DNA of 64,000 nt, taken from a bacterium. GTDB lineage: Bacteria > UBP6 > UBA1177. The translations under genes were made by a program, and so were the position numbers. Location: the NCBI GenBank assembly GCA_017961325.1, contig JAGCXM010000015.1, positions 9,408-73,407 of the forward strand. Direction: 5' to 3'. The notes under the pieces are model-generated. The model searched no databases. It was not told where the DNA came from and worked only from the letters and a program-made list of their open reading frames with translations. Positions 1 to 64,000 of the stretch are shown here, piece after piece. Positions within the stretch are counted from its first letter, which is position 1, and the number at the start of each line of letters is the position of its first letter.

Positions 1-640
1 TTACCCGATAAACGCCATGGGCATAAGCAAGGCGATGATGGAGCACGTCATCTATGCGAACGCAAGAGTCGCTGCGGAACGCGGCGGAACCGTCATCTGC
101 TGCACTCGTTACGGCAACGTTATGTGCTCGCGCGGCTCGGTAATCCCGCTTTTCATCGACCAGATCCATGCGGGAAATCCCATAACTATAACAGATCCGA
201 ATATGACGCGTTTCCTGATGAACCTCGACGAGGCGGTAGAACTTGTCAGATTCGCTTTCGGCCACGCCAATCCGGGTGATCTCTTCATTCAGAAGGCGGA
301 TGCGTCGACAATCGGAGACCTGGCAAAAGCTGTGCAGAAACTTTTCGGAGACACCGGAACGAACATTATCGGAACGCGCCACGGCGAAAAACTTTACGAA
401 ACCCTCATGACGAGAGAAGAAAGGCTCCGTTCGGAAGATATGGGAAAATACTTCCGCGTCGCAGCCGACAACCGCGACCTCAACTACGACAAGTTCTTCG
501 TTCAGGGCGAGGTTCATACGATGGCCGACGAGGCTTACACGAGCCACAACACGACGAGGCTTGATGTCGAAGGAACCGTCGCAAAAATCAAGACTGCCGA
601 CTATGTCAAAGAGGAACTTCAGGGGATCCGCCACAACTAA
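1..640 (+). CDS. C-terminal part of a UDP-GlcNAc 4,6-dehydratase/5-epimerase (CapE/FnlA/WbjB-like); the 5' end lies upstream of the window
   Basis: Conserved RYGNVMCSRGSVIPLF..ITITDPNMTRF motif typical of the CapD/CapE/FnlA polysaccharide dehydratase C-terminus. Followed in operon order by CapF- and CapG-like genes. Confidence 0.7.
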   Translation, partial: YPINAMGISKAMMEHVIYANARVAAERGGTVICCTRYGNVMCSRGSVIPLFIDQIHAGNPITITDPNMTRFLMNLDEAVELVRFAFGHANPGDLFIQKADASTIGDLAKAVQKLFGDTGTNIIGTRHGEKLYETLMTREERLRSEDMGKYFRVAADNRDLNYDKFFVQGEVHTMADEAYTSHNTTRLDVEGTVAKIKTADYVKEELQGIRHN

Positions 641-651
641 AAGAGGCTTCA

Positions 652-1893
652 ATGAACGTGCTCGTTACCGGTGCGGCTGGTTTCGCAGGCCGCAATCTTG
701 TTGAAAATCTCAAAAACATCCGCGACGGCAAAAACAGGACGAGACCGGCCCTTTCGATAAGTGAAATTTTTGAATACGACCTCGGAAACACCGCGGAAGA
801 GCTTGACGAATGGTGCAAAAAAGCAGATTTCGTCTTCAATTTAGCCGGCGTAAACAGACCGAAAGACCCGAAGGAATTCAGAGAAGGGAATTTCGGTTTC
901 GCTTCGACCCTGCTCGATACGCTGAAAAAGCATGCAAACCCGGCTCCGGTCATGCTTTCGAGTTCCATCCAGGCGACTCTTGCCGGGCGTTTCGGAACTT
1001 CGGAATACGGTCTCAGCAAAAAGGCGGGCGAAGAACTTTTCTTCGATTACGCAAAAGAAACCGGCACTCAGGTTTTCGTCTACCGCTTTCCGAACCTCGT
1101 CGGAAAATGGGTGAGACCGAACTACAACAGCGCGGTCGGCACATTCTGCCACAACATTGCGAACGGTCTTCCGATAACGGTGAACGATCCGGACGTAGTG
1201 CTCGAAATGCTTTTCATAGACGATCTGATCGATGAAATGCTCGATGCGATGGAAGGTCATCCGCACAGATGCGACTATCCCACAGCGGGCGAAATCGTTG
1301 ACGGCGTCGAATCCGACGGCCTCACTCCGCTCTGGAGAGACTGCGGCAGATACTGCGGCGCAAAAATCACGCACAAGGCGACTCTGGGTTACATAGTCGA
1401 GTGTCTGAACCGCTTCCGTGACCAGCCGAAAACGCTGATGATGCCAGATATCGCTCCGAACAGTTTCGAAAAAAAGCTCTATTCGATGTATCTTTCGTAT
1501 CTTCCGAAAGAAAAGATTGCTTTCGACCTCAAAATGAACTGCGATGAAAGAGGTTCTTTCACCGAAATAATGAAGACTTTCAATCACGGTCAGTTTTCAG
1601 TAAACATCAGCAGACCCGGCATAACGAAAGGGGAACACTGGCACAACACGAAGTGGGAGTTCTTCATCGTCGTGAGCGGTCACGGCCTCATTCAGGAACG
1701 CAGGATCGGAAGCGGCGAAGTGATCGAATTCGAGGTGAGCGGCGAAAAGATCCAAGCAGTCCACATGCTTCCGGGATACACTCACAACATAATCAACCTT
1801 TCCGAAACCGAAAATCTAGTCACGCTGATGTGGGCGAACGAGACTTTTGACCCGGATCACCCCGACACATTTTTTGAGAAAGTCGTGAAATAG
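652..1893 (+). CDS. CapF/FnlB/WbjC-like bifunctional reductase/epimerase (N-terminal NAD-binding SDR domain plus C-terminal cupin)
   Basis: N-terminal VLVTGAAGFAG Rossmann motif. C-terminal HWHNTKWEFFIVVSGHG cupin signature. Sits between the FnlA-like and the 2-epimerase genes. Confidence 0.65.
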   Translation: MNVLVTGAAGFAGRNLVENLKNIRDGKNRTRPALSISEIFEYDLGNTAEELDEWCKKADFVFNLAGVNRPKDPKEFREGNFGFASTLLDTLKKHANPAPVMLSSSIQATLAGRFGTSEYGLSKKAGEELFFDYAKETGTQVFVYRFPNLVGKWVRPNYNSAVGTFCHNIANGLPITVNDPDVVLEMLFIDDLIDEMLDAMEGHPHRCDYPTAGEIVDGVESDGLTPLWRDCGRYCGAKITHKATLGYIVECLNRFRDQPKTLMMPDIAPNSFEKKLYSMYLSYLPKEKIAFDLKMNCDERGSFTEIMKTFNHGQFSVNISRPGITKGEHWHNTKWEFFIVVSGHGLIQERRIGSGEVIEFEVSGEKIQAVHMLPGYTHNIINLSETENLVTLMWANETFDPDHPDTFFEKVVK

Positions 1894-1902
1894 GAGAAAA
1901 GA

Positions 1903-3069
1903 ATGACCAGCTGGAAAAACAACGGAAAACTGAAACTTCTGATAATCGTAGGTACGAGGCCCGAGATCATCCGCCTTGCCGCAGTCATCAAAAAGTGCAG
2001 GAAGTATTTCGATACGATCCTAGCCCACACCGGTCAGAACTACGACTACAACTTAAACGGCGTCTTTTTTCACGACCTCGAACTTGACGATCCGGAAGTC
2101 TACATGGATGCTGTCGGCGAAAACCTCGGTCAGACTATGGGAAACATCATCGCGAAAAGCTATGAGCTTATGGTTGAACTAATGCCTGATGCGGTTTTGG
2201 TGCTCGGTGACACCAACAGCTGTCTTTCGGTCATCGGCGCAAAACGGCTGCACATCCCGATATTCCACATGGAGGCAGGCAACCGCTGCAAGGACGAATG
2301 CCTTCCCGAAGAGACGAACCGCCGCATCGTCGATATAATTTCCGATGTCAACATGGCTTATTCCGAACATGCCCGCAGATACCTCGCCGACTGCGGTCTG
2401 CCGAAGGAACGCACCTACGTCACCGGTTCCCCTATGGCTGAAGTCCTTCACACGAATCTTGAAAGAATCGAAGCTTCCGGCATTCACGAAAAACTCGGTC
2501 TCGAAAAAGGGAAATACATCCTTCTTTCCGCTCACAGAGAGGAGAATATCGATACCGAAAAAAATTTCACAAGCCTTTTTAACGCGATAAACGCTATGGC
2601 TGAAAAATACGGCATGCCGGTTCTTTACAGCTGCCACCCGAGAAGCCGCAAAAGACTGGAGGCAAGCGGATTCAAGCTCGACAGGCGTGTCATTCGGCAT
2701 GATCCTCTCGGTTTTCACGACTACAACTGCCTGCAGATGAACGCATTCTGCGTCGTCTCCGATTCCGGAACTCTTCCCGAAGAAAGCAGTTTCTTCGCTT
2801 CGGTCGGACATCCATTCCCCGCAGTCTGCATCAGGACTTCGACGGAACGCCCCGAAGCGCTCGACAAAGCGTGCTTCATCCTCTCCGGCATTGACACTCC
2901 CGGACTTTTGCAGGCGGTCGACACCGCAGTCGAAATGGTGAAAAGCGAGCTGAACGGCGGCGCGGTTCCAGTTCCCGACTATACCGACGAAAACGTCTCC
3001 GACAAAGTCGTCAAAATCATCCAGAGCTATACCGGCATCGTGAACAGAACCGTTTGGAAAAAATCATAA
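1903..3069 (+). CDS. UDP-N-acetylglucosamine 2-epimerase, non-hydrolysing (CapG/FnlC/WecB family)
   Basis: LLIIVGTRPEIIRLAAVI, VLGDTNS, HMEAGNRC motifs of the WecB family. An RBS (GGAGAAAAG) precedes the ATG. Confidence 0.8.
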   Translation: MTSWKNNGKLKLLIIVGTRPEIIRLAAVIKKCRKYFDTILAHTGQNYDYNLNGVFFHDLELDDPEVYMDAVGENLGQTMGNIIAKSYELMVELMPDAVLVLGDTNSCLSVIGAKRLHIPIFHMEAGNRCKDECLPEETNRRIVDIISDVNMAYSEHARRYLADCGLPKERTYVTGSPMAEVLHTNLERIEASGIHEKLGLEKGKYILLSAHREENIDTEKNFTSLFNAINAMAEKYGMPVLYSCHPRSRKRLEASGFKLDRRVIRHDPLGFHDYNCLQMNAFCVVSDSGTLPEESSFFASVGHPFPAVCIRTSTERPEALDKACFILSGIDTPGLLQAVDTAVEMVKSELNGGAVPVPDYTDENVSDKVVKIIQSYTGIVNRTVWKKS

Positions 3070-3125
3070 CGCCGGCTTTCCAGCACCTGAACCTTGTTAT
3101 TTATTGACTTTAACTGTAATTTTAA

Positions 3126-3160
3126 TATGTTTCACGCGCGAAATTTGAGGATTGAAATAG
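3126..3160 (+). promoter_or_regulatory. Possible internal sigma-70-like promoter upstream of the tagD-like gene
   Basis: TTGACT, then about a 15-17 nt spacer, then an A/T-rich -10-like element (TTTTAATAT) in the 100-nt gap. Weak support. Confidence 0.25.
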
Positions 3161-3169
3161 AGGAAAATC

Positions 3170-3622
3170 ATGAAACGCGTCATAACTTACGGCACATTTG
3201 ATCTTTTGCATTACGGTCATATCAATCTTCTGCGCCGTGCAAAAGCGTTAGGAGACTATCTGATCGTTGTCATATCAACCGATGAATTCAACTGGAACGC
3301 GAAACACAAAAAATGCTATTTCAATTATGAACAGAGAAAAGCCCTCGTTGAAGCTGTGAGATACGTTGATCTTGTTATTCCTGAAGAAAACTGGGAACAG
3401 AAAAGAAGCGATATGCACGAATATCACATAGATACATTCGTAATGGGTGATGACTGGCAGGGCAAATTCGATTTTCTGAAAGAAGAGGGGGTTGAAGTCG
3501 TTTATCTGCCGAGAACTCCGGAAATCAGCAGCAGTCAGATCAAAAAAGACCTGTACGATGCAAATGCAGTTGACGGCGAAAGCAAAGTGAACCACGATGA
3601 CATTGATACGGATCCCAAATAA
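3170..3622 (+). CDS. tagD: Glycerol-3-phosphate cytidylyltransferase-like (TagD/TarD family cytidylyltransferase)
   Basis: GTFDLLHYGHINLLRRAK (the HxGH nucleotidyltransferase motif). Length of about 150 aa is typical for TagD. Confidence 0.75.
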   Translation: MKRVITYGTFDLLHYGHINLLRRAKALGDYLIVVISTDEFNWNAKHKKCYFNYEQRKALVEAVRYVDLVIPEENWEQKRSDMHEYHIDTFVMGDDWQGKFDFLKEEGVEVVYLPRTPEISSSQIKKDLYDANAVDGESKVNHDDIDTDPK

Positions 3623-4404
3623 TGGAGACACTTAACGGCAACAAAAATAACGCACATCATCCGATGATTTCGGTTGTAATGCCCAATTATAACGGAATAC
3701 GATTCGTTGAAGACGCTCTAAAAAGCGTACTGAACCAGACTTACAAAAACTTGGAACTGATTGTAGTTGATGACTGCTCGACAGACAATTCGCCTGACAT
3801 CATTGAGAAATTTGCACAAAACGACGGACGCATAAAACTGTTCAGACAAAAAAACAACAGCGGTGTCGCCGCAGCACGAAATACCGCCGTTCAAATGGCC
3901 GCAGGCAAATACACGGCCCTTATTGACAACGACGACATCTGGGAACCGGACAAATTGGAACGACAGCTGGCTCTGGCCGAGAACGGTGCTGACATAGTCT
4001 ACTCTTCCTACGACTTTACGGATGAAAACGGGAAAAGCGTAAAACGTCCCTTCATAGTGCCGGAAGAAGCGACTTTCCGTTCGATGCTTACCTCCAACTT
4101 CATAGGCTGTTCAACGGCGTTTGTAAGGTCGGATCTTATGAAAAGCCATCCGTTCAATGCAGATTACTATCATGAAGACTACGTTTTATGGATGGAGCTG
4201 CTGAAACTGCCGGTAAAGGCCGTCGGAGACAAAAAAGTGCTGATGCATTACCGGCTGGTTGCAGGATCAAGGTCGAACAAAAAGGCAAACGCAGCCAAAG
4301 AACGCTGGAACACCTACAGAAAAGCACTGGGGCTGAACGTTTTTCAGAGTGCGCTTGCATTTGCAGGCTATGCTGTTAAAGGATTGCTGAAATACTACTT
4401 CTGA
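3622..4404 (+). CDS. Family 2 glycosyltransferase
   Basis: ISVVMPNYNG...YKNLELIVVDDCSTDNS...LIDNDD (GT2 DXD-type motifs). ATGA overlap with the tagD stop. Confidence 0.75.
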   Translation: METLNGNKNNAHHPMISVVMPNYNGIRFVEDALKSVLNQTYKNLELIVVDDCSTDNSPDIIEKFAQNDGRIKLFRQKNNSGVAAARNTAVQMAAGKYTALIDNDDIWEPDKLERQLALAENGADIVYSSYDFTDENGKSVKRPFIVPEEATFRSMLTSNFIGCSTAFVRSDLMKSHPFNADYYHEDYVLWMELLKLPVKAVGDKKVLMHYRLVAGSRSNKKANAAKERWNTYRKALGLNVFQSALAFAGYAVKGLLKYYF

Positions 4405-4412
4405 GGAATCTT

Positions 4413-5246
4413 ATGGAAAAGTCTCAAAACGGAAAACTGAAATCGAAACTGCTTGAAATGATGGAATGGTTTCATTCGTTCTGTGTAAAAAACAATATCC
4501 GTTACTATGTTCTCGGCGGAACGATGCTGGGTGCCGTGCGGCATCAGGGATTCATACCGTGGGATGACGATATCGATGTCGGGATTCCAAGCGAAGACTA
4601 TGTCAAATTGAACGAACTGTTCCTCAATTCCGGACAATCCAAATATCTCTTCGAGTCTCCGGAAACAGATGCCGACGATTTCTTTTACAGTTTTTCCAAA
4701 CTATACGACACTGCAACGACACTGATAGAAAATACGAGATGCAAAATAAAACGCGGAATCTATATCGATATCTTTCCTTTGGCGGGAATGGGTAACGATG
4801 AAAGGGAAAGTTCTTCGCGATTCCGAATGATTGACAATAAATTCAAATATCTTCTCGCCAGGAGTACGGGAATACGCAAAGGAAGAAGTTTCTATAAAAA
4901 TATGGTCGTAAATTTAGTCGGAATGATTCCGGATTTCATTTCCAAGGATAAAGCAAGGCTGCTGGAACTAAACCGTCTGGCAGGCGAAAGACCTTTTTTT
5001 GAATATAAAATCGGCGGGAATCCCTTCGGAGCATGGCGCGACAAAGAGATAATGGAGAGTTCGATCATGGGGAAACCTGTCCTGTATAATTTCGAACATA
5101 TTAAGGTATTCGGCGCAGAAAAAGCCGATGAATATTTAACCCACCTGTATGGAAACTGGAGAGAACTTCCTCCGGTTGAGAAACGGATGTCCCACCACGA
5201 CTACATCATGTTAGATCTGGAAACACCATACATACAGAACAGATAA
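4413..5246 (+). CDS. LicD-family phosphotransferase (transfers a phospho-alcohol from a CDP donor)
   Basis: YYVLGGTMLGAVRHQGFIPWDDDIDVGIP is the LicD/fukutin-family signature. Confidence 0.7.
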   Translation: MEKSQNGKLKSKLLEMMEWFHSFCVKNNIRYYVLGGTMLGAVRHQGFIPWDDDIDVGIPSEDYVKLNELFLNSGQSKYLFESPETDADDFFYSFSKLYDTATTLIENTRCKIKRGIYIDIFPLAGMGNDERESSSRFRMIDNKFKYLLARSTGIRKGRSFYKNMVVNLVGMIPDFISKDKARLLELNRLAGERPFFEYKIGGNPFGAWRDKEIMESSIMGKPVLYNFEHIKVFGAEKADEYLTHLYGNWRELPPVEKRMSHHDYIMLDLETPYIQNR

Positions 5247-5269
5247 TTTATGATTTCCGGTAAAAATGC

Positions 5270-6184
5270 ATGGTAAATCTGGAATTGGAAATATCGAAAG
5301 ATTTTTTTGAGAAAGAAATCAGAAATAACTTTCCTGTAACCGAAGAAAGAAAGCAGATTTGGGCCGTAGAGCTGGATTTGCTTAACAAATTCGATTCAGT
5401 ATGCAAGAACCACAGCCTAAACTACTGCGTCGGCGCGGGAACCATGCTTGGAGCGGTGCGTCACAAAGGCTTTATCCCGTGGGATGACGACATAGACGTT
5501 TATATGCTGAGAGAAGATTACGACAGGTTTTGTCTGCTTCATGAAGAATTCAAGCATCCCTATTTTCTACAGAATGCATACAGCGAACCCAATATGCTGA
5601 AATCGTTCGTAAGGCTCAGGAACAGCTGCACAACGGGCTGCACGACTCAAGATATTCACAAACGGATCAACAAGGGGATTTTTATCGATATTTTTCCTAT
5701 TGACGGTGTTTCCGACAATGTCATACTTGATAAAATTCAAAAATTCGAAGTTTTCTGGTTGAAAAAGCTGTACTCGTTATACAACAGAAGCAGAATACCG
5801 CTCTACGGCAGTTTCTTTAGCAAGATATTCCAATTCGCAGTAATCGTATCAGGCAAATTATTTATCCGTGACCGCCTTAAACTCTTTGAAACCGGCGAAA
5901 AAGTCACAAAAAGGTATTCAAAACCGGATACGCTTTTTTGGGGCAACCGTTCCATAAATTTTGACTGTCCGAAATCCAGAAGACCTCTGAGCGATTATCA
6001 GAACGTGGTCCTCATGCCTTTCGAGATGCTCGAAGTCCCCGTGCCGAGCAATTACGATGCAATGCTTTCGCAACAATACGGCGATTACATGAAAATTCCT
6101 AAGAACAAAAATGAAAATTTACACGGAAAACTTATAATTTCCACCGAATGTGATTTTGATAATTTAATGAAGAGAGCAAAATGA
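5270..6184 (+). CDS. Second LicD-family phosphotransferase (paralogue)
   Basis: YCVGAGTMLGAVRHKGFIPWDDDIDVYM LicD signature. Confidence 0.7.
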   Translation: MVNLELEISKDFFEKEIRNNFPVTEERKQIWAVELDLLNKFDSVCKNHSLNYCVGAGTMLGAVRHKGFIPWDDDIDVYMLREDYDRFCLLHEEFKHPYFLQNAYSEPNMLKSFVRLRNSCTTGCTTQDIHKRINKGIFIDIFPIDGVSDNVILDKIQKFEVFWLKKLYSLYNRSRIPLYGSFFSKIFQFAVIVSGKLFIRDRLKLFETGEKVTKRYSKPDTLFWGNRSINFDCPKSRRPLSDYQNVVLMPFEMLEVPVPSNYDAMLSQQYGDYMKIPKNKNENLHGKLIISTECDFDNLMKRAK

Positions 6185-7911
6185 TTTACGCGGCAATACT
6201 AGCGGGAGGAATCGGAAAACGTATAGAACGCCATTCCATTCCGAAACAGTTCATTACAATCGGCGGAACACCGATTATCGTTCTGACGATTCGGGAATTT
6301 CTAAAAAATCAGAGATTCGACAAATACTACATCGCAATACATCCTGACTGGAAAAATTACCTGAAAGAGCTGCTGACCGCTTCGTTCACGGCTGAGGAAT
6401 GTGCAAGAATCGAAATTGTCAACGGAGGCAGGGAACGCCTTGATTCATTCTCCAACGTTATGAACGCCGTAGTCGAAGAACACGGTTTGAATACGAAAGA
6501 CATTCTGGTTTGTCACGATTCCGTCCGTCCGTTCGTAACCCGGCAGATGATAAACGACTGCATCGACGCGACTCTGGAGCATAACTTTGCTCTAACGGTA
6601 ATCCCTACCACCGACACCATACATGTCGCGCATGACACTGAATTTATTGACGGAACACTGGAAAGAAACGGTTTATACAACGGTCAGAATCCTTCAGGCT
6701 TCAACATCGCATTGCTGAAATCTGCTCTCGACAGCTTTACGGAGGAGGCTAAAAAAAGCGTAACCGGAACGACACAGCTTATTTTAAAACTCGGTTACAG
6801 AATCAAAATCGTAAAAGGTCACGCCAGCAACTTCAAAATTACAACGGACAACGATCTGGATATCGCAGACCGCTATCTCAGATCGAAACCCAAAACCAGA
6901 AAAATCGAATTAGTTGACGTCACGCTCCGCGACGGCGGAATCGTTGTCAATTTCGATTACGGTACTGAGCGCATGCGAAAAATAAAAGAAACGCTGGAAG
7001 CATCCGGCGTTGAATATATCGAAACCGGCTATATAGACGAAAAGAAGGGAAGCCAGGAAGGACGCACGTGCTTCGACAGCGAAATTTCAATCGAAAAGAC
7101 CCTGCTTTCCGGCGGGAAAAAACCTGACGTCACATATTTTGCCATGATCGATTACGGCACTTTCGACGTCAATAAACTGCATCCGAGAACGCCGGACGGC
7201 ATAGACGGCATCCGCCTTGCGTTCCATAAGGAAAAATGGGAACAATCGGTCGAATGGGGCAGAATCATTCTGGCAAAAGGCTATGATCTTTACATCCAGC
7301 CGATGGTCAGCATGAGATACAGCGATGAAGAGTACCGTCATCTGATACAGGTATGCAACAACGAACTTGCCGGAGCAAAAGGCTTCTACGTGGTTGACAG
7401 TTTCGGACAAATGGACAATGCCGCACTGATTCACAAACTTGAAATAGCCGATCAATATGTGGATCTCTCGATGAAACTCGGTTTCCATGCTCACAACAAC
7501 CGGCAGATGGCATATTCAAACGCTCTCTCCTTCGTCGAATTCAACTCCCGTCACGACATGATGCTTGACGCAAGTATCATGGGCATGGGCAAAGGTGCAG
7601 GGAATCTCTGCACGGAACTGATAGAACAGACCCTGATCAATGAAGGGAAAAACTATGATTCGACCGTACTTTATGATGCCATTTCCGAATATTTCGCAGA
7701 ACAGCAGAAAAAAACGCCCTGGGGTTACAGCCTTGATTACTACCTTTCGTCGCTTTACTGCTGCACTCCGAGCTATATCAAGATTTTCACGGCCGACAAA
7801 CGCGTGACGACAGACGTTTTGATAGATTTGCTCAAAAACATGCCTGACGGAAAAAGAGCCGCTTGCGACAGAACGTTTGCGGCAGAATATTTAAGGAAAT
7901 ATTTTGAATGA
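6181..7911 (+). CDS. Fusion protein: N-terminal IspD/TarI-like cytidylyltransferase plus C-terminal HMGL-like (DRE-TIM metallolyase/aldolase) domain
   Basis: N-terminus IYAAILAGGIGKRI (IspD/TarI nucleotidyltransferase P-loop). C-terminus starts LVDVTLRDGG (TIM-barrel HMGL-like/pyruvate carboxyltransferase-type motif). 576 aa. Confidence 0.55.
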   Translation: MIYAAILAGGIGKRIERHSIPKQFITIGGTPIIVLTIREFLKNQRFDKYYIAIHPDWKNYLKELLTASFTAEECARIEIVNGGRERLDSFSNVMNAVVEEHGLNTKDILVCHDSVRPFVTRQMINDCIDATLEHNFALTVIPTTDTIHVAHDTEFIDGTLERNGLYNGQNPSGFNIALLKSALDSFTEEAKKSVTGTTQLILKLGYRIKIVKGHASNFKITTDNDLDIADRYLRSKPKTRKIELVDVTLRDGGIVVNFDYGTERMRKIKETLEASGVEYIETGYIDEKKGSQEGRTCFDSEISIEKTLLSGGKKPDVTYFAMIDYGTFDVNKLHPRTPDGIDGIRLAFHKEKWEQSVEWGRIILAKGYDLYIQPMVSMRYSDEEYRHLIQVCNNELAGAKGFYVVDSFGQMDNAALIHKLEIADQYVDLSMKLGFHAHNNRQMAYSNALSFVEFNSRHDMMLDASIMGMGKGAGNLCTELIEQTLINEGKNYDSTVLYDAISEYFAEQQKKTPWGYSLDYYLSSLYCCTPSYIKIFTADKRVTTDVLIDLLKNMPDGKRAACDRTFAAEYLRKYFE

Positions 7912-8872
7912 ACAAACAGAATACCGCTATAAGGCACAAATGAAAATATACACGATTTTTGATGATTTTGACGAAAAAGCCGTAAAAACAATAAAGGATG
8001 CCGGCGGAGAGCTGACAGTTCATCCGTACGGAACTCCGCGGCCCGATTCGATTCAAATGAAATCCATTCTGGAAGAATATGACTGCGTTATCATCGGCAC
8101 AACACAGAAGATAACGGAAGAGATGTTTGAGAATATCTCCCTACCCCGTCTGATTGCGACAGCTTCCGTCGGTCTTGATCATATCAAAATCCCCGAAGAC
8201 AAGAAAAGTCTCGTCAGCATCATCAATACGCCGAAAGCAAACGCACAGTCGGTTGCCGAATATACGATGGGATGCGCCCTCTACTGCTGCAAAAGACTAA
8301 CCGAAGGGAACATGCTTTACAGACATGGCAAAAACAATAAAAACCTGTTCCGGAAACCCGAAGATTTATCCGGAAAGATCATGGGAGTCATCGGCGCGGG
8401 AAATATTTCAGTACGCATTATGGAATACGCCAGATTCTTCGGAATGGAAGTTCTCTGTTGGACCAAAACACCGGAAAATCACAAAGATTTAGAGGAAAAA
8501 GGCATCAAGTTCGTCACTCTTGACGCACTCGCCGAAACGGCGGACGTGATTTCAGTGAATCTGCCGAACAATTCGGGTACGCAGCGACTGATTTCCTCCG
8601 GCATTGTCAAAAAAATGAAGGAAACGGCAATTTTCATAAGCGTTTCGAGACTGGAAACCATAGACATCGATGCCTTATTTGAAAAGGCCCTTAAGCATAA
8701 AAGCTTTTACGTCTGTCTCGATCTGGACATAGACGAAGGCGTCATAAAAAAGATTCCGGATCAGCCGAACGTTACGGTCACACCTCATACAGCCGGCGGC
8801 ACCGTCGAGACAAGAAAAAGAATGTTTAGGGAACTTGCCGAACAAATAACTGATATTATTAGAAAAAGTTAA
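7904..8872 (+). CDS. D-isomer-specific 2-hydroxyacid dehydrogenase family, NAD-binding
   Basis: GVIGAGNISVRIMEYARFFGMEV Rossmann motif and overall 2-HADH architecture. ATGA overlap with the upstream gene suggests translational coupling. Confidence 0.65.
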   Translation: MNEQTEYRYKAQMKIYTIFDDFDEKAVKTIKDAGGELTVHPYGTPRPDSIQMKSILEEYDCVIIGTTQKITEEMFENISLPRLIATASVGLDHIKIPEDKKSLVSIINTPKANAQSVAEYTMGCALYCCKRLTEGNMLYRHGKNNKNLFRKPEDLSGKIMGVIGAGNISVRIMEYARFFGMEVLCWTKTPENHKDLEEKGIKFVTLDALAETADVISVNLPNNSGTQRLISSGIVKKMKETAIFISVSRLETIDIDALFEKALKHKSFYVCLDLDIDEGVIKKIPDQPNVTVTPHTAGGTVETRKRMFRELAEQITDIIRKS

Positions 8873-8885
8873 AAGGGAGACTTTC

Positions 8886-9941
8886 ATGTTACTTAAAATA
8901 TACCGAGTTGCCAAAAACATATACCATGAAATAAGCGGAGTGTGGCTTCACAAGTACAAAGTTGACTTGGGAATTCACGACAAATGGTCACTCTTCAAAA
9001 AACTGAAATACAACCGACTCGGTTTTACGAATGAGGATTACCACAACTTCGACCTGAAACACAATGATTACCATGATTACATCAGTTTCCGCGAAAGATG
9101 GCGGCTGGAAAACATCAACGGAAGATTTGCCTATATTCTCGGCGAAAAACTGATGTTCGAGCGTATTTTCGGGAAATTTATCAATGTGCCGCATATAAAC
9201 TTCTGGGTAAAGAACGGCAAATTCATTGATATGGATGCCGGAGAAACAACGGATGTTCTTTCTGTCTTAAAAACAAAAGGAGAACTGATTGCAAAACCTA
9301 CCCGAAGCGTAGGCGGAGGAACCGGAATACACAAAATCGCTTTTAACGGACAAAATTACAGTATAGACGGTAAAGACTGTTCCGAAGACGAACTTGTAAA
9401 AGCCGTTTCATCATGGGAAGAATACATTGTCGTCGATTACATCAAACAGGCGGAATACTCAAGCAAAATATATCCGGAAACAACAAATTCCATAAGAATC
9501 GTTACTGCACGGAGAAAAAGCGGTGATTATGAGTTACTACTGGCTTTTCACCGTTTCGGCTCCGATTTAAGCAGACCGGTTGACAACATCAGCAGCGGCG
9601 GACTCGGTGCTTTTGTTGACATCGACTCAGGATGTTTGGAAAAGGCTAAACGAAAGACTGATCCTAAGATAATGCATTCTGTTCATCCCGATTCTCACGG
9701 GCAGATAGAAGGGGTAGCAATTCCTAATTGGGCTGACATAAAAGAAAAACTTCTGCATGTGCACCGCTGCTTTCCATTTTACGTATTTCTTGCGTGGGAT
9801 GTTGTTGTCGGAGAGAACGGTGAACCGTATATTCTTGAAATAAACCGCGGTTGCGATTTGGGCGTACAGAGAGCAAAACCATTGCGGCATGAAAAATTGG
9901 GCGAATTTATGCGTGAATACGGATTATTGGACAATCGTTAA
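8886..9941 (+). CDS. Sugar-transfer-associated ATP-grasp enzyme (polysaccharide-locus ATP-grasp ligase)
   Basis: Sequence resembles the PF14397-type ATP-grasp family found in glycan loci (IRIVTARRKSGDYELLLAFHRFG...SSGGLGAF). Lies inside the polysaccharide locus. Confidence 0.5.
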   Translation: MLLKIYRVAKNIYHEISGVWLHKYKVDLGIHDKWSLFKKLKYNRLGFTNEDYHNFDLKHNDYHDYISFRERWRLENINGRFAYILGEKLMFERIFGKFINVPHINFWVKNGKFIDMDAGETTDVLSVLKTKGELIAKPTRSVGGGTGIHKIAFNGQNYSIDGKDCSEDELVKAVSSWEEYIVVDYIKQAEYSSKIYPETTNSIRIVTARRKSGDYELLLAFHRFGSDLSRPVDNISSGGLGAFVDIDSGCLEKAKRKTDPKIMHSVHPDSHGQIEGVAIPNWADIKEKLLHVHRCFPFYVFLAWDVVVGENGEPYILEINRGCDLGVQRAKPLRHEKLGEFMREYGLLDNR

Positions 9942-9961
9942 AAACCATAAGGACAGGAAAT

Positions 9962-11239
9962 ATGCGGGTTCTGGTTATAGCTCACAATGTTATAAGTGAA
10001 ACGAACAATATGGGAAAGACGCTGCTCTCTTACTTCAAGGATTTCGCTCCTGAAGAAATTGCCGAGTTTTATATTCAGGACAAAGACCCGAACAATGCTG
10101 AAGTTGCGAACAATTATTACCGTTTTACGGATAAAGATGCCCTTAAATCGGTTTTCGGCATCAGGACGAAGCATGTTTTCAAAATATCTGAGACCGGGAA
10201 AGAGACGACAAAGCCGAATAACAAAGGAGCTGCAGAATCAATAAGACAATACGGCAGAAAAAGAAATGCTTTCGTTTACATTGCGCGAAACGCCGTATGG
10301 TCTCTTGCACACTGGAAAACCAAAGAATTTCTCGGCTGGCTTCATGATTTCAACCCCGATGTGATTTTTTTCATGGCAGGGGATTACAGCTTTATGTTTA
10401 AAATTGCCCGTGAAATCAAGGAAATGTTAAATAAACCGCTAGTCGTATGCTGTGTCGATGATTACTTCTTCTTTAACAGAAACGATAGAACATTTTTGGG
10501 CAGACTTCAGCATCGGGCTTATATGAAGAGCGTCCGAAAAACAATGGCGGAGGCAAGCTGCATCTTTACAATTTCCGACTTGATGGGTGAGGCATATCAC
10601 AAACTGTTCGACAAGCCCTGCCGCACGCTGCACACGAGTGCAAAAAAACGCGAATCCGGATGCGGAAGCACAGGAAGGATGCTGGCTTACTTCGGGAACC
10701 TCAGTTTCAAAAGATATGAGCAGCTTATAGAAATCGGCAAAACGGTAAAAAAATTAAAAATAAACGGCATTGACGGAGTTGATGTCTATTCCGCCGAAAA
10801 AAATCCGGAATATCTTCAAGGTTTGACCGAAGAAAACGGAATCCGTTTTCACGGCGAGATTCCGTCATCAGAAGTCGCCGAATGCATGGACAGGTGCATG
10901 GCGGTAATTCACACGGAATCTTTCAGACAAAGAACGCAGCAGATGGTCAGATATTCCGTATCAACAAAAATTGCCGATTCACTGCTCAACGGTCCGTGCC
11001 TGATTGCATATGGTCCGGAAGCGGTGGCATCCATAGACTATCTGAAAAAAAATAAAGCCGCGTATGTTATTACAAAAAAAGAGGATCTTGAAAATGGTCT
11101 GCTGGATATTCTTTCAAACGAAAAACTGAGAACCGGAATCATCCAAAACGCCCGTGAACTCGCAGCAAAAAACCATGATGAGGCGCTAAATCCGAAAAAG
11201 GTTCGGGAATGGCTGCAGACGGTGTCTGAAAACAATTGA
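9962..11239 (+). CDS. Putative GT4-like glycosyltransferase
   Basis: N-terminus MRVLVIAHNV. C-terminus NGPCLIAYGPEAV...AAYVITKKEDLENGL is a retaining-GT (GT-B)-like donor-binding region. Confidence 0.45.
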   Translation: MRVLVIAHNVISETNNMGKTLLSYFKDFAPEEIAEFYIQDKDPNNAEVANNYYRFTDKDALKSVFGIRTKHVFKISETGKETTKPNNKGAAESIRQYGRKRNAFVYIARNAVWSLAHWKTKEFLGWLHDFNPDVIFFMAGDYSFMFKIAREIKEMLNKPLVVCCVDDYFFFNRNDRTFLGRLQHRAYMKSVRKTMAEASCIFTISDLMGEAYHKLFDKPCRTLHTSAKKRESGCGSTGRMLAYFGNLSFKRYEQLIEIGKTVKKLKINGIDGVDVYSAEKNPEYLQGLTEENGIRFHGEIPSSEVAECMDRCMAVIHTESFRQRTQQMVRYSVSTKIADSLLNGPCLIAYGPEAVASIDYLKKNKAAYVITKKEDLENGLLDILSNEKLRTGIIQNARELAAKNHDEALNPKKVREWLQTVSENN

Positions 11240-11253
11240 CGGAGGAAATTTAA

Positions 11254-12249
11254 ATGTTTGATATTCCGATAGTTTTACTGATGTTCAAAAGAGACAAGAT
11301 TACGCAGATCATAGACAGAATCAGAGAAGTAAAACCTAAAAAAATATACCTTGTCTGTGACGGCGGCCGCAACGATGAGGAATGGGTGCTTGTCAGAAAG
11401 TGCAGAGAACTTGCTGAAAAATCCATAGACTGGAACTGCGAAGTCGTAAAAAATTATGCCGATGCCAACCGAGGAGTATATGCAAATATAGGAGAAGGGG
11501 CGAAGTGGGTTTTTTCGCGGGAAAAACGGGCGGTATTTCTTGAAGATGACAACTTGCCGGAGGTCACATTCTTCAGATTCTGCCAGGAAATGCTTGAAAG
11601 ATACGAGAATGACCGGCGGGTTCTCTGGATATGCGGAACAAATTATCTGGGAAAATACGAACCGTTTGACGGCGTCAGCTATTGTTTTACCAAGCATATG
11701 CTCCCCTGCGGCTGGGCTTCCTGGTCGGAAAAGTTCCTGCAGATGTATGACGGAAATCTGGACGGATGTGATAATCCGAGAATTATGAAGAATATCCCGA
11801 AACAGTATCTTAACGGGGCGCTGTACAGACAATGCAGGGCTGAATGGATGCGCGAATACCGAAGGCGGGTTGCCGGCAAACGTTTCGTTTCCTGGGATTT
11901 TCAAATGGATTTTTCAATTAAAGCGAACTCCGTTTACGGTATCTGCCCCACTTTGAATCAGATTAAAAACATCGGGGTGGACGAGGTTTCAATTCACGGA
12001 GGGAATTCAATTAACGCAATAATGACACGCCGTTTCTGCGGCATGGATTCATATCCGATAAAATTTCCCCTTGTTCACCCGGCGACTGTGCTGCCGGATG
12101 AGGATTTTGAATCAAAAATAGGAGCCGTTATCCTTCGTCCCCTGCCGTTACGAATAAGATCATGGATAAATCCTTTTGTACGCAAGCTGTTTTCAATACC
12201 TGAAGGAGTTAAAACGAAGGCTTATTTCAAACATTTTTTTCATAAATAA
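11254..12249 (+). CDS. Putative GT-A-fold glycosyltransferase (GnT-I-like)
   Basis: IPIVLLMFKRDKITQ...YLVCDGGRNDEE resembles the GT13/GnT-I-type N-terminal core. Sits in the glycan locus. Confidence 0.35.
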   Translation: MFDIPIVLLMFKRDKITQIIDRIREVKPKKIYLVCDGGRNDEEWVLVRKCRELAEKSIDWNCEVVKNYADANRGVYANIGEGAKWVFSREKRAVFLEDDNLPEVTFFRFCQEMLERYENDRRVLWICGTNYLGKYEPFDGVSYCFTKHMLPCGWASWSEKFLQMYDGNLDGCDNPRIMKNIPKQYLNGALYRQCRAEWMREYRRRVAGKRFVSWDFQMDFSIKANSVYGICPTLNQIKNIGVDEVSIHGGNSINAIMTRRFCGMDSYPIKFPLVHPATVLPDEDFESKIGAVILRPLPLRIRSWINPFVRKLFSIPEGVKTKAYFKHFFHK

Positions 12250-12253
12250 ATAA

Positions 12254-13477
12254 ATGCACACCAGAGATCTCAAATTTAAAGTCAATCCCCAAGAATTGCG
12301 CGACAAATTCAAATATATTGCGGTCATACTAATCACTTTAATCATCAGCGGAAGCGCAGTTGCAAATATATTTCCGATCATGATGCCGTGCAGAGCGATT
12401 TTGGCACTGCTCTTCATCATTCCTTTTTTTAATTCCTTGGCGCATAAATGGAGACGGATTTTCATATATTTTGCTTCATTCGGAACAATGTTTACCCTTT
12501 CGCTCATTATGAATCATGACAATTACAAATACATTTTAATGGTTTTGTTCAACATCTTCATCGGCTACGCTATGGCAACATCGTTGGACAACATAAAATT
12601 CATGAAAACATTTCTGAATATAATGACGCTTACGGCGGCAGTATCCATAGTCTGCTATTTTCTGCTGAACTTCACTTCCGTCAATCTCCCGTTTACCGTC
12701 CGCAGCAGTTTTAACGGGGTCAGATACGGAGTCGGATATATTTTCAACTATCTGATCTATAGCAAGTGGAGAAACTGCGGAATGTTCTGGGAACCGGGTT
12801 TAATGGCGACCTTTATGATTTTCAGCTTACTCATAGATTCAATTGTGTTTAAGTCCCCGAATAAATTACGTACGGCAATCTATTTCACAGCTGCAATTCT
12901 AACAAATTCATCTGCCGGCATTATTATTTTGCTGCTATGCGTCGCTTTTATTCTGTTCAGGAACTACGGAAAGGAAAAAGCATCAAAAACAGAAATTCTG
13001 CTCTTTCTATTCACAATTATTATCGTCATATTCGTTTTTTTAGAATATGACAACATTATAAACTTAATCATTGAATTCGGGAACAGCAAAATACAAAGTG
13101 TTGCAAAGAAACTGCTGTCAGATAATTTAAGTTCTTCCCAGAGAATGAACTCAATAATATTCTGGTGGAACAGATTCCTGAGCAGTCCTCTTTGGGGAAC
13201 AGGCATAGGTTCTGTAAATGAAAATTTTATCTGGGACACCGCCACATCCTTCATGTTCTTGGGATTATTCGGTTTATTGGGTGCCACTTACACCATTGCA
13301 TGGATAAGAGGAATAATGAAACTCAGATTAAATTTCTCTTCTAGAATCATCCTATGCGTTATAATTCTATTGATTTTAAACAAAGAACCTCATGCCGCTC
13401 TTATGTTCAGCTGGTTTCTCTTGTTTTCGCTGCTTTGTAACGGATTGGGTACTGTAAAAGACTCTGAAAAGGCTTGA
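12254..13477 (+). CDS. wzy: Wzy-like O-antigen/oligosaccharide polymerase (polytopic membrane protein)
   Basis: About 10-12 predicted transmembrane segments, very hydrophobic and with low sequence conservation, as expected for Wzy. Immediately upstream of wzx. Confidence 0.5.
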   Translation: MHTRDLKFKVNPQELRDKFKYIAVILITLIISGSAVANIFPIMMPCRAILALLFIIPFFNSLAHKWRRIFIYFASFGTMFTLSLIMNHDNYKYILMVLFNIFIGYAMATSLDNIKFMKTFLNIMTLTAAVSIVCYFLLNFTSVNLPFTVRSSFNGVRYGVGYIFNYLIYSKWRNCGMFWEPGLMATFMIFSLLIDSIVFKSPNKLRTAIYFTAAILTNSSAGIIILLLCVAFILFRNYGKEKASKTEILLFLFTIIIVIFVFLEYDNIINLIIEFGNSKIQSVAKKLLSDNLSSSQRMNSIIFWWNRFLSSPLWGTGIGSVNENFIWDTATSFMFLGLFGLLGATYTIAWIRGIMKLRLNFSSRIILCVIILLILNKEPHAALMFSWFLLFSLLCNGLGTVKDSEKA

Positions 13478-13484
13478 AAGAAGC

Positions 13485-14981
13485 ATGGGAATTTGTTTTA
13501 ACAAAGTAAAAGGCATAATAAACTCAATTCCGTTAGGAGTGCGGTCAGCTGTCGTCTATACTACGGCGACTGTCTTTTCACGCGGTCTGGCAATAATTAC
13601 AGTTCCTATCTTTACCCGTCTTATGTCAACGGAACAGATAGGTGTTGTAAATCTATACAACACCTGGCACGGACTTATCAGCGTTGTCGCCACTCTCTCT
13701 TTGACCTCCGGCGGATTTGCCGTTGCAATGAAAGAATATGAAAAAAGAAGATACGAATATATATCTTCAGTTCAGGCCCTTACATCCCTTGTAGCCGTTC
13801 TTATAGCCCTCATTTATATAACCGCCCCGTCTTTTTGGAACAATCTGCTTGGACTGCCTGCCGCCTTAATGATTATAATGATATCAGGCTTCCTGTTTGA
13901 ACCTGCACGCGATTTCTGGAGATCCATGCAGAGATATGAATACAAATACAAGCTGCCGGGCGCTGTCAGTATGCTGTCGGCGCTCTTCGCCTCTTCGTTT
14001 GCAGTTCTTGTTGTTATACAAATGAAAGAGAGCGGTGCGGAAAACCTCGCCGAAGGAAGACTTGTCTCAAGCCGCATCATAACGCTGAGTGTAGCTGCCG
14101 TCATATGGATTTATCACTTTCTAAAAGGAAAAACCTTTATCAATAAGGAGTTCTGGATATTTTCCCTTAAACTGAGCATTCCGCTTATCGGTTACCAGCT
14201 TGCCGCACAGATACTTAATGTATCAGACCGAATAATGATTGACAAAATGGTCGGTAAAAGCGCGGTCGGCATCTACGGAACATTATACTCTGTCAGCTCG
14301 ATTTCCCTTCTGGTCTGGAATGCCATCAACGCATCTTTTGTCCCGTATCTCTTCCAGAACATAGAAAAAAAGGAACATAAAATTAAAGAAATTTCCTTCG
14401 GTCTCCTGGAAGCTTACGCCGCAATCGCAGTCGTACTGACTTTCCTTGCTCCAGAGATAGTACAAGTTCTGGCAACGGAAGAATATTTCGAGGCGATTTA
14501 CATTATGCCGCCGATTTCAGTCGGGATTTTCTTCATTTCGGTAGCACACATCTATTCCAACATATTGGTCTATTACAAAAAAACCAAATACGTTATGTAC
14601 GGCTCTCTAATCGCCGCAGTTTTGAATATTGTCCTGAACATCATATTTATTCCGGTCTACGGATATATGGCGGCGGCCTATACGACATTGCTCGGCTATG
14701 TTGTAATGGCATCGGTTGAAGCCCTGTGGTCAATAAGAATCCATCGGAAGAAAACCGGGAACAACGACAGTATCTACGACGATCGCAAGATCATGATTTT
14801 GTCCGTTGTTACTGTCGTTCTCGCACTGACCGGTCTCTTCTGGTACCAGAACAATATTCTCAGATACACTGTTATCGCAATCAGTACGGCTGCTGCCGCA
14901 TTCTTCGTAAGAAAAATGCTGAAAAACAGAAAACTGTCAAAAACGAATCAACCGGTTTGCAGAAAAAACATAAATGGATGA
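13485..14981 (+). CDS. wzx: Wzx-type oligosaccharide flippase (Polysacc_synt/MOP superfamily)
   Basis: About 12-14 TM helices. N-terminal region [25 protein letters not shown] is typical of PF01943 flippases. Confidence 0.65.
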
Positions 14982-14989
14982 GGAATCAG

Positions 14990-16234
14990 ATGCAAGACTT
15001 CAAAGATTTGAAAATAGCCGTCGCCGGCACAGGTTATGTAGGCCTGTCGCTAGCCGTTCTGCTATCGCAGCATCACGATGTAACGGCCGTCGACATCGTG
15101 CCTGAAAAAGTGGCCATGCTCAATGCAAAAAAGTCACCGATTCAGGACGAATATATCGAAAATTACATCGCGGAAAAAAAACTCAGGCTGACGGCTACGA
15201 CTGACTGCGGAAAGGCTTACACCGATGCCGATTTCGTTATAATAGCGGCACCAACGAACTACGATCCGCAGAAGAATTTCTTTGATACGAGTGCCGTCGA
15301 ATCGGTAATTGATTCGGTGATGAAGGTCAATCCGAATGCGGTCATGGTGATAAAATCGACCGTTCCCGTAGGTTTTACGAGGCATATCCGAGAAAAAAAG
15401 GGAAACTGGAACATCATTTTCAGTCCCGAATTTCTGCGCGAATCAAAGGCGCTCTTCGACAACCTCTACCCTAGCCGGATCATCGTCGGCTGCGACGGCG
15501 GAACGCGCGAAGTTGCCGGAATTTTTGCGAAACTGCTTCAGGAAGGGGCACTGAAAGATGAGATTCCGACACTTTTCATGGATTTCACCGAGGCCGAAGC
15601 GGTAAAACTTTTTGCAAACACCTACCTCGCACTGCGCGTAAGCTACTTCAACGAACTCGACACATACGCGGAAATGAAAGGACTTGACACATCGAACATA
15701 ATAAAAGGGGTCTGTCTTGATCCGCGTATAGGCGATCATTACAACAATCCGTCGTTCGGTTACGGCGGATACTGCCTTCCGAAGGACACGAAACAGCTTC
15801 TGGCGAACTATGCCGACGTGCCTGAAAACCTGATTCAGGCGATAGTCGAAAGCAACCGCACGAGAAAGGATTTCATCGCCGACCGCATTCTCGAACGCGC
15901 CGGATACTACACCGGCAGCAGCGACTGGAATGCCAAAAGGGAAAAATCGGTCACCGTCGGAGTCTACCGTCTCACGATGAAAAGCAACAGCGACAACTTC
16001 AGGGCATCGGCGATTCAGGGAATCATGAAGCGCATCAAGGCAAAGGGTGTGCCAGTGATAATTTACGAACCCAATCTTGCAGACGGCACGACTTTCTTCA
16101 ATTCGCTTATCGTAAACGACATTGAAAAATTCAAGAAAATGAGCGACGTGATAATCGCAAACCGGTTTGACGCCGATGTTCTCGGTGATGTCAAAGAAAA
16201 GGTCTACACGCGCGATTTCTTCAAGCGGGATTGA
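14990..16234 (+). CDS. ugd: UDP-glucose 6-dehydrogenase
   Basis: [21 protein letters not shown]-binding motif and [11 protein letters not shown] catalytic-Cys motif. Start set at the ATG with the GAGGAA RBS (an alternative ATG at 14978 overlaps the wzx stop). The ORF-track start at 14726 is an out-of-frame read-through across wzx and is not real. Confidence 0.85.
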
Positions 16235-16321
16235 TTTTTTTCGCATTTTCATAAATTTTGAGTATAATATTATGCTTTTTGTTTTGTTGCTAACCTTTGA
16301 CAAGATGATTTTCGGACTGTA

Positions 16322-17305
16322 ATGCAGATTACCTCGGCACAAAAAAGGCGCGTGGCGATATTTTTTCTTTTCGGAATTGCAACAATTCTGCTGTTGACGG
16401 CACTTCTGATAGGAAACCGTCTGCTCAAACGCGAAGACTGTTATTTCACCCGTTTTGAAAACATTTCGGTTGCAGGACTTTCGGAAGGTTCTTCCGTGAA
16501 ATTTCAGGGAATGAACATCGGCACCGTTTCGGAAATTTCGGTCGACAGGGAAAACACCGCCGTCGTCCAGGTCGGATTCTGTCTCAAGCCCGGCGTTCCG
16601 ATCAAGGAAGGGACAAAAAGCCAGCTCGGAACAATCGGCATCACCGGACTCAAATTCCTTGAACTCAAAGGCGGCGGACAGGGAAAGAACATTCCGGTAG
16701 GAGGCGAAATTCCATCCGAAAAAAGCGGCTGGGACGAAATCACCGGCAAGGCTTCGGTAATAGCCGAAAAGCTGGAATCAATCCTCAACCAGTTTAACGA
16801 TGCGCTAAAAGGGGTCAACAAGGACGATGTCGAAAAAATCGTCAAAAACGTCAACGGCATATCGGCGTCGCTGGATGAAATTTTAGTTAAAAACAAGGAT
16901 GAGATATCCGGCGTAGTCAAAGAAACGCGGGTTTTCATAAAGGAACTCAACGGAAATATGGACAACGTCAAAGCCATAACGACGAACATCCGCGAAATCA
17001 CTTCAAAAGACAGTTCTCTCGCAAAAACTCTGGCGATGCTGGAAGAAACCGTTGAAAACTTCAGAACAGACTACAAGCAAGCCAATATTCAGGAAAAAGT
17101 CGATAAAATGTTCGGGCTTGTCGAATCGACACAGAAAACCGTCGACACCCTTCAGCTAACTTTTGAAAGAAGCACCGAAAAAATCGACAAATCTCTGGAT
17201 GATCTTTCCGACGCGATGAGCAATTTCAGCGAATTTACGAGAATTATCATGGAAAATCCGTCGACTCTTTTCGGCTCTTCTCCGACAAGCGAGGATAAAA
17301 AATGA
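16322..17305 (+). CDS. MCE-domain (MlaD/PqiB-like) protein with a long C-terminal coiled-coil
   Basis: N-terminal TM, then the MCE domain (YFTRFENISVAGLSEGSSVKFQGMNIGTVSEI). The C-terminal half is K/E-rich helical. Confidence 0.7.
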   Translation: MQITSAQKRRVAIFFLFGIATILLLTALLIGNRLLKREDCYFTRFENISVAGLSEGSSVKFQGMNIGTVSEISVDRENTAVVQVGFCLKPGVPIKEGTKSQLGTIGITGLKFLELKGGGQGKNIPVGGEIPSEKSGWDEITGKASVIAEKLESILNQFNDALKGVNKDDVEKIVKNVNGISASLDEILVKNKDEISGVVKETRVFIKELNGNMDNVKAITTNIREITSKDSSLAKTLAMLEETVENFRTDYKQANIQEKVDKMFGLVESTQKTVDTLQLTFERSTEKIDKSLDDLSDAMSNFSEFTRIIMENPSTLFGSSPTSEDKK

Positions 17306-17928
17306 AGAAAATTACACTTCTGGCGCTTCTTCTCGTTTCAATTTTCATCTCATCATGTTCTCTCTTTTCATCATCCAAACAGCAGCAGAAGCACTACTAC
17401 CAAATTTACTACAATCCGCAGGACAACACGAAACAGCCGATTGAAGCGACTCTAAGAATAAAAAATTTCGATGCCGACAAAATCTACAAAAGATACAACA
17501 TGGTATACAGGTCTTCCTTTGAAGAGATGTTTTACTACAACACCCACTTCTGGGCGACAAAACCCTCCGACATGATTACCGATCTTGTCGCAAACCACTT
17601 CCAGAAGCAGCATGTTTTTTCAGACATCACCGTTTCGATGGATAAAAAACCTAACTATGTCGTAAGCGGCAGAATCATGGCTCTGGATGAAATCGTCGAG
17701 GGGGAAAAAAGCTACGCCCGCGTCTCGCTGCTTTTTGAACTCAAAGACTACAAAACCGACAAGACAATCATAACCCACACTTTTGAAAAACGGCTTGAGG
17801 CGGAAGAACAGAAACCTCTTTACATCGTCCGTGCAATGGGAGAAATCATAAATTCCGAAATAGACGTTTTCATCGCAAAAATCTATAAAATTCTCGATCC
17901 CGAACAACAACGGAAGGAAGACGAGTAA
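17302..17928 (+). CDS. PqiC/YmbA-like lipoprotein (auxiliary component of an MCE transporter)
   Basis: Lipoprotein signal (LLVSIFISSC). About 200 aa. Directly follows the MCE gene with an ATGA overlap. Confidence 0.5.
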   Translation: MKKITLLALLLVSIFISSCSLFSSSKQQQKHYYQIYYNPQDNTKQPIEATLRIKNFDADKIYKRYNMVYRSSFEEMFYYNTHFWATKPSDMITDLVANHFQKQHVFSDITVSMDKKPNYVVSGRIMALDEIVEGEKSYARVSLLFELKDYKTDKTIITHTFEKRLEAEEQKPLYIVRAMGEIINSEIDVFIAKIYKILDPEQQRKEDE

Positions 17929-17977
17929 TTTGAGATCTTTTCTTAAAAACCGAACCTGTTTTCTGCAATAAAAAGAA

Positions 17978-20434
17978 ATGAACGGTAAAAACAGAATGGA
18001 GTTCGTTTTTCTGGCACTTTCGTCCGGAGTTTTTTTTGTTTTGCCGCCGTTTCTTCTGGGCGGAGTCTACTCACACACCGGCACCAATCTGGCAATTATG
18101 TTCGTCTGCGCACTTTCGACGTTCTGCTACTCTGTTTATCTGATTGCCGCAAAAAAATCCTTTGCCGTTTCATCAGCCGTCATCCCGCTAGCCGCGATAA
18201 TCCTTTTCGCTCTTCTGCAGCTTATACCCCTGCCCTCATTCATGCTTAAAATCCTATCACCGCAGGGTTATTTCTTCCACGCTCTGGAAGGAAGCGGAGC
18301 AAGACCGCTCACGATGTCGGTTCCCGATACGCTTTACTCCGTTTTCAGAATTATCACACTGATTTTCCTCGCATGCATTCTTTCGAGCAACATTTTTTCA
18401 GACGACAAAAAATGGAAACAAAATGCGATAGATACGGTAATTTTAGTTTCGACAGCGGTCTTTTTTGTCTCTGTCGCAATGCGCTTTATGCATACGGACA
18501 GCTGGCTTTACGGAAAACTGCGTCACGGCGGATTTTTAATGGATTCCATACTGATAAACACAAATCATGCTGCCGGATACTTCGGGATTTCGGGACTTCT
18601 TGCACTCATTTCTGCCTATACGGCAAACCTTCAGCGGAAAAAAACTCTTTACGCCGCCCTGTTTTTTCTTCATTCGGTGGCTGTGGCGGCAACTCTTTCG
18701 CGGGCCGGAATAGCGGCATATGTTGCAGCCCTGATTTTGTTTTTTATAACTAACGGAAATTACTTAAAAAAGCGCGAAGGACACAGATTTTATCTGCCTC
18801 TAGCCGCGATTATCCTTACGCTTATTCTGGTTTATCAGACAGGATTAAAACTGTTTGAAAACGAATTTGACATAAGCAGAGAGAGTTATTTCAGCAAACT
18901 CGACAACATCGCAAGGGCAAAAGAGTATTTCGGCGACTTTTTCTTAACCGGTTCCGGACTCGGAAGTTTCCCGAAAGTGTTTTCATACTACAATCCGAAC
19001 CCGGAAATTCTTGCGACACAGCTTGAAAACGAACCTGTTCAGTTCATTCTTGAAACCGGACTTTTCTTCGCGCTCACCGTTTTTTCAGGTTTTATAGCAC
19101 TGATTTTTTCCGGACAGCGCGGAACAAAGCGCAAAAGCGGGCTTGCTACGGTTCTGTTTTTTGTCGTTCTGCACAACACGCTTGACTTCAATCTGCATAA
19201 TTTCGCGACACTTTTCCCCGTCGTTCTGGTGCTGGTCATCCTCGTAAAACCGATTGAACTCAGCGGGAACAGACGAACAGCCGTACTCTTATCGATAGCG
19301 CTGCTTTCTCTTGTCACAATGCTGTTTACAGCAGTTCCGGGCGGCAGGAAACTGCTCGGATATTCGCCTGAAGAGCCCTATCCTTATGAAAAAGCGGTGT
19401 TTTTCTATCCCGCTGACTATACGATACCGATGAAAACCGCGATAGAAAAGGTCAATTCGACCGATGGTGAAGTTTTTGCATCAGCCGGACGGGAAATTTC
19501 AGTGACTATTTCAAAATCTCCGAAATATTACTACGGATACTATCTGAACGGCGTATACCTGCTTCATTTGGGAGCGGCTGAAGCCGCCTTGAATTTCTTC
19601 AAACAGGCTCTGACGCTTTGTCCGCAAAAAAAATATCCTAAATTTTTGAATAAAATTTACGACAGACTGCGCCTGTACGGCCTTCAAGGCAGAATTACCG
19701 AAATACTTTCGCCTGATGAAAAGCGTAAAGCCGAACTCGAAAAGTTCATTTTCAAAATCTCGCCTGACAATCCCGCCGTACTCGATTTCGCGGTAAGGCA
19801 TCAGGATATTTTCTTTATTTCGGTCATAAAAAACATGCTCGCAGAAAAGCAATACGACGAAGCCCTGAACGTAATTGATAAAATCAGCGCTGAAAACAAG
19901 AATCTCAGCAATTTCGAACGCGGCAAGCTGCTTGTCTACCGCGGAAAAATAGCAGAACACAACAAACTTTATCAGGATGCGTTTCAGTTTTACATGCGAG
20001 GAGCCGGTCTGACGCAGAATTTTGACGATTATCTGACGGCGGCCTACTGTTCGCTGAAACTCGATCCGGAAGCACAGAATTCTGCTGACACCATTCTGAA
20101 AAACACAGCGTTGAAAACTTCAGGAAATTTGGGAAAGTACTACCGCTGGCTGTCACGCCGCGAATTCAACGCAAAAAATAGCGCGCTCGGCTTCAAATAT
20201 CTGGAAAGGGCTGCCGAAGTGGCAAAAAATCCCTACTGGCAGCTTGAAGTTGCAAACACTTATGCAAAACGGGGAATGCACTACCCCGCATCGCAGATAT
20301 TCCTTAAAATTATCAGGGAATATCCGAAATTCCGACCGGAAGAAATGAAAAAACGATACGAAGCGGAAAAACTCAAAACTGAAAAAGACGAAGAAAAAAA
20401 TTTTAAAGAGTTGATGCTCCGCAAAAAAAAATAG
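17978..20434 (+). CDS. O-antigen ligase (Wzy_C)-domain membrane protein fused to a C-terminal TPR-repeat domain
   Basis: N-terminal half is polytopic with a periplasmic loop typical of O-antigen ligase/WaaL-like proteins. C-terminal 350 aa are TPR-like helical repeats (YYLNGVYLLHLGAAEAALNFFKQAL...). Confidence 0.55.
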   Translation: MNGKNRMEFVFLALSSGVFFVLPPFLLGGVYSHTGTNLAIMFVCALSTFCYSVYLIAAKKSFAVSSAVIPLAAIILFALLQLIPLPSFMLKILSPQGYFFHALEGSGARPLTMSVPDTLYSVFRIITLIFLACILSSNIFSDDKKWKQNAIDTVILVSTAVFFVSVAMRFMHTDSWLYGKLRHGGFLMDSILINTNHAAGYFGISGLLALISAYTANLQRKKTLYAALFFLHSVAVAATLSRAGIAAYVAALILFFITNGNYLKKREGHRFYLPLAAIILTLILVYQTGLKLFENEFDISRESYFSKLDNIARAKEYFGDFFLTGSGLGSFPKVFSYYNPNPEILATQLENEPVQFILETGLFFALTVFSGFIALIFSGQRGTKRKSGLATVLFFVVLHNTLDFNLHNFATLFPVVLVLVILVKPIELSGNRRTAVLLSIALLSLVTMLFTAVPGGRKLLGYSPEEPYPYEKAVFFYPADYTIPMKTAIEKVNSTDGEVFASAGREISVTISKSPKYYYGYYLNGVYLLHLGAAEAALNFFKQALTLCPQKKYPKFLNKIYDRLRLYGLQGRITEILSPDEKRKAELEKFIFKISPDNPAVLDFAVRHQDIFFISVIKNMLAEKQYDEALNVIDKISAENKNLSNFERGKLLVYRGKIAEHNKLYQDAFQFYMRGAGLTQNFDDYLTAAYCSLKLDPEAQNSADTILKNTALKTSGNLGKYYRWLSRREFNAKNSALGFKYLERAAEVAKNPYWQLEVANTYAKRGMHYPASQIFLKIIREYPKFRPEEMKKRYEAEKLKTEKDEEKNFKELMLRKKK

Positions 20435-20519
20435 TGACCAAAAGAGCAAAAAACTCTTGCAGAAAAGGCAAAAATTAGTATTTTTTCAACGGTTGTTTTG
20501 ATAATTTTCGGAGGAAAAA

Positions 20520-21548
20520 ATGAGTTCGGATCGCGGTCAGCTTGGCATTGTCGCCTGTAATTCCGGTAAAGTTTTTGCGGATGCAATGGTCGAATACCTG
20601 AAGGGAAGGTATAAAAAAGACCATCTTGAAGAACGTTTCCGTTACATAAAGACAACAGAAACCCATTTTGCAAACGGTGAAATCAAAACTTCGATTGACG
20701 AGCCTATCCGCGGAATGGACGTTTACGTCGTTCAGCTCATGGACGATCCGCTTTCACCGTATTCGGTAAACGACAACCTCATGGCTCTGGCTACGGCGGT
20801 GAATGCTGCGCACAACAGCGATGCAAGTTCGATAACGGCCGTCATTCCCCAGTTTCCGAATGCGCGTCAGGAACGCAGAAAAGGGCGTGAAAGCGTTACG
20901 GCTTCGATGGTAGCTTCATTTATAGAGGCAAGCGGCGCTTCAAGAGTCCTCACGATAGACATCCACGCAGAGGCGATTTCCGGCTTCTTCCATATTGCCC
21001 GCCTCGACAACCTTCACGCGTCAAGACAGCTCATGGAATCGATGAACACAAGAAATCTCATTACAGAAAACACCGTCGTCGTAGCTCCCGATGTCGGTTC
21101 GGCCGAAACGGCAAGATACTACTCACGCGCTCTGCAGACCGACATGGCGCTTATCGTCAAGGAACGCGACTACTCAAAAGCTTCGACCGTAGTCGATACC
21201 AAACTCGTCGGCAGTGTTGACGGGAAAAACGTCGTCATAGTCGACGATATGATCGCGACCGGCGGAACTCTGATCGCAGCATGCCAGAAACTTCACGAAT
21301 TCGGTGCAAAAAATATAGATGTTTTCTGCACATTTCCGTTCTTTAACGGTGAAGCCGTCGCAAAACTCGATCAGGCTTACAAAGACGGTTTCGTACGCAG
21401 CGTAACAGGAACCAATGCCGTAAACCGCGGCGAAGAGTTCAAGAAAGCCCATCCGTGGTATAACGAAGTCGATGTCGCACGCCTTTTCGCGAAAGTCGTC
21501 TACAGCATAAATCACATGAAATCTATTTCCGACATTTTGGATTCCTAA
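20520..21548 (+). CDS. prs: Ribose-phosphate pyrophosphokinase
   Basis: VVIVDDMIATGGTLIAACQKL PRPP-binding motif. Overall Prs family. Confidence 0.85.
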   Translation: MSSDRGQLGIVACNSGKVFADAMVEYLKGRYKKDHLEERFRYIKTTETHFANGEIKTSIDEPIRGMDVYVVQLMDDPLSPYSVNDNLMALATAVNAAHNSDASSITAVIPQFPNARQERRKGRESVTASMVASFIEASGASRVLTIDIHAEAISGFFHIARLDNLHASRQLMESMNTRNLITENTVVVAPDVGSAETARYYSRALQTDMALIVKERDYSKASTVVDTKLVGSVDGKNVVIVDDMIATGGTLIAACQKLHEFGAKNIDVFCTFPFFNGEAVAKLDQAYKDGFVRSVTGTNAVNRGEEFKKAHPWYNEVDVARLFAKVVYSINHMKSISDILDS

Positions 21549-21550
21549 CT

Positions 21551-23539
21551 GTGCCGATGGAGAAAAAGATGAATAAATTCAGCATCATCTTCACGTTTTT
21601 GCTGACTTTCATGTTTGTTTCGTGCGTTGAAACGGGCGAAGTCGAAGGACCGATAGAAATCACGAATCACGTCACCGACTGGCGCGACGAAGTGATTTAT
21701 CAGCTTATAACCGACCGTTTCGCCGACGGCGACGTCAACAACAACTACAACGTCAACAAAAAGTCGCTCACTTCATGGAACGGCGGCGATTTTCAGGGAA
21801 TAATCGACAACATTGACTACCTCAAAAAGCTCGGTGTAACGGCGCTTTGGATCAGTCCCGTCGTCAAAAACGTCGATTCTGATGCCGGAATTGCAGGTTA
21901 TCACGGTTACTGGACGCAGAACTTCAAAGCTGTCAACCCGCACTTCGGCGATCTGGCAAAACTGCGTGAAATGATTAAAGTTCTACATGAAAATGATATA
22001 AAAGTCATCCTCGATATCGTTGCAAACCACGTCGGTCAGCTTTTCTACTACGACATGAACAAAAACGACCAGCCCGACGAAATGGTCATGGGCAGCGACA
22101 TGACCTGCGACGCTTACTGCAGCCACATCACCGGTGTTGAGGAGGAAAACGTAAAAAATCAGATATGCTCGCAGGAATATTCGCGTGAAAGCATTTCTTG
22201 GCTTCCCGAAGACGGAGACTGCTACAGCAACTGCGTGTGGAGATGCAAGAACGAAGAATACCCGCAGAAAATGGGGATCGTCCGCTACAGCGAATGGGAT
22301 CCGGATTTCGATCCGCGCAAGATCCGCTCGTTTTCCGATGCCGGCGAATCAGGTATCGCGCCGATAAAATGGGTTTATATGCCTGAAATCAACCGCGTTC
22401 CGCCCGAACCGGCCGAGTTTCACAACGATGACTGGTACAACAGAATGGGAAGAACCGTTACATGGGACAGCCGCTATCAGGTCGTAAAAGGCGACTTTCC
22501 CGGCGGCCTAAAGGACCTTGACACGACAAGAACAGACGTCAGAAACGCGCTCATTTCAGTTTTCCAATACTGGATCGGCTCTTTGAATATCGACGGTTTC
22601 AGAGTCGATACGATAAAACACGTCGAGCACGAATTCTGGCAGGTTTTCACTCCGGCTATGCGCAACTACGCGAAAAGCATCGGCAAAGAAAACTTTTTCA
22701 TTTTCGGAGAGGCTTTTGACGGCGACGATGTTCTTTTGGGAAGCTTCACGCAGAATGACGAAATGGATTCTGTTTTCTATTTTTCCCAAAAATTCCAGGT
22801 ATTTGACTCGATTTTCAAATGGGGGAACGCAACGAAGAATTTTGAGGGTCTTTTCAACGAAAGATGGAACAAGCACCGCGACGGATCTGCTCTCGGAGAG
22901 GGCGAATCGCAGCGTTACGGCACGGTTTCAGGTGTGAAGGATGCCGACGGGAACGTACTCAGCCCGCAGAAAATCATGGTCAATTTCATGGATAACCACG
23001 ATCTGCCGCGCTTCCTCTATGAACAGCCAGACAAAAACGCTCTCAAAAACGCCCTTTCGCTCATGTTCACGATGGACGGAATTCCCTGCATTTACTACGG
23101 AACCGAGCAGAATTTCAGCGGCGGCAACGATCCGGCCAACCGCGAAGCGCTCTGGACAAGCGGCTATGATACAGAAAACGAGACTTTCACCCACATTTCG
23201 AAGATGGCGGCACTCCGCGCGAAGTATGCGCCTCTCCGCCGCGGCGATTTGAATATCGTCTGGTCTACCGATCACACCGGTGACGAGAGCGATGCCGGAA
23301 TCCTCGCTTTCGAAAGGGTTTACAAAAACGAAAGAATGCTTGTTGTCATCAACACGAACAAAAATCATCCGTCGAAGACCTCGTTTGAAGGCTCTGTAAT
23401 GAAGACGAATTTCAACGGCGGAACAAATCTGGTCAATGTTTTCCCGGGCTCTGAAGGCAAAGGCTACACCGTTTCTGGCGACGGAAAGCTTGAAATCGAA
23501 CTTCCGGCACAGACGGCAGCCGTTTTTGCCGTAAAATAA
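21551..23539 (+). CDS. GH13 alpha-amylase-family lipoprotein
   Basis: Lipoprotein signal (FMFVSC). GH13 regions: DWRDEVIYQLITDRF, GVTALWISPV, GFRVDTIKHV, FGEAFDG, NHDLPRF. Confidence 0.8.
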   Translation: MPMEKKMNKFSIIFTFLLTFMFVSCVETGEVEGPIEITNHVTDWRDEVIYQLITDRFADGDVNNNYNVNKKSLTSWNGGDFQGIIDNIDYLKKLGVTALWISPVVKNVDSDAGIAGYHGYWTQNFKAVNPHFGDLAKLREMIKVLHENDIKVILDIVANHVGQLFYYDMNKNDQPDEMVMGSDMTCDAYCSHITGVEEENVKNQICSQEYSRESISWLPEDGDCYSNCVWRCKNEEYPQKMGIVRYSEWDPDFDPRKIRSFSDAGESGIAPIKWVYMPEINRVPPEPAEFHNDDWYNRMGRTVTWDSRYQVVKGDFPGGLKDLDTTRTDVRNALISVFQYWIGSLNIDGFRVDTIKHVEHEFWQVFTPAMRNYAKSIGKENFFIFGEAFDGDDVLLGSFTQNDEMDSVFYFSQKFQVFDSIFKWGNATKNFEGLFNERWNKHRDGSALGEGESQRYGTVSGVKDADGNVLSPQKIMVNFMDNHDLPRFLYEQPDKNALKNALSLMFTMDGIPCIYYGTEQNFSGGNDPANREALWTSGYDTENETFTHISKMAALRAKYAPLRRGDLNIVWSTDHTGDESDAGILAFERVYKNERMLVVINTNKNHPSKTSFEGSVMKTNFNGGTNLVNVFPGSEGKGYTVSGDGKLEIELPAQTAAVFAVK

Positions 23540-23545
23540 CTGAAA

Positions 23546-24517
23546 ATGGCTCTTAAAAAAAATCTCAAAATCGCAATAAGTTTTCTAGTTGTTGCAATTC
23601 TTTTTTTCCTTCTTTTCAGAAAACTCGATTTCGAACTTTTTGAAAAATATCTGGCTGAAGGCAACAAATTTTTGATTTTATTAGGAATTTTAGTCTATCT
23701 TTCCTCATTTGCGGTTCGTGCCCTGCGCTGGAAAGTTCTGCTCAGCCATATCGGCAGCTTTAAAATCCGCGGGCTTGCGCCTGTAATCGTCGCAGGTTAT
23801 GCCGTCAACAACGTTCTTCCGGTACGCATCGGGGAAATCGTCCGTGCCGCGATTGCAGGCAAAATGTTCAGAATCAGCATTCCTGCAACCTTTGCTTCGG
23901 TTTTTGTCGAGCGCATTTTCGACGGACTCACGATTGCACTGATACTTTCCGCAACCATTTTTTTCTATCCTTTTCAGGAAAACATGAAAACTCTGGCATG
24001 GGGAGCGTCGCTTTTTTTCGCACTTCTTTTCGTTTTTGCGCTATCTGCCGCCTTTTCATCAAAACCGCTTGAATTTGTTATGTTTTTAAGAAGCAAATCT
24101 CCGAAATTCCTATCTGTTTTTTTTGATTTTTCGGAAAAATTCCTAAAAGGAGCGGCATCACTTGACTCTTGGAAAAAAATCGTCGCAGCATTTTCTCTAA
24201 GTCTTATGGTCTGGGCTTTTGAACTTGCAGTATATCTGCTTATTTCGGCAGCTTTCGGCGTAAAAATCCCGTTCGTCGGATGTCTCGTCATGCTCTGCGC
24301 CGCCAATCTCGGAATGCTTGCGGCTCCGACACCGGCCGGACTAGGAGTTTTCCAAGGAGCGATAGTTTTTGCACTTGAAACATTTGACGTTCCTTACGAG
24401 CAGCGGATGGCAGTCGCTCTGATACTCCACGCCGCTCAGATAGTTCCGACAACGGTCATCGGTTTCATATGGATCTGGATAAAAAATCTGAAAATCGGCA
24501 AAATCACCTCCGAGTGA
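23546..24517 (+). CDS. Flippase-like membrane protein (UPF0104/LPG_synthase_TM family)
   Basis: 8 TM helices. LRWKVLL...GYAVNNVLPVRIGEIVRA motif of the lysyl-PG synthase TM-domain family. Confidence 0.55.
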   Translation: MALKKNLKIAISFLVVAILFFLLFRKLDFELFEKYLAEGNKFLILLGILVYLSSFAVRALRWKVLLSHIGSFKIRGLAPVIVAGYAVNNVLPVRIGEIVRAAIAGKMFRISIPATFASVFVERIFDGLTIALILSATIFFYPFQENMKTLAWGASLFFALLFVFALSAAFSSKPLEFVMFLRSKSPKFLSVFFDFSEKFLKGAASLDSWKKIVAAFSLSLMVWAFELAVYLLISAAFGVKIPFVGCLVMLCAANLGMLAAPTPAGLGVFQGAIVFALETFDVPYEQRMAVALILHAAQIVPTTVIGFIWIWIKNLKIGKITSE

Positions 24518-24625
24518 TTTATATTTTAATTTAGTTGTTTTAATTTAATTGACAAAATTGCTGTTTTGAGTAGCATATTCCGTTAATTTGTTTTATCTTA
24601 CTATGAAAATACGAAGGAGTCCCTG

Positions 24626-25933
24626 ATGAAAAACATGATTTTTGCTTTGGTTTTGATGTTTTCGACCTCGGTTTTTGCCGAGTTGGTTGCGCCGGCAAGT
24701 GCGGAAGAAGTTCCGGTTCCGAACTTTATCAATCTTGACAATGTCGATTTCAGTGGTGCGCCTGACACTCACGAGGTTGTCCGCGGCGACACTCTTTGGG
24801 ACATAAGCGAAAAATATTTGAAAAGTCCGTGGTACTGGCCGAAAGTCTGGTCTATCAACCCGCAGATCGAGAATCCGCATCTCATCTATCCGGGAGATAT
24901 AATTTATTTCCGCAGAAACGGTGAAATGAACATGCCGGGCGATGAAAACGCAGGCCGCAGAAGAAATGCGGGAGCCGGTAACGGTGACGGCTATGGTGAC
25001 GGCGGCGACGGTTACGGCGACGGCTCAGAATATGAAGATGAAGGCGAAACCGATGCCCTTGCACAAACTGGAAAAACGCTTGACGCTACGCCTGAAAATT
25101 ACAAAGACTTCGTAAAATTGGGCGGAAAATACAGAGTCGACCGTTTCAAACAAGTTGACGACACGATAATGGATGTCGTTCAAAAAGGTTTCATCGGCAA
25201 TGTCGAAGAAGATGAACTGGCGAAAATCGTAGGTTCCTTCGAGCCGAAAGAACTTCTTGCTACCGGCGACAACATTTACGTTGAAATCGGCGATAACAAA
25301 GATGACAAAGACGACAAAGACAAAAAGGACAAAAAAGATAATAAAAAGAAACCGGCAGATTTCCAGATAGGCGACTATGTCGAAATAATCCACATCCGCG
25401 ACAAAATCAAACATCCCGACACCGGTGATAAAATCGGTTCGATCGTTGACATTGTCGGTCGCGGCAAAGTTCTCGACATCGGCAAAAAGAAAAACGATGA
25501 TGATGATGACGAAACACGTATCGCAACAGTAAAAATCGTCAAGGCTTACGATGCAATCGAACGCGGTTTCCATGTACGCGAATATGTCGAGCAGGAAAAA
25601 AACGTTCCTCTTAAAGAAACCGAATCAGATATTAAGGCGAAAATTCTCACCGGTTACGATCCGACTTTCTATTACGGACCGAACTTCATCGTTTACCTTG
25701 ACAAAGGAAGCGACGACGGTGTTGAACCCGGAATCATGCTTTCGGTTTACAGAAAAGGTGACGGTTTGAGAGAATTTGAAGGAAAGTCTTCTCCTGCAAA
25801 TCTTCCGTGGGAAATAATCGGTGAACTCGTCGTCATCCGTGCTGACGAAAAAACTTCCGTAGCAGTTATTACAAACAGCATCCAGGCTCTCGAAGCTGGC
25901 GATTCCGCAATTACCGGCGAAATTGAAGAATAA
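24626..25933 (+). CDS. Secreted LysM-domain protein with Gly/Asp-rich and Lys/Asp-rich low-complexity linkers
   Basis: Signal peptide. LysM domain (HEVVRGDTLWDISEKYL...IYPGDIIYF). GNGDGYGDGGDGYGDG and DNKDDKDDKDKKDKKDNKKK tracts. Confidence 0.7.
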   Translation: MKNMIFALVLMFSTSVFAELVAPASAEEVPVPNFINLDNVDFSGAPDTHEVVRGDTLWDISEKYLKSPWYWPKVWSINPQIENPHLIYPGDIIYFRRNGEMNMPGDENAGRRRNAGAGNGDGYGDGGDGYGDGSEYEDEGETDALAQTGKTLDATPENYKDFVKLGGKYRVDRFKQVDDTIMDVVQKGFIGNVEEDELAKIVGSFEPKELLATGDNIYVEIGDNKDDKDDKDKKDKKDNKKKPADFQIGDYVEIIHIRDKIKHPDTGDKIGSIVDIVGRGKVLDIGKKKNDDDDDETRIATVKIVKAYDAIERGFHVREYVEQEKNVPLKETESDIKAKILTGYDPTFYYGPNFIVYLDKGSDDGVEPGIMLSVYRKGDGLREFEGKSSPANLPWEIIGELVVIRADEKTSVAVITNSIQALEAGDSAITGEIEE

Positions 25934-27605
25934 ATTTCTCGTTTTCCTACCATTTTTATTTTCATCCTTTCTATTTGTTTTAGTTTGTCTCAATTTCAAC
26001 GACTCCGCTTCACTTGCCGAAAACATTGAAAAAGATCGATTTTTCTTCATAAATTCTGGGGTTTTCGTTGCAGAACTCGATTCTTTGAATGAAACGCTTT
26101 TACTTCGTGAAAACGAAACCGCAATACAGCAGCCGAACAAGTTTTTTTACGAAAAACTAAACCGTACTCTCGCAAAAACGCCTTTAATCACGTCGGAATG
26201 CAACGAACAGCTCGGCGAAAAAATTTCAAATTTTGCAAAAAAAATCGGTGAACAAAAAATCCCTGAAGAAATTTCAGAAGAAGAAAAAAAACTGCAAATC
26301 CAAGCTATCAGTTCCAATATCCAGACTTTGGCTGAACTTGTAAACCTTGCGACACGGCAGAAACTCGGAGTTTTGAAATACAGCTATTCCGTCTGGCAGG
26401 ATTTTCTGAACAAAACCGTCATAATTTCATCGGCGTTTTTTCTTTTCATCACATTTCTGCTCACGTTGATTGCATTAAGATTCGGTAATAAAATCAATAA
26501 GCTGTTTGCTTTAATCGGTTTAAAGAAAAATGCAGGTCTGAAAGACGCGGAATCCGCAGTCAGACAACTTGCCGAAAACGGTGCGGCCGAAACCGATGAA
26601 CTCAACAGAAAACTTGCCCGCGAACAGATAGTAGGCAAAAGAAAGGAAGATCTGCTCAACTCCATTCCCGAAGGACTGACGGCGGCGGCAACAGGTCAGG
26701 TGACATTCGTAAACAAGGCGATGCAGGAATGGTTCGGAATAGATTCATCAGCCATCGGCGAAAAAATCGAAAAAATTTTTGAAAAAATCGGTACTGACGG
26801 CAGCGCCGGCAAATTCAAAAGCGGCGAAGAAACCTATATGCTCACCGTTTCCAAAAACCAGAACGAAACTTTTTACATTTTCGGAAACATCACTAAATCG
26901 GAGGAACTTTCTAGCAAACTTCTCAATTCCGAGCGTCTGGCCTCCGTCGGCGAAATGGCTGCGCGGATTACGCATGAAATAAGGAATCCGCTCAACACAA
27001 TCAAAATAAACAGCGAATATCTTGCCGAAAACATTGATAAAATCAGTTTGCCGGAACAAAAGCAGTCTCTTTCTCTGATAGCCGGAGAAGTCGACCGACT
27101 GCGGCAGATTACCGACAAATACATGGGAATGGTTAACTACAACAAAACAGAAAAAAGCGACAGCGGCGTCTCCCTGCCTACCGATTTAATTGAATTTCTC
27201 TCATTTCATCTCACTGAACTGCAGAAAAAGAACATCGAACTTTCCGTAGGACAAAGTGATGAAGAAATGACTATTTCGATTTCACTTTCATCGTTCAAGG
27301 AAATCATGCTGAATCTTATTAAAAACGCATGGGAAGAACTTGAAAACGGTGGAAAAATCGCTGTAAACACAAGCAAAAACGGCAATTTCGCCGTGATTTC
27401 GGTGGAAGATTCAGGCCGCGGCGTTCCCATTCCCGAAAGAGAAACCATCTTTAAGAATTTTTACACAAAAAAACCGGGCGGAACGGGAATCGGCCTGAGC
27501 CATTCGAGAAAACTTGCAACCGGAGCTGGCGGCAGACTTTACGTTCAGGATTCAAAACTCGGCGGCGCGGCATTCGTTTTGGAAATTCCCGTCAAAAAAC
27601 AATAA
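25923..27605 (+). CDS. Sensor histidine kinase (TM plus PAS-like plus HisKA plus HATPase_c); no adjacent response regulator
   Basis: H-box ARITHEIRNPLNTI. N/G boxes ...NAWEE...GGTGIGLSHSRKLA. N-terminal signal/TM and one internal TM. Confidence 0.8.
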   Translation: MKNKFLVFLPFLFSSFLFVLVCLNFNDSASLAENIEKDRFFFINSGVFVAELDSLNETLLLRENETAIQQPNKFFYEKLNRTLAKTPLITSECNEQLGEKISNFAKKIGEQKIPEEISEEEKKLQIQAISSNIQTLAELVNLATRQKLGVLKYSYSVWQDFLNKTVIISSAFFLFITFLLTLIALRFGNKINKLFALIGLKKNAGLKDAESAVRQLAENGAAETDELNRKLAREQIVGKRKEDLLNSIPEGLTAAATGQVTFVNKAMQEWFGIDSSAIGEKIEKIFEKIGTDGSAGKFKSGEETYMLTVSKNQNETFYIFGNITKSEELSSKLLNSERLASVGEMAARITHEIRNPLNTIKINSEYLAENIDKISLPEQKQSLSLIAGEVDRLRQITDKYMGMVNYNKTEKSDSGVSLPTDLIEFLSFHLTELQKKNIELSVGQSDEEMTISISLSSFKEIMLNLIKNAWEELENGGKIAVNTSKNGNFAVISVEDSGRGVPIPERETIFKNFYTKKPGGTGIGLSHSRKLATGAGGRLYVQDSKLGGAAFVLEIPVKKQ

Positions 27606-27631
27606 TCCTTAATTTCATCCAACGGCTGATT

Positions 27632-30085
27632 TTAAAGAATCTTTTCGCTTTTCAGAAGACTCTCTTCATCGTATCCGGCAAGCTCTTTGCGGTAGCCGTT
27701 TTTGATTATGTGGAATTCTCCGGTGAAAGAGTCGAATTTTTTCATGACGCTTCCGAGTTCGGTCTGGTGTCTGATTGTCATTTCGAGAGTTTCATCATTA
27801 AAATCAAGCACTTCCAGGATTTCTTTTGCCGAATCGAAATCAGTTTTTTCAAAGAATTTCACGCGGTAGGTGCTTGTCGGAAGGGTTCTGAGGATCTTTT
27901 CGACTTTCTTTATCTTTTCGCGGTCGCATTTGGTGAAAGTGAGGAATTTTATTCCGGAATTTTCCAGAATTGAATTGAGTTTCGCCAGAGTTTCAGCCTC
28001 ATCGGTCTCTTCGGTGAGCCAGACCGTGCCGAATTCCTCGTCGACTTCGACTCCGACAGGTGCCGGAAACGCCAGATTGAAGCGCGGCATCGGGTGGAAA
28101 CCGTCGGAATAGAGGATCTGCAGGTCACTCAAAGTGAGCGCTTTGAAAAGGAACGAAACGAGATCCAGGTGCCCGATGCTTATCGAATTTCCGTGTTTCG
28201 AAAGAGAGAAGACATAAGGGAATGAGTTGTTTTTATTGTTCTTTTCGGGAATTTCAAAAGTCGCGTTCTCGTCAAGCGGCTCCCCCGTTCTGATCATCGG
28301 TTTGACCTCTTTGAAATCGCACGCGCCGCAGCCGTTGCACTTTCCGGTCTTCGCGCAGTCGGGAGTGACTTCGAAGTTGTATGCCTTTTCACGTTCGCTG
28401 AGGAGGAATTTCCTGTCGATCCTGAGGTCTATGTGCTCATAGGGAAGCGGTTTGTCCAGTGATTTCGGCAGATAAGTGCTTTCGGGGTCGATTCCCGCCG
28501 CCGCCATTCCCTGATCCCAGAGAACGGGGTCGAAACTGACGTCTTCGGTCTGGAGCCCTTTCATGTTTTTCGCAACGAATTCAATGACTTTGCCGTATTC
28601 GCGCCCGGCACGACTCAAATATCCTTCGACCGTGCTCACTTCCTGATCGTGCCATGCGAGTTTGATATTTTTTATGCCGCGCAGACTTTCGATGATTATC
28701 TTCTGCTTTGCCTTTATCTCCGCCGGACTCGACATTTTTTCCCACTGGAACGGAGTGAAGGGCTGCGGCACGAAAGTCGAGAAACTGACGCTTATCATCG
28801 CCTTTTTCCCGAATCTTTTTATATAGTTGCTCATTCTTTTGACGAGCTGCACCGTCTCGACGATGTCCCTTTCCTCTTCAAGCGGAAGCCCCAGCATGAA
28901 GTAGAGTTTGACCGCCTGCCAGCCGTTTGAAAATATCGTGTGGATCGCGTTGATGAGGTCTTCTTCGCTGTTGCCTTTGTTGATGACGCGGCGCAGTCTT
29001 TCGCTTCCCGATTCGGGAGCCAGCGTGAAGCCGACTTTTCTCCCTTTTCTGATGACCTGCGCGATCTTCGGAGTGATCGTTTCTGTCCTGAGACTCGGCA
29101 GAGAGACCGAGATCTTGCGACTGTAGCGGCTGTACGAACGGACCAAAATGTCTTCGATCTCGCTGTGGTCTGCCGCCGAAAGCGAGAGGAAACCCGCCTC
29201 GTCGTAACCCGAAGTCCTGACTACCCTGTCCAGAATTTCGCAGACATTTTCGGCACTTTTCTCTCTGTGCGGCCGGTAGAACATTCCCGCCATGCAGAAG
29301 CGGCAGCCTCTGGTGCAGCCTCGCATTATCTCGATCGTGAAGCGGTCGTGGATCGTCCTCATCGCAAATATCGGAGCGTCGAAAAGCGAGTCTGGATCGT
29401 AGTTGAGATCCGGAAGTATCGACCTTCTCGCGACCTGCCCCGAAAGAGAGCCGTCCTCGTTTATTTTGAGATCTTTACCGTTCTGAACCGACGGAATATA
29501 GACCGAAGGGATCTTCGCAAACGCCTCGAGACGCGCCTTTTTCCCTTTCACATTTTCTAAAATGTCCATGAATTCTTCAGCCGCCGGCTCGAACTCTCCG
29601 ATCGAAACAGCGTCGATGAAATCGGCCATCGGTTCCGGGTTGCACATGACCGGCCCGCCAGACCAGATTATCGGATAACTCTCTGAATTCATTCTGTCTT
29701 TCGAATGTATTGGAATCCCTGCGATCTCAAGGATCTTCAGAAAATCTGGGTACTGCAGCTGATACTGGAACGACACAGCGATAATGTCAAAATCGCGGTA
29801 GTTCACCCCGTGCATCATCGAAGTCAGACCGCCGCTTTTTGCAGCGATTTCAAATATATCCTTCTGCGGAGAGAAGCCGAAATCGACCAGAAATCCTCTC
29901 CTGTGGAAAAGCGAATAGAGGATCTTCACCCCGGTGTGGCTCTGTGCCATCTCGAAAAGATCAGGAAAAAGTATCAGTATTTTCGGCTTATTAGGGTCAG
30001 TTTTGACCTTAACAGTCTCGATAAACGGCGCGAAGTAGCGCCCCGGCTTTTCGATCCTGCGCAGAAAAGAAGTTACAAGTTTCAA
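27632..30085 (-). CDS. Radical SAM protein of the TIGR03960 family fused to a C-terminal DUF2344 domain
   Basis: CTRGCRFCMAG radical-SAM cysteine motif in the middle. B12-binding-like N-terminal region. C-terminal 220 aa resemble DUF2344 (GHLDLVSFLFKALTLS). Confidence 0.7.
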   Translation of the reverse strand: MKLVTSFLRRIEKPGRYFAPFIETVKVKTDPNKPKILILFPDLFEMAQSHTGVKILYSLFHRRGFLVDFGFSPQKDIFEIAAKSGGLTSMMHGVNYRDFDIIAVSFQYQLQYPDFLKILEIAGIPIHSKDRMNSESYPIIWSGGPVMCNPEPMADFIDAVSIGEFEPAAEEFMDILENVKGKKARLEAFAKIPSVYIPSVQNGKDLKINEDGSLSGQVARRSILPDLNYDPDSLFDAPIFAMRTIHDRFTIEIMRGCTRGCRFCMAGMFYRPHREKSAENVCEILDRVVRTSGYDEAGFLSLSAADHSEIEDILVRSYSRYSRKISVSLPSLRTETITPKIAQVIRKGRKVGFTLAPESGSERLRRVINKGNSEEDLINAIHTIFSNGWQAVKLYFMLGLPLEEERDIVETVQLVKRMSNYIKRFGKKAMISVSFSTFVPQPFTPFQWEKMSSPAEIKAKQKIIIESLRGIKNIKLAWHDQEVSTVEGYLSRAGREYGKVIEFVAKNMKGLQTEDVSFDPVLWDQGMAAAGIDPESTYLPKSLDKPLPYEHIDLRIDRKFLLSEREKAYNFEVTPDCAKTGKCNGCGACDFKEVKPMIRTGEPLDENATFEIPEKNNKNNSFPYVFSLSKHGNSISIGHLDLVSFLFKALTLSDLQILYSDGFHPMPRFNLAFPAPVGVEVDEEFGTVWLTEETDEAETLAKLNSILENSGIKFLTFTKCDREKIKKVEKILRTLPTSTYRVKFFEKTDFDSAKEILEVLDFNDETLEMTIRHQTELGSVMKKFDSFTGEFHIIKNGYRKELAGYDEESLLKSEKIL

Positions 30086-30223
30086 AATATTCTCCTAAAA
30101 CATGAATGTTTTCAGCAATCTACTTAATTTCTTCAATTAAAAGAACTCTTGTCAAAAGACGGCGATACTTTAAGGAAAATTGTGGAAAATGCAAGAGTTC
30201 AGGGGCGGACAGGCCGTATTCAG

Positions 30224-30287
30224 CTCAACGAATACGAACACTCATTTTGAGGTCAAAAATTTTGACCTCAAAAAAACACGTTATTCG
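30224..30287. repeat. Repeat family A, copy 1 (about 64 nt; contains the perfect palindrome TTGAGGTCAAAAATTTTGACCTCAA)
   Basis: Near-identical to 31995-32057. Internal 12-nt inverted arms. Directly followed by a 29-nt partial copy of repeat B (30289-30317). Confidence 0.85.
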
Positions 30288-30369
30288 CCGTTTAAAGCGG
30301 TAAATTTTGTGATTTTGCAATTTGAGGAAGTGTCAAGAAAAAGTTAACTTCGACTATCTTAGATTGTTT

Positions 30370-30690
30370 TTATCTGCCGCTATGACAAATGACATCGTAA
30401 CTACCATTTTGACTCCTGTCAGCTTGGGAGACATATACTCTACAATCCTCGCTCACAGAAACCGCAAGACCTTCAAGAGTTATAAAAGTAGCATAAGGAC
30501 ATTTCAGATTTCTGGAAGCAAGCGTTCTTGCATTTGCTTTCAGTTCGTCAGCAGTAGCCAGATACCGATTGATAGAACGGCAATAATCCTTTGCATCTTG
30601 AAATGACATGCGAGTTCCTGGAATCGGGGATGCCGCGGTAAGAATTGCAAAGCAGAGAATAAAGAAAGAAAGCAAAAAAAATTTTTTCAT
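30370..30690 (-). CDS. Small secreted Cys-containing protein, DUF1566/Lcl-like fragment (paralogue 1)
   Basis: Start reassigned to MKKFFLL (signal peptide) with a GGAG RBS. YCRSIN..LATADEL resembles the DUF1566 motif. Paralogous to 30743-31051. Confidence 0.55.
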   Translation of the reverse strand: MKKFFLLSFFILCFAILTAASPIPGTRMSFQDAKDYCRSINRYLATADELKANARTLASRNLKCPYATFITLEGLAVSVSEDCRVYVSQADRSQNGSYDVICHSGR

Positions 30691-30742
30691 GTCAAATCTC
30701 CGTAAAAAATTATCATCATCAAATAATACCTTTTGAGATCTT

Positions 30743-31051
30743 CTATCTTCCGATGCAGACAGCCTGATAACTAGAACCTTCTTTTCCTGTTCCAAAAGCA
30801 CTCACAACACAATTACTTCCGAAAGAAACGGTTTGATTGTTTTCGCCTATAAAAGTCTGTGGAGCACAATTAGTCATTCCAGCTGCTTTCATAAGCGATA
30901 CCATCTCGTAGGTATATGCCAACCGCATATTGATACTGCGGCAATAATTTACAGCCTGTTGATATGTAACAGCTCTGGGAACAGGTTTTACAGCTGCCGA
31001 AAGTGTTACAAAACTGAAAACCAAAACAAAAACCAAGAAAAATTTTTTCAT
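30743..31051 (-). CDS. Small secreted Cys-containing protein (paralogue 2; tandem duplicate)
   Basis: MKKFFLVFVL signal peptide. Shares YCRSIN and a C-terminal SY.V.C..GR with paralogue 1. Upstream 30 nt nearly identical to that of paralogue 1 (catgtcaaatctcc). Confidence 0.55.
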   Translation of the reverse strand: MKKFFLVFVLVFSFVTLSAAVKPVPRAVTYQQAVNYCRSINMRLAYTYEMVSLMKAAGMTNCAPQTFIGENNQTVSFGSNCVVSAFGTGKEGSSYQAVCIGR

Positions 31052-31096
31052 GTCAAATCTCCTTAAAATAAGTTGTTAAAAATTCACCTTTTCAGG

Positions 31097-31492
31097 CTAT
31101 CTTACAAAAAACACAAAATGTTCTAAGTCAACGCAGCTTGGACCTTCATCACCTTCAACGAAACCTACTACCCACCTGCAGTCAGGGCGGCAGTTTTCAT
31201 CTGAAGAAGACCAAAAAGTTTTGGAAAGATCCAAACCGATGCAAACTTCTCGAATTTGATACAGATATTTAAGTTCTTCTTTTGTCGGAAGCCGCCAGTC
31301 AGAAAATCCGCCTATCTTAGAATTTTTAGCACACACTTCGGCAGCCTCCCAAGACATTTTGCCGTCGATTTTCGTAATCATTTTGATTTTGCCGATAGCT
31401 TCATTCAGTTCAATGTAATCGCCATGATCTTCAAAAATGTTTTTCACTATAACCTCAATTTGCAAATGAACAAAAAACCGATTTTCGGACAC
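31097..31492 (-). CDS. DUF1566-domain protein (Lcl C-terminal-like), no obvious signal peptide
   Basis: WEAAEVCAKNSKIGGFSDWRLPTKEELKYLYQ is the canonical DUF1566 'WRLPT..EL' motif. Confidence 0.6.
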   Translation of the reverse strand: MSENRFFVHLQIEVIVKNIFEDHGDYIELNEAIGKIKMITKIDGKMSWEAAEVCAKNSKIGGFSDWRLPTKEELKYLYQIREVCIGLDLSKTFWSSSDENCRPDCRWVVGFVEGDEGPSCVDLEHFVFFVR

Positions 31493-31623
31493 CTATTTTT
31501 TTGTGTCCCAAACCTATGGTCAGCATTTTAATCTTAAATTTACTAACAGTCAAGAAAATAATTACTGGTGGTCAAAAATTATTTTCTGTATGTGATATAT
31601 TAAAAAAAGGAGGTGTTTTGAGT

Positions 31624-31956
31624 ATGGATGACAAAACACTTGGCAAACGGGTAAAAGCATTAAGGCGTAAAGCCGGAATAACGCAGCTTGACCTCGCATG
31701 TCGGGTAAATATCAGCGAAAGCTATATCGCGTTGATAGAAGCAGACAAACGAAAACCGGGAATGGATATAATCTCTACTTTGGCAAACGAATTTCATGTC
31801 TCCGTTGACTATCTTTTAAGCGGCAAAATATCAGAAGAAGACAATCTCATGCTCAAAGAATGGACATCTCTTATAAAGGAAAGACCTCAAAAAGATATCG
31901 AAAGCGCACTTAAAATCGTCCGTACTTTTTTTGAATGTGTGGACAGCAAAAAATAA
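31624..31956 (+). CDS. XRE-family helix-turn-helix transcriptional regulator
   Basis: LRRKAGITQLDLACRVNISESYIALIE HTH_3 motif. Start moved to the ATG preceded by AGGAGG (the ORF-track 5' extension lacks an RBS). Confidence 0.7.
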   Translation: MDDKTLGKRVKALRRKAGITQLDLACRVNISESYIALIEADKRKPGMDIISTLANEFHVSVDYLLSGKISEEDNLMLKEWTSLIKERPQKDIESALKIVRTFFECVDSKK

Positions 31957-31994
31957 TTTTCAGAAAGTTTCTCAGGCTAAATTTTATGTTCCGG

Positions 31995-32057
31995 CTCAAC
32001 AAATACCAATACTCATTTTGAGGTCAAAAATTTTGACCACAAAAAACACGTTATTCG
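31995..32057. repeat. Repeat family A, copy 2
   Basis: About 90% identical to 30224-30287 including the palindromic core. Confidence 0.85.
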
Positions 32058-32117
32058 GAAAGGCCTTCCTTTCACAAACTACAAAATCAAGCTGAAAATG
32101 CTTTGAACAGATTGCAG

Positions 32118-32157
32118 ATTTTATACATTTTCGGAATCCGATTCCGAATTTGTATAA
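32118..32157. repeat. Repeat family C, copy 1 (40 nt; contains the palindrome TTCGGAATCCGATTCCGAA)
   Basis: Direct repeat of 33395-33434. The pair flanks the AAA ATPase gene. Confidence 0.8.
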
Positions 32158-32169
32158 AAATTTTGTCTT

Positions 32170-33384
32170 TTAGATTGCGTCAATCGGAATCAAGCTGTTC
32201 ATTCCATCAATAGGCAAGGTTGAACCTGTCATGCAGAGGATACAGCCTTTGCCAGCTTCAAAATTATTTAAATACCTGATTACGCTGAAATTTTTCAACA
32301 CTTCCCTGCCGGGATTTGCTGATTTTTTGATTTCAATCGGGAAAATTTTTCCGTTTTGGACGATAAGCAGATCTATTTCCTTTGAATTGTTGTCGCGATA
32401 GTAGCAAAGACGACTTCTAATGTCTATTCCTTTATTTGCGTAACTTTTTATTATCTCTGAAACGACATAAGTTTCGAACATCGCACCGGACATTGCCGAA
32501 AGTTCAAGTGCCCTCGGGTTGTTCCAAAAACTCAGATAACATGCAAGCCCTGTGTCCATAAAGTAAAGTTTCGGCCGTTTGACAATTCTTTTGACAGTGT
32601 TTGCCGAAAAGGGTGAAAGGAGAACAACTATCCCCGATGAAACAAGAACGGAAAGCCATTTGTCAGCAGTTTTTGAATCGATTCCAATCTCTTTCGAAAT
32701 ATCCGAAAGGTTAAGTTCCTGAGCTGTTCTTGCAGCAGCACACGATATGAATTTCAGGAATTTTTCTTCATCCTTTATGTTTATGAGATCGCGGATATCG
32801 CGCTCCAGATAAGTCTGCATATATGAACCGAAGTAGTCTTCCGGCAAAATTTCCCTGTCTACGGTAAGTTTGGGCATCCCGCCTCTGTAAATTTGCCCGA
32901 AAACTTCCGAAATTGTTCTTTTCTGTTCAAAAAACGGCACGTCATCAGGCAGAAAAGCCTTGGATTCCCTCCCGATTATTTCCGAATAACTCAGCGAAAA
33001 TAAAGAAAAAACTGCGACTCTTCCTGCAAGAGACTCGCTCACGTTCTTCATTGCGTGGAACATCTGGGAACCTGTCAGAAAATACTGTCCTGAAGCATTA
33101 TTTTTATCAACATTTATCTTGATAAAGGGCAGAAGTTCCGGCGCATATTGGATTTCGTCGATTATCAAAGGTGTTTTATACTGCTGGAGAAACAGCTCAG
33201 GGTCGCTCTTTGCAAGCTGTTTTAAAGCGGGATAGTCCAAAGTCACATAGTTTATTCCGCTTCTTTTTTCTGCGAACTCTCTGAGCAGAGTGGTCTTTCC
33301 GGTTTGTCTCGCTCCACAGACCATGATTACCGGGAAATGCTTTGAAAGTTCTTCAATTCTTGAAATTGCTGTCCGTTCGATCAT
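32170..33384 (-). CDS. AAA-family ATPase with C-terminal DUF4143 domain
   Basis: Walker A GARQTGKTTL and Walker B LLIIDEIQ. Typical AAA_14/DUF4143 architecture. Start reassigned to MIERTAIS, preceded by a GGAGGAA RBS. Confidence 0.7.
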   Translation of the reverse strand: MIERTAISRIEELSKHFPVIMVCGARQTGKTTLLREFAEKRSGINYVTLDYPALKQLAKSDPELFLQQYKTPLIIDEIQYAPELLPFIKINVDKNNASGQYFLTGSQMFHAMKNVSESLAGRVAVFSLFSLSYSEIIGRESKAFLPDDVPFFEQKRTISEVFGQIYRGGMPKLTVDREILPEDYFGSYMQTYLERDIRDLINIKDEEKFLKFISCAAARTAQELNLSDISKEIGIDSKTADKWLSVLVSSGIVVLLSPFSANTVKRIVKRPKLYFMDTGLACYLSFWNNPRALELSAMSGAMFETYVVSEIIKSYANKGIDIRSRLCYYRDNNSKEIDLLIVQNGKIFPIEIKKSANPGREVLKNFSVIRYLNNFEAGKGCILCMTGSTLPIDGMNSLIPIDAI

Positions 33385-33394
33385 GCTTCCTCCG

Positions 33395-33434
33395 ATTTTA
33401 TACATTTTCGGAATCCAATTCCGAATTTTTATAA
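33395..33434. repeat. Repeat family C, copy 2
   Basis: ATTTTATACATTTTCGGAATCC(A/G)ATTCCGAATTT(T/G)TATAA, matching 32118-32157. Confidence 0.8.
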
Positions 33435-33546
33435 TATTCAGCTTTTGAGAAAATGACAGAAAAATTTTCTTTTCCAATCTAAACAGGGGAAAATCTGCTG
33501 ATTTTTGAGGCCTGAATACGAAAAATCCAACTTGGAAATTTTTAGT

Positions 33547-33630
33547 TTACCACGGAACCGAGATAAGTCCGGTAAAACCCATGAATGCAAGTGAGAAAAG
33601 ACCTGCTGTGACGAGCGCAGTCGCCTTGCC
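33547..33630 (-). pseudogene. Orphan duplicated 3' terminus of rnfA (encodes ...[27 protein letters not shown])
   Basis: About 80% nt identity to 38572-38660. Translation matches the last 27 aa of RnfA. No upstream ORF continues it. Confidence 0.8.
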
Positions 33631-33728
33631 TCAAAACCATTCCCCGGAAATCCCGTTGCAGGCTTTTCAATAGTTTAAGATCGGATTTTCGACAGATCAT
33701 GCCGTTTAAAGCGGTAAATTTTGTGATT
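33629..33728. repeat. Repeat family B, copy 1 (about 100 nt)
   Basis: About 90% identical to 34599-34699. A partial copy lies at 30289-30317. Confidence 0.85.
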
Positions 33729-33743
33729 TTTGAAAAAAAAGGA

Positions 33744-34037
33744 TCAGCTGTTTTGCGGAAGAAATTCTATTTTGAGTTTCATCCCCATCCCAATAGCCAG
33801 ACGCTGTAAAGTTCTAAGAGACGGATTTGCATTTCCTTTTTCAATTTTGCTGATGTCACCCTGCGCGATTCCGGTGCGCTCTGACAGTTCTTTTTGTGTA
33901 AGCCCTGACTGTTTGCGTGCATCAATGATTGCCTGAATCACGGCGTGTTCCGGCTGAAGCAGCTCGTATTCAGCCTTAAACTCGGGATTTTTCAGCTGTT
34001 CTTTGAGAAAATCATTAAACTTTTCGCCCATTTTCAT
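33744..34037 (-). CDS. higA: HigA-like XRE-family antitoxin
   Basis: HTH (LTQKELSERTGIAQGDISKIEKG). Overlaps and follows a HigB/Gp49-family toxin gene. Confidence 0.7.
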   Translation of the reverse strand: MKMGEKFNDFLKEQLKNPEFKAEYELLQPEHAVIQAIIDARKQSGLTQKELSERTGIAQGDISKIEKGNANPSLRTLQRLAIGMGMKLKIEFLPQNS

Positions 34038-34386
34038 CTCCGTTTCTACGCAAGTAATCGGCTCGGTATCTTTTTGCTTTTTCTATTTCTGCGACAGGAG
34101 TTTTCTGCGTTTTCTTGATAAAACCGTGAGTCAGCACGATCCGCCTGTCAACATAAAAGAAATAGAAAACACGCATTATATTTGTTTCGGCACGGGCTCT
34201 CAATTCAAAAATCCCGTCAGACAGATATTTCGAATAAGGCTCCCGTAAGTCGCAGCCGTTATCCTGCAGTATCGAAATCATGTCCGCCATTTTAGCCCTC
34301 ATTTTTACATCAAGTGACAAAAGAAATTCCTTTGCCGGCTGGCTGCCGTTCTCTTTTTCATAAAACTCGACTTCAAAACTTGTCAC
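34015..34386 (-). CDS. higB: HigB/RelE-superfamily toxin (phage Gp49-like, PF05973-type)
   Basis: 123 aa. Sequence pattern ...FELRARAETNIMRVFYFFYVDRRIVLTHGFIKKTQKTP of the Gp49/HigB family. Toxin-first order with an overlapping HTH antitoxin. Confidence 0.65.
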   Translation of the reverse strand: MTSFEVEFYEKENGSQPAKEFLLSLDVKMRAKMADMISILQDNGCDLREPYSKYLSDGIFELRARAETNIMRVFYFFYVDRRIVLTHGFIKKTQKTPVAEIEKAKRYRADYLRRNGDENGRKV

Positions 34387-34598
34387 AGAACCACTCCAAA
34401 AACTGTTTTATAGGATTTATCCTATTTTGTCAACATTTTTTACTTCAAAATCTCAATTTAATCTCAACAAAGAACAATTAAGATGCATTATTTAAATAAT
34501 CAGAATTTAAAATCAAGTTTTCGATTGTAGCAAGTAGAAAAGTTTAACTTTGCGGCAAACATGAATTTTCGTGAAGTGCAAAAAAGATGCTTTTATCG

Positions 34599-34699
34599 CC
34601 TCAAAACCATTCCCCGGAAATCCCGTTGCAAGCTTTTCCGAGAGTTTAAGATCGGATTTTCGACAAATCATGCCGCTTAAAGCGGTAAGTTTTGTGATT
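34599..34699. repeat. Repeat family B, copy 2
   Basis: CCTCAAAACCATTCCCCGGAAATCCCGTTGCA...CATGCCGCTTAAAGCGGTAAGTTTTGTGATT, matching 33629-33728. Confidence 0.85.
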
Positions 34700-34733
34700 C
34701 TGTGGAAATTTGACGGGTTAAACGACTTTTTGC

Positions 34734-35870
34734 TTACTTTTCTTTAGGCGGATTATCTTTCAAAAATAAAAGACCTTTTGCATCAAGCCTGTCGTCATTG
34801 TCAAACGGAATCCCTGCTTCTTTCTTTTTACGCAGAAGTTCTTGCGTGTAATACGCAAGTACAGATATTTGAATTCTGAAAAGCTCGCACATCGTTTTTT
34901 CACGTGTTGCAATATTGCCTGTATCACGGTAGTTGAAACCGTAACAAGTCGGGCAGATATTCAAAAGAGAACAATCAGCACAGAAAGGATCTGTATTGAC
35001 TTCTTGAGAAGAAAAATCCATCTTTTCTTGTAATTCAGCAGCCTTTTGAGTTCCCAAAACCATTGGAGTGAAAAGATGGCATGGGTAAGTTTTTCCGTCT
35101 ACATCGTAAGTTATCATATGGGTTCCGGTGCCGCACCATTTTTGCTTGGGATTACGCTCAATTGTCAAAAGTCCTATTCTCCTTGCAAACATAGGTATTG
35201 TTTCAACATTTGGATGCTCCAAATAATAATCTGCCAAAATCATTAACTGCTTACGAAATTCTTTTTTATCTTCTTCAGACCAAACTTGACCGTATCCACA
35301 GTTTGCTGAAAAATTCTTAGCCCCCTTTTCTATCAAATAAATGACTCCTGAAGCTAAATTTTTCAATGAGTCAGGAGATATAGTCATCTTAGCTCCTTGT
35401 TCAGGATAAGTTTTAAGGAAAAAATCCAAATCGACTTTACTAGCACAATTTGTTCTGTTCATATCCTGCGATTCCTCAGTTCCATCGTAGCTTATACCAA
35501 CAACAAAACGCTCTTTATGCTTAACTAGCCATTGTTTGATTTCATCAGTAATAAGTGTTCCGTTAGTAGTCGTGAAAAAGATATACGGAACCTCCCATTT
35601 CTGCGACCAAGTCCACTCCATAATCTCTTTCATCAAATCGAACTTTACAAATGGTTCACCGCCCATGAAATCGAACTCAATTTCATCAAAATCCGGCGAG
35701 TTTTTAACAAACTCAAACTCTTTTGTGATAATTTCTTTAGCCAATTCAAGAAGCATATAATGTTCATCTTTATATTTTTCGTAACAATAAACACAATTCA
35801 AATTACAGGAATGAGTTATAACCAAAGTACAACTCCTATGCCTTGACGAACTATTTTTATTTGAACTCAT
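34734..35870 (-). CDS. Radical SAM enzyme with C-terminal SPASM domain (RiPP peptide-modifying maturase candidate)
   Basis: CNLNCVYC radical-SAM motif near the N-terminus. C-terminal Cys clusters WCGTG...C...CADCSLLNICPTCYGFNY typical of the SPASM/twitch auxiliary Fe-S domain. Confidence 0.75.
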   Translation of the reverse strand: MSSNKNSSSRHRSCTLVITHSCNLNCVYCYEKYKDEHYMLLELAKEIITKEFEFVKNSPDFDEIEFDFMGGEPFVKFDLMKEIMEWTWSQKWEVPYIFFTTTNGTLITDEIKQWLVKHKERFVVGISYDGTEESQDMNRTNCASKVDLDFFLKTYPEQGAKMTISPDSLKNLASGVIYLIEKGAKNFSANCGYGQVWSEEDKKEFRKQLMILADYYLEHPNVETIPMFARRIGLLTIERNPKQKWCGTGTHMITYDVDGKTYPCHLFTPMVLGTQKAAELQEKMDFSSQEVNTDPFCADCSLLNICPTCYGFNYRDTGNIATREKTMCELFRIQISVLAYYTQELLRKKKEAGIPFDNDDRLDAKGLLFLKDNPPKEK

Positions 35871-35943
35871 TTACTAACCTCTGAATTTTTACAAAAAGAG
35901 AGAGCCAAAGGTCTCTCAGAAAAAAGTGATTAAACAAACAAAA

Positions 35944-36138
35944 CTAACTCGGATGATTTAAATCCCAAGTATTCGAAAACCTGCAAGAATCTAAACATTC
36001 TCCTTGGCAAGTTCCTGCACAACCACCATAACAATCATCGCAAGCATAGGATTGCTGGTTCCCAACAGATTCATAAGATACCGAACCAGATGAAACAACT
36101 GAGTTCAGCAACTCGACATCGTAATTTACATTACTCAT
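35944..36138 (-). CDS. 64-aa precursor peptide with a six-Cys core (CDDCYGGCAGTCQGECLDSC), ranthipeptide/SCIFF-like
   Basis: Start set at the ATG preceded by a GGAGGG RBS. Leader-like N-terminal half, then a Cx2Cx3Cx3Cx3Cx3C core. Lies 73 nt upstream of the rSAM/SPASM gene on the same strand, with a hairpin in between. Confidence 0.6.
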   Translation of the reverse strand: MSNVNYDVELLNSVVSSGSVSYESVGNQQSYACDDCYGGCAGTCQGECLDSCRFSNTWDLNHPS

Positions 36139-36313
36139 CTTTCCCTCCATGAAAAAAAATTAATAAAACAAAAAAACGGTCTTTTGACCAAGATTACAAA
36201 ACAACAGTATTTCAAAAATTTTCAATTGTCAAATTTATCAATGCTTTTGTATTTTGCAAATACTTTGATATTGCTTTAGTTTACTTTGGTTGAACGAGCT
36301 AAGAGGTGAAATC

Positions 36314-36589
36314 ATGTTCGGAGACAGAGTAAAGCAGGTGCGTGAAGCTCATAATTACAGCCAAGTGCAGCTTGCGGCCATACTTCATGTCTCAAGACAG
36401 ACAGTCTCAAACTGGGAAAACAACAACATAATGCCGTCAATCGAAATGCTCATCAAACTTGCCGACCTGTTCGGTGTTTCAACTGATTTTCTGCTGGAGC
36501 GCGACAACCGCCGCTCTTTGGATATCACCGGTCTGACAGAGATCCAGTGCGCTCACCTTAATCTTATAATTCAGGATATTTTGCAGTAA
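36314..36589 (+). CDS. XRE-family HTH regulator, divergent from the RiPP pair
   Basis: QVQLAAILHVSRQTVSNWENNN HTH motif. Start at the ATG with an AGAGGTGA RBS. Confidence 0.7.
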   Translation: MFGDRVKQVREAHNYSQVQLAAILHVSRQTVSNWENNNIMPSIEMLIKLADLFGVSTDFLLERDNRRSLDITGLTEIQCAHLNLIIQDILQ

Positions 36590-36818
36590 ATTCAGTGACT
36601 TAATCCCGTGACATTCTAATAAGAATTGGGAGGCTGTCGCAAATTGCAACAAACTGCAAGCATACAGAGGCTGAGACTTTGACAAAATCGCTTGATATTA
36701 ACATTAGATCTTTATCAAGAAATAATTTAAAATACAACAATGAGGCATGAAATAAAACTTGATTTTTGGAGAAATTATTGTTTTGTATTTCGCGAAACTT
36801 TTCTTTGGAGTTTGAAAT

Positions 36819-37808
36819 ATGGAAAACGAAGTGATTTTATACACAGATGAAAACGGAAAAACAAATGTTTCTGTGCGTTTTGCCGATGAAGATGTATGGG
36901 TAACACAAGCTCAGCTTGCCGAGATTTACAACACGACACAGCAGAATATCAGCCTGCACATTGATAATATTTACAGAGATGATGAACTGCCGGAAACGGC
37001 AACTCACAAGGATTTCTTGTTAGTTCAAAAAGAAGGCACTCGCAATGTAAAGCGTAATATTTCACATTACAATCTCGATATCATTATTGCTCTCGGCTAT
37101 CGAGTTCAGTCGGATGTTGCAGTGCGCTTCCGCCGTTGGGCGACTCAAAGACTTCACGAGTATATTCAGAAAGGCTTTGTTATGGATGACGAGCGGCTCA
37201 AGCAGGGGCGGAACCGTTATTTTAGGGAACTTCTGCAGAGAATACGCGATATCCGTTCAAGCGAGCGCAATTTTTATCAGCAGGTTACTGATATTTATGC
37301 TACTGCGACAGATTACGATCCGCGCTCGAAAACAACGCTTCATTTTTTCGCAACAGTGCAGAATAAACTTCATTATGCTGTACATGAACATACAGCGGCG
37401 GAATTGATTTATGAGCGGGTTGACAGTGAAAGGCCTTTTGTCGGCATGACAAATTTTAAGGGGGATTATGTTACAAAAGATGATGTGAAAATAGCGAAAA
37501 ACTACCTTTCTGAAGTCGAATTGCAGCGTCTGAATCTTCTCGTTTCGGAATTCTTGGATTTTGCGGAATTTCAGGCACTTGAAGAAAAACCCATGAAAAT
37601 GCAGGATTGGATCAAAGCTCTTGACAATCAGATAATAGCACATCAGCGCAAAATTCTTGAGGGAAAAGGCTCTGTCAGCCACGATCAGGCAATGAGAAAA
37701 GCTGAAAAGGAATACGAACTTTTCCGTAAGAAACAGCTGGCAAATCTTAAAAGTGACTTCGATTTATTTTTGAAAGACGTAAAAAGTCTAGAGAAATCCG
37801 AGAAATAA
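36819..37808 (+). CDS. RhuM-family virulence-associated protein
   Basis: N-terminus ILYTDENGKTNVSVRFADEDVWVTQAQLAEIY and overall about 330 aa match the RhuM family (PF13310). Confidence 0.65.
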   Translation: MENEVILYTDENGKTNVSVRFADEDVWVTQAQLAEIYNTTQQNISLHIDNIYRDDELPETATHKDFLLVQKEGTRNVKRNISHYNLDIIIALGYRVQSDVAVRFRRWATQRLHEYIQKGFVMDDERLKQGRNRYFRELLQRIRDIRSSERNFYQQVTDIYATATDYDPRSKTTLHFFATVQNKLHYAVHEHTAAELIYERVDSERPFVGMTNFKGDYVTKDDVKIAKNYLSEVELQRLNLLVSEFLDFAEFQALEEKPMKMQDWIKALDNQIIAHQRKILEGKGSVSHDQAMRKAEKEYELFRKKQLANLKSDFDLFLKDVKSLEKSEK

Positions 37809-37952
37809 CCTGCCTCAACCAGTTATCAAGTCGGCCAACCCATGAATGCAGGTGCGTGAGGCACATAATTACAGTCAGGTGCGACTTGCAACTCGGCTCC
37901 ATGTTTCCAAACAGGCAGTCTCGAACTGGGAAAACAACAACATTATGCCGTC
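37803..37952. pseudogene. Junction remnant: a degenerate third copy of the rnfA 3' terminus (37803-37848) joined to a truncated duplicate of the XRE gene from 36334-36441 (37849-37952)
   Basis: ...AAGTCGGCCAACCCATGAATGCA matches the rnfA-end repeat. It is followed immediately by an approximately 85%-identical copy of the HTH gene, starting internally at ...VREAHNYSQV. Confidence 0.7.
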
Positions 37953-37967
37953 AATCGAAGTCGGAAG

Positions 37968-38495
37968 TCAGATCAAAAGCATCGAACATCCGCCGGATTT
38001 GCCTTCATCCCCAGCGCCGTCGGAAGTGTTGTCGTCAGCTGCATCGACCTCCGGATAATCGGAGTCGTCGGTTTCCCAGCCTTCGACAGGTTCGGTTCCG
38101 CACTCTTCCGCCAAGACCGATCCGCATCCGTTTTCGCTGAAAGTGCCGGTTCCGGTCTTTAGATCTCCGACTCCGTAACACCTGCAGGCATAGTTGCCGC
38201 CGTATGCTACTGTACACTTGCCGGCCTCATTCCGACAACGGATCCGCGTATTTTTGCAGAGCTTTTCGATCTTCGCCATGCAAATTTCATTGCTAAGCGA
38301 AGTCGTTTCAGGCTGGACATTTTCATCGGAAACATATCCTTCGCCGTCCCGGCATTCACACTCCGAACGGATCAATCCGTCAGTCAGCGTAAGAGAGCAC
38401 TTTCCGAGTTCCGATTCACACGAAATACTTTTCTCTTCCGCAAAAAGAGCCGTTGCAACAGCAAAGACGGCAGCTAAAACAACTATCTTTTTCAT
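37968..38495 (-). CDS. Secreted Cys-rich protein with an acidic C-terminal tail; function unknown
   Basis: Signal peptide MKKIVVLAAVFAVATALFA. About 14 Cys in CxC/CxxC-like spacing. D/E-rich C-terminus. Good start context. Confidence 0.55.
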   Translation of the reverse strand: MKKIVVLAAVFAVATALFAEEKSISCESELGKCSLTLTDGLIRSECECRDGEGYVSDENVQPETTSLSNEICMAKIEKLCKNTRIRCRNEAGKCTVAYGGNYACRCYGVGDLKTGTGTFSENGCGSVLAEECGTEPVEGWETDDSDYPEVDAADDNTSDGAGDEGKSGGCSMLLI

Positions 38496-38571
38496 ATAAC
38501 CTCCTGACTCAATTACAGCTTTTGTTTCTGTGGGTTAAAGCCTGAAGATATTTTTAGACTTGTTGCTGATT

Positions 38572-39159
38572 CTACCACGGAACTGCGATGAGTCCGGTGA
38601 AGCCCATGAATGCGAGTGAAAGAAGGCCGGCGGTGACAAGTGCGATCGGTGCGCCTTTCATTGCTTCGGGGATTTCGTAAAGCTCAAGGCGTTCCCTGAT
38701 CCCGGCAAAAATTACGAGTGCCAGGAAGAAGCCGAGAGCGGTCGCGATGGTGTAAACAACGCTCTGAAGAAGGTCGTAGTTTTTCTGAGTTACGAGGATC
38801 GCGACACCAAGAACAGCGCAGTTGGTCGTGATGAGAGGAAGGAATACGCCGAGAGCCTGATAAAGCGGCTGCGAAACTTTTTTCAGAATGATTTCAACCA
38901 TCTGCACAAGTGCAGCGATGACAAGGATGTATGCGACCGTCTGCATGAAACCGATGTTGAGCGGGATCAGGACGAGGTTGTAAAGCAGCCACGTGACTGT
39001 CGTAGCCAGGGTCATGACGAAAAGGACTGCCGCGCCCATGCCGACCGAAGTCGAAACTTTGTTCGAAACGCCGAGGAAGGGGCAGATTCCCAGAAACTGC
39101 GCAAAAACGATGTTGTTGACAAGTATCGCGCTTATGAAAACAAGAATATATCCAGTCAT
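38572..39159 (-). CDS. rnfA: Rnf electron-transport complex subunit A
   Basis: 195 aa, 6 TM helices, [11 protein letters not shown] motif. Confidence 0.85.
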
Positions 39160-39168
39160 TTTCCCCTC

Positions 39169-39765
39169 CTATGCCGCTTTTCTGTTTTTGATGTGGTTGA
39201 CGAACGCAATCAGGAAGCCGAGCGCGATGAAAGCTCCGGGCGGCATGATGAAAAGAAGGATCTTGTCAATGTTTTCGGGGATGAACTGGAATCCGAAAAC
39301 AGAGCCGTTACCCAAAATTTCTCTTACCGAACCTAAGATCGTGAGCGACATCGTGAAGCCGAGACCGATGCCTAAGCCGTCAGCTGCAGAAAGAAGGACA
39401 CCGTTTTTCGAAGCGAAAGCCTCGGCGCGTCCCAAAATGATGCAGTTTACAACGATGAGCGGGATAAAAAGTCCCAGAGTCTCGTAAAGATCGGGAAGAT
39501 ATGCCTGCATGACGAGGTCAACGACCGTTACGAAACTTGCGATGACTACGATGAAACCGGGGATCCTGACTTTATCGGGGATCACGTTTTTCAGCAGTGA
39601 AATTACGATGTTAGAGCAAATGAGAACCACTGTTGCCGCAAGTCCCATGCTGAGCCCGTTGACCGAACTTGTCGTCGTTCCGAGAGTCGGGCACATACCC
39701 AAAAGGAGAACAAAAGTGGGGTTTTCCTTTATGAAACCTTTTGTAAATTCTTTCCAAGCACTCAT
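39169..39765 (-). CDS. rnfE: Rnf complex subunit E
   Basis: 198 aa, LLLGMCPTLGTTT motif. Confidence 0.85.
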   Translation of the reverse strand: MSAWKEFTKGFIKENPTFVLLLGMCPTLGTTTSSVNGLSMGLAATVVLICSNIVISLLKNVIPDKVRIPGFIVVIASFVTVVDLVMQAYLPDLYETLGLFIPLIVVNCIILGRAEAFASKNGVLLSAADGLGIGLGFTMSLTILGSVREILGNGSVFGFQFIPENIDKILLFIMPPGAFIALGFLIAFVNHIKNRKAA

Positions 39766-39774
39766 TTCCGCCTC

Positions 39775-40335
39775 CTATTTCTTTCCGCTCTTGTATGCGG
39801 CGACCGCAGTGTTTACGGCGTCCAGGAACGCTCTCGAGGAGATCGTGGCTGCGGTTATCGCATCAACGTCGCCTCCGTCTTTTTTGACCGAAAGCTTAAA
39901 GTTTTCAGGGTCTTTGCCGTTCACCTGATCCTTGAATTTCGGGTTCGTCATGTTGCTGCCGAGCCCCGGAGTCTCTTTGATCGAAAGGACTGCCGTGTTG
40001 TGGATCCTGCCTTCTGCGTCAAAGCCGACAAGAATCTGGACATCGCCGCCGAAACCCTTTTTCGAGACTGCTTCGACTGCCGTTCCGACAAGCTCTTCGC
40101 CTTTGTATGCCGGAGTGAGCGTGCAGCCGTTCGATTCGTATTTTTCACCCAGCTTTTCAAACGCCGGAAGAACAGCTTCGAGAGCCTTTTTCGACTTTTC
40201 GAGCTGGACTTTTTCAGCCGCAGGTTTTGTTTTCGAGTAGGTGAAGCCTATTGCCAGCGCGCTTACGAGCGATATCGCCGCAAGGACGATGAGCATATTT
40301 TTGAATGAACTTTCGAGTTTTTTCTTATCCGCCAT
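39775..40335 (-). CDS. rnfG: Rnf complex subunit G (FMN-binding)
   Basis: FMN_bind domain with DAITAATISSRA (flavinylated Thr/Ser motif). Start uncertain: ATG at 40335 gives an 11-nt overlap with rnfD, ATG at 40380 gives a 56-nt overlap. Confidence 0.75.
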   Translation of the reverse strand: MADKKKLESSFKNMLIVLAAISLVSALAIGFTYSKTKPAAEKVQLEKSKKALEAVLPAFEKLGEKYESNGCTLTPAYKGEELVGTAVEAVSKKGFGGDVQILVGFDAEGRIHNTAVLSIKETPGLGSNMTNPKFKDQVNGKDPENFKLSVKKDGGDVDAITAATISSRAFLDAVNTAVAAYKSGKK

Positions 40336-41302
40336 AGTTGACCTCGCTGCCGAATCTTTTCGGCTTGATGTATTTGTCAATAAGTGGAACGAACGCGTTC
40401 ATGATGAGGATCGAGAACATGCAGCCTTCGGGATATGCGCCCCAGAGCCTGATGCACGAGCAGATGATGCCTGCTCCTATCGCAAAAACGATCTGTCCTT
40501 TCGGATTCATCGGGCTCGTTACCATGTCGGTGAGCATGAAGAAAGCTCCGAGCATTACGCCGCCGCCCAGAATGTGGTAAAGCGGATTGACGAACTGCTC
40601 CGGATCAACGAGCCAGGCGATTCCGGTGAAAACAAATATCGTGGCAAGGAAAAAGAAGGGGATATGCCACGAAATTATCTTTTTGTAGATAAGGAAGAGC
40701 CCGCCCAAAAGTATCGCGAGCGCGCTTGTTTCACCAAGAGATCCGCCGACAGTACCGATGAAAAGATCCCAGTAAGCAGGAAGCTGGCTGAAAGCGTGAA
40801 GTTTGATGTTGCCGAGCGGAGTTGCTGCCGTCATCGCATCAACGTTCCAGACAAAACGTGTGATCCCGGGCTGCGGCCAGGTCGTCATCGAAACGGGGAA
40901 GCTGATGAGGAGGAAAGCTCTGCCTACAAGTGCCGGATTGAACGGGTTCTTGCCGAGACCGCCGAAAGCCATTTTCGCGATGCCGATAGCGACCAAAGCA
41001 CCGATGAAAAGCTGCCAGAGCGGGATCGAACTCGGCATGTTGAAAGCTAAAAGAAGTCCCGTGACTGCGGCTGAACCGTCGCAGACCGTGACTTTTGTCT
41101 TAAGCAGAAACTTCTGGATCAGGTATTCGATACCGACACAGAAAACAAGCGAAGCCGCGACGACGACGAGAGCTCTTATTCCGAAATTGTAAAGAGCCGA
41201 AATAAAGGAAGGGATAAGTGCGGCGCAGACGAGCCACATGATCTTGTTCGTCGTAAAATGACCCTTTTCATGCGGCGAGAGGGAAACTTTCATATTGTTC
41301 AT
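40325..41302 (-). CDS. rnfD: Rnf complex subunit D
   Basis: 325 aa polytopic NqrB/RnfD family protein. Confidence 0.85.
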   Translation of the reverse strand: MNNMKVSLSPHEKGHFTTNKIMWLVCAALIPSFISALYNFGIRALVVVAASLVFCVGIEYLIQKFLLKTKVTVCDGSAAVTGLLLAFNMPSSIPLWQLFIGALVAIGIAKMAFGGLGKNPFNPALVGRAFLLISFPVSMTTWPQPGITRFVWNVDAMTAATPLGNIKLHAFSQLPAYWDLFIGTVGGSLGETSALAILLGGLFLIYKKIISWHIPFFFLATIFVFTGIAWLVDPEQFVNPLYHILGGGVMLGAFFMLTDMVTSPMNPKGQIVFAIGAGIICSCIRLWGAYPEGCMFSILIMNAFVPLIDKYIKPKRFGSEVNYGG

Positions 41303-42654
41303 TTTGCCTCCTGTTTTTTAGCAGCTCTTTCTCTTCTGATCCTTCCGACATTCGCCTTTGCGAGCCTGATGTAGTCAAGGAGCGGACGTGCGCTCGGGCA
41401 GGTGTAGCTGCAGCAGCCGCACTCGATGCAGTCGGTCACGTTGAGAACGTCGAGATCGTCCCATCTTCCTTTCTCCGCAAGTTTTTCGTAGAGGAAAGGC
41501 TCAAGTCCCATCGGACATGCGTCAACGCACTTCGCACAGCGGATGCAGTTCTGGACTTCCCTGCGTTTCGCCTCGCTTTCGTCAAGCAGAAGAACGCCGC
41601 TCGTCCCTTTCGTGACCGGAAATTCTGCTGAAACGGCGGCTTTTCCCATCATCGGGCCGCCCGAAATTATCTTGCCTGTTCCTTCCGGGATCCCGCCCGA
41701 TTTTTCGATGAGGACGCTTGCCGGGATACCGATCCTGACAAGGTAGTTCGCCGGTCTCGCGAGTTTTTTGCCGGTCACCGTGACAACTCTTTCAAGCAGC
41801 GGTTTGTGTTTCTGGACTGCTTCGTAAATTGCGAGAGCACTTCCGACGTTGTCGACTACGCAGCCGACGTCAAGCGGGAGTTTGCCTGACGGAACTTCGC
41901 GGTTGCGGATCGCTTTGATGAGCTGTTTTTCAGCGCCCTGCGGATATTTGAGCATGAGCGGCTGGACGACCGTTCCGGGAAAATCTTTGACAGCCTTTTC
42001 CATTTTTTCGATCGCATCGGGCTTGTTCGCCTCAATCCCGATGAAAGCCGTGTCGATCCTGAGGGCCTTTTTCATGATCTCGACGCCGACTAAGATCTCT
42101 TCAGTCCTTTCGAGCATGATCCTGTGGTCGGCCGTGAGGTAAGGCTCGCACTCAACTGCGTTTATGATGAGCGTGTCGGCTTTTTTGCCTTCGGGAATCG
42201 TGTATTTGACGTGAGTCGGGAAACATGCGCCGCCCATTCCGACGATGCCCATTTCCTTCATAGTTGCGACGATTTCTTCCGGAGTCGCCTTGATTTCGCG
42301 GATGAGTTCGGGAGTTCTGATGATGTTCTCTTCCCATTCATCGGCTTCATCGACATCGATTATCACCGCTTTTGAAGCGAATCCGCCCGGATCCTTGACG
42401 GTATCGACCGCGAAAACGGTTCCGTTTACCGAAGAGTGGATGTTGACCGAAACAAAACCGCCCGCCTGACCTATCAGCGTGCCGACTTTGACTTTGTCGC
42501 CTTTCTGGACGACCGGAGCGGCAGGCGCGCCGATGTGCTGCGAAAGAAGGATCGTTACCCTTTTCGGAAGTTCGACCGCTTCTATCGGTGTTCCCACACT
42601 TATCTTGTTTGCAGGGGGATGAACACCACCCTTTTTAAAAGTCTTGAAATTCAA
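41299..42654 (-). CDS. rnfC: Rnf complex subunit C (NADH-binding, 2x[4Fe-4S])
   Basis: CIRCAKCVDACP and CIECGCCSYTCP ferredoxin motifs. RnfC N-terminal and SLBB domains. Confidence 0.85.
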   Translation of the reverse strand: MNFKTFKKGGVHPPANKISVGTPIEAVELPKRVTILLSQHIGAPAAPVVQKGDKVKVGTLIGQAGGFVSVNIHSSVNGTVFAVDTVKDPGGFASKAVIIDVDEADEWEENIIRTPELIREIKATPEEIVATMKEMGIVGMGGACFPTHVKYTIPEGKKADTLIINAVECEPYLTADHRIMLERTEEILVGVEIMKKALRIDTAFIGIEANKPDAIEKMEKAVKDFPGTVVQPLMLKYPQGAEKQLIKAIRNREVPSGKLPLDVGCVVDNVGSALAIYEAVQKHKPLLERVVTVTGKKLARPANYLVRIGIPASVLIEKSGGIPEGTGKIISGGPMMGKAAVSAEFPVTKGTSGVLLLDESEAKRREVQNCIRCAKCVDACPMGLEPFLYEKLAEKGRWDDLDVLNVTDCIECGCCSYTCPSARPLLDYIRLAKANVGRIRRERAAKKQEAK

Positions 42655-42883
42655 ACTCTCCTCCCCAAAAAATTGTCAACATGACTTATGTCGGCGATTT
42701 TTTTATTCCTTTATTAATTTATTGCAAGAAAATTCGGTGCAGACTTCCATTGCCGTAATATCAACATTGCGATATACCGATATGTCGAGCGGCGCGGAAT
42801 CCGGCCAAAAGATCGGCACTGCCGGCAAAAACCAAGATTTTAGCAATAAAATCAATAATTTATAAAATAACTGCGATAAAAGT

Positions 42884-42911
42884 TTGACATCTTTCAACTT
42901 TTCACTATGAT
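42884..42911 (+). promoter_or_regulatory. Sigma-70-type promoter for the tRNA pair
   Basis: TTGACA, 16 nt spacer, TATGAT. About 45 nt upstream of tRNA-Lys. Confidence 0.5.
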
Positions 42912-42958
42912 ACCGCCGTTTTTCTGGTTCGTTGATTAAACGATTTCTTGAGTTGAAT

Positions 42959-43034
42959 GGGTCGGTAGCTCAGATGGAAGAGCATCTGACTTTTAATCAG
43001 GGGGTCGCGGGTCCGAGTCCCGCCCGACCCACCA
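42959..43034 (+). tRNA. tRNA-Lys (anticodon TTT)
   Basis: Cloverleaf: acceptor GGGTCGG/CCGACCC, anticodon loop CTTTTAA, T-loop GGGTCCGAGTCCC, encoded CCA. Confidence 0.85.
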
Positions 43035-43055
43035 TTCGCTCTCACCTTTTTTGGT

Positions 43056-43130
43056 GACCTTTTCGTCTAGTGGTTAGGACATCGGCCTTTCACGCCGGTA
43101 ACGGGGGTTCGAGTCCCCCAAAGGTCGCCA
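43056..43130 (+). tRNA. tRNA-Glu (anticodon TTC)
   Basis: Acceptor GACCTTT/AAAGGTC, D-arm GTCTAGTGGTTAGGAC, anticodon loop CTTTCAC, T-arm GGGGGTTCGAGTCCCCC, encoded CCA, followed by a T-run. Confidence 0.85.
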
Positions 43131-43173
43131 TTTTTTTTTGCCCTGAAATGACGCTTTTCAAAAATATTTTTAG

Positions 43174-43201
43174 TTGACACTCCGTTTTTTAAGCCTATAT
43201 T
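43174..43201 (+). promoter_or_regulatory. Sigma-70-type promoter upstream of the riboswitch
   Basis: TTGACA, 16 nt spacer, TATATT. Confidence 0.5.
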
Positions 43202-43207
43202 GGCGCG

Positions 43208-43370
43208 ATTTGTTTCTGCGGAAATCGGTGAAAATCCGATGCTGTCCCGCAACCGTGAAGCTTTGAGCGAAGCCGGATACACAGACTCAAATCGAGGTAA
43301 TGAGTACCCCGAGGAGGGAAAAATTGCGATTATCAAAGGTTTGCACAATTTTTCCATTTTATTCACTTCC
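43208..43370 (+). ncRNA. Cobalamin (B12) riboswitch in the 5' leader of the lipoprotein gene
   Basis: Core AATCGGTGAAAATCCGATGCTGTCCCGCAACCGTGAAGC matches the conserved cobalamin-riboswitch segment (compare B. subtilis GGUGCAAAUCCUGCGCUGUCCCGCAACUGUAAGC). Lies between a promoter and the RBS. Confidence 0.7.
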
Positions 43371-43391
43371 CGAAATTTCATGGAGGAGAAA

Positions 43392-45635
43392 ATGAAAAAA
43401 CCTTTATCTTTCCTGTTTATTGTTTTTGTACTTATCTTTGCGGTTTCCTGCGGAAGCGGCAAAAAAGACGGCAGCGAACCTACTGACACGGACAACGACA
43501 CTGCGGACACTGAAAATCCGGACGGTGACGATGCAAACTCAGGCGACACTCCGGATCCTGGTGATTCCGGAAACGATTCCGGAGATTCGGAAAACAACGA
43601 CGATGCCGATTCGGGCGATTCCGGAAATGATGACGACACTGATTCCGGCGACACGGAGGAACCTGCCGAGACTCACGAACTTATCGGGAAATATGCCGAC
43701 AACTGGGGCGGAAGCCACATCATTTCCAATACCGCATGGTTTCAGCCATCTTCATACGGCGACACCCTTTTCCGCATCACGCAGTTCGACAATGAAAACG
43801 ATTTCATAATTGCGCAGAACGATGCCGAAAAATCATGGTTCCCGGAAAAATGGAGCAGATTCGACTACGTTATTGACGGCGGAAAAATCTACCTCTGCCA
43901 GATCGCTTTCGACAAAGAAACAGAAGATGATGCCCTCGCCGCTACGGATGCCGACAGAACCGATCTTACAGACAAAGGCTGCAACGGTTCTCCGTGGAGC
44001 GAACTTACCGAAACCGTTGAAGAATCCATCGGCAAAGACGATGAAAGAATCGCAGCATGGGCAACAGGCTACGAAAATTACAAAGTCGGCGAAGGCGTTA
44101 CTGAAGAGTGGCAGACCCCCGAAAAAGCTCTCGGAAAGGCCGTGGGAGATTCTTACGACGTTGTAGTTCTGGGTGACGGCGGCAGCATAGTTCTCACTTT
44201 CGCAAAACCGATAACGGACGGAGACGGCGCTGATTTCGCAGTTTTTGAAAACAGCTTCAACGAATACTTCCTTGAACTCGGAACAGTCGAAGTAAGCAGC
44301 GACGGCGAACATTTCGCAGCTTTCGACAACTACTATCTTGGCACTGAAAAAATAGGCTCTACAGGCAGTCACGACGCGCGTCTTATCTGGGGATTCGCAG
44401 GAAAATTCAAACAGGGCGAAGGAACGATGTTCGACCTCGCCGAACTCGCGGACAAACCCGAAGTTGCTGACGGAACGGTCAATCTCAAAGCGATCACCCA
44501 CGTTAAAATTGCCGATGTCATCGGCGACGGATCGCAGAAGGATTCCATAGGTAACACGATTTATGATCCGTATCCTACGGGAGAAATAAGCGCCGGTTTC
44601 GACCTTGACGCGGTCGCAGTCATAAACGAAGTTAAAGAACCTCTTGAAATTTCAGGAAAATGGTATGCCTATCAGTTCGGACAGTACGACACGATTTCAA
44701 ACAAAGGCTGGAGTCAGCTCAACATGACTTACGGCGGCAATTACAACTACGAGGTTTTTTACAAAATAGTCAAATACGACAATGAAAACGATACCTTCAT
44801 CGCCTACAAGGAAGACACGAAATACAGCAAGGTAAATTATGCTTTGACAAAAGACGGCGGGAAGGAAATCCTTTACCTCTGTGAAATCGCATTCAACAAG
44901 GAAACGGCTGAAGATGCCGAAGCAGCTGACGATGCGGACAAAACCGATCTCAGCGGAAACACCTGCGGAGGTTTTTCATGGAATATATACATCCGTGCCG
45001 GAACAGAGAGTAATGATGCAAAATACGATCTGCATGCCGAAAGGGAAAAGGCCGCAAACGCGGATGACGACTGCATCGACGTCTGGGCAAGCGGATACGA
45101 TTCCTTCAAGCCCGGCTCAGACGCAGACACTGGCACGAACGATCCGAAAGCTGCTGAAGGAAAAGCGGACGGCAAATTCGTTTCGCTCGGAAAGGGCGGC
45201 AGCATCGTCGTAACTTTCACCGATCCGCTGCCAATTGACGGCGGTGAAACGGGCGAAGTCGGAACGGACTTCATAATTTTTGCAAACAGTGCTGACAGCC
45301 ACGCCCTTGCAAAAGTCGAAGTAAGCAGCGACGGTGAAAATTTCGTCGCATTCGACACGCACTTTCTCGGCATGAAAGCAGGCGGATTCGACGAAACGCA
45401 GATTTTCGGATTTGCAGGAAAATTCGGCAACGATAAAGGAACGAAATTCGATCTTCAGGATCTTTCACTCAAACCGGAAGTCAAAAACGGAAAAGTCGAT
45501 CTCTCGGCAGTCACGATCGTCAGAATCACCGATATTCCAGGAGACGGTTCAGAGCTCGACTCCCACGGAAATCCGATATTCTACCCCTATCCTGAAGGCG
45601 GATTCGAACTTGACGCAGCAGCTGCAGTCAAATAA
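43392..45635 (+). CDS. Lipoprotein with an acidic D/G/S-rich linker and two tandem homologous domains of about 330 aa each; function unknown, under B12-riboswitch control
   Basis: Lipobox FAVSC. Start at the ATG with a GGAGGAG RBS. Internal duplication (LCQIAFDKETEDDA.../LCEIAFNKETAEDA... and DFAVFENS...VEVSSDGEHF.../DFIIFANS...VEVSSDGENF...). Confidence 0.65.
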   Translation: MKKPLSFLFIVFVLIFAVSCGSGKKDGSEPTDTDNDTADTENPDGDDANSGDTPDPGDSGNDSGDSENNDDADSGDSGNDDDTDSGDTEEPAETHELIGKYADNWGGSHIISNTAWFQPSSYGDTLFRITQFDNENDFIIAQNDAEKSWFPEKWSRFDYVIDGGKIYLCQIAFDKETEDDALAATDADRTDLTDKGCNGSPWSELTETVEESIGKDDERIAAWATGYENYKVGEGVTEEWQTPEKALGKAVGDSYDVVVLGDGGSIVLTFAKPITDGDGADFAVFENSFNEYFLELGTVEVSSDGEHFAAFDNYYLGTEKIGSTGSHDARLIWGFAGKFKQGEGTMFDLAELADKPEVADGTVNLKAITHVKIADVIGDGSQKDSIGNTIYDPYPTGEISAGFDLDAVAVINEVKEPLEISGKWYAYQFGQYDTISNKGWSQLNMTYGGNYNYEVFYKIVKYDNENDTFIAYKEDTKYSKVNYALTKDGGKEILYLCEIAFNKETAEDAEAADDADKTDLSGNTCGGFSWNIYIRAGTESNDAKYDLHAEREKAANADDDCIDVWASGYDSFKPGSDADTGTNDPKAAEGKADGKFVSLGKGGSIVVTFTDPLPIDGGETGEVGTDFIIFANSADSHALAKVEVSSDGENFVAFDTHFLGMKAGGFDETQIFGFAGKFGNDKGTKFDLQDLSLKPEVKNGKVDLSAVTIVRITDIPGDGSELDSHGNPIFYPYPEGGFELDAAAAVK

Positions 45636-45677
45636 CAGCATGATATCGATATATCGAAATATCGTAATATCTTTAAT

Positions 45678-46787
45678 TTAAGATTTTCTCTTTTTATCAG
45701 TATAAGAATAAGCTGCAGCGCTTTTTTTGACGATAATCTTTCCGTTGACAAGATTCGAGAAAAAGCCGGCATTCACGATTTCCGTCAGTATCTTCACGCG
45801 GAGTTTTGCCGGAACGACCATATCTGAAATTTCTATCGTTTTTTTGCCGGCACCCTCTTTCTGCGGAAGAAACGAGATTTCGCGGCATGTTGAAATCGTG
45901 GCGCCTCCTGCTCCGGCCGACATCGCAGCATCGAGCATCTCCTTCGACTGGGTATCGTTGCATACGAGCATTATGTTTTCGAGATCAAGCATGAAATCCC
46001 TGCCCGCAAAATTTTTCGGATTGAAAGTCCTCCGTCTCCATTCCGTTCCGCCCTGCATCGAATCGATAACGCTGATTATCTGACCGATGCTGGCCGCGGC
46101 GCGGTTCGATCCGAAAAAGGTTTTAGTGTCTAAAGCCGCGAGATTTACAGGATATGAAAAAATGAAACCCATTCCCGGACGGTCGAGCCTTCCGCCGTCG
46201 ATCAGAAGATCCATCATTCCGTGAGCGTCATGGTTCGCGACGACGATGTTTATCGTCTCTTTTTCCGCCGGAATCGTAATTCTGATGAGTCCCATTCTGT
46301 CGCGTATCCCGCCTCCGATGCCGTAGGATATCGTCGGCACGCAGGAACCTTTGTCGATTGCGGTTTTTGCTATCCTCAAACCTTTTCCGCGCTGGGTTAT
46401 CGCGCAGATTCCCATATAATTTCCGCCGTTTGCATCAAATTCAAAATCAAGTCCGCCGAAATTTTCATTGTCTCCCCCGCCTTCGATCAGGACGGCAGGT
46501 TCTGAAAAAAGCGAGCCGCGCCCCTCCTGCAAAAGTTCGAGAGAGGAAACGATATTGTCAAAAACTTTTTTTTCGTCTTCCGCCGGGACATAGAAATGAA
46601 ATGTTTCGAGAATGTTTTCCGTCACCCCTTTTCTATTGAAAATCCAGTGCCTGTCAGTCGAAACGATCGAACTGCTCCGCTGAGTGATGATGCTGTTAAT
46701 CCCGCATTCCTTCAGGGCTTCAACCACTTTCTGCGACAACGATTTGTAAACGCTGCACGTGAATTTGGCTATTTTCGTAATTTTCAT
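45678..46787 (-). CDS. PII (GlnB)-like multi-domain protein associated with the DUF1538 transporter
   Basis: Repeated about 110-aa units with a GlnB-like GxxGGTI motif (SAGAGGATIS). Overlaps the end of the DUF1538 gene by 4 nt. Confidence 0.35.
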   Translation of the reverse strand: MKITKIAKFTCSVYKSLSQKVVEALKECGINSIITQRSSSIVSTDRHWIFNRKGVTENILETFHFYVPAEDEKKVFDNIVSSLELLQEGRGSLFSEPAVLIEGGGDNENFGGLDFEFDANGGNYMGICAITQRGKGLRIAKTAIDKGSCVPTISYGIGGGIRDRMGLIRITIPAEKETINIVVANHDAHGMMDLLIDGGRLDRPGMGFIFSYPVNLAALDTKTFFGSNRAAASIGQIISVIDSMQGGTEWRRRTFNPKNFAGRDFMLDLENIMLVCNDTQSKEMLDAAMSAGAGGATISTCREISFLPQKEGAGKKTIEISDMVVPAKLRVKILTEIVNAGFFSNLVNGKIIVKKSAAAYSYTDKKRKS

Positions 46788-48724
46788 TTTCTACCTCCGC
46801 CGTTCATCAGATTCTGCATCTTTTTCGCTTTTCTGCCGGCTCTTAGACCCATGACGAGAACGGTGAAAATCGGGCATGCGGAAGCCATGCTGAGGATTCC
46901 GAAACCTTCGACGACTCCCGGAAGTTTTTCGCCCAGACCGAGTCCCATTGCGAGAACTAGCGGAACGGTGACCGGCCCGGTCGTTACTCCCGCGCTGTCC
47001 CAGCCGATGTTGACGTACTGTTCATCGGAGAAGAATGTCATCACCAGCAGAACGGCATATGCCGGAACGAGCAGTTTGAAAATCTGAATGTCCCAGATTA
47101 TTTTGACCGCACCCAGCGCGATTCCGAAACCGACACCGGTCGCAACGGCGTAAATCAGCGTCGTTTTCTTGAAAGTTCCGACCGAAAGTTCCTCGACTTT
47201 CATGCCGAGCGCGTTCAGAGCGGGCTCGGCGAGCGTCGCGCCGAAACCCATTATGAATGCGAACAGAATGACCATCAGATACCCGCCGCTGCCGCCGTAT
47301 TCGCCGAAAATCGGACCGATTCTCGGAATGTAGCGGTAAATTCTGGCCGAATCGTCATAATTCTTTTCGACGAACGGAATCTGCGAATATTTGTTGTCGG
47401 CCTCTTTTTTGAAGAAAAATTCATTGACTTCGCCTTCCGGCGTGATCGATTTCTGGACGATGCTTCTGTCGAAGTTGCGCATCGTCTCCTGACTGTCGCT
47501 CATTTCAATCATGCTGAACGAAGCGGGAAGACGCGAACCGACCTGAGTTCCGATTTTTGTCAGACCGTATTCCATTCCGATTCCGAAAAGTCCCATTCCG
47601 AGCACCGAAATGAAGATTCCGAGAAGAATTTCGTCCTTTTTCGGCAGCTTTTCACGCAGAATCACGATGAAAACGAGAAGAATGAAAATCGTGAGCGGAA
47701 GAATCGCCTGCGCCGCCTCTAAAAACTTCGTTCCTGCCACATTGAAAAGGTTGACCGCCTCTTTTACCGCGTCGTGTGCCGGAAGCGCGTTTGCCGTAAA
47801 CTGTTCGTAAAGAGCCTGCAGCCTTTCCTCCGTTCCGACGATTGCCAAAGCGGCTTCCCTGTTCGCGGCGTCGAAAAACTCGCTCTGTGGCATCGGATCA
47901 GGCAGATTCAGATTCAGAAAAATTCCCAAAATGAAGACGGCAATCACCGGAAACGCACTTGCAAGGGTGACGACGCCGAAACCCATCGAATCATTTTCCT
48001 CATCGCCGGCTGTCCGGCACAATCCTATGCCGAGCGCAAGGACAAGCGGCACCGTGACGGGCCCGGTCGTGACCGCACCGCAGTCCCATGCAAGACCTGT
48101 GATATAAAGAATGTTTTTGTCAAAAACTCCCAGAACCGTGAAAATTATAAGCAGCGGAACCGTCGCAAAAATAAACGGTTTCAGCGAAAGCGACTTCATA
48201 AAACGCAGCATGCCGGCAACGACTGCGATTCCGACGCCGATTCCGACAGATGCAACGAGATATCCGGCATACTGGTTGAGCATCACGAAAAGAAGCGGTG
48301 CCTCCCACGGCTTCACGAAAGAGCCGTTCGCCTTGAGAATCGCGATCGAAGGTTCGGCGTAGGTCGCACCGAAACCGAGAATGAAACTGAATGCTGTTAT
48401 AGTAAAAATTCCGCTTTTGAGCGGCAGTTTGACACCCAGAATTTCGCCGAGCGGCATTATTCCGAGAAAAAGGCCTTCAAGAAAAAACGCGAGTCCGATG
48501 ACGACGAGACCGATTCCCGCCGCAATGGTTCCCGATTCGTGAAGAGGCATCCCGAGAATCACCGACTGAAACAGGATAAGGTAGATAACTATCGGCAGAA
48601 CGGAAGCCAGCTGCTCCTTGATTTTGTCTTTGCAGAACCGCTGAAGCATCATTACCGACTGTTTCAGCGGAACTCTGAGTTTCTGTTGATTGCGGGGAGG
48701 CATGATTTTCTCCGAAAAATTCAA
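46784..48724 (-). CDS. Membrane protein with tandem DUF1538 domains
   Basis: Two homologous polytopic halves (…GVTTGPVTVPLVLALGIGL… appears in both). The DUF1538/PII-like gene pairing is recurrent in other genomes. Confidence 0.45.
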   Translation of the reverse strand: MNFSEKIMPPRNQQKLRVPLKQSVMMLQRFCKDKIKEQLASVLPIVIYLILFQSVILGMPLHESGTIAAGIGLVVIGLAFFLEGLFLGIMPLGEILGVKLPLKSGIFTITAFSFILGFGATYAEPSIAILKANGSFVKPWEAPLLFVMLNQYAGYLVASVGIGVGIAVVAGMLRFMKSLSLKPFIFATVPLLIIFTVLGVFDKNILYITGLAWDCGAVTTGPVTVPLVLALGIGLCRTAGDEENDSMGFGVVTLASAFPVIAVFILGIFLNLNLPDPMPQSEFFDAANREAALAIVGTEERLQALYEQFTANALPAHDAVKEAVNLFNVAGTKFLEAAQAILPLTIFILLVFIVILREKLPKKDEILLGIFISVLGMGLFGIGMEYGLTKIGTQVGSRLPASFSMIEMSDSQETMRNFDRSIVQKSITPEGEVNEFFFKKEADNKYSQIPFVEKNYDDSARIYRYIPRIGPIFGEYGGSGGYLMVILFAFIMGFGATLAEPALNALGMKVEELSVGTFKKTTLIYAVATGVGFGIALGAVKIIWDIQIFKLLVPAYAVLLVMTFFSDEQYVNIGWDSAGVTTGPVTVPLVLAMGLGLGEKLPGVVEGFGILSMASACPIFTVLVMGLRAGRKAKKMQNLMNGGGRK

Positions 48725-48776
48725 AAAAACGAGGCATTATAAGTTTGTGTTGAGAAAGTTCAAAAAAACTTTTTTG

Positions 48777-51700
48777 CTAAGATGACTCTTCAGATTTCCT
48801 CTGATCTTCTTTAAATTGATCTACAAAAAATGTTAACAAGTTTTTGCCAAAATTGCTTCTCATAGAGTGGTTCTTACGCCAGATATTCATTTCATCATCA
48901 AAATTTTTGCTCATTCGATCCCTATAAATAAAGATTTGAAGAAGTGGTTCGATTGCATTAATGTCATGTGCGATTTTAGAATTGCAGGTTGTTAATCCGT
49001 TTAATTCCAGAACTAGAGCGTTAATAAAATTAAAATTACAGAAGTGCGGAAGCCTATTAAGTTCTTGTAAATCTTCGAGTTTAATTTTTTTGTTTTTTGG
49101 CAAATAATCTTGTACAAGAAGCATAAGTATTATCCTTGATAAATCGTAATTTTCTACTGGTTGAAATCTACAGAACTTATTATTTTCTGGAAGAAAAAAT
49201 AATGCTAATTGACAGCATCCCCATGTGTGATCAGTAAAAACAGTATGTTTTCCAAAATATTTTTCAATCCATTTAGACCGCATATTCTCCTTTAGTTCAT
49301 ATATATTTTTCAATTTTTCAATATAAATATTTTTATTTAATAAATTTTTAATATCACACACACGGTTGCGAACATTAGATTCAAGATAATCGTCCAATTC
49401 AAGTATCTTTTCTATCAACTCTTTAGCTTCTTCTATTTCTTCATCTTTTGAAATTTCTGGAAGACAAAATAGCTTGTAAAAAATTAAATTCAGAACGGTA
49501 ATTACGTTAATGTTTAATAATTTTTCTTCGCTTGAAAATCTAAATCGGCTTGAATATGTTGTTTTTGATTTTGCCTTGCTCTGTATATTGTATATACTAT
49601 CTTTCAAGAATTTATAAAGCGGGTCAATATTCTCGGATGTACACATTGTATTATCCAGCATAAATTCTTCATCGAACTTGTAACCATCTGTTGTGAAGTA
49701 TCGTATGTGAAAATTTCTATTGATTTGGTTTAGATAGCCATTGTAAATAAGCTCTTTATAAAAGTCATTCTCATAACTAACATCACCTAAAAATATTAAA
49801 CTTATCCCAATTGTTCGAATATAAACTCCAATGTCATAATCTAATTTTTGTTCCATATACATTTCTTTTCTTAAATAACCTATATATTCTCTATATTCTC
49901 TTTTTAAAATATTTATGACGTCTTCATCTTCCTCCCGCTTTTTGACGCGTCCAAGCATAAATGCAAGCTGAATCTTTTGATGTAACGTTATTCTATTATC
50001 TAATTCCTTATTCATAGTATCTTTGATTGATGTCACAGCTTTTTCAATACATTCTTTTTCTTGTTCATGTTGTAAATTATTAATTAAATAATCTTTAAAT
50101 TTATCTATTTTTTCATGCAACGTTTTCTTCTCATCCTTTCTTTTTATCATAAGGCTTTTAATGTTGTTTATGATAGTTCCAACAATTGATTCTCCGCGTT
50201 CATCTTTCAAATTATTCATCAAATAGACCGCGAACTTATTTATACCGACTGTAAGAATACAATTGAATAATTTTAATTTTTTTATTAAATCACCAGATTT
50301 ATTTTCTTGAAGAATAGAAATATAATAATAAGCAAGAAAATAATTTGTTATTGATTCTGACTTAAATAAACAATGAGATTTTACATATTCATCCACCTCA
50401 CTTTTTTCGCTGGATGTGCTATCTGCTAACAATGTCTTCGCTATATATTCAGCAGCACGACCAAGATTGTTAAGTGTTTTAGTGTAGTAATCATTAAATA
50501 TTTTGCCAACATTATAGCCCCAAAAATTAGACCTGTCTTGTTCGCAATCATAATATCTTTCAATAAAAAACAAGATAATTCTAAAGTCAACATATTGTCT
50601 TCCGAGCTCTTTTATCTTGTTACACAAGTTTTCTTTTAAATCATCTTGAAGTTCTATTTTTTTAAATGAGCCATAGTAATTCAATGTCAGATTAACAAAT
50701 TCCGCATTATCAATTTTTACAGGGTGAAAATAAATAATTTTTTCAGCTTTTATTTCACCTTGTTTATTATTTAATTTTGGATAAAGTTTTTGATCTAATT
50801 TGCCAATTGAATATACAATACTGAGTTTTGGAACGGTGCAGATTTTATTAATCCATGTACGTATTTCTGTTTCTAATTTGTCATTTACCATAAATAATGT
50901 TAGCCCATCAATAAGTAGGATTGTTTTTTTATTGTTATCAGACATTAGCCTACCCTCTATTTTTTCAAGATATTGTCTTAAATCAGTAAGAGTATCTTCT
51001 GTTTTCCATCTATTACCCTGATCATCCAAATCATAATTAGTAGAAATTAGGAATGGTTGTGTATTGTCCTTTTTTGAATTTAATAAACACTTATAGTAGA
51101 GCAAAGATAAAATAGTTGATTTCCCTGTTCCTGGTTCTCCTTCAATTGATAATGGATATTTGTTTTCAGATTTCGCAATATAATTATACATTTTATCCAA
51201 TTCTAATGCTGACCCGTCCCCATATGTTCTCAGAGCATCTTCGTTACATTGCATTGATATTGCAGCAATCAGTTTCTTTTGTAAATCTTCATTATCTTTT
51301 ACATCCTTAGCAAGATGATCTAAGAATTTCAAATCAAAGTCATTTGGTGTATATGTTTGATTCATTGTGGGTTTTGTTCCCATCTCTATCGTTAGCTTGT
51401 TTGAGGGTAGGTTCACATCATTAATATCAAGAATATCTCTTAATATGTCAATAATTTTATGATGTTTGTCTTGTTCATTATCTTTGTCTAGCTCATACCA
51501 AATTGGGTTAATCCCCATATTGACTAATCTTGAGAATCTTGCGTCTGCTTTTTTTGGATATGGCAATATTGCATAATGCCAATGATTGTATTTTTTTTTT
51601 GCCAATTCCTTCATTTTGTCTATTAGATAGTCATTATCGTTTAATCCACATCCCATAAACAGAATATTGGAATAATTCCAAAGACATTTCAGTGTCTTAT

Positions 51701-52259
51701 ATAAAGCTGATTCTTTCTTATATTTTTTATTAAAATCGTCTTTGGTTAGAATTATAGAATCATATTGATCATACGTACCATGAAGTTTTATCAATATTGG
51801 GTTTCTACTAGCAATTCTTTCAGTAATACTGTCCGTTTCTGTCATAGTACTTGGTGTAAAAATTTTGTTGTCAAAATTTATATTTGTCTCAATTATTGGA
51901 TCAAAATTTGTTGTAACAATTGTATGGATGTTTTTTTGTTTGAAATAATAAAGATAGTTGTCTTCATCGTTTCGTTTTTGTACTTTATTCGAATGAAACT
52001 CTGTAGAAACTAATTGTGAAAGGAGTCGATGTGGTAGCTTATCTGCAACCTCCCAGTATTTAAAACATTTAAGTAAATTACGGCATTCTTTATTTGTTTT
52101 TTCATCATCATTAAGCCTTATTGCTTTAAGCAGAAGATGTTTCCAATCTATAAGACCAAAACCAGCAGACATTCCAGATCCAATAAAGGGGATAAAATTT
52201 CCTTTTTTTAACTCACTAATATAAATTTTGTTGTTATCGAAAGACATTTTTTTCTCCAA
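48777..52259 (-). CDS. SIR2-like domain plus STAND P-loop NTPase plus C-terminal helical-repeat protein (Avs5/SIR2-STAND-type antiphage defence candidate)
   Basis: N-terminal SIR2_2 motifs: FIGSGMSAGFG..W, TTNFDPIIE, KLHGT, FMGCGLNDND. Central Walker A GEPGTGKST and Walker B ILLIDGL. About 600-aa C-terminal repeat region. The gene is conspicuously AT-rich relative to its flanks. Confidence 0.65.
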   Translation of the reverse strand: MEKKMSFDNNKIYISELKKGNFIPFIGSGMSAGFGLIDWKHLLLKAIRLNDDEKTNKECRNLLKCFKYWEVADKLPHRLLSQLVSTEFHSNKVQKRNDEDNYLYYFKQKNIHTIVTTNFDPIIETNINFDNKIFTPSTMTETDSITERIASRNPILIKLHGTYDQYDSIILTKDDFNKKYKKESALYKTLKCLWNYSNILFMGCGLNDNDYLIDKMKELAKKKYNHWHYAILPYPKKADARFSRLVNMGINPIWYELDKDNEQDKHHKIIDILRDILDINDVNLPSNKLTIEMGTKPTMNQTYTPNDFDLKFLDHLAKDVKDNEDLQKKLIAAISMQCNEDALRTYGDGSALELDKMYNYIAKSENKYPLSIEGEPGTGKSTILSLLYYKCLLNSKKDNTQPFLISTNYDLDDQGNRWKTEDTLTDLRQYLEKIEGRLMSDNNKKTILLIDGLTLFMVNDKLETEIRTWINKICTVPKLSIVYSIGKLDQKLYPKLNNKQGEIKAEKIIYFHPVKIDNAEFVNLTLNYYGSFKKIELQDDLKENLCNKIKELGRQYVDFRIILFFIERYYDCEQDRSNFWGYNVGKIFNDYYTKTLNNLGRAAEYIAKTLLADSTSSEKSEVDEYVKSHCLFKSESITNYFLAYYYISILQENKSGDLIKKLKLFNCILTVGINKFAVYLMNNLKDERGESIVGTIINNIKSLMIKRKDEKKTLHEKIDKFKDYLINNLQHEQEKECIEKAVTSIKDTMNKELDNRITLHQKIQLAFMLGRVKKREEDEDVINILKREYREYIGYLRKEMYMEQKLDYDIGVYIRTIGISLIFLGDVSYENDFYKELIYNGYLNQINRNFHIRYFTTDGYKFDEEFMLDNTMCTSENIDPLYKFLKDSIYNIQSKAKSKTTYSSRFRFSSEEKLLNINVITVLNLIFYKLFCLPEISKDEEIEEAKELIEKILELDDYLESNVRNRVCDIKNLLNKNIYIEKLKNIYELKENMRSKWIEKYFGKHTVFTDHTWGCCQLALFFLPENNKFCRFQPVENYDLSRIILMLLVQDYLPKNKKIKLEDLQELNRLPHFCNFNFINALVLELNGLTTCNSKIAHDINAIEPLLQIFIYRDRMSKNFDDEMNIWRKNHSMRSNFGKNLLTFFVDQFKEDQRKSEESS

Positions 52260-52450
52260 CTCAAGTTCGTCTCATCACAGAAAAACTCGTTTAACAAATA
52301 TTGCTATAATGGTCAAATTTTTGGCAGAAAAATCCTTCCCCCAAAAACGCTTTTTTATACCTTTTGAATACTCCTCAGCCTTTTATAAAAAACATATTGA
52401 TTTTTAATAAAATTGTATTAAAATACTTCGCTTTTTTTTGGGAGTTGCAG

Positions 52451-54196
52451 TTGGCATTTTCCACCGAAGTCAACAGGCTCGTTTCCGAGCGCATTTCTCT
52501 TGACAAAATAGTCTCGAAGTATGCCAAGCTGGAACCGACGGGAAAAGGTTTCAGATGCCTGTGCCCGTTCCACAAGGAAAAAACCCCTTCATTCCACATC
52601 ATAAGCGAGTCGAATTTTTATTACTGCTTCGGTTGCGGAGTTTCGGGAAATGCGATAACTTTCCTAATGAAAAAGGAGGGTTACACTTTTTCCGAAGCGG
52701 TTCGTTTTCTGGGTGAGGAGTTCAAAATCCCCGAACTTCTGGAAGATGTCCCGCAGTTTGACGGAGCGGCCGAACAGCTGCGGAAGGAAATTCTCGAAGC
52801 AAACAGAACAGCTGCAAAAATTTTCATGCAGAACCTTGAAGAAAACGGCGGAGCGCTTGAATATCTGAAAAAACGCGGCGTTTCCGATGAAATGAAAAAG
52901 CGTTTCGCACTCGGTTTTGCGGGCGACGGCGAAAGTTTCATCGCCAGACTCAGGGAAAACGGCGTGAGCATGAACACCGCGGCGCAGGCGGGACTCGTCA
53001 AAATCGACGAAAATTCAAGAATCCGTTCGTTTTTCTTCAACCGCATAATGTTTCCGATAATCAGCAGAAAGCAGGTCGTCGCATTCGGCGGCAGAATCAT
53101 GGACGGAAACGGCCCGAAATACCTCAATTCGCCCGACACACCGGTTTTCAACAAGCACAAACACCTTTTCGGCATAGATTTCATGCGGGAATCGCTCTCA
53201 GCGTTTCCGTACATCATCCTCTGCGAAGGGTACATGGACGTGATTGCGATGCACCAGCACGGCTTCGGTACCGCAGTCGCTGCACTTGGAACTGCCATAA
53301 ACGAAGAACACCTTGAAATTATTGATAAATTCAAAAAACCGCTCGTTGTTATGCTCGACGGTGACAGCGCCGGAAGAAACGCCGCGAAAAGAATCGCGAA
53401 ACTCACGGTTCCGGAAACGCTCGATCTGCGTGCAGCATTCATCGAAGAGGAGGGAGAAGATCCCGATTCGATGCTTAAAAAGGAGGGCGGCGAAGAAAAA
53501 ATCCGCGCTCTCGTTCAGAATTCGCAGCCTCTTTTTCAGGAACTTCTCGACGAACAGCTTGCAATATTCAATTCAACCGAAAACGTTGAGGACAAACTGA
53601 AGACCGAACGGCTGATACGCGATATTTTCGCAAAAATTCCTGCAGCGAAATCAGGCGCTTATGCAAATTACGTGCTGAAAAGGTCAAACGGCGAAATCAA
53701 GGTCTACAGATCGAAACTTTCAAAAGTCGCAATACTTACGAAAAAGGCTGAGACCGGCGAAGTCAGAGAGGATAATCCCTACGAAAGATTCAGCTTTGAA
53801 AACGTGAGAAAACTCGTTGTGATAGCACTTCTCCGCAACGAATTCATCCGCTCGCTCGAAACGATAAGGGACTACTTCGTCTACTGCGGATACGGCGCTC
53901 TCATGGATGAAATCATCGCGGCAGACGACGAAGGTGCCGGCATGGAAGAAATTCTGGAAAAAGTAGATCTCACCGGCGAAATTTCGGCGGAATTTAAAGG
54001 AAAGTCGGCAACTTACATAGAAAAATACTTCGAAAGGGAGATGGCCGGCGTGAAAATCGCGCAGAACGACATCCTCTACAAAACTCTGTGCAGCGACGAC
54101 AGCCCCGAAGCAAAAATAAAAATAGCGGAAATTATTAAAGAAAACAAGAATTTAGATAAAATACGACGAGACAATATAATTACAGGCAACTGCTGA
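52451..54196 (+). CDS. dnaG: DNA primase
   Basis: CHC2 zinc finger CLCPFHKEKTPSFHI...CFGCG. TOPRIM region ILCEGYMDVI...MLDGDSAG. Probable TTG start at 52451 with a GGGAG RBS; the ORF-track ATG at 52364 lies in an AT-rich, promoter-like leader. Confidence 0.8.
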   Translation: MAFSTEVNRLVSERISLDKIVSKYAKLEPTGKGFRCLCPFHKEKTPSFHIISESNFYYCFGCGVSGNAITFLMKKEGYTFSEAVRFLGEEFKIPELLEDVPQFDGAAEQLRKEILEANRTAAKIFMQNLEENGGALEYLKKRGVSDEMKKRFALGFAGDGESFIARLRENGVSMNTAAQAGLVKIDENSRIRSFFFNRIMFPIISRKQVVAFGGRIMDGNGPKYLNSPDTPVFNKHKHLFGIDFMRESLSAFPYIILCEGYMDVIAMHQHGFGTAVAALGTAINEEHLEIIDKFKKPLVVMLDGDSAGRNAAKRIAKLTVPETLDLRAAFIEEEGEDPDSMLKKEGGEEKIRALVQNSQPLFQELLDEQLAIFNSTENVEDKLKTERLIRDIFAKIPAAKSGAYANYVLKRSNGEIKVYRSKLSKVAILTKKAETGEVREDNPYERFSFENVRKLVVIALLRNEFIRSLETIRDYFVYCGYGALMDEIIAADDEGAGMEEILEKVDLTGEISAEFKGKSATYIEKYFEREMAGVKIAQNDILYKTLCSDDSPEAKIKIAEIIKENKNLDKIRRDNIITGNC

Positions 54197-54211
54197 AACA
54201 GGAGAGTAAAC

Positions 54212-57816
<3,605 letters not shown>

Positions 57817-57833
57817 TAAAATCGAGAGGTTGC

Positions 57834-59150
57834 ATGAACGATCGAAGCAAAGAATGTTTTTTGGGACACCCGAAAGGGCTGTTCGTGCTGTTTTTTACGG
57901 AACTTTGGGAACGCTTTTCGTTTTACGGAATGAAGGCGATCCTCGTGCTTTACATGGTAGCGTCAGTCGAGGACGGCGGACTCGGCTGGAGCGACGCGAA
58001 GGGACTCGCGATCCTCGGTTACTACCAGCTTCTGGTTTATCTGATGTCGGTTCCCGGCGGATTCGTTGCCGATAAAATTCTGGGACAGCGCAAAAGCGTT
58101 TACCTCGGCGGACTTCTTCTCTGCGCAGGCCACTTTCTCATGGCTTACCCGCCGGTATGGGCTTTCTACGGCGCTCTCGGGCTCATAATTCTCGGCGTCG
58201 GACTGCTCAAACCCAACATTTCGACCATGGTCGGTGAGCTTTATCCCGACGGAGACCCGAGAAAAGACGCAGGTTTCACGATCTTCTACATGGGTATAAA
58301 CGTCGGTGCGTTCGCTGCCGGAATCGCCGTCGGCTGGCTTGCATACAAATACGGCTGGCACTGGGGATTCGGTCTCGCGGGCGTCGGAATGCTCGCCGGT
58401 CAGGCGGTTTACGCATACGGACAGAAATATCTCGGAACTGCCGGACAGCTCAAAACCAAGTCTGAAAACGGCGCGGTGGCTGAAAAACAGCCGCTCACTC
58501 CGCTTGAAAAGAGAAAAATCGGACTTGTTCTTTTCTCCTTTTTCATCGTCATCATCTTCTGGGCTGCCTACGAACAGGCGGGCGGACTGCTCAACCTCTA
58601 CACCGACCGCTACACCGAGCGCAACTTCTTCGGATTTGAGATCCCGACGGCGTGGTTCCAGTCGCTCAATCCGCTTTACATCATGATTTTCGCTCCTGTA
58701 GTCGCGGCATTCTGGGTATTTCTGGCGAAACACAAAAAGGAACCTTCCGCAATCATGAAAATGGGACTCGGAACTGTCATTCTCGGCATCGGATTCATCT
58801 TTATGGTCGGCGCATCGCTTGAAAGAGGCGGTGACGAAACGGTAAAAAGCAGCGCTCTCTGGCTCTGCATGGCATATTTCTTCAACACGATAGGCGAACT
58901 CGCACTTTCGCCCGTTTCGCTTTCATTCATCACGAACATGGCTCCTAAGCGGATGACTTCGCAGATAATGGGCTGGTACTTCGCAGTAACAGGCATCGCG
59001 GCATGGCTCGCTTCCAAAATCGGAACACTTGCCGATGTTCTGGGCGAACTTTCGGTATTCTCTCTCATTGCCGCATTCACGATAGTCCTGGGAGCTCTTC
59101 TGATGATCGCTGCACCGAAAATCAACAAAATCGCGAATATTTCCGAGTAG
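57834..59150 (+). CDS. POT/PTR2-family proton-dependent di-/tripeptide transporter
   Basis: ELWERFSFYGMKAILVLYM PTR2 signature. About 12 TM helices. Confidence 0.8.
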   Translation: MNDRSKECFLGHPKGLFVLFFTELWERFSFYGMKAILVLYMVASVEDGGLGWSDAKGLAILGYYQLLVYLMSVPGGFVADKILGQRKSVYLGGLLLCAGHFLMAYPPVWAFYGALGLIILGVGLLKPNISTMVGELYPDGDPRKDAGFTIFYMGINVGAFAAGIAVGWLAYKYGWHWGFGLAGVGMLAGQAVYAYGQKYLGTAGQLKTKSENGAVAEKQPLTPLEKRKIGLVLFSFFIVIIFWAAYEQAGGLLNLYTDRYTERNFFGFEIPTAWFQSLNPLYIMIFAPVVAAFWVFLAKHKKEPSAIMKMGLGTVILGIGFIFMVGASLERGGDETVKSSALWLCMAYFFNTIGELALSPVSLSFITNMAPKRMTSQIMGWYFAVTGIAAWLASKIGTLADVLGELSVFSLIAAFTIVLGALLMIAAPKINKIANISE

Positions 59151-59214
59151 CTGCCTTTACATTGCGCCGGAATTGACTAAAATCTTTTGATTTTAAGTTT
59201 TTTATGAGGTTGAC

Positions 59215-61140
59215 ATGAAAAGATTCCTTATTTTGACAGCAGTTTTATCCGCTTTCCTTATGGTTGTTTCATGCGGCGGAAATGATAGAACGGAAAATGT
59301 CGAACAAAATGACAATGATGAGGCTGACGATCGGGATGAAACGGACGACAGTGATAAAAATGACGAGGACGGGAGCGGCAATTCAGACTGCAGTGAAAGC
59401 GTCGCCGAAACAGATTTAAAAGGCTCGGTTTTCGAAATGCCGAAGATAAATCCTTCCGGAAATATTCCTCTGAGTGCGGCCGTTCCGATGCAAACCGCCG
59501 GAATCGCGAAAGTTTCGGTCAGAATCGCCGACAAAGATCCGGACAAAAAGCAGTTTTCGCGCGAATACGACATTCCGGATGATGCGGCTGAAACGGTTCA
59601 AATTCCCGTTTTAGGGCTTTTTCCGGCATATAAAAACCAAGTTACGGTAACAGCTTCGGACAAAGACGGCAGAACGGTCGATGAAAAGACTTTCGGAATC
59701 AAGACATCATGCCTTCCGAAAGATTTCCCGAAAATCAAAGTTTCAGGCACGATAGATTCAGGCTGGACGATGGTCAACTGGCTGCGCACACCCCGTTCGA
59801 GAACCGAAATGAACGGGATCGCGCTTGACGAACAGGGAAGAGTCCGCTGGTACAGCGATCTGGCATTTCCAGTATGTTTTCCGATAGTTATCAAGGACGA
59901 AACATTCTACTGCGGCGGCGGAGAAGGTGAAACGCATGTCACAAGATACGATTTCATGGGATACGTTCTTGAAGACATAGACGTCGCTCCGCTCGGCTAC
60001 AGAAACGTTCATCACGAAGTTTTCATCAAGCCCGACGGCAACTATCTCATCGGCGTTGACAAGGCTGACAGCGGATATATCGAAGACAGAGTCATCGAAA
60101 TCAATCCTGCTGATCCGGCCAATCCGCAGCTTCGCGGCGCGTGGAATCTCAACGATACCTTGCCGGATGTTGCCGATCTCTTCATCGACATGCAGCCGGC
60201 GAGCACCGAAATTCCGGGGCAGACGAACAATCCGATCCACCACAACGCGATTTTTTACGACGAATCGGACGATTCGCTAATCGTCGGATCGCAGACTGCC
60301 GGAATCGTAAAACTGACACATTCCGGATATGTGAAATGGTATCTGGCGCCGCATCTTTTCGCTCTTATCGACGATGCCGACAATGACGGAAAAAGCGATT
60401 CCTTCACGGCTAAATATGATCCGGCGAACCAGATGACATGGACCGGCGACTACTCTCAGGAAAAAGACGGCAAAACAGTTGCCGGCGAAAAATATGTCAA
60501 CAAGAGGGCTCCGATAAACGGAATCCCCTACAAGGTATATTCCGATTTCGAATTCTCCTACCCCGAATTCCTCCTCACTCCGCTTGACAAAAACGGCAGC
60601 GAAATCGAAGACTTGTCCGTCAAGCAGGGTTTTGCGTCCCACGAAGACTTTTCGTGGCCTTTCCGCGCACACAACCCGACGATCCTCAAAAACGGAAACA
60701 TCATGATTTTCGACAACGGTCTTGCGAGAAATTTCAGCACCATCCCGATTTCGCAGAAACATTTCAGCAGAGTCGTCGAATACAGAATCACTCCAGACAA
60801 GGACGGTTACGGCGGAACGATCCGGCAGATCTGGGAATACATTCTGGAAGACGACCCGATGTGGTATTCGATGAGCATAATCGTAAGCGGCGCTAACGAA
60901 CTTGAAAACGGCAACCGTCTCATAACTTCAGGGTCTCTCGGCTCTTCGTTCATCCCCGAAATGTTCAGAAAGGCCTACGGCGACGGTCCGGTAGGAGCAT
61001 TCATCGTTGAAGTCGATCCGAAAGACAATTCAGAGAAAAACAGAATAACACTGGACAGATACATCGATGACGACTACCCGGTAAACGAATTTTCCGCATT
61101 CCGCGCATACCGTTTTGAAATTTCGGCTTCATTGAGATAG
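59215..61140 (+). CDS. Lipoprotein with an acidic linker and a beta-propeller-like body, possibly arylsulfotransferase (ASST)-like
   Basis: Lipobox MVVSC. D/E/N-rich linker. Repeated His-containing strands (HHEVFIKPDGNYLIG, HHNAIFYDESDDSLIVG, NGNIMIFDNG) reminiscent of the ASST family. Confidence 0.35.
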   Translation: MKRFLILTAVLSAFLMVVSCGGNDRTENVEQNDNDEADDRDETDDSDKNDEDGSGNSDCSESVAETDLKGSVFEMPKINPSGNIPLSAAVPMQTAGIAKVSVRIADKDPDKKQFSREYDIPDDAAETVQIPVLGLFPAYKNQVTVTASDKDGRTVDEKTFGIKTSCLPKDFPKIKVSGTIDSGWTMVNWLRTPRSRTEMNGIALDEQGRVRWYSDLAFPVCFPIVIKDETFYCGGGEGETHVTRYDFMGYVLEDIDVAPLGYRNVHHEVFIKPDGNYLIGVDKADSGYIEDRVIEINPADPANPQLRGAWNLNDTLPDVADLFIDMQPASTEIPGQTNNPIHHNAIFYDESDDSLIVGSQTAGIVKLTHSGYVKWYLAPHLFALIDDADNDGKSDSFTAKYDPANQMTWTGDYSQEKDGKTVAGEKYVNKRAPINGIPYKVYSDFEFSYPEFLLTPLDKNGSEIEDLSVKQGFASHEDFSWPFRAHNPTILKNGNIMIFDNGLARNFSTIPISQKHFSRVVEYRITPDKDGYGGTIRQIWEYILEDDPMWYSMSIIVSGANELENGNRLITSGSLGSSFIPEMFRKAYGDGPVGAFIVEVDPKDNSEKNRITLDRYIDDDYPVNEFSAFRAYRFEISASLR

Positions 61141-61143
61141 AAA

Positions 61144-61755
61144 ATGAAAAAAATCGTTTTTGCAGCCGTCTTTCTTATTTTTTGTTCAATAAGTGCGCAG
61201 GATGAAACGCAGATTTTTACGGCACAGCTTTACAATCAGGCAGCACTGCTTCTTAACAGCGCGAAAAGCCAGTGCAAAAAACTTTCCGAAGAAAATCAGT
61301 CACTTGCGAATGCGGTTTCCGAACTTTACAAAAAGGCCGAACAACACAAAAACGTAGCTGTCAACGTATTTGCAAACTCAGATTACCTTCTTAAATTCCT
61401 GCAGGAGCGCATCGACAGAACCTGCGGACTTGTCGAAATGGCCAACAACGAGTCGGTCAGGCTTATAATTGCGCAGGAATTCGATCTTCTGCTCGCGAAA
61501 AAAAGGCAATCCGGAAGTTTCGAGGATTTCATCGACAAAATTTTCGGCACGGAATATGCAAAACTGCTATATCTCGCGACTTCGGTTTCATCACTCGAAA
61601 AAATGTACAAAAAATGGGCGGAAAAAATGGTTTCGGAAAGAAAAGATATGAAGAAAACCATCTCGAACATCGCCGAAGCGAATACCGAATTGAAACGTGA
61701 ACTGACTGATTTTACAAAGACTTTTAAACTTTATTACGAAAAAACCTTTAAATAA
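61144..61755 (+). CDS. Secreted coiled-coil protein; function unknown
   Basis: Signal peptide followed by a K/E/Q-rich helical sequence. Confidence 0.45.
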   Translation: MKKIVFAAVFLIFCSISAQDETQIFTAQLYNQAALLLNSAKSQCKKLSEENQSLANAVSELYKKAEQHKNVAVNVFANSDYLLKFLQERIDRTCGLVEMANNESVRLIIAQEFDLLLAKKRQSGSFEDFIDKIFGTEYAKLLYLATSVSSLEKMYKKWAEKMVSERKDMKKTISNIAEANTELKRELTDFTKTFKLYYEKTFK

Positions 61756-61764
61756 TCCGGAGGA

Positions 61765-62622
61765 ATGATGGCTAAAAGAGAAGTAAGTCTCGGAAAAGTA
61801 GTTCTCATGCACCTTTCCCTGATTCTGATATGCGCGATCGTTATTTATCCCGTTCTGTGGGTAATAAAAATGGCTCTTTCGAGCGGCCAGGGATTTTCGC
61901 TTTCGGCCAATCCGATTCCGACGGAATTCACCTTGAGCAACTTCAAGGACGTCATTTTCACGACCGATTCAAACGGAAACTGGCTTTTCGGCAGACAGTT
62001 TCTGAACAGCGTCGTCATTTCTGCGGCGACGACCCTGCTCGGCATAACACTTGCAACTACGGCGGGTTACGCATTTTCGCGTTTTGAATTTCCGGGCAAG
62101 AACTTCGGTATGAAGATGTTTCTCGTGAGCCAGATGTTTCCGGGCGTAGTCATGGCGATCCCGCTTTACATCCTGCTTGACAAGCTCGGTCTTCTCAACA
62201 GCATGGCGGGGCTCGTTCTCGTCTATTCGACAACGGCGATCCCTTTCTGCGTCTGGATGCTCAAAGGATATTTCGACACGATTCCGAAGGACCTTGAGGA
62301 GGCTGCCCTCATGGACGGAGCTTCGCAGTGGACGATTTTCATAAAAATAGTCATGCCGCTCGCCAAACCTGCGATAGTCGTCACGGCGCTTTTCAGCTTC
62401 ATGACGGCCTGGAACGAATTCATCCTTGCGGCAACATTCCTCGGCGATGAAAGGGCATTCACCCTTCCCGTAACGCTGCAGCACTACGTCGGAAGCTATT
62501 CGACCGAATGGGGACACTTCGCTGCCGGAGCGATAATCGTCTCACTTCCCGTTATGATTCTGTTCTTCATCCTGCAGAAAAGCCTTATCGGCGGACTTAC
62601 CGCCGGCGGCGTGAAAGGATAG
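61765..62622 (+). CDS. ABC transporter permease, MalG/carbohydrate type; no partner subunits encoded nearby
   Basis: EAA loop DLEEAALMDGASQWTIFIKIVMPLAKPAI. 6 TM helices. Confidence 0.75.
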   Translation: MMAKREVSLGKVVLMHLSLILICAIVIYPVLWVIKMALSSGQGFSLSANPIPTEFTLSNFKDVIFTTDSNGNWLFGRQFLNSVVISAATTLLGITLATTAGYAFSRFEFPGKNFGMKMFLVSQMFPGVVMAIPLYILLDKLGLLNSMAGLVLVYSTTAIPFCVWMLKGYFDTIPKDLEEAALMDGASQWTIFIKIVMPLAKPAIVVTALFSFMTAWNEFILAATFLGDERAFTLPVTLQHYVGSYSTEWGHFAAGAIIVSLPVMILFFILQKSLIGGLTAGGVKG

Positions 62623-62641
62623 CCGTAATTTAAAAAATCTG

Positions 62642-63688
62642 CTAAATTTCAGGAAATTCCAGCGTTTTCGGAATAAAAAACGTGTTGTAAAGATGGATGG
62701 CGTATGAATCGGTCAGACTCGCGATAAAATCGGCAACCGTCGTCTCCCTGTCTTCGGATATCGGAATGAAATTCGAGTTGACAAGAATTTCGTAATTTTC
62801 GGAAAAATGTTTGAAAAGAGCGGAAATGATGTGTTCCGCCTTTGCAAACTCCTTTCTGATAGCCGGAAGTTCATAGACGTTGGAAAACATAAAATTACGC
62901 AAATCATCAATAATTCCGACCATTTTATCTGAAAAACGAATGATTTTCTCATTTGCCGAAATTGCTTCGAAACTGTTGTAAATGAGGTCGGTCGTCATCG
63001 CGTTTATCCGCTGCGAGCCGCGTTCACCCAGAACATCGCGGTGCGGAACATCCTTAACTTCAAGAAATCCGCCCCGGACGGCATCGTCAATATCGTGGTT
63101 GAGATAGGCTATAATATCGGAAAAGCGGATGATCTGACCTTCCAGAGTTTCCGGAATCCCCGTTTTTTTGATGAGCGGTCCCTTCCCTTTCGAATGAAGA
63201 ACGATTCCGTTGCGGACTTCGTGGGTCAGATTGAGCCCTTGACCGTTTTTTGCAAGAAAATCAACGACTCTTAGGCTCTGCTGCTCGTGCCTGAAGCCGT
63301 TTTTGAGCAGTTTTCCCAAAGCTCTTTCTCCGGAATGACCGAAAGGAGTGTGCCCGAGATCGTGTCCCAGACCGATAGCCTCGGTCAGCGATTCGTTGAG
63401 AAGAAGTGCCTTTGCCACGGTTCTGCCTATCTGGGAGACTTCGAGCGTGTGTGTCAGGCGGTTGCTGTAGTTGCTCCCTTTCGGCGAAAGAAAAACCTGC
63501 GTTTTGTCACCCAGTCTGCGGAAAGCCTTGGTATGGACGATTCTGTCGCGGTCGTGCTGGAACGCAGGACGGATGCTGCACGGCTCTTCGTAATGCAGAC
63601 GGCCTTTCGACTGCGAACTCAGCGCCGCCGCCCACGAAAGTTCGCGTTTTTCTATCTCTTCAAGATGTTCACGGATGTTTTCTATCAT
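62642..63688 (-). CDS. dGTP triphosphohydrolase-like HD-domain phosphohydrolase
   Basis: RLTHTLEVSQIGR...HDLGHTPFGH HD motif. Dgt-like N-terminus. Confidence 0.75.
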   Translation of the reverse strand: MIENIREHLEEIEKRELSWAAALSSQSKGRLHYEEPCSIRPAFQHDRDRIVHTKAFRRLGDKTQVFLSPKGSNYSNRLTHTLEVSQIGRTVAKALLLNESLTEAIGLGHDLGHTPFGHSGERALGKLLKNGFRHEQQSLRVVDFLAKNGQGLNLTHEVRNGIVLHSKGKGPLIKKTGIPETLEGQIIRFSDIIAYLNHDIDDAVRGGFLEVKDVPHRDVLGERGSQRINAMTTDLIYNSFEAISANEKIIRFSDKMVGIIDDLRNFMFSNVYELPAIRKEFAKAEHIISALFKHFSENYEILVNSNFIPISEDRETTVADFIASLTDSYAIHLYNTFFIPKTLEFPEI

Positions 63689-63897
63689 GTTTGCCTCCTC
63701 TTATCTAATCAGGGAATTGCGGTTATTCGCCGCAAAAACATATCATTATAATGAAATATGACGAAATAGCGACAAAAAGAGGTTTAGTCTTTCAACGTAA
63801 AGTTAAAGTGTAAAATTTCAAGGAAGCGCGAATATTTTTTTGCTTTTCACCTCTTTTTATAGAAGATTTTCAGATGTTTAAGTTTACGGAGGTGAAA

Positions 63898-64000
63898 ATG
63901 CTCAATTCATTCAAATTTTTGGCAGTTTTGTTAATGATTTTCAGTTTCATTTCCTGCTCCTCATCCAAATCTGTCAATGATTCGGACGCTGTTCCGGATG
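63898..64000 (+). CDS. 5' end of a lipoprotein gene (continues beyond the window)
   Basis: MLNSFKFLAVLLMIFSFISCSSSK signal peptide and lipobox with a GGAGGTGA RBS. Confidence 0.4.
   Translation, partial: MLNSFKFLAVLLMIFSFISCSSSKSVNDSDAVPD

Follow-up and report, generated by a model that had tools for sequence, protein, structure and literature searches.

The 64,000-nucleotide stretch of DNA analysed here (the window), from an uncultured bacterium, probably carries a Cys-X-X-X-repeat RiPP cassette in its minimal, two-gene form, in which a small precursor peptide would be processed by a putative thioether maturase; we give this reading a probability of about 0.7. Comparison of homologous loci establishes that the 64-aa ORF is a real gene under selection, with a conserved leader of ~32 residues and a hypervariable core of periodic cysteines, and that a stand-alone radical SAM/SPASM enzyme always accompanies this predicted precursor on the same strand. 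Thioether cross-linking of the precursor by this enzyme is what we infer from the same comparisons. The features of the cassette and of its immediate surroundings are collected in Table 1.

Table 1. Coordinates of the cassette and of neighbouring elements in the window.
Feature	Position	Strand	Details and basis
Radical SAM/SPASM putative peptide maturase	34734..35870	-	378 aa; NCBIfam and Pfam scores, CteB profile match, AlphaFold model
CNLNCVYC, CX3CX2C motif (SAM-cleaving [4Fe-4S] cluster)	35784..35807	-	Residues 22-29
SPASM region, seven conserved Cys	34887..35135	-	Alignment; matches CteB auxiliary-cluster region
Precursor peptide gene	35944..36138	-	64 aa; ORF and sequence
Core CDDCYGGCAGTCQGECLDSC	35983..36042	-	Six Cys, Cx2Cx3Cx3Cx3Cx3C
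GGAGG ribosome-binding site of precursor	36144..36148	-	Direct sequence reading; kept in L081 and L083
Stem-loop GAGAGACCTTTGGCTCTCTC then TTTTTG, candidate partial terminator	35892..35917	-	Between precursor and enzyme genes; hairpin 35917-35898
Candidate sigma-70 promoter of precursor	36204..36232	-	-35 TTGACA 36232-36227, 17-nt spacer, -10 TACTGT 36209-36204
Inverted repeat GTATTT-TGC-AAATAC, candidate XRE operator	36249..36263	.	Sequence; overlaps XRE promoter -10
Divergent XRE/Cro-CI-type HTH regulator	36314..36589	+	91 aa; Pfam HTH_3 69.6 bits
96-nt repeat with small hairpin (34673-34685)	34604..34699	.	Just downstream of enzyme gene; cassette boundary

The precursor, MSNVNYDVELLNSVVSSGSVSYESVGNQQSYACDDCYGGCAGTCQGECLDSCRFSNTWDLNHPS, has its leader at about residues 1-32 and its Cys core at residues 33-52, and ends in a follower of 12 residues. 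The initial annotation was right to describe a six-cysteine ORF with a ribosome-binding site, the GGAGG lying 5 nt upstream of the ATG at 36138; both this gene and that of the enzyme are on the minus strand, separated by exactly 73 nt (35871..35943). A 68-aa form starting from the ATG at 36150 was rejected: this start falls within the ribosome-binding site, and the precursors of relatives begin with MSN or MTN. When all six frames of the window were scanned, a run of six cysteines with 2-3-residue gaps turned up only here, and none of 100 block shuffles produced one. The peptide is deposited at NCBI as hypothetical protein MBP5406172.1, and a Pfam search matched no family among the precursor peptides. 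One paralogue, P0124, bears the precomputed tag PF27846, which is absent from the Pfam copy that we searched.

The pairing of the two genes was followed in five close relatives of the enzyme (loci L081 and L082, 96% identity; L083, 89%; L085, 80%; L001, 73%). All five have one to three precursors upstream of the enzyme gene; no close relative examined lacked the small ORF beside it. Their leaders share the motif (Y/F)D(V/I/T)(E/D/N)LLN(S/L)(V/I)(V/I); the upstream copies carry the same leader in L081, L082, L083 (three copies) and L001, and a divergent one in L085 (two copies). Synonymous to nonsynonymous codon changes in the leader stand at 7:2 against L081, 5:1 against the second precursor of L083 (L083b) and 7:1 against its third (L083c), which supports purifying selection on the leader sequence. 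In their cores, which are hypervariable, CxxxC repeats comprise 4 to 37 Cys (7, 9, 16, 19 and 37 in the precursors of L083 and L085). Aligned with L081, the window shows DNA homology of 85-95% on either side, but none over the core and spacer (35845-36064). The CxxxC period itself is kept, with 83 of the 96 Cys intervals across the close clade being CxxxC and a core consensus of C-[SYAE]-G-[SGT]. Further out, at 32-48% identity, a same-strand ORF with a Cys cluster was found within 400 nt of the enzyme gene in 25 of 38 loci, and the density of such adjacent ORFs is 6.4 times the background. The conserved leader, the variable core and this enrichment together support the interpretation as leader-core precursor plus maturase that had been proposed from the window.

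Across the loci the enzyme is the sole conserved neighbour family: no conserved partner gene (protease, exporter or RRE protein) was found among those compared. Only some clades have genes for a ClpP-like protease and an ABC exporter, or for YcaO, which would fit RiPP pathways. The precursor leader family is rare, with 4 clusters in a set of 5.8 billion proteins. The enzyme clade is large, with at least 1,400 matching clusters at 90% identity, from MAGs labelled Treponema, Bacteroidales, several Bacillota families, Opitutales, Kiritimatiellales, Thermoguttaceae and Synergistales. Plasmid and phage collections returned distant matches only, one on a Phocaeicola plasmid (38%) and one on an unverified phage contig (46%), too few to assign the family to plasmids or phages. 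This phage contig carries a precursor of its own.

The enzyme gene has the CNLNCVYC motif and the Cys-rich SPASM tail that had been noted in the window. C22, C26 and C29 are invariant in an alignment of 33 homologues, and C246, C264, C297, C300, C306, C309 and C328 are invariant or nearly so. The conserved auxiliary cysteines thus number seven, not eight, and are the predicted ligands of two auxiliary clusters. Pfam recognised Radical_SAM (30.8 bits, cutoff 29.5) and Fer4_12 (27.7 bits, cutoff 22). No N-terminal RRE domain was found in the enzyme, in which CX3CX2C is reached by residue 22. The public gene call is a truncated, unannotated protein of 340 aa that does not include the radical SAM motif, and annotation-based mining may therefore miss the locus. 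Among the NCBIfam maturase models the top score was obtained with TIGR04115 (150.9 bits, cutoff 350, profile positions 2-359 of 359), followed by the PapB model NF047865, also full-length (146.4 bits, cutoff 340; about 270 bits for true SCIFF enzymes). The anaerobic sulfatase maturase (anSME) model TIGR03942 reached 62.6 bits (cutoff 349) on the N-terminal half only (residues 19-144). These scores support grouping the enzyme with RiPP thioether maturases, not with anaerobic sulfatase maturases. They all lie below the curated family cutoffs; all of the 33 tested homologues also fall far short of that of TIGR04115, with a best E-value of 2e-47. Transfer of function to the clade is weak because it is remote from the characterised thioether synthases, on whose models it scores 100-150 bits.

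Structural comparison pointed in the same direction. The AlphaFold model of the enzyme (pLDDT 91.4) has CteB, anSME and ChlB as its best folds and matches CteB and anSME across about 370 columns. CteB is the closest solved structure, and the profile match to it (5WGG, 133 bits) starts from CteB residue 92. PMC10288494 names six active-site positions of CteB, at which the enzyme has Y30, M69, T101, S127, H265 and L266; the alignment gives F, F, T, S, H and Q for CteB, identical at three of the six, and F, Q, Q, S, D and F for anSME.

CXXX-repeat peptide systems are defined by comparative genomics, through the NCBIfam models TIGR04114 (peptide repeat), TIGR04115 (radical SAM maturase) and TIGR04119 (second maturase domain). 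This is the nearest catalogued class, with the enzyme still below cutoff, and we found no published chemistry, structure or function for it in the literature searched. The cassette resembles it in having a C-terminal Cys every fourth residue with small residues between, and an adjacent same-strand SPASM radical SAM gene for which TIGR04115 is the best model. On the peptide side, the precursor contains four consecutive CxxxC units and reaches 16.7 bits on TIGR04114 (cutoff 20), a threshold exceeded by longer paralogues (L083c, 22.2 bits; L014, 27.6 bits). A bona fide member on plasmid pAPRE01 of Anaerococcus prevotii, 27% identical, is a 728-aa TIGR04119 fusion followed by an ABC transporter. 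In contrast, the enzyme of the window stands alone at 378 aa, with neither a transporter nor a TIGR04119 partner: no TIGR04119 gene was found nearby, no protease or exporter in the cassette, and only a 43.3-bit echo of TIGR04119 (cutoff 150) was seen on the SPASM half of the enzyme. The precursor also belongs to another leader family.

Thioether RiPPs are divided according to the carbon that receives the Cys sulfur, C-alpha in sactipeptides and a non-alpha carbon in ranthipeptides. The cassette shares a repeat-type core and a single SPASM enzyme, which iterates in the case of PapB, with the PapA/PapB system of Paenibacillus polymyxa, which makes the ranthipeptide freyrasin. PapB joins the Cys sulfur to C-beta of Asp or C-gamma of Glu, and accepts Cys-Xn-Asp spacings of n = 0-6 (PMC9413430). 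By analogy, the four acidic residues of the core could in principle serve as acceptors; they stand at i+1, i+2 or i+3 of a Cys, i+4 always being the next Cys. The core differs from that of PapA, however, in having no Cys-X3-Asp motif, and the enzyme is under the PapB cutoff. Many repeats of the relatives, moreover, contain no acidic residue, and many contain neither Asp, Glu nor Thr (for example CSGSCKGSC in L014), so an acceptor of the PapB or CteB type cannot apply throughout.

An alternative keeps the same gene pair and assigns it another chemistry: conversion of Cys to formylglycine or thioaldehyde as by anSME, epimerisation, C-C or C-O bonds to the Tyr, Ser or Thr residues that are frequent in the peptides, or the tuning of a metallothionein-like metal-binding peptide. 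We regard it as unlikely, while noting that the C-x-G-S repeat consensus offers no conserved acidic acceptor and that the clade is deep-branching and under all curated cutoffs. Relatives also carry precursors 143-209 aa long that contain up to 37 Cys and in one case a C-terminal hydrophobic helix, and these resemble modified proteins more than classic small RiPPs. Finally, anSME, the second-best fold, is likewise RRE-less, has ~370 aa and a SPASM fold, and acts on a Cys in a peptide chain. Against this, the best full-length matches in sequence and in structure are thioether synthases, whereas the anSME model covers half of the enzyme. At the Asp of the anSME 'PCD' motif (PCDFY) the enzyme has His, as CteB does, and anSME has an additional Cys before the conserved 'PC' in the alignment, compared with the total of seven auxiliary Cys counted here.

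That the small ORF is incidental, and that the enzyme acts instead on a sulfatase, a cofactor or a small molecule, is very improbable. The unannotated public call for the enzyme and the 'hypothetical' label of the peptide would agree with it; the conserved pairing, the purifying selection on the leader and the tandem precursors of relatives do not, and no sulfatase or cofactor gene was found near the enzyme in the island. An anSME-like non-RiPP enzyme was rejected on scores and genomic context.

The initial annotation had also called the cassette SCIFF-like, and this did not survive the HMM searches: the SCIFF maturase model TIGR03974 gave 99.7 bits (cutoff 425) on residues 8-154 only, and the SCIFF peptide model TIGR03973 did not match the precursor at E <= 1. 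The resemblance to the CteA-CteB (thermocellin) system lies in the two-gene layout with no transporter and in six cysteines of which the first five are SCIFF-spaced. A bona fide SCIFF peptide, CGECQTSCQSACKTSCGIANQTC, encoded at L045 beside an enzyme scoring 696 bits on TIGR03974, has the spacing Cx2Cx3Cx3Cx3Cx6C; the claim that the Cys spacing is unlike that of SCIFF is thus correct for the last interval and wrong for the first five Cys. The true ScfB enzymes of L045 and L046 (696 and 774 bits) have 463 aa, are 26-27% identical to the enzyme, and include an N-terminal domain of ~95 residues (RRE-type) that is missing here. The 64-aa peptide differs further by its unrelated leader and by a core that is hypervariable, not highly conserved. 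A canonical ScfA/ScfB system is hardly credible, membership being ruled out by both HMMs and by the comparison with true ScfB loci.

Upstream of the cassette, the divergent XRE regulator that had been reported is present, and its true start is likely the ATG at 36314. The candidate sigma-70 promoter of the precursor was deduced from a block conserved in the window, in L081 (-10 TATTAT) and in L090 (-10 TACTAT); the -10 of the window fits 3 of the 6 consensus positions, and a separate promoter scan did not call this candidate. That scan gave a promoter-like site for the XRE gene at 36226-36255. The half-sites of the inverted repeat are kept in L081 and L090, and the repeat may be the XRE operator. 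The same XRE gene adjoins the cassette in L081. It is not exclusive to the cassette, because its homologue in L090 sits beside a different gene, Lcl_C. In the intergenic regions, known RNA elements gave one sub-threshold chance match only, inside the RhuM gene.

Between the two genes, the stem-loop that had been placed at 35895-35915 exists, on the minus strand and at the coordinates of Table 1. It is weak (about -9 kcal/mol), and the predicted fold of the 91-nt intergenic stretch is not more stable than those of its shuffles (z = +1.2). A hairpin followed by a T-run, of unrelated sequence, occurs after the precursors of L081 and L083 (a and b), and no terminator-like hairpin was found 3' of the L083c, L085b and L001 precursors. 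A role of the stem-loop as an attenuator is plausible.

The island around the cassette varies between strains and has a lower GC content than the DNA on either side; neither integrase nor transposase was found in it. 'Strain-variable, low-GC accessory hotspot' is a better name for it than the 'mobile island' of the initial annotation. Further copies of the 96-nt repeat that borders the cassette occur at 33633-33728 and, in part, at 30287-30316, and in L081 the repeat is also found 3' of the radical SAM gene despite a different next gene. An integron-type cassette was rejected: the repeat has no attC-like long hairpin (ssDNA folding of both strands, z -0.9 to +1.2), and the island no integrase.

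On the reading as a Cys-X-X-X-repeat cassette with a thioether maturase, we propose the following mechanism. Transcription would probably start at a promoter overlapping that of the divergent XRE gene, and the weak terminator-like hairpin past the precursor gene would leave precursor mRNA in excess over enzyme mRNA. The leader would be bound directly by the enzyme, because the latter has no RRE domain. SAM would then be cleaved to the 5'-deoxyadenosyl radical, a hydrogen abstracted from a core residue, and the radical carbon joined to a Cys sulfur held at an auxiliary cluster with only three protein Cys ligands. Repeated along the C-x-x-x units, this cycle would yield a compact poly-thioether of sactionine or ranthionine type, with at most one link per Cys.

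Pairs of a radical SAM/SPASM enzyme and a Cys-rich peptide have repeatedly given new cross-links (sactionine, ranthionine, PapB, CteB, NxxcB). A more speculative extension, which we hold to be quite doubtful, is that this RRE-less, deep-branching clade performs an undescribed chemistry on CxxxC repeats of 4 to 37 Cys, such as an iterative ladder of very small rings whose acceptors need not be acidic, and that the hypervariable, recombining cores serve strain-level antagonism or phage defence in defence-type hotspots. The type of cassette is already catalogued, and we consider the locus a sound lead. With a six-Cys precursor of 64 aa and an enzyme of 378 aa, and with no RRE, partner domain or transporter, the window offers the smallest test case for the CXXX-repeat class, easy to co-express because it consists of one small precursor and one stand-alone enzyme. 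The same-leader variants of its relatives provide ready substrates for studying how a leader is recognised without an RRE and how a periodic core is processed.

The small ORF initially annotated as a six-cysteine precursor is present with its ribosome-binding site (GGAGG, read from the sequence 5 nt upstream of the ATG), and the radical SAM gene carrying CNLNCVYC and a cysteine-rich tail follows on the same strand after a gap of exactly 73 nt. An alternative start, ATG 36150, was discarded: it falls within the ribosome-binding site, and relatives begin with MSN or MTN. The run of six cysteines separated by 2-3 residues was unique across the six frames of the 64 kb window and arose in 0 of 100 block shuffles. 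No family was found in a Pfam search of the precursor, and its leader, shared by just four clusters among 5.8 billion database proteins, forms a new family. The peptide's NCBI record is that of a hypothetical protein, from an unclassified 'bacterium' MAG with locus-tag prefix J6Z19.

Features of the cassette and its surroundings (window positions)
Feature	Position	Strand	Details
Precursor ORF	36138 to 35944	minus	64 aa: MSNVNYDVELLNSVVSSGSVSYESVGNQQSYACDDCYGGCAGTCQGECLDSCRFSNTWDLNHPS
Radical SAM/SPASM enzyme	35870 to 34734	minus	378 aa; CNLNCVYC at residues 22-29
Divergent XRE-type HTH gene	36314 (likely start) to 36589	plus	opposite to cassette
Candidate promoter	TTGACA 36232-36227, TACTGT 36209-36204	minus	predicted; 17-nt gap
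XRE promoter-like site	36226-36255	plus
Candidate operator	36249-36263		predicted; perfect inverted repeat GTATTT-TGC-AAATAC
Stem-loop between precursor and enzyme	35917-35898	minus	followed by TTTTTG
Truncated second XRE copy, 5' part	37845-37959		compared with 36331-36445
RhuM-family protein	36819-37808		PADLOC candidate defence family PDC-S05, 467 bits
AAA_14/DUF4143 ATPase	32170-33477		PDC-S01, 348 bits
Gp49/HTH toxin-antitoxin pair	33744-34386		island neighbour
Repeat element	30287-30316, 33633-33728, 34604-34699		up to 96 nt; hairpin GCCGYTTAAAGCGGTA
rnfA 3'-end remnant	33548-33623		76 nt; real gene end at 38573-38648
41-nt direct repeat	32117-32157, 33394-33434		palindrome TTCGGAATCCGATTCCGAA inside
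29-nt palindrome TTTTGAGGTCAAAAATTTTGACCTCAAAA	30245-30273, 32016-32044		within 53-nt direct repeat
Three small paralogous genes	30370-31492		duplicated upstream regions 30632-30707, 30993-31068

Four lines of evidence (close relatives, leader versus core, DNA mosaic and distant relatives) show that the small ORF is a real gene and the enzyme's partner. Close metagenomic relatives of the enzyme were 96% (L081 and L082), 89% (L083), 80% (L085) and 73% (L001) identical. All carry same-strand upstream peptides with the precursor's own leader, or in L085 with a divergent version of it: one peptide in L081 and in L001, three in tandem in L083 and two very long ones in L085. The initial annotation's candidate is conserved next to the enzyme, with mostly synonymous leader changes: the leader is near-invariant, and its codon differences from the window were 7:2 (synonymous to nonsynonymous) for L081, and 5:1 and 7:1 for the individual tandem precursors L083b and L083c. 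The core differs between relatives in both sequence and length (4 to 37 cysteines), yet 83 of the 96 intervals place a cysteine at every fourth residue (consensus C-[SYAE]-G-[SGT]). At the DNA level, the window and L081 share 85-95% identity over the XRE gene, leader, enzyme and downstream repeat; detectable homology is lost precisely over the core and spacer (35845-36064), where the window's allele resembles that of L083b, so the core is a mosaic, fast-changing segment. Among 38 distant loci from named genomes (enzymes 32-48% identical), 25 had a same-strand Cys-cluster ORF at most 400 nt away, a density 6.4 times that of the rest of the loci, and clustering of all neighbouring ORFs revealed no other conserved partner. 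A ClpP-like protease and an ABC exporter are added in some clades (Sporomusa, Selenomonadaceae) and YcaO in a Bacteroidales clade, additions that fit RiPP pathways. The cassette is a genuine RiPP-type pair.

Several relatives showed further arrangements. Precursor relatives in L085 (670-1099 and 1145-1774) and L084 (1-303) contain 19 and 37 cysteines (143 and 209 aa); one ends in a hydrophobic helix, and public gene calls for them lie in wrong frames, giving Val/Ala-rich products. In L001 (171-2384), two cassettes stand in tandem: directly 5' of the orthologous cassette lies another radical SAM gene, whose 426-aa product has an N-terminal extension, and after it come three further Cys/Asp-rich peptides with a leader of another kind (MTISEIIEL...). 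Short precursors of a Bacteroidales sub-clade (L009 5134-5645, L010, L013, L015, L022, L023, L030 and L033) end in a conserved core, C-x-x-C-G-x-G-C-x-G-[IT]-V-G-[DM], with three precursor copies in L009; five of these loci have a YcaO gene nearby. An unverified human-gut 'bacteriophage' contig (L094, MT836223.1, 678-2087) encodes a 46% identical enzyme, then a precursor (MKMNLEALNALEQKLAEYSKVNG...CTDCYQTGGGGCKGTCRGTCGGSCNGR) whose leader type is that of the Selenomonadaceae loci.

The enzyme matched over its full length the models of CXXX-repeat-target maturases (TIGR04115, 150.9 bits, cutoff 350) and PapB (NF047865, 146.4 bits, cutoff 340), over its N-terminal part that of SCIFF maturases (TIGR03974, 99.7 bits, cutoff 425) and over its N-terminal half only that of anSME (TIGR03942, 62.6 bits, cutoff 349). 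All 33 homologues tested showed the same pattern, none near any cutoff. True SCIFF maturases (L045, L046) reached 696-774 bits on the SCIFF maturase model and about 270 on that of PapB, which places the characterised thioether synthases closer to each other than any of them to the window-enzyme clade. The SCIFF-like identity initially proposed was not borne out by the maturase score, nor by the precursor, which had no match to the SCIFF peptide model TIGR03973 at E <= 1. Its cysteine spacing, described as unlike SCIFF, differs in the last interval only, the first five cysteines being spaced as in SCIFF. The precursor matched CXXX-repeat models only, with 16.7 bits on TIGR04114 against a cutoff of 20, which longer paralogues exceeded (L083c 22.2 bits, L014 27.6 bits). 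By sequence pattern and best match, the cassette belongs with CXXX-repeat peptide systems, and it lies outside all curated families, with a divergent enzyme clade. In Anaerococcus prevotii pAPRE01, a bona fide TIGR04115 protein is fused to a TIGR04119 domain (728 aa in all) and adjoins a CxxxC peptide and an ABC transporter; it shares 27% identity with the window enzyme, which stands alone and has no RRE. The public gene call for the enzyme (L087 13404-14426) is 340 aa long; starting at Met39, it misses the CX3CX2C motif, and no Pfam match is recorded for it; the full 378-aa sequence is absent from the protein collection. Annotation-based mining may therefore miss the locus.

The best solved relative was CteB, the SCIFF/thermocellin ranthisynthase (133 bits with a family profile). 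The alignment begins at CteB residue 92, hence the window enzyme lacks the N-terminal recognition domain. Its AlphaFold model was confident (pLDDT 91.4), with CteB, anSME and ChlB, in that order, as best fold matches. At the six active-site positions named for CteB (PMC10288494), alignments place Y30, M69, T101, S127, H265 and L266 in the window enzyme, F, F, T, S, H and Q in CteB, and F, Q, Q, S, D and F in anSME. Seven further cysteines (C246, C264, C297, C300, C306, C309 and C328) are fully or almost fully conserved across 33 homologues and would leave one predicted cluster with just three protein cysteine ligands. In CteB, the first auxiliary cluster reportedly has an open site that takes a substrate cysteine. 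The predicted mode of action of the cassette is most like that of the iterative thioether synthases PapB and CteB.

The divergent XRE regulator is present as initially annotated. The XRE-to-precursor spacer is conserved in L081 and in a related strain (L090), where regulator and spacer lie opposite a gene other than the precursor's. The TTGACA (-35) of the candidate precursor promoter shares positions with the -35 of the XRE promoter-like site. A stem-loop described as a possible attenuator exists but is weak (about -9 kcal/mol), and the intergenic stretch as a whole shows no more folding than shuffled sequence. Hairpins that resemble terminators but are unrelated in sequence come after the L081 precursor and the first two L083 precursors; the enzyme gene is directly abutted by the last L083 precursor and by L085b, one of the two precursors of L085. 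Attenuation by the hairpin is plausible, though not universal.

The cassette lies in an island (about 30.1-38.5 kb) bounded by a TIGR03960 radical SAM gene on one side and the rnf operon on the other, with a GC content of 35-43% versus about 50-53% in the adjacent flanks (28-30 kb and 38-42 kb). In the related strain (L090, L091), which has an RnfC of one 90%-identity cluster with that of the window, the same flanks enclose other cassettes (RelB, an SLFN-type ATPase and the same toxin-antitoxin pair), with no peptide or enzyme gene between them. With its RhuM, DUF4143 ATPase and Gp49/HTH genes, the island looks like a defence-type hotspot. Its initial description as mobile found no support in gene content, as analysis of the island turned up neither an integrase nor a transposase. 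Three copies of the repeat element, up to 96 nt long, lie at gene-module edges (0 in shuffles), and the element remains joined to the enzyme gene in L081, 3' of the radical SAM gene; its possible roles are those of a bidirectional terminator or of a recombination site. It was not attC-like on folding.

The truncated XRE copy, beyond the RhuM gene on its far side, is 83% identical to the intact gene and shares 92% identity with the allele of L081, an arrangement that would result from recombination within XRE genes bringing in RhuM or the cassette. The rnfA remnant, which matches the real gene end at 80% identity, sits inside the island, 5 kb off, beside the toxin-antitoxin module and also in L090 (11562-11647), which suggests past insertions via recombination at the rnfA end. 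The 41-nt direct repeat (95% identical) flanks the DUF4143 ATPase gene, and the 29-nt palindrome is probably a bidirectional terminator common to modules. The three paralogous genes are secreted/lipoprotein-like, one with an Lcl_C domain; in L090, these same genes adjoin the XRE regulator that faces the precursor in the window.

Thioether chemistry, like the hairpin's role and the biological function, is what we infer for this cassette, which is not so much a surprise as a tractable way into a class still uncharacterised.

Follow-up and report, generated by a model that had tools for sequence, protein, structure and literature searches.

Gene and genomic context

Within the window, i.e., the whole 64,000-nucleotide stretch of bacterial DNA that was analysed, the gene of interest occupies positions 48777..52247 on the minus strand and encodes 1156 amino acids plus the stop codon. 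It had been entered in the list of open reading frames as a 1160-aa frame with a TTG start (48777..52259, minus strand). The frame is intact, and translation most probably begins with the ATG at 52247, judging by the GGAG ribosome-binding site in front of it; independent gene calls on four metagenome contigs also yield 1156 aa. An identical protein (P0001, MBP5406185.1, annotated "SIR2 family protein [bacterium]") was found in six contigs from several samples, and the recurrence of the same gene context in four independent assemblies excludes a chimeric assembly.

The DUF1538 gene (46784-48724, minus strand) lies downstream of the SIR2 gene on the same strand, and dnaG, rpoD, and guaB are located on the plus strand, divergently from it. 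The arrangement given in the preliminary description, head-to-tail upstream of the DUF1538 transporter operon and beside dnaG, is thus correct. No flanking defence genes and no recognisable defence island were found within the window. The neighbours, DUF1538 and dnaG, do not include a ThsB-like gene, and no LmuB-like neighbour was found in the window or in the metagenome contigs carrying the identical protein.

The GC content of the island at 48725-52363 is 0.288, compared with a mean of 0.455 (sd 0.035, minimum 0.377) for the other 3.6-kb segments of the window, and the GC3 of the SIR2 gene is 0.239 vs. 0.54-0.64 in DUF1538, dnaG, rpoD, and guaB. The windowed profile hence bears out the initial impression, formed by eye, that the gene is far more AT-rich than its surroundings. 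Recent horizontal acquisition, which had been proposed on these compositional grounds, is also seen directly, as a close relative (L186), whose DnaG is 87% identical to that of the window, retains the empty site. In blastn comparison, L186 positions 6513-8904 correspond to 46381-48774 of the window and positions 8950-10989 to 52395-54436, so that approximately 45 bp of L186 are swapped for 3,620 bp in the window (48775..52394), comprising the gene and 147 bp of its own upstream DNA. An 89% relative carries other cargo (a sulfatase and LGT) at the same spot. The gene is a horizontally acquired insertion.

Both promoter-like sites at the borders are intact. The site of the DUF1538 operon (TTGAAC-16-TATAAT, 48736..48763, minus strand) is situated 12 bp from the insertion point, and its motif, AAAGTTCAAAAAAAC, is conserved in L186. 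The site of dnaG (TTGATT-16-TAAAAT, 52397..52424, plus strand) is localized just outside the insertion, where the homology to L186 restarts at 52395. The locus is a textbook case of an accessory insertion that consists of one gene and falls exactly between two divergent, predicted housekeeping promoters. Direct or inverted repeats at the flanks, a duplicated target site, and an integrase were looked for, with only chance AT-rich matches as the outcome.

Domain organization of the protein

The motifs that had been read by eye in the preliminary description are all present: FIGSGMS (aa 21-27), TTNFD (112-116), KLHG (154-157), Walker A GEPGTGKST (370-378), and Walker B ILLIDG (443-448). The N-terminal domain (aa 9-275; 51423..52223, minus strand) is a SIR2 domain of the SIR2_2, ThsA-like type, with a Pfam SIR2_2 (PF13289) match above Pfam's cut-off (E=2.9e-21), confirming its earlier assignment as an NADase-type domain. 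In PADLOC-DB 2.0.0 it is matched by the models for ThsA (1.4e-23), LmuA (1.5e-22), Aga_SIR2, and PDC-S65; the ThsA models match only the SIR2 part of the protein (aa 8-235). Its closest relatives are the defence NADases ThsA and KomC and the sirtuin FAM118B. The catalytic residues of ThsA and KomC have intact and conserved counterparts here. Asn114 (51906-51908, minus strand) aligns with the BcThsA residue that chain 8bto carries as Ala instead of Asn, and His156 (51780-51782, minus strand) is opposite the His of the KomC motif KFHGDFD, which we take to be H146, the residue mutated in chain 9xvc (H146N).

The SIR2 domain is followed by a P-loop NTPase core (aa ~349-510; 50718..51203, minus strand), in which Walker A (GEPGTGKS, 51117-51140) is invariant across the family described below and Walker B (ILLIDG) is located at 50904-50924, both on the minus strand. 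The domain is best classified as a putative STAND/initiator AAA+ NTPase with a distant relationship to nSTAND3. Of the earlier assignment to STAND/NACHT-like NTPases, the two Walker motifs and a STAND-like fold stand; the NACHT match itself is below the Pfam cut-off (E=4e-3), and the protein neither reaches any STAND Pfam threshold nor matches nSTAND3 (PF20720) at E<=1. Weak nSTAND3 matches were observed in 13 of 19 close relatives (best 1.6e-5), and P0025, a full-length homologue of the central module, scores above the Pfam cut-offs for both nSTAND3 (29.6 bits vs. 27.2) and NPHP3_N. The PADLOC mad8 model gives a marginal P-loop match (aa 365-393, E=0.0016).

Among 155 family members, the Walker B consensus is hhhhDG-x-[D/N]-[E/D], with D in 95%, G in 96%, then D (94) or N (37), and E (61) or D (22) at the last two positions, and it appears to resemble the extended Walker B signature of NACHT proteins, DGxDE. 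The window protein has DGLTL at this place, without the acidic pair that is frequent among the members. At the sensor-1 position, no conserved Arg was found at 476-486 in the 155 members, and the predicted beta-4 strand ends in [VI][LIV][SGC]IG. With neither an acidic pair after Walker B nor a sensor-1 arginine, NTP hydrolysis or even regulation may differ from that of known STANDs. R556 of the DFR motif, invariant in the close family, was considered as a Cdc6-type sensor-2 arginine and rejected, as only 67 of the 155 wider-family members retain it.

The C-terminal part had been described as a helical-repeat region of about 600 aa. Its first ~460 aa form a helical domain; the remaining ~180 aa form a degenerate YfbR-like HD domain that had been missed, and no Pfam matches to repeat families (TPR, Sel1, PPR) were found in the C-terminus. 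As delineated by AF2 secondary structure and conservation in 155 members, the helical region (aa 511-972; 49332..50717, minus strand) consists of a putative lid and winged-helix-like part, followed by an alpha-helical domain; it has no Pfam match. The alpha-helical domain contains a near-invariant cluster of polar residues (R767, R811, S816, N843, R844, H847, and Y850). Many Avs proteins, in contrast, have sensors that evolve fast, and the constancy of this cluster is a hint of a small, conserved ligand or of an internal interface, less so of a phage protein. Two insertions in the window protein are absent from 18 aligned homologues; one of them comprises ~48 residues (aa ~702-749; 50001..50144, minus strand; alignment columns ~851-903) and contains two predicted helices (H704-723 and H728-749).

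The HD domain (aa 975-1149; 48801..49325, minus strand) scores below the Pfam HD_3 cut-off (E=4e-4, 20.7 bits vs. 22.5) and is similar to the HD domain of P0004 (BLASTP, 6e-35). All nine diverse family members that were tested pass the HD_3 (PF13023 / PF12917) cut-off, and the family profile matches HDDC2, YGL101W, and 2cqz at 1e-6 to 1e-7. In the window protein, H1007 is kept, the HD pair is replaced by Q1046-D1047, the catalytic Glu by P1050, and the metal-binding Asp by N1097, and a 16-aa segment (GEAYTGD...) is deleted. Thus four of five scored catalytic positions are lost. The full H...HD..E...D...D set is present in 136 of the 147 family HD domains examined, of which the window copy is the most degenerate, and we predict that this copy is catalytically dead. 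Such a loss would leave the SIR2 domain as the only enzymatic output, the HD fold serving at most as a binding or structural module. The closest relatives, P0002 and P0003 (42% and 41% identity, respectively), share the degenerate HD domain yet stay full length, suggesting that the HD-dead state is old and stable.

A modular protein family, in part carried on mobile elements

The protein is assigned to an unnamed family whose chain begins with a swappable effector, continues with a P-loop NTPase of STAND-like, nSTAND3-related type and a conserved helical domain, and ends in a YfbR-like HD domain. The central-module profile detects at least 500 representative clusters at 50% identity, and among the matches listed 359 have E<=1e-10 and most come from gut and rumen metagenomes. 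At least eight interchangeable effector types occur on this chassis, including SIR2, PNP_UDP_1, Metallophos, two TIR classes, HD-CE+CN_hydrolase, PRTase-CE, SMEK_N, and several of unassigned type; SIR2 is a minority among them (~31 of 150 representatives). The N-terminal domains of the family match PADLOC effector models from CBASS, short-pAgo (Aga), bSEFIR, Lamassu, and Thoeris. Apart from marginal P-loop matches, PADLOC detects little beyond the N-terminal effector domain in seven further, diverse members. Modularity of this kind seems typical of defence proteins. Some members lack the HD domain altogether, and effector-less, HD-less, and HD-dead variants all occur.

Several homologues are carried on mobile elements, being adjacent to serine-recombinase triads, MobC/NikA, ParA/RadC, or a Dcm methylase, and the flanks exceed the gene by 5-21 GC points (0.05-0.21 GC fraction) at each of the 11 loci examined. 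No neighbour gene is conserved across the homologue loci, in agreement with the earlier view of a single-gene system. Searches with tblastn yielded only SIR2-domain matches and no chassis relative among PLSDB plasmids and no match in phage genomes; a pattern-based scan of IMG/VR viral contigs for the central module, of limited sensitivity, also gave no relative. The protein has no NCBIfam name. In the literature on nSTAND3, HD with STAND, and YfbR with defence, no description of the chassis was found, and it may still be listed in the clade tables of the 2026 STAND survey (PMC13581612).

Predicted function and alternative explanations

We consider it reasonably probable that the window protein is the SIR2-bearing form of this modular family, acting as an acquired single-gene conflict or anti-phage system. 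Most likely, it would defend the cell through abortive infection, with NTP-dependent oligomerisation setting off the depletion of NAD+. In this model, the SIR2–NTPase–helical–HD protein would idle as an auto-inhibited monomer or dimer until the conserved C-terminal helical/HD region reads a presumed infection cue; the NTP-bound NTPase domains would then oligomerise and bring the SIR2 domains together, and these would hydrolyse NAD+, stopping both the infected cell and the phage.

One could also imagine a conflict module that is not mainly anti-phage, functioning in addiction, exclusion, or inter-element competition, or else a regulator of nucleotide or NAD+ stress with a metabolite input (e.g., dNMPs) via the HD/helical region. 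The elements carrying the homologues, with their serine recombinases, mobilisation genes, or ParA, speak for such a role, as does the absence of known defence genes adjacent to the gene in the window, and the near-invariant Arg, Asn, His, and Tyr of the helical domain, together with an HD domain of the dNMP-nucleotidase type that is catalytically complete in most members, would be easier to reconcile with a small, conserved molecule as the ligand than with a phage protein that varies. We nevertheless regard it as unlikely, since validated anti-phage systems carry this very set of effectors (SIR2, TIR, PNP, calcineurin-like, PRTase, REase-like SMEK), and metabolite sensing is compatible with anti-phage function as well. 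It is highly improbable that the window copy is a decaying, inert relic carried along: an uninterrupted 1156-codon frame at 29% GC would hardly be expected unless purifying selection maintained it, neither Walker A nor the catalytic residues of SIR2 have been lost, and the same protein recurs in several samples. The features that decay would explain are the exceptionally degenerate HD site, the missing acidic pair of Walker B, and the two insertions; however, P0002 and P0003 share the first of these at full length, and other members do without an HD domain.

The preliminary description had equated the architecture with that of Avs5, in which case the protein would be a diverged SIR2-STAND member whose C-terminal sensor binds a phage protein, leading to filaments and NAD+ depletion. 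The order of a SIR2_2 N-terminus and a central NTPase is indeed the same, relatives match nSTAND3 weakly and in one case above the cut-off, and the best Foldseek match of the whole model in PDB is 9nc9_D, an AVAST5 filament (E 7e-9), followed by DSR2 and SAMD9. On the other hand, TM-scores of the model to Avs5 are low (0.18 and 0.26), profiles of the family miss the PDB chains of Avs5 at E<=1 and at E<=10, also by way of the SIR2 domain, and none of the Avs models in PADLOC-DB 2.0.0, which presumably include one for Avs5, matches the protein. Proteins P0020-P0022 (SIR2 with TPR/HEAT) were tried as Avs5 controls in PADLOC and discarded, as they are ThsA/Dsr1-like in the SIR2 domain only. The Avs5 NTPase has been assigned to nSTAND3 (PF20720) (PMC12931631; PMC11897194), and the sensor-1 arginine of EfAvs5 is R453 in the TT/SR (TTR) motif (PMC11897194), for which the window protein has no equivalent. 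The C-terminus is a conserved helical and HD_3 module instead of TPR/Sel1/PPR repeats, and SIR2 is just one of at least eight effectors. Membership in Avs5 is thus not demonstrable from these comparisons and appears quite unlikely; the further suggestion of a diverged or undescribed member came close, the protein being, as far as can be judged, an Avs5-like relative on a different chassis.

Returning to the favoured reading, a SIR2-bearing single-gene defence protein, it may be extended tentatively to the chassis as a whole, which would then be an unnamed STAND-type immune family using the C-terminal YfbR-like 5'-deoxynucleotidase domain as a dNMP-sensing input or as a second, nucleotide-pool-depleting effector, with SIR2 having taken over and HD having become a pseudo-enzyme in the window copy. 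If so, a widespread, uncharacterised chassis would join the STAND/Avs repertoire, and its usually catalytically competent HD domain would suggest a tie between NLR-like immunity and the sensing or depletion of nucleotide pools. This tie deserves attention because EfAvs5 is reportedly triggered by a phage nucleotide kinase (PMC11897194). With HD as a dNMP-sensing input, the receptors would detect phage-induced changes of the nucleotide pool and not phage proteins, and the effector-less, HD-less, and HD-dead series would provide a natural dissection of sensing and killing modules.

Comparison with known systems

With Avs5 (AVAST type 5; EfAvs5 and PaAvs5; PDB 9jap, 9nc9) the window protein shares an N-terminal SIR2_2-type NADase with catalytic Asn and His (the Asn is N141 in EfAvs5), a central Walker A/B NTPase with a probable relationship to Pfam nSTAND3, a single-gene organization with a product of at least ~1,000 aa, and the presumed logic of oligomerisation-activated NAD+ depletion; in PDB, Avs5 is also the closest fold to the whole protein. 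In contrast, sequence-level recognition is lacking, the SIR2 domain is closer to ThsA and KomC, a TTR sensor-1 arginine is absent, the Avs5 repeats cluster with the SAMD9 sensor whereas a helical domain and a YfbR-like HD domain are found here, and the effector is freely swapped on this chassis.

SAMD9/SAMD9L, animal antiviral proteins with SIR2-like, P-loop NTPase, and TPR parts, and DSR2 are likewise SIR2-headed large helical immune proteins, with significant fold matches of E 7e-7 (9zjr) and of E 2.5e-8 or weaker, respectively. SAMD9/SAMD9L have additional SAM, AlbA, and OB domains; the helical C-terminus of DSR1/DSR2 is not an NTPase, unlike the P-loop NTPase of the window protein, which no Dsr model in PADLOC matches. 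With TM-scores of ~0.2, the likeness to SAMD9 and DSR2 is architectural and does not indicate membership. Lamassu LmuA-SIR2 differs in having an adjacent SMC-like LmuB, which is absent beside the window gene.

The YfbR, HDDC2, and YGL101W 5'-(deoxy)nucleotidases are homologous to the C-terminal domain of the family (HD_3 up to E 1.8e-23; PDB 2cqz, 4dmb, and 5yox at 1e-6 to 1e-7); here the HD domain is part of a chain that also contains an NTPase and an effector, and in the window protein it is probably inactive (QD, Pro for Glu, a deletion, and Asn for Asp). Finally, Thoeris ThsA has a SLOG sensor and requires ThsB, an adjacent TIR protein, and Kongming KomC is a small stand-alone SIR2 protein, neither having an NTPase or HD domain; in sequence, nevertheless, the SIR2 domain is closest to these two (E 1e-12 to 1e-23), whose catalytic motifs are identical to its own.

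The gene and its insertion site

The SIR2-NTPase gene was listed as an open reading frame at 48777..52259(-) encoding 1160 aa from a TTG start, with a translation that opens LEKKM. We take it to occupy 48777–52247, because a GGAG stands nine bases 5' of the ATG at 52247 and because the same 1156-aa product was called independently on four metagenome contigs. All sequence motifs named in the preliminary description (FIGSGMS, TTNFD, KLHG, GEPGTGKST, and ILLIDG) occur in the translation. Its AT-richness, previously judged by eye, is borne out by computation: the GC content of the island is 0.288, compared with a mean of 0.455 for other 3.6-kb windows of the 64-kb stretch (sd 0.035, minimum 0.377), and GC3 is 0.239 in the gene versus 0.54–0.64 in five flanking genes. 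The neighborhood is also as described, with the DUF1538 gene (E = 2.5e-105) directly downstream on the same strand and dnaG, rpoD, and guaB divergent on the other strand. The 369-aa protein co-transcribed with DUF1538 (45678–46787, minus strand), previously labeled “PII-like,” has no Pfam match at E ≤ 1e-3. The pair formed by this gene and DUF1538 is conserved in relatives.

Other metagenome assemblies hold proteins 83–89% identical to the window DnaG. In loci L186 and L187, from a relative with an 87%-identical DnaG, about 157 bp separate the DUF1538 operon from dnaG, its divergently oriented neighbor. Blastn alignment of L186 with the window pairs positions 6513–8904 with 46381–48774 and positions 8950–10989 with 52395–54436; since the matches stop at 48774 and resume at 52395, window positions 48775–52394 (3,620 bp) stand in place of about 45 bp in L186. 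The inserted piece comprises the SIR2-NTPase gene together with the 147 bp upstream of it. Two promoter-like sites conserved in the L186 relative flank it: that of DUF1538 (48736–48763), with the insertion 12 bp upstream of its -35-like hexamer, and that of dnaG (52397–52424), just before which the insertion stops. This empty site is direct evidence for the proposed horizontal acquisition. In L184 (6245–8937), from a relative with an 89%-identical DnaG, the same intergenic position holds genes for a sulfatase and for prolipoprotein diacylglyceryl transferase (LGT). With L184 occupied in this way and L186 empty, the dnaG/DUF1538 spot is therefore a variable hotspot. A search of the insertion for a target-site duplication, flanking repeat, or integrase found none. 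Because at least four independent assemblies carry this gene, identical in sequence and surroundings, a chimeric assembly is excluded.

Domain organization of the protein

The N-terminal SIR2 assignment is supported by a SIR2_2 match above the Pfam cut-off (aa 9–275, E = 2.9e-21). Apart from one marginal P-loop match (mad8, aa 365–393, E = 0.0016), PADLOC matches to the window protein are confined to this region and include the ThsA (1.4e-23), LmuA (1.5e-22), and Aga_SIR2 models; the nearest PDB sequences are ThsA, KomC, and FAM118B. In HMMER alignments, N114 lies opposite the Asn changed to Ala in ThsA chain 8bto, and H156 lies opposite the His of the KomC “KFHGDFD” motif, presumably the H146 replaced in chain 9xvc (H146N). 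The family alignment shows almost no variation at either residue, and hence the NADase site looks intact.

The NTPase (aa ~349–510) is followed by a lid and winged-helix-like helices to about aa 680. The window protein alone is sub-threshold for NACHT, NPHP3_N, and AAA in Pfam, with weak matches among close relatives to NPHP3_N (18/19) and nSTAND3 (13/19). One full-length homolog of the central module, P0025, exceeds the Pfam cut-offs for nSTAND3 (29.6 vs. 27.2 bits) and NPHP3_N. In 155 central modules, Walker A shows 96–98% conservation, and the Walker B consensus is hhhhD-G-x-[D/N]-[E/D], which we take to resemble the NACHT signature “DGxDE.” The window protein has DGLTL at this position, lacking the acidic pair. 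The sensor-1 position holds no conserved arginine in the 155 modules.

The long C-terminus, described previously as helical repeats, does contain a helical domain (to aa 972), but the first reading missed an HD domain at aa 975–1149. The helical domain carries the most conserved family residues outside the P-loop, namely, among 155 members, G766, R767 (100%), R811 (99%), S816, N843, R844, F846, H847, and Y850 (100%), a pattern more suggestive of a conserved binding site or interface than of a fast-evolving sensor. Two insertions in the window protein, a helical one of about 48 aa (aa ~702–749) and another near aa 888–905, are absent from 18 aligned homologs.

In the window protein, the HD domain matches Pfam HD_3 at E = 4e-4, with 20.7 bits, short of the 22.5-bit cut-off. 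HD_3 was detected in 14 of 19 relatives (best E = 1.8e-23) and a YfbR-like domain in 13 of 19; among PDB entries, a family profile matched HDDC2, YGL101W, and 2cqz (1e-6 to 1e-7), and the window C-terminus aligns at 6e-35 with the HD domain of the homolog P0004, whose HD site is intact. The full H...HD..E...D...D set is present in 136 of 147 family HD segments. In the window protein, the first His (H1007) is the only element left whole: Q1046-D1047 stands in place of the HD pair, P1050 replaces the catalytic Glu and N1097 the last metal-binding Asp, and a 16-residue segment with “GEAYTGD” is deleted. Its nearest relatives, P0002 (42% identity) and P0003 (41%), are degenerate as well: they keep the HD pair and have Glu replaced by Pro, the deletion, and Asp replaced by Leu. 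Judged by these losses, shared in part by P0002 and P0003, the HD domain is a predicted pseudo-enzyme, a state common to its clade. The HD site is degenerate in 6 of 28 SIR2-class proteins and in 5 of the 119 remaining proteins (Fisher p = 0.007), an enrichment that is only suggestive because the sequences are not phylogenetically independent.

The family and its exchangeable effectors

A word-indexed search yielded about 19 full-length relatives, one with TIR instead of SIR2 and two without the HD domain. A profile of the central module, run against 1.84 billion representatives, matched at least 500 proteins at E ≤ 1e-3, of which 359 reached ≤ 1e-10 and 111 reached ≤ 1e-30. By local HMMs, the HD domain directly follows the central module in nearly all of the best 150 representatives, and SIR2 is found in only about 31 of them. 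Clustering of the N-termini, followed by a scan of representatives, gave classes with SIR2 (31), PNP_UDP_1 (30), calcineurin-like Metallophos (26), TIR (two classes, 6 + 6), HD-CE with CN_hydrolase (6), PRTase-CE (4), and SMEK_N (3), as well as several with no Pfam match. The family N-termini match PADLOC effector models of CBASS, short-pAgo (Aga), bSEFIR, Lamassu, and Thoeris; PADLOC does not cover the chassis beyond a partial PDC-S60 match (P0025, aa 10–480) and marginal P-loop matches.

The N-termini of P0063, P0083, and P0146 (~150–240 aa) form recurrent classes of 7, 5, and 3 representatives, respectively, without Pfam matches; that of P0083 gave no match in a PADLOC scan either. These are candidate new effector domains. 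About 10 proteins (776–855 aa) have no N-terminal effector, P0165 and P0122 being examples of effector-less members, and the HD site is intact in 12 of 13 short-N-terminus members. The HD domain is absent in ten proteins, all of which have an N-terminal effector.

Genomic context of homologs

No conserved neighbor gene was found among the homolog loci examined. The P0011 gene lies downstream of three large serine recombinase genes, with a Dcm methylase. The P0018-type genes (P0176; a cluster of 471 member sequences) are likewise downstream of three such genes, and in L179–L182 the element abuts variable capsule/glycosyltransferase loci. The loci showing these two arrangements are L179 (1–13252), L183, and L012 (433–10739). 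Other contexts include NikA/MobC (P0010), RadC and ParA (P0015, P0017), and RHS toxin, HTH, and sigma-factor genes (P0025). At each of the 11 loci examined, the GC content of the gene lies 5–21 points (0.05–0.21 as a fraction) below that of its flanks. Such context and composition fit mobile accessory cargo and are consistent with a defense gene.

Depending on the sample, one RadC...ParA locus encodes either P0015 (1096 aa, with HD; L009, 8001–11291) or P0017 (943 aa, without HD; L013, 1326–4157), a case of natural exchange or loss of the C-terminal module within a single genomic site. P0002, the closest homolog, comes from cow-rumen assemblies (L006, GCA_002310995.1, DBYV01000013.1; L188) that also contain a DnaG 74% identical to that of the window; in these assemblies its gene is next to valS, not at the dnaG/DUF1538 locus. 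This suggests independent acquisitions within one bacterial lineage, P0002 and the DnaG being linked at the assembly level.

Other features of the window

A second low-GC, accessory island (30000–37900, GC 0.35–0.42) encodes an Lcl_C-domain ORF (31097–31492, minus strand), an XRE-type HTH protein (31501–31956, plus), an AAA_14+DUF4143 ATPase (32170–33477, minus), a Gp49-family (PF05973) protein (34015–34386, minus), a radical-SAM protein (34734–35870, minus), and a RhuM-family protein (36819–37808, plus). Two tRNA genes (42959–43031, 43056–43127) are followed by a cobalamin riboswitch (43220–43280; 32.7 bits vs. a gathering score of 31.5). The ORF downstream of it, listed at 43200–45635 (~800 aa), has no Pfam match; as the listed start falls within the riboswitch, the true start is further downstream.

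Proposed mechanism and relation to known systems

The best-supported reading of the sequence is that the window protein would be an Avs-like abortive-infection protein. From the observed domain identities, intact SIR2 and Walker A sites, dead HD site, family modularity, and insertion, we infer the dynamic steps: the C-terminal region would sense a cue that frees the central NTPase to oligomerize in an NTP-dependent manner, and this would gather the SIR2 domains and deplete NAD+. Oligomerization and NAD+ depletion have been reported for EfAvs5, PaAvs5, and ThsA (PMC11897194, PMC12931631).

Two roles of the HD domain in the family are about evenly balanced. It may be a second, nucleotide-directed output, with the sensor in the helical domain; since some members do without HD and every member has the helical domain, the sensor is more likely to reside there, and an output role fits the effector-less members with intact HD sites. 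Alternatively, the HD domain may have a ligand-binding or regulatory role, which fits its fixed C-terminal position and the retention of a dead fold in the window clade.

The protein had been likened to Avs5. Its architecture and logic are indeed Avs5-like, but the curated HMMs, sensor-1, and sensor type do not agree: EfAvs5 has “TTR” at sensor-1 (PMC11897194), whereas the window family lacks a conserved arginine there. For nSTAND3, the comparison points both ways, with P0025 above the Pfam cut-off, weak matches in most close relatives, and none at E ≤ 1 in the window protein. Membership in Avs5 is thus not demonstrated. In the searchable literature we came across no description of the NTPase-helical-HD_3 chassis. 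A 2026 survey counts 589 STAND clades, of which 198 are defense-associated (PMC13581612), and its clade tables may list this one unnamed. The SIR2-STAND concept is already well established, and Avs families are numerous; this chassis stands out for its conserved HD module of nucleotidase type, for how widely its effectors are swapped, and, in the window protein, for a natural pseudo-enzyme.
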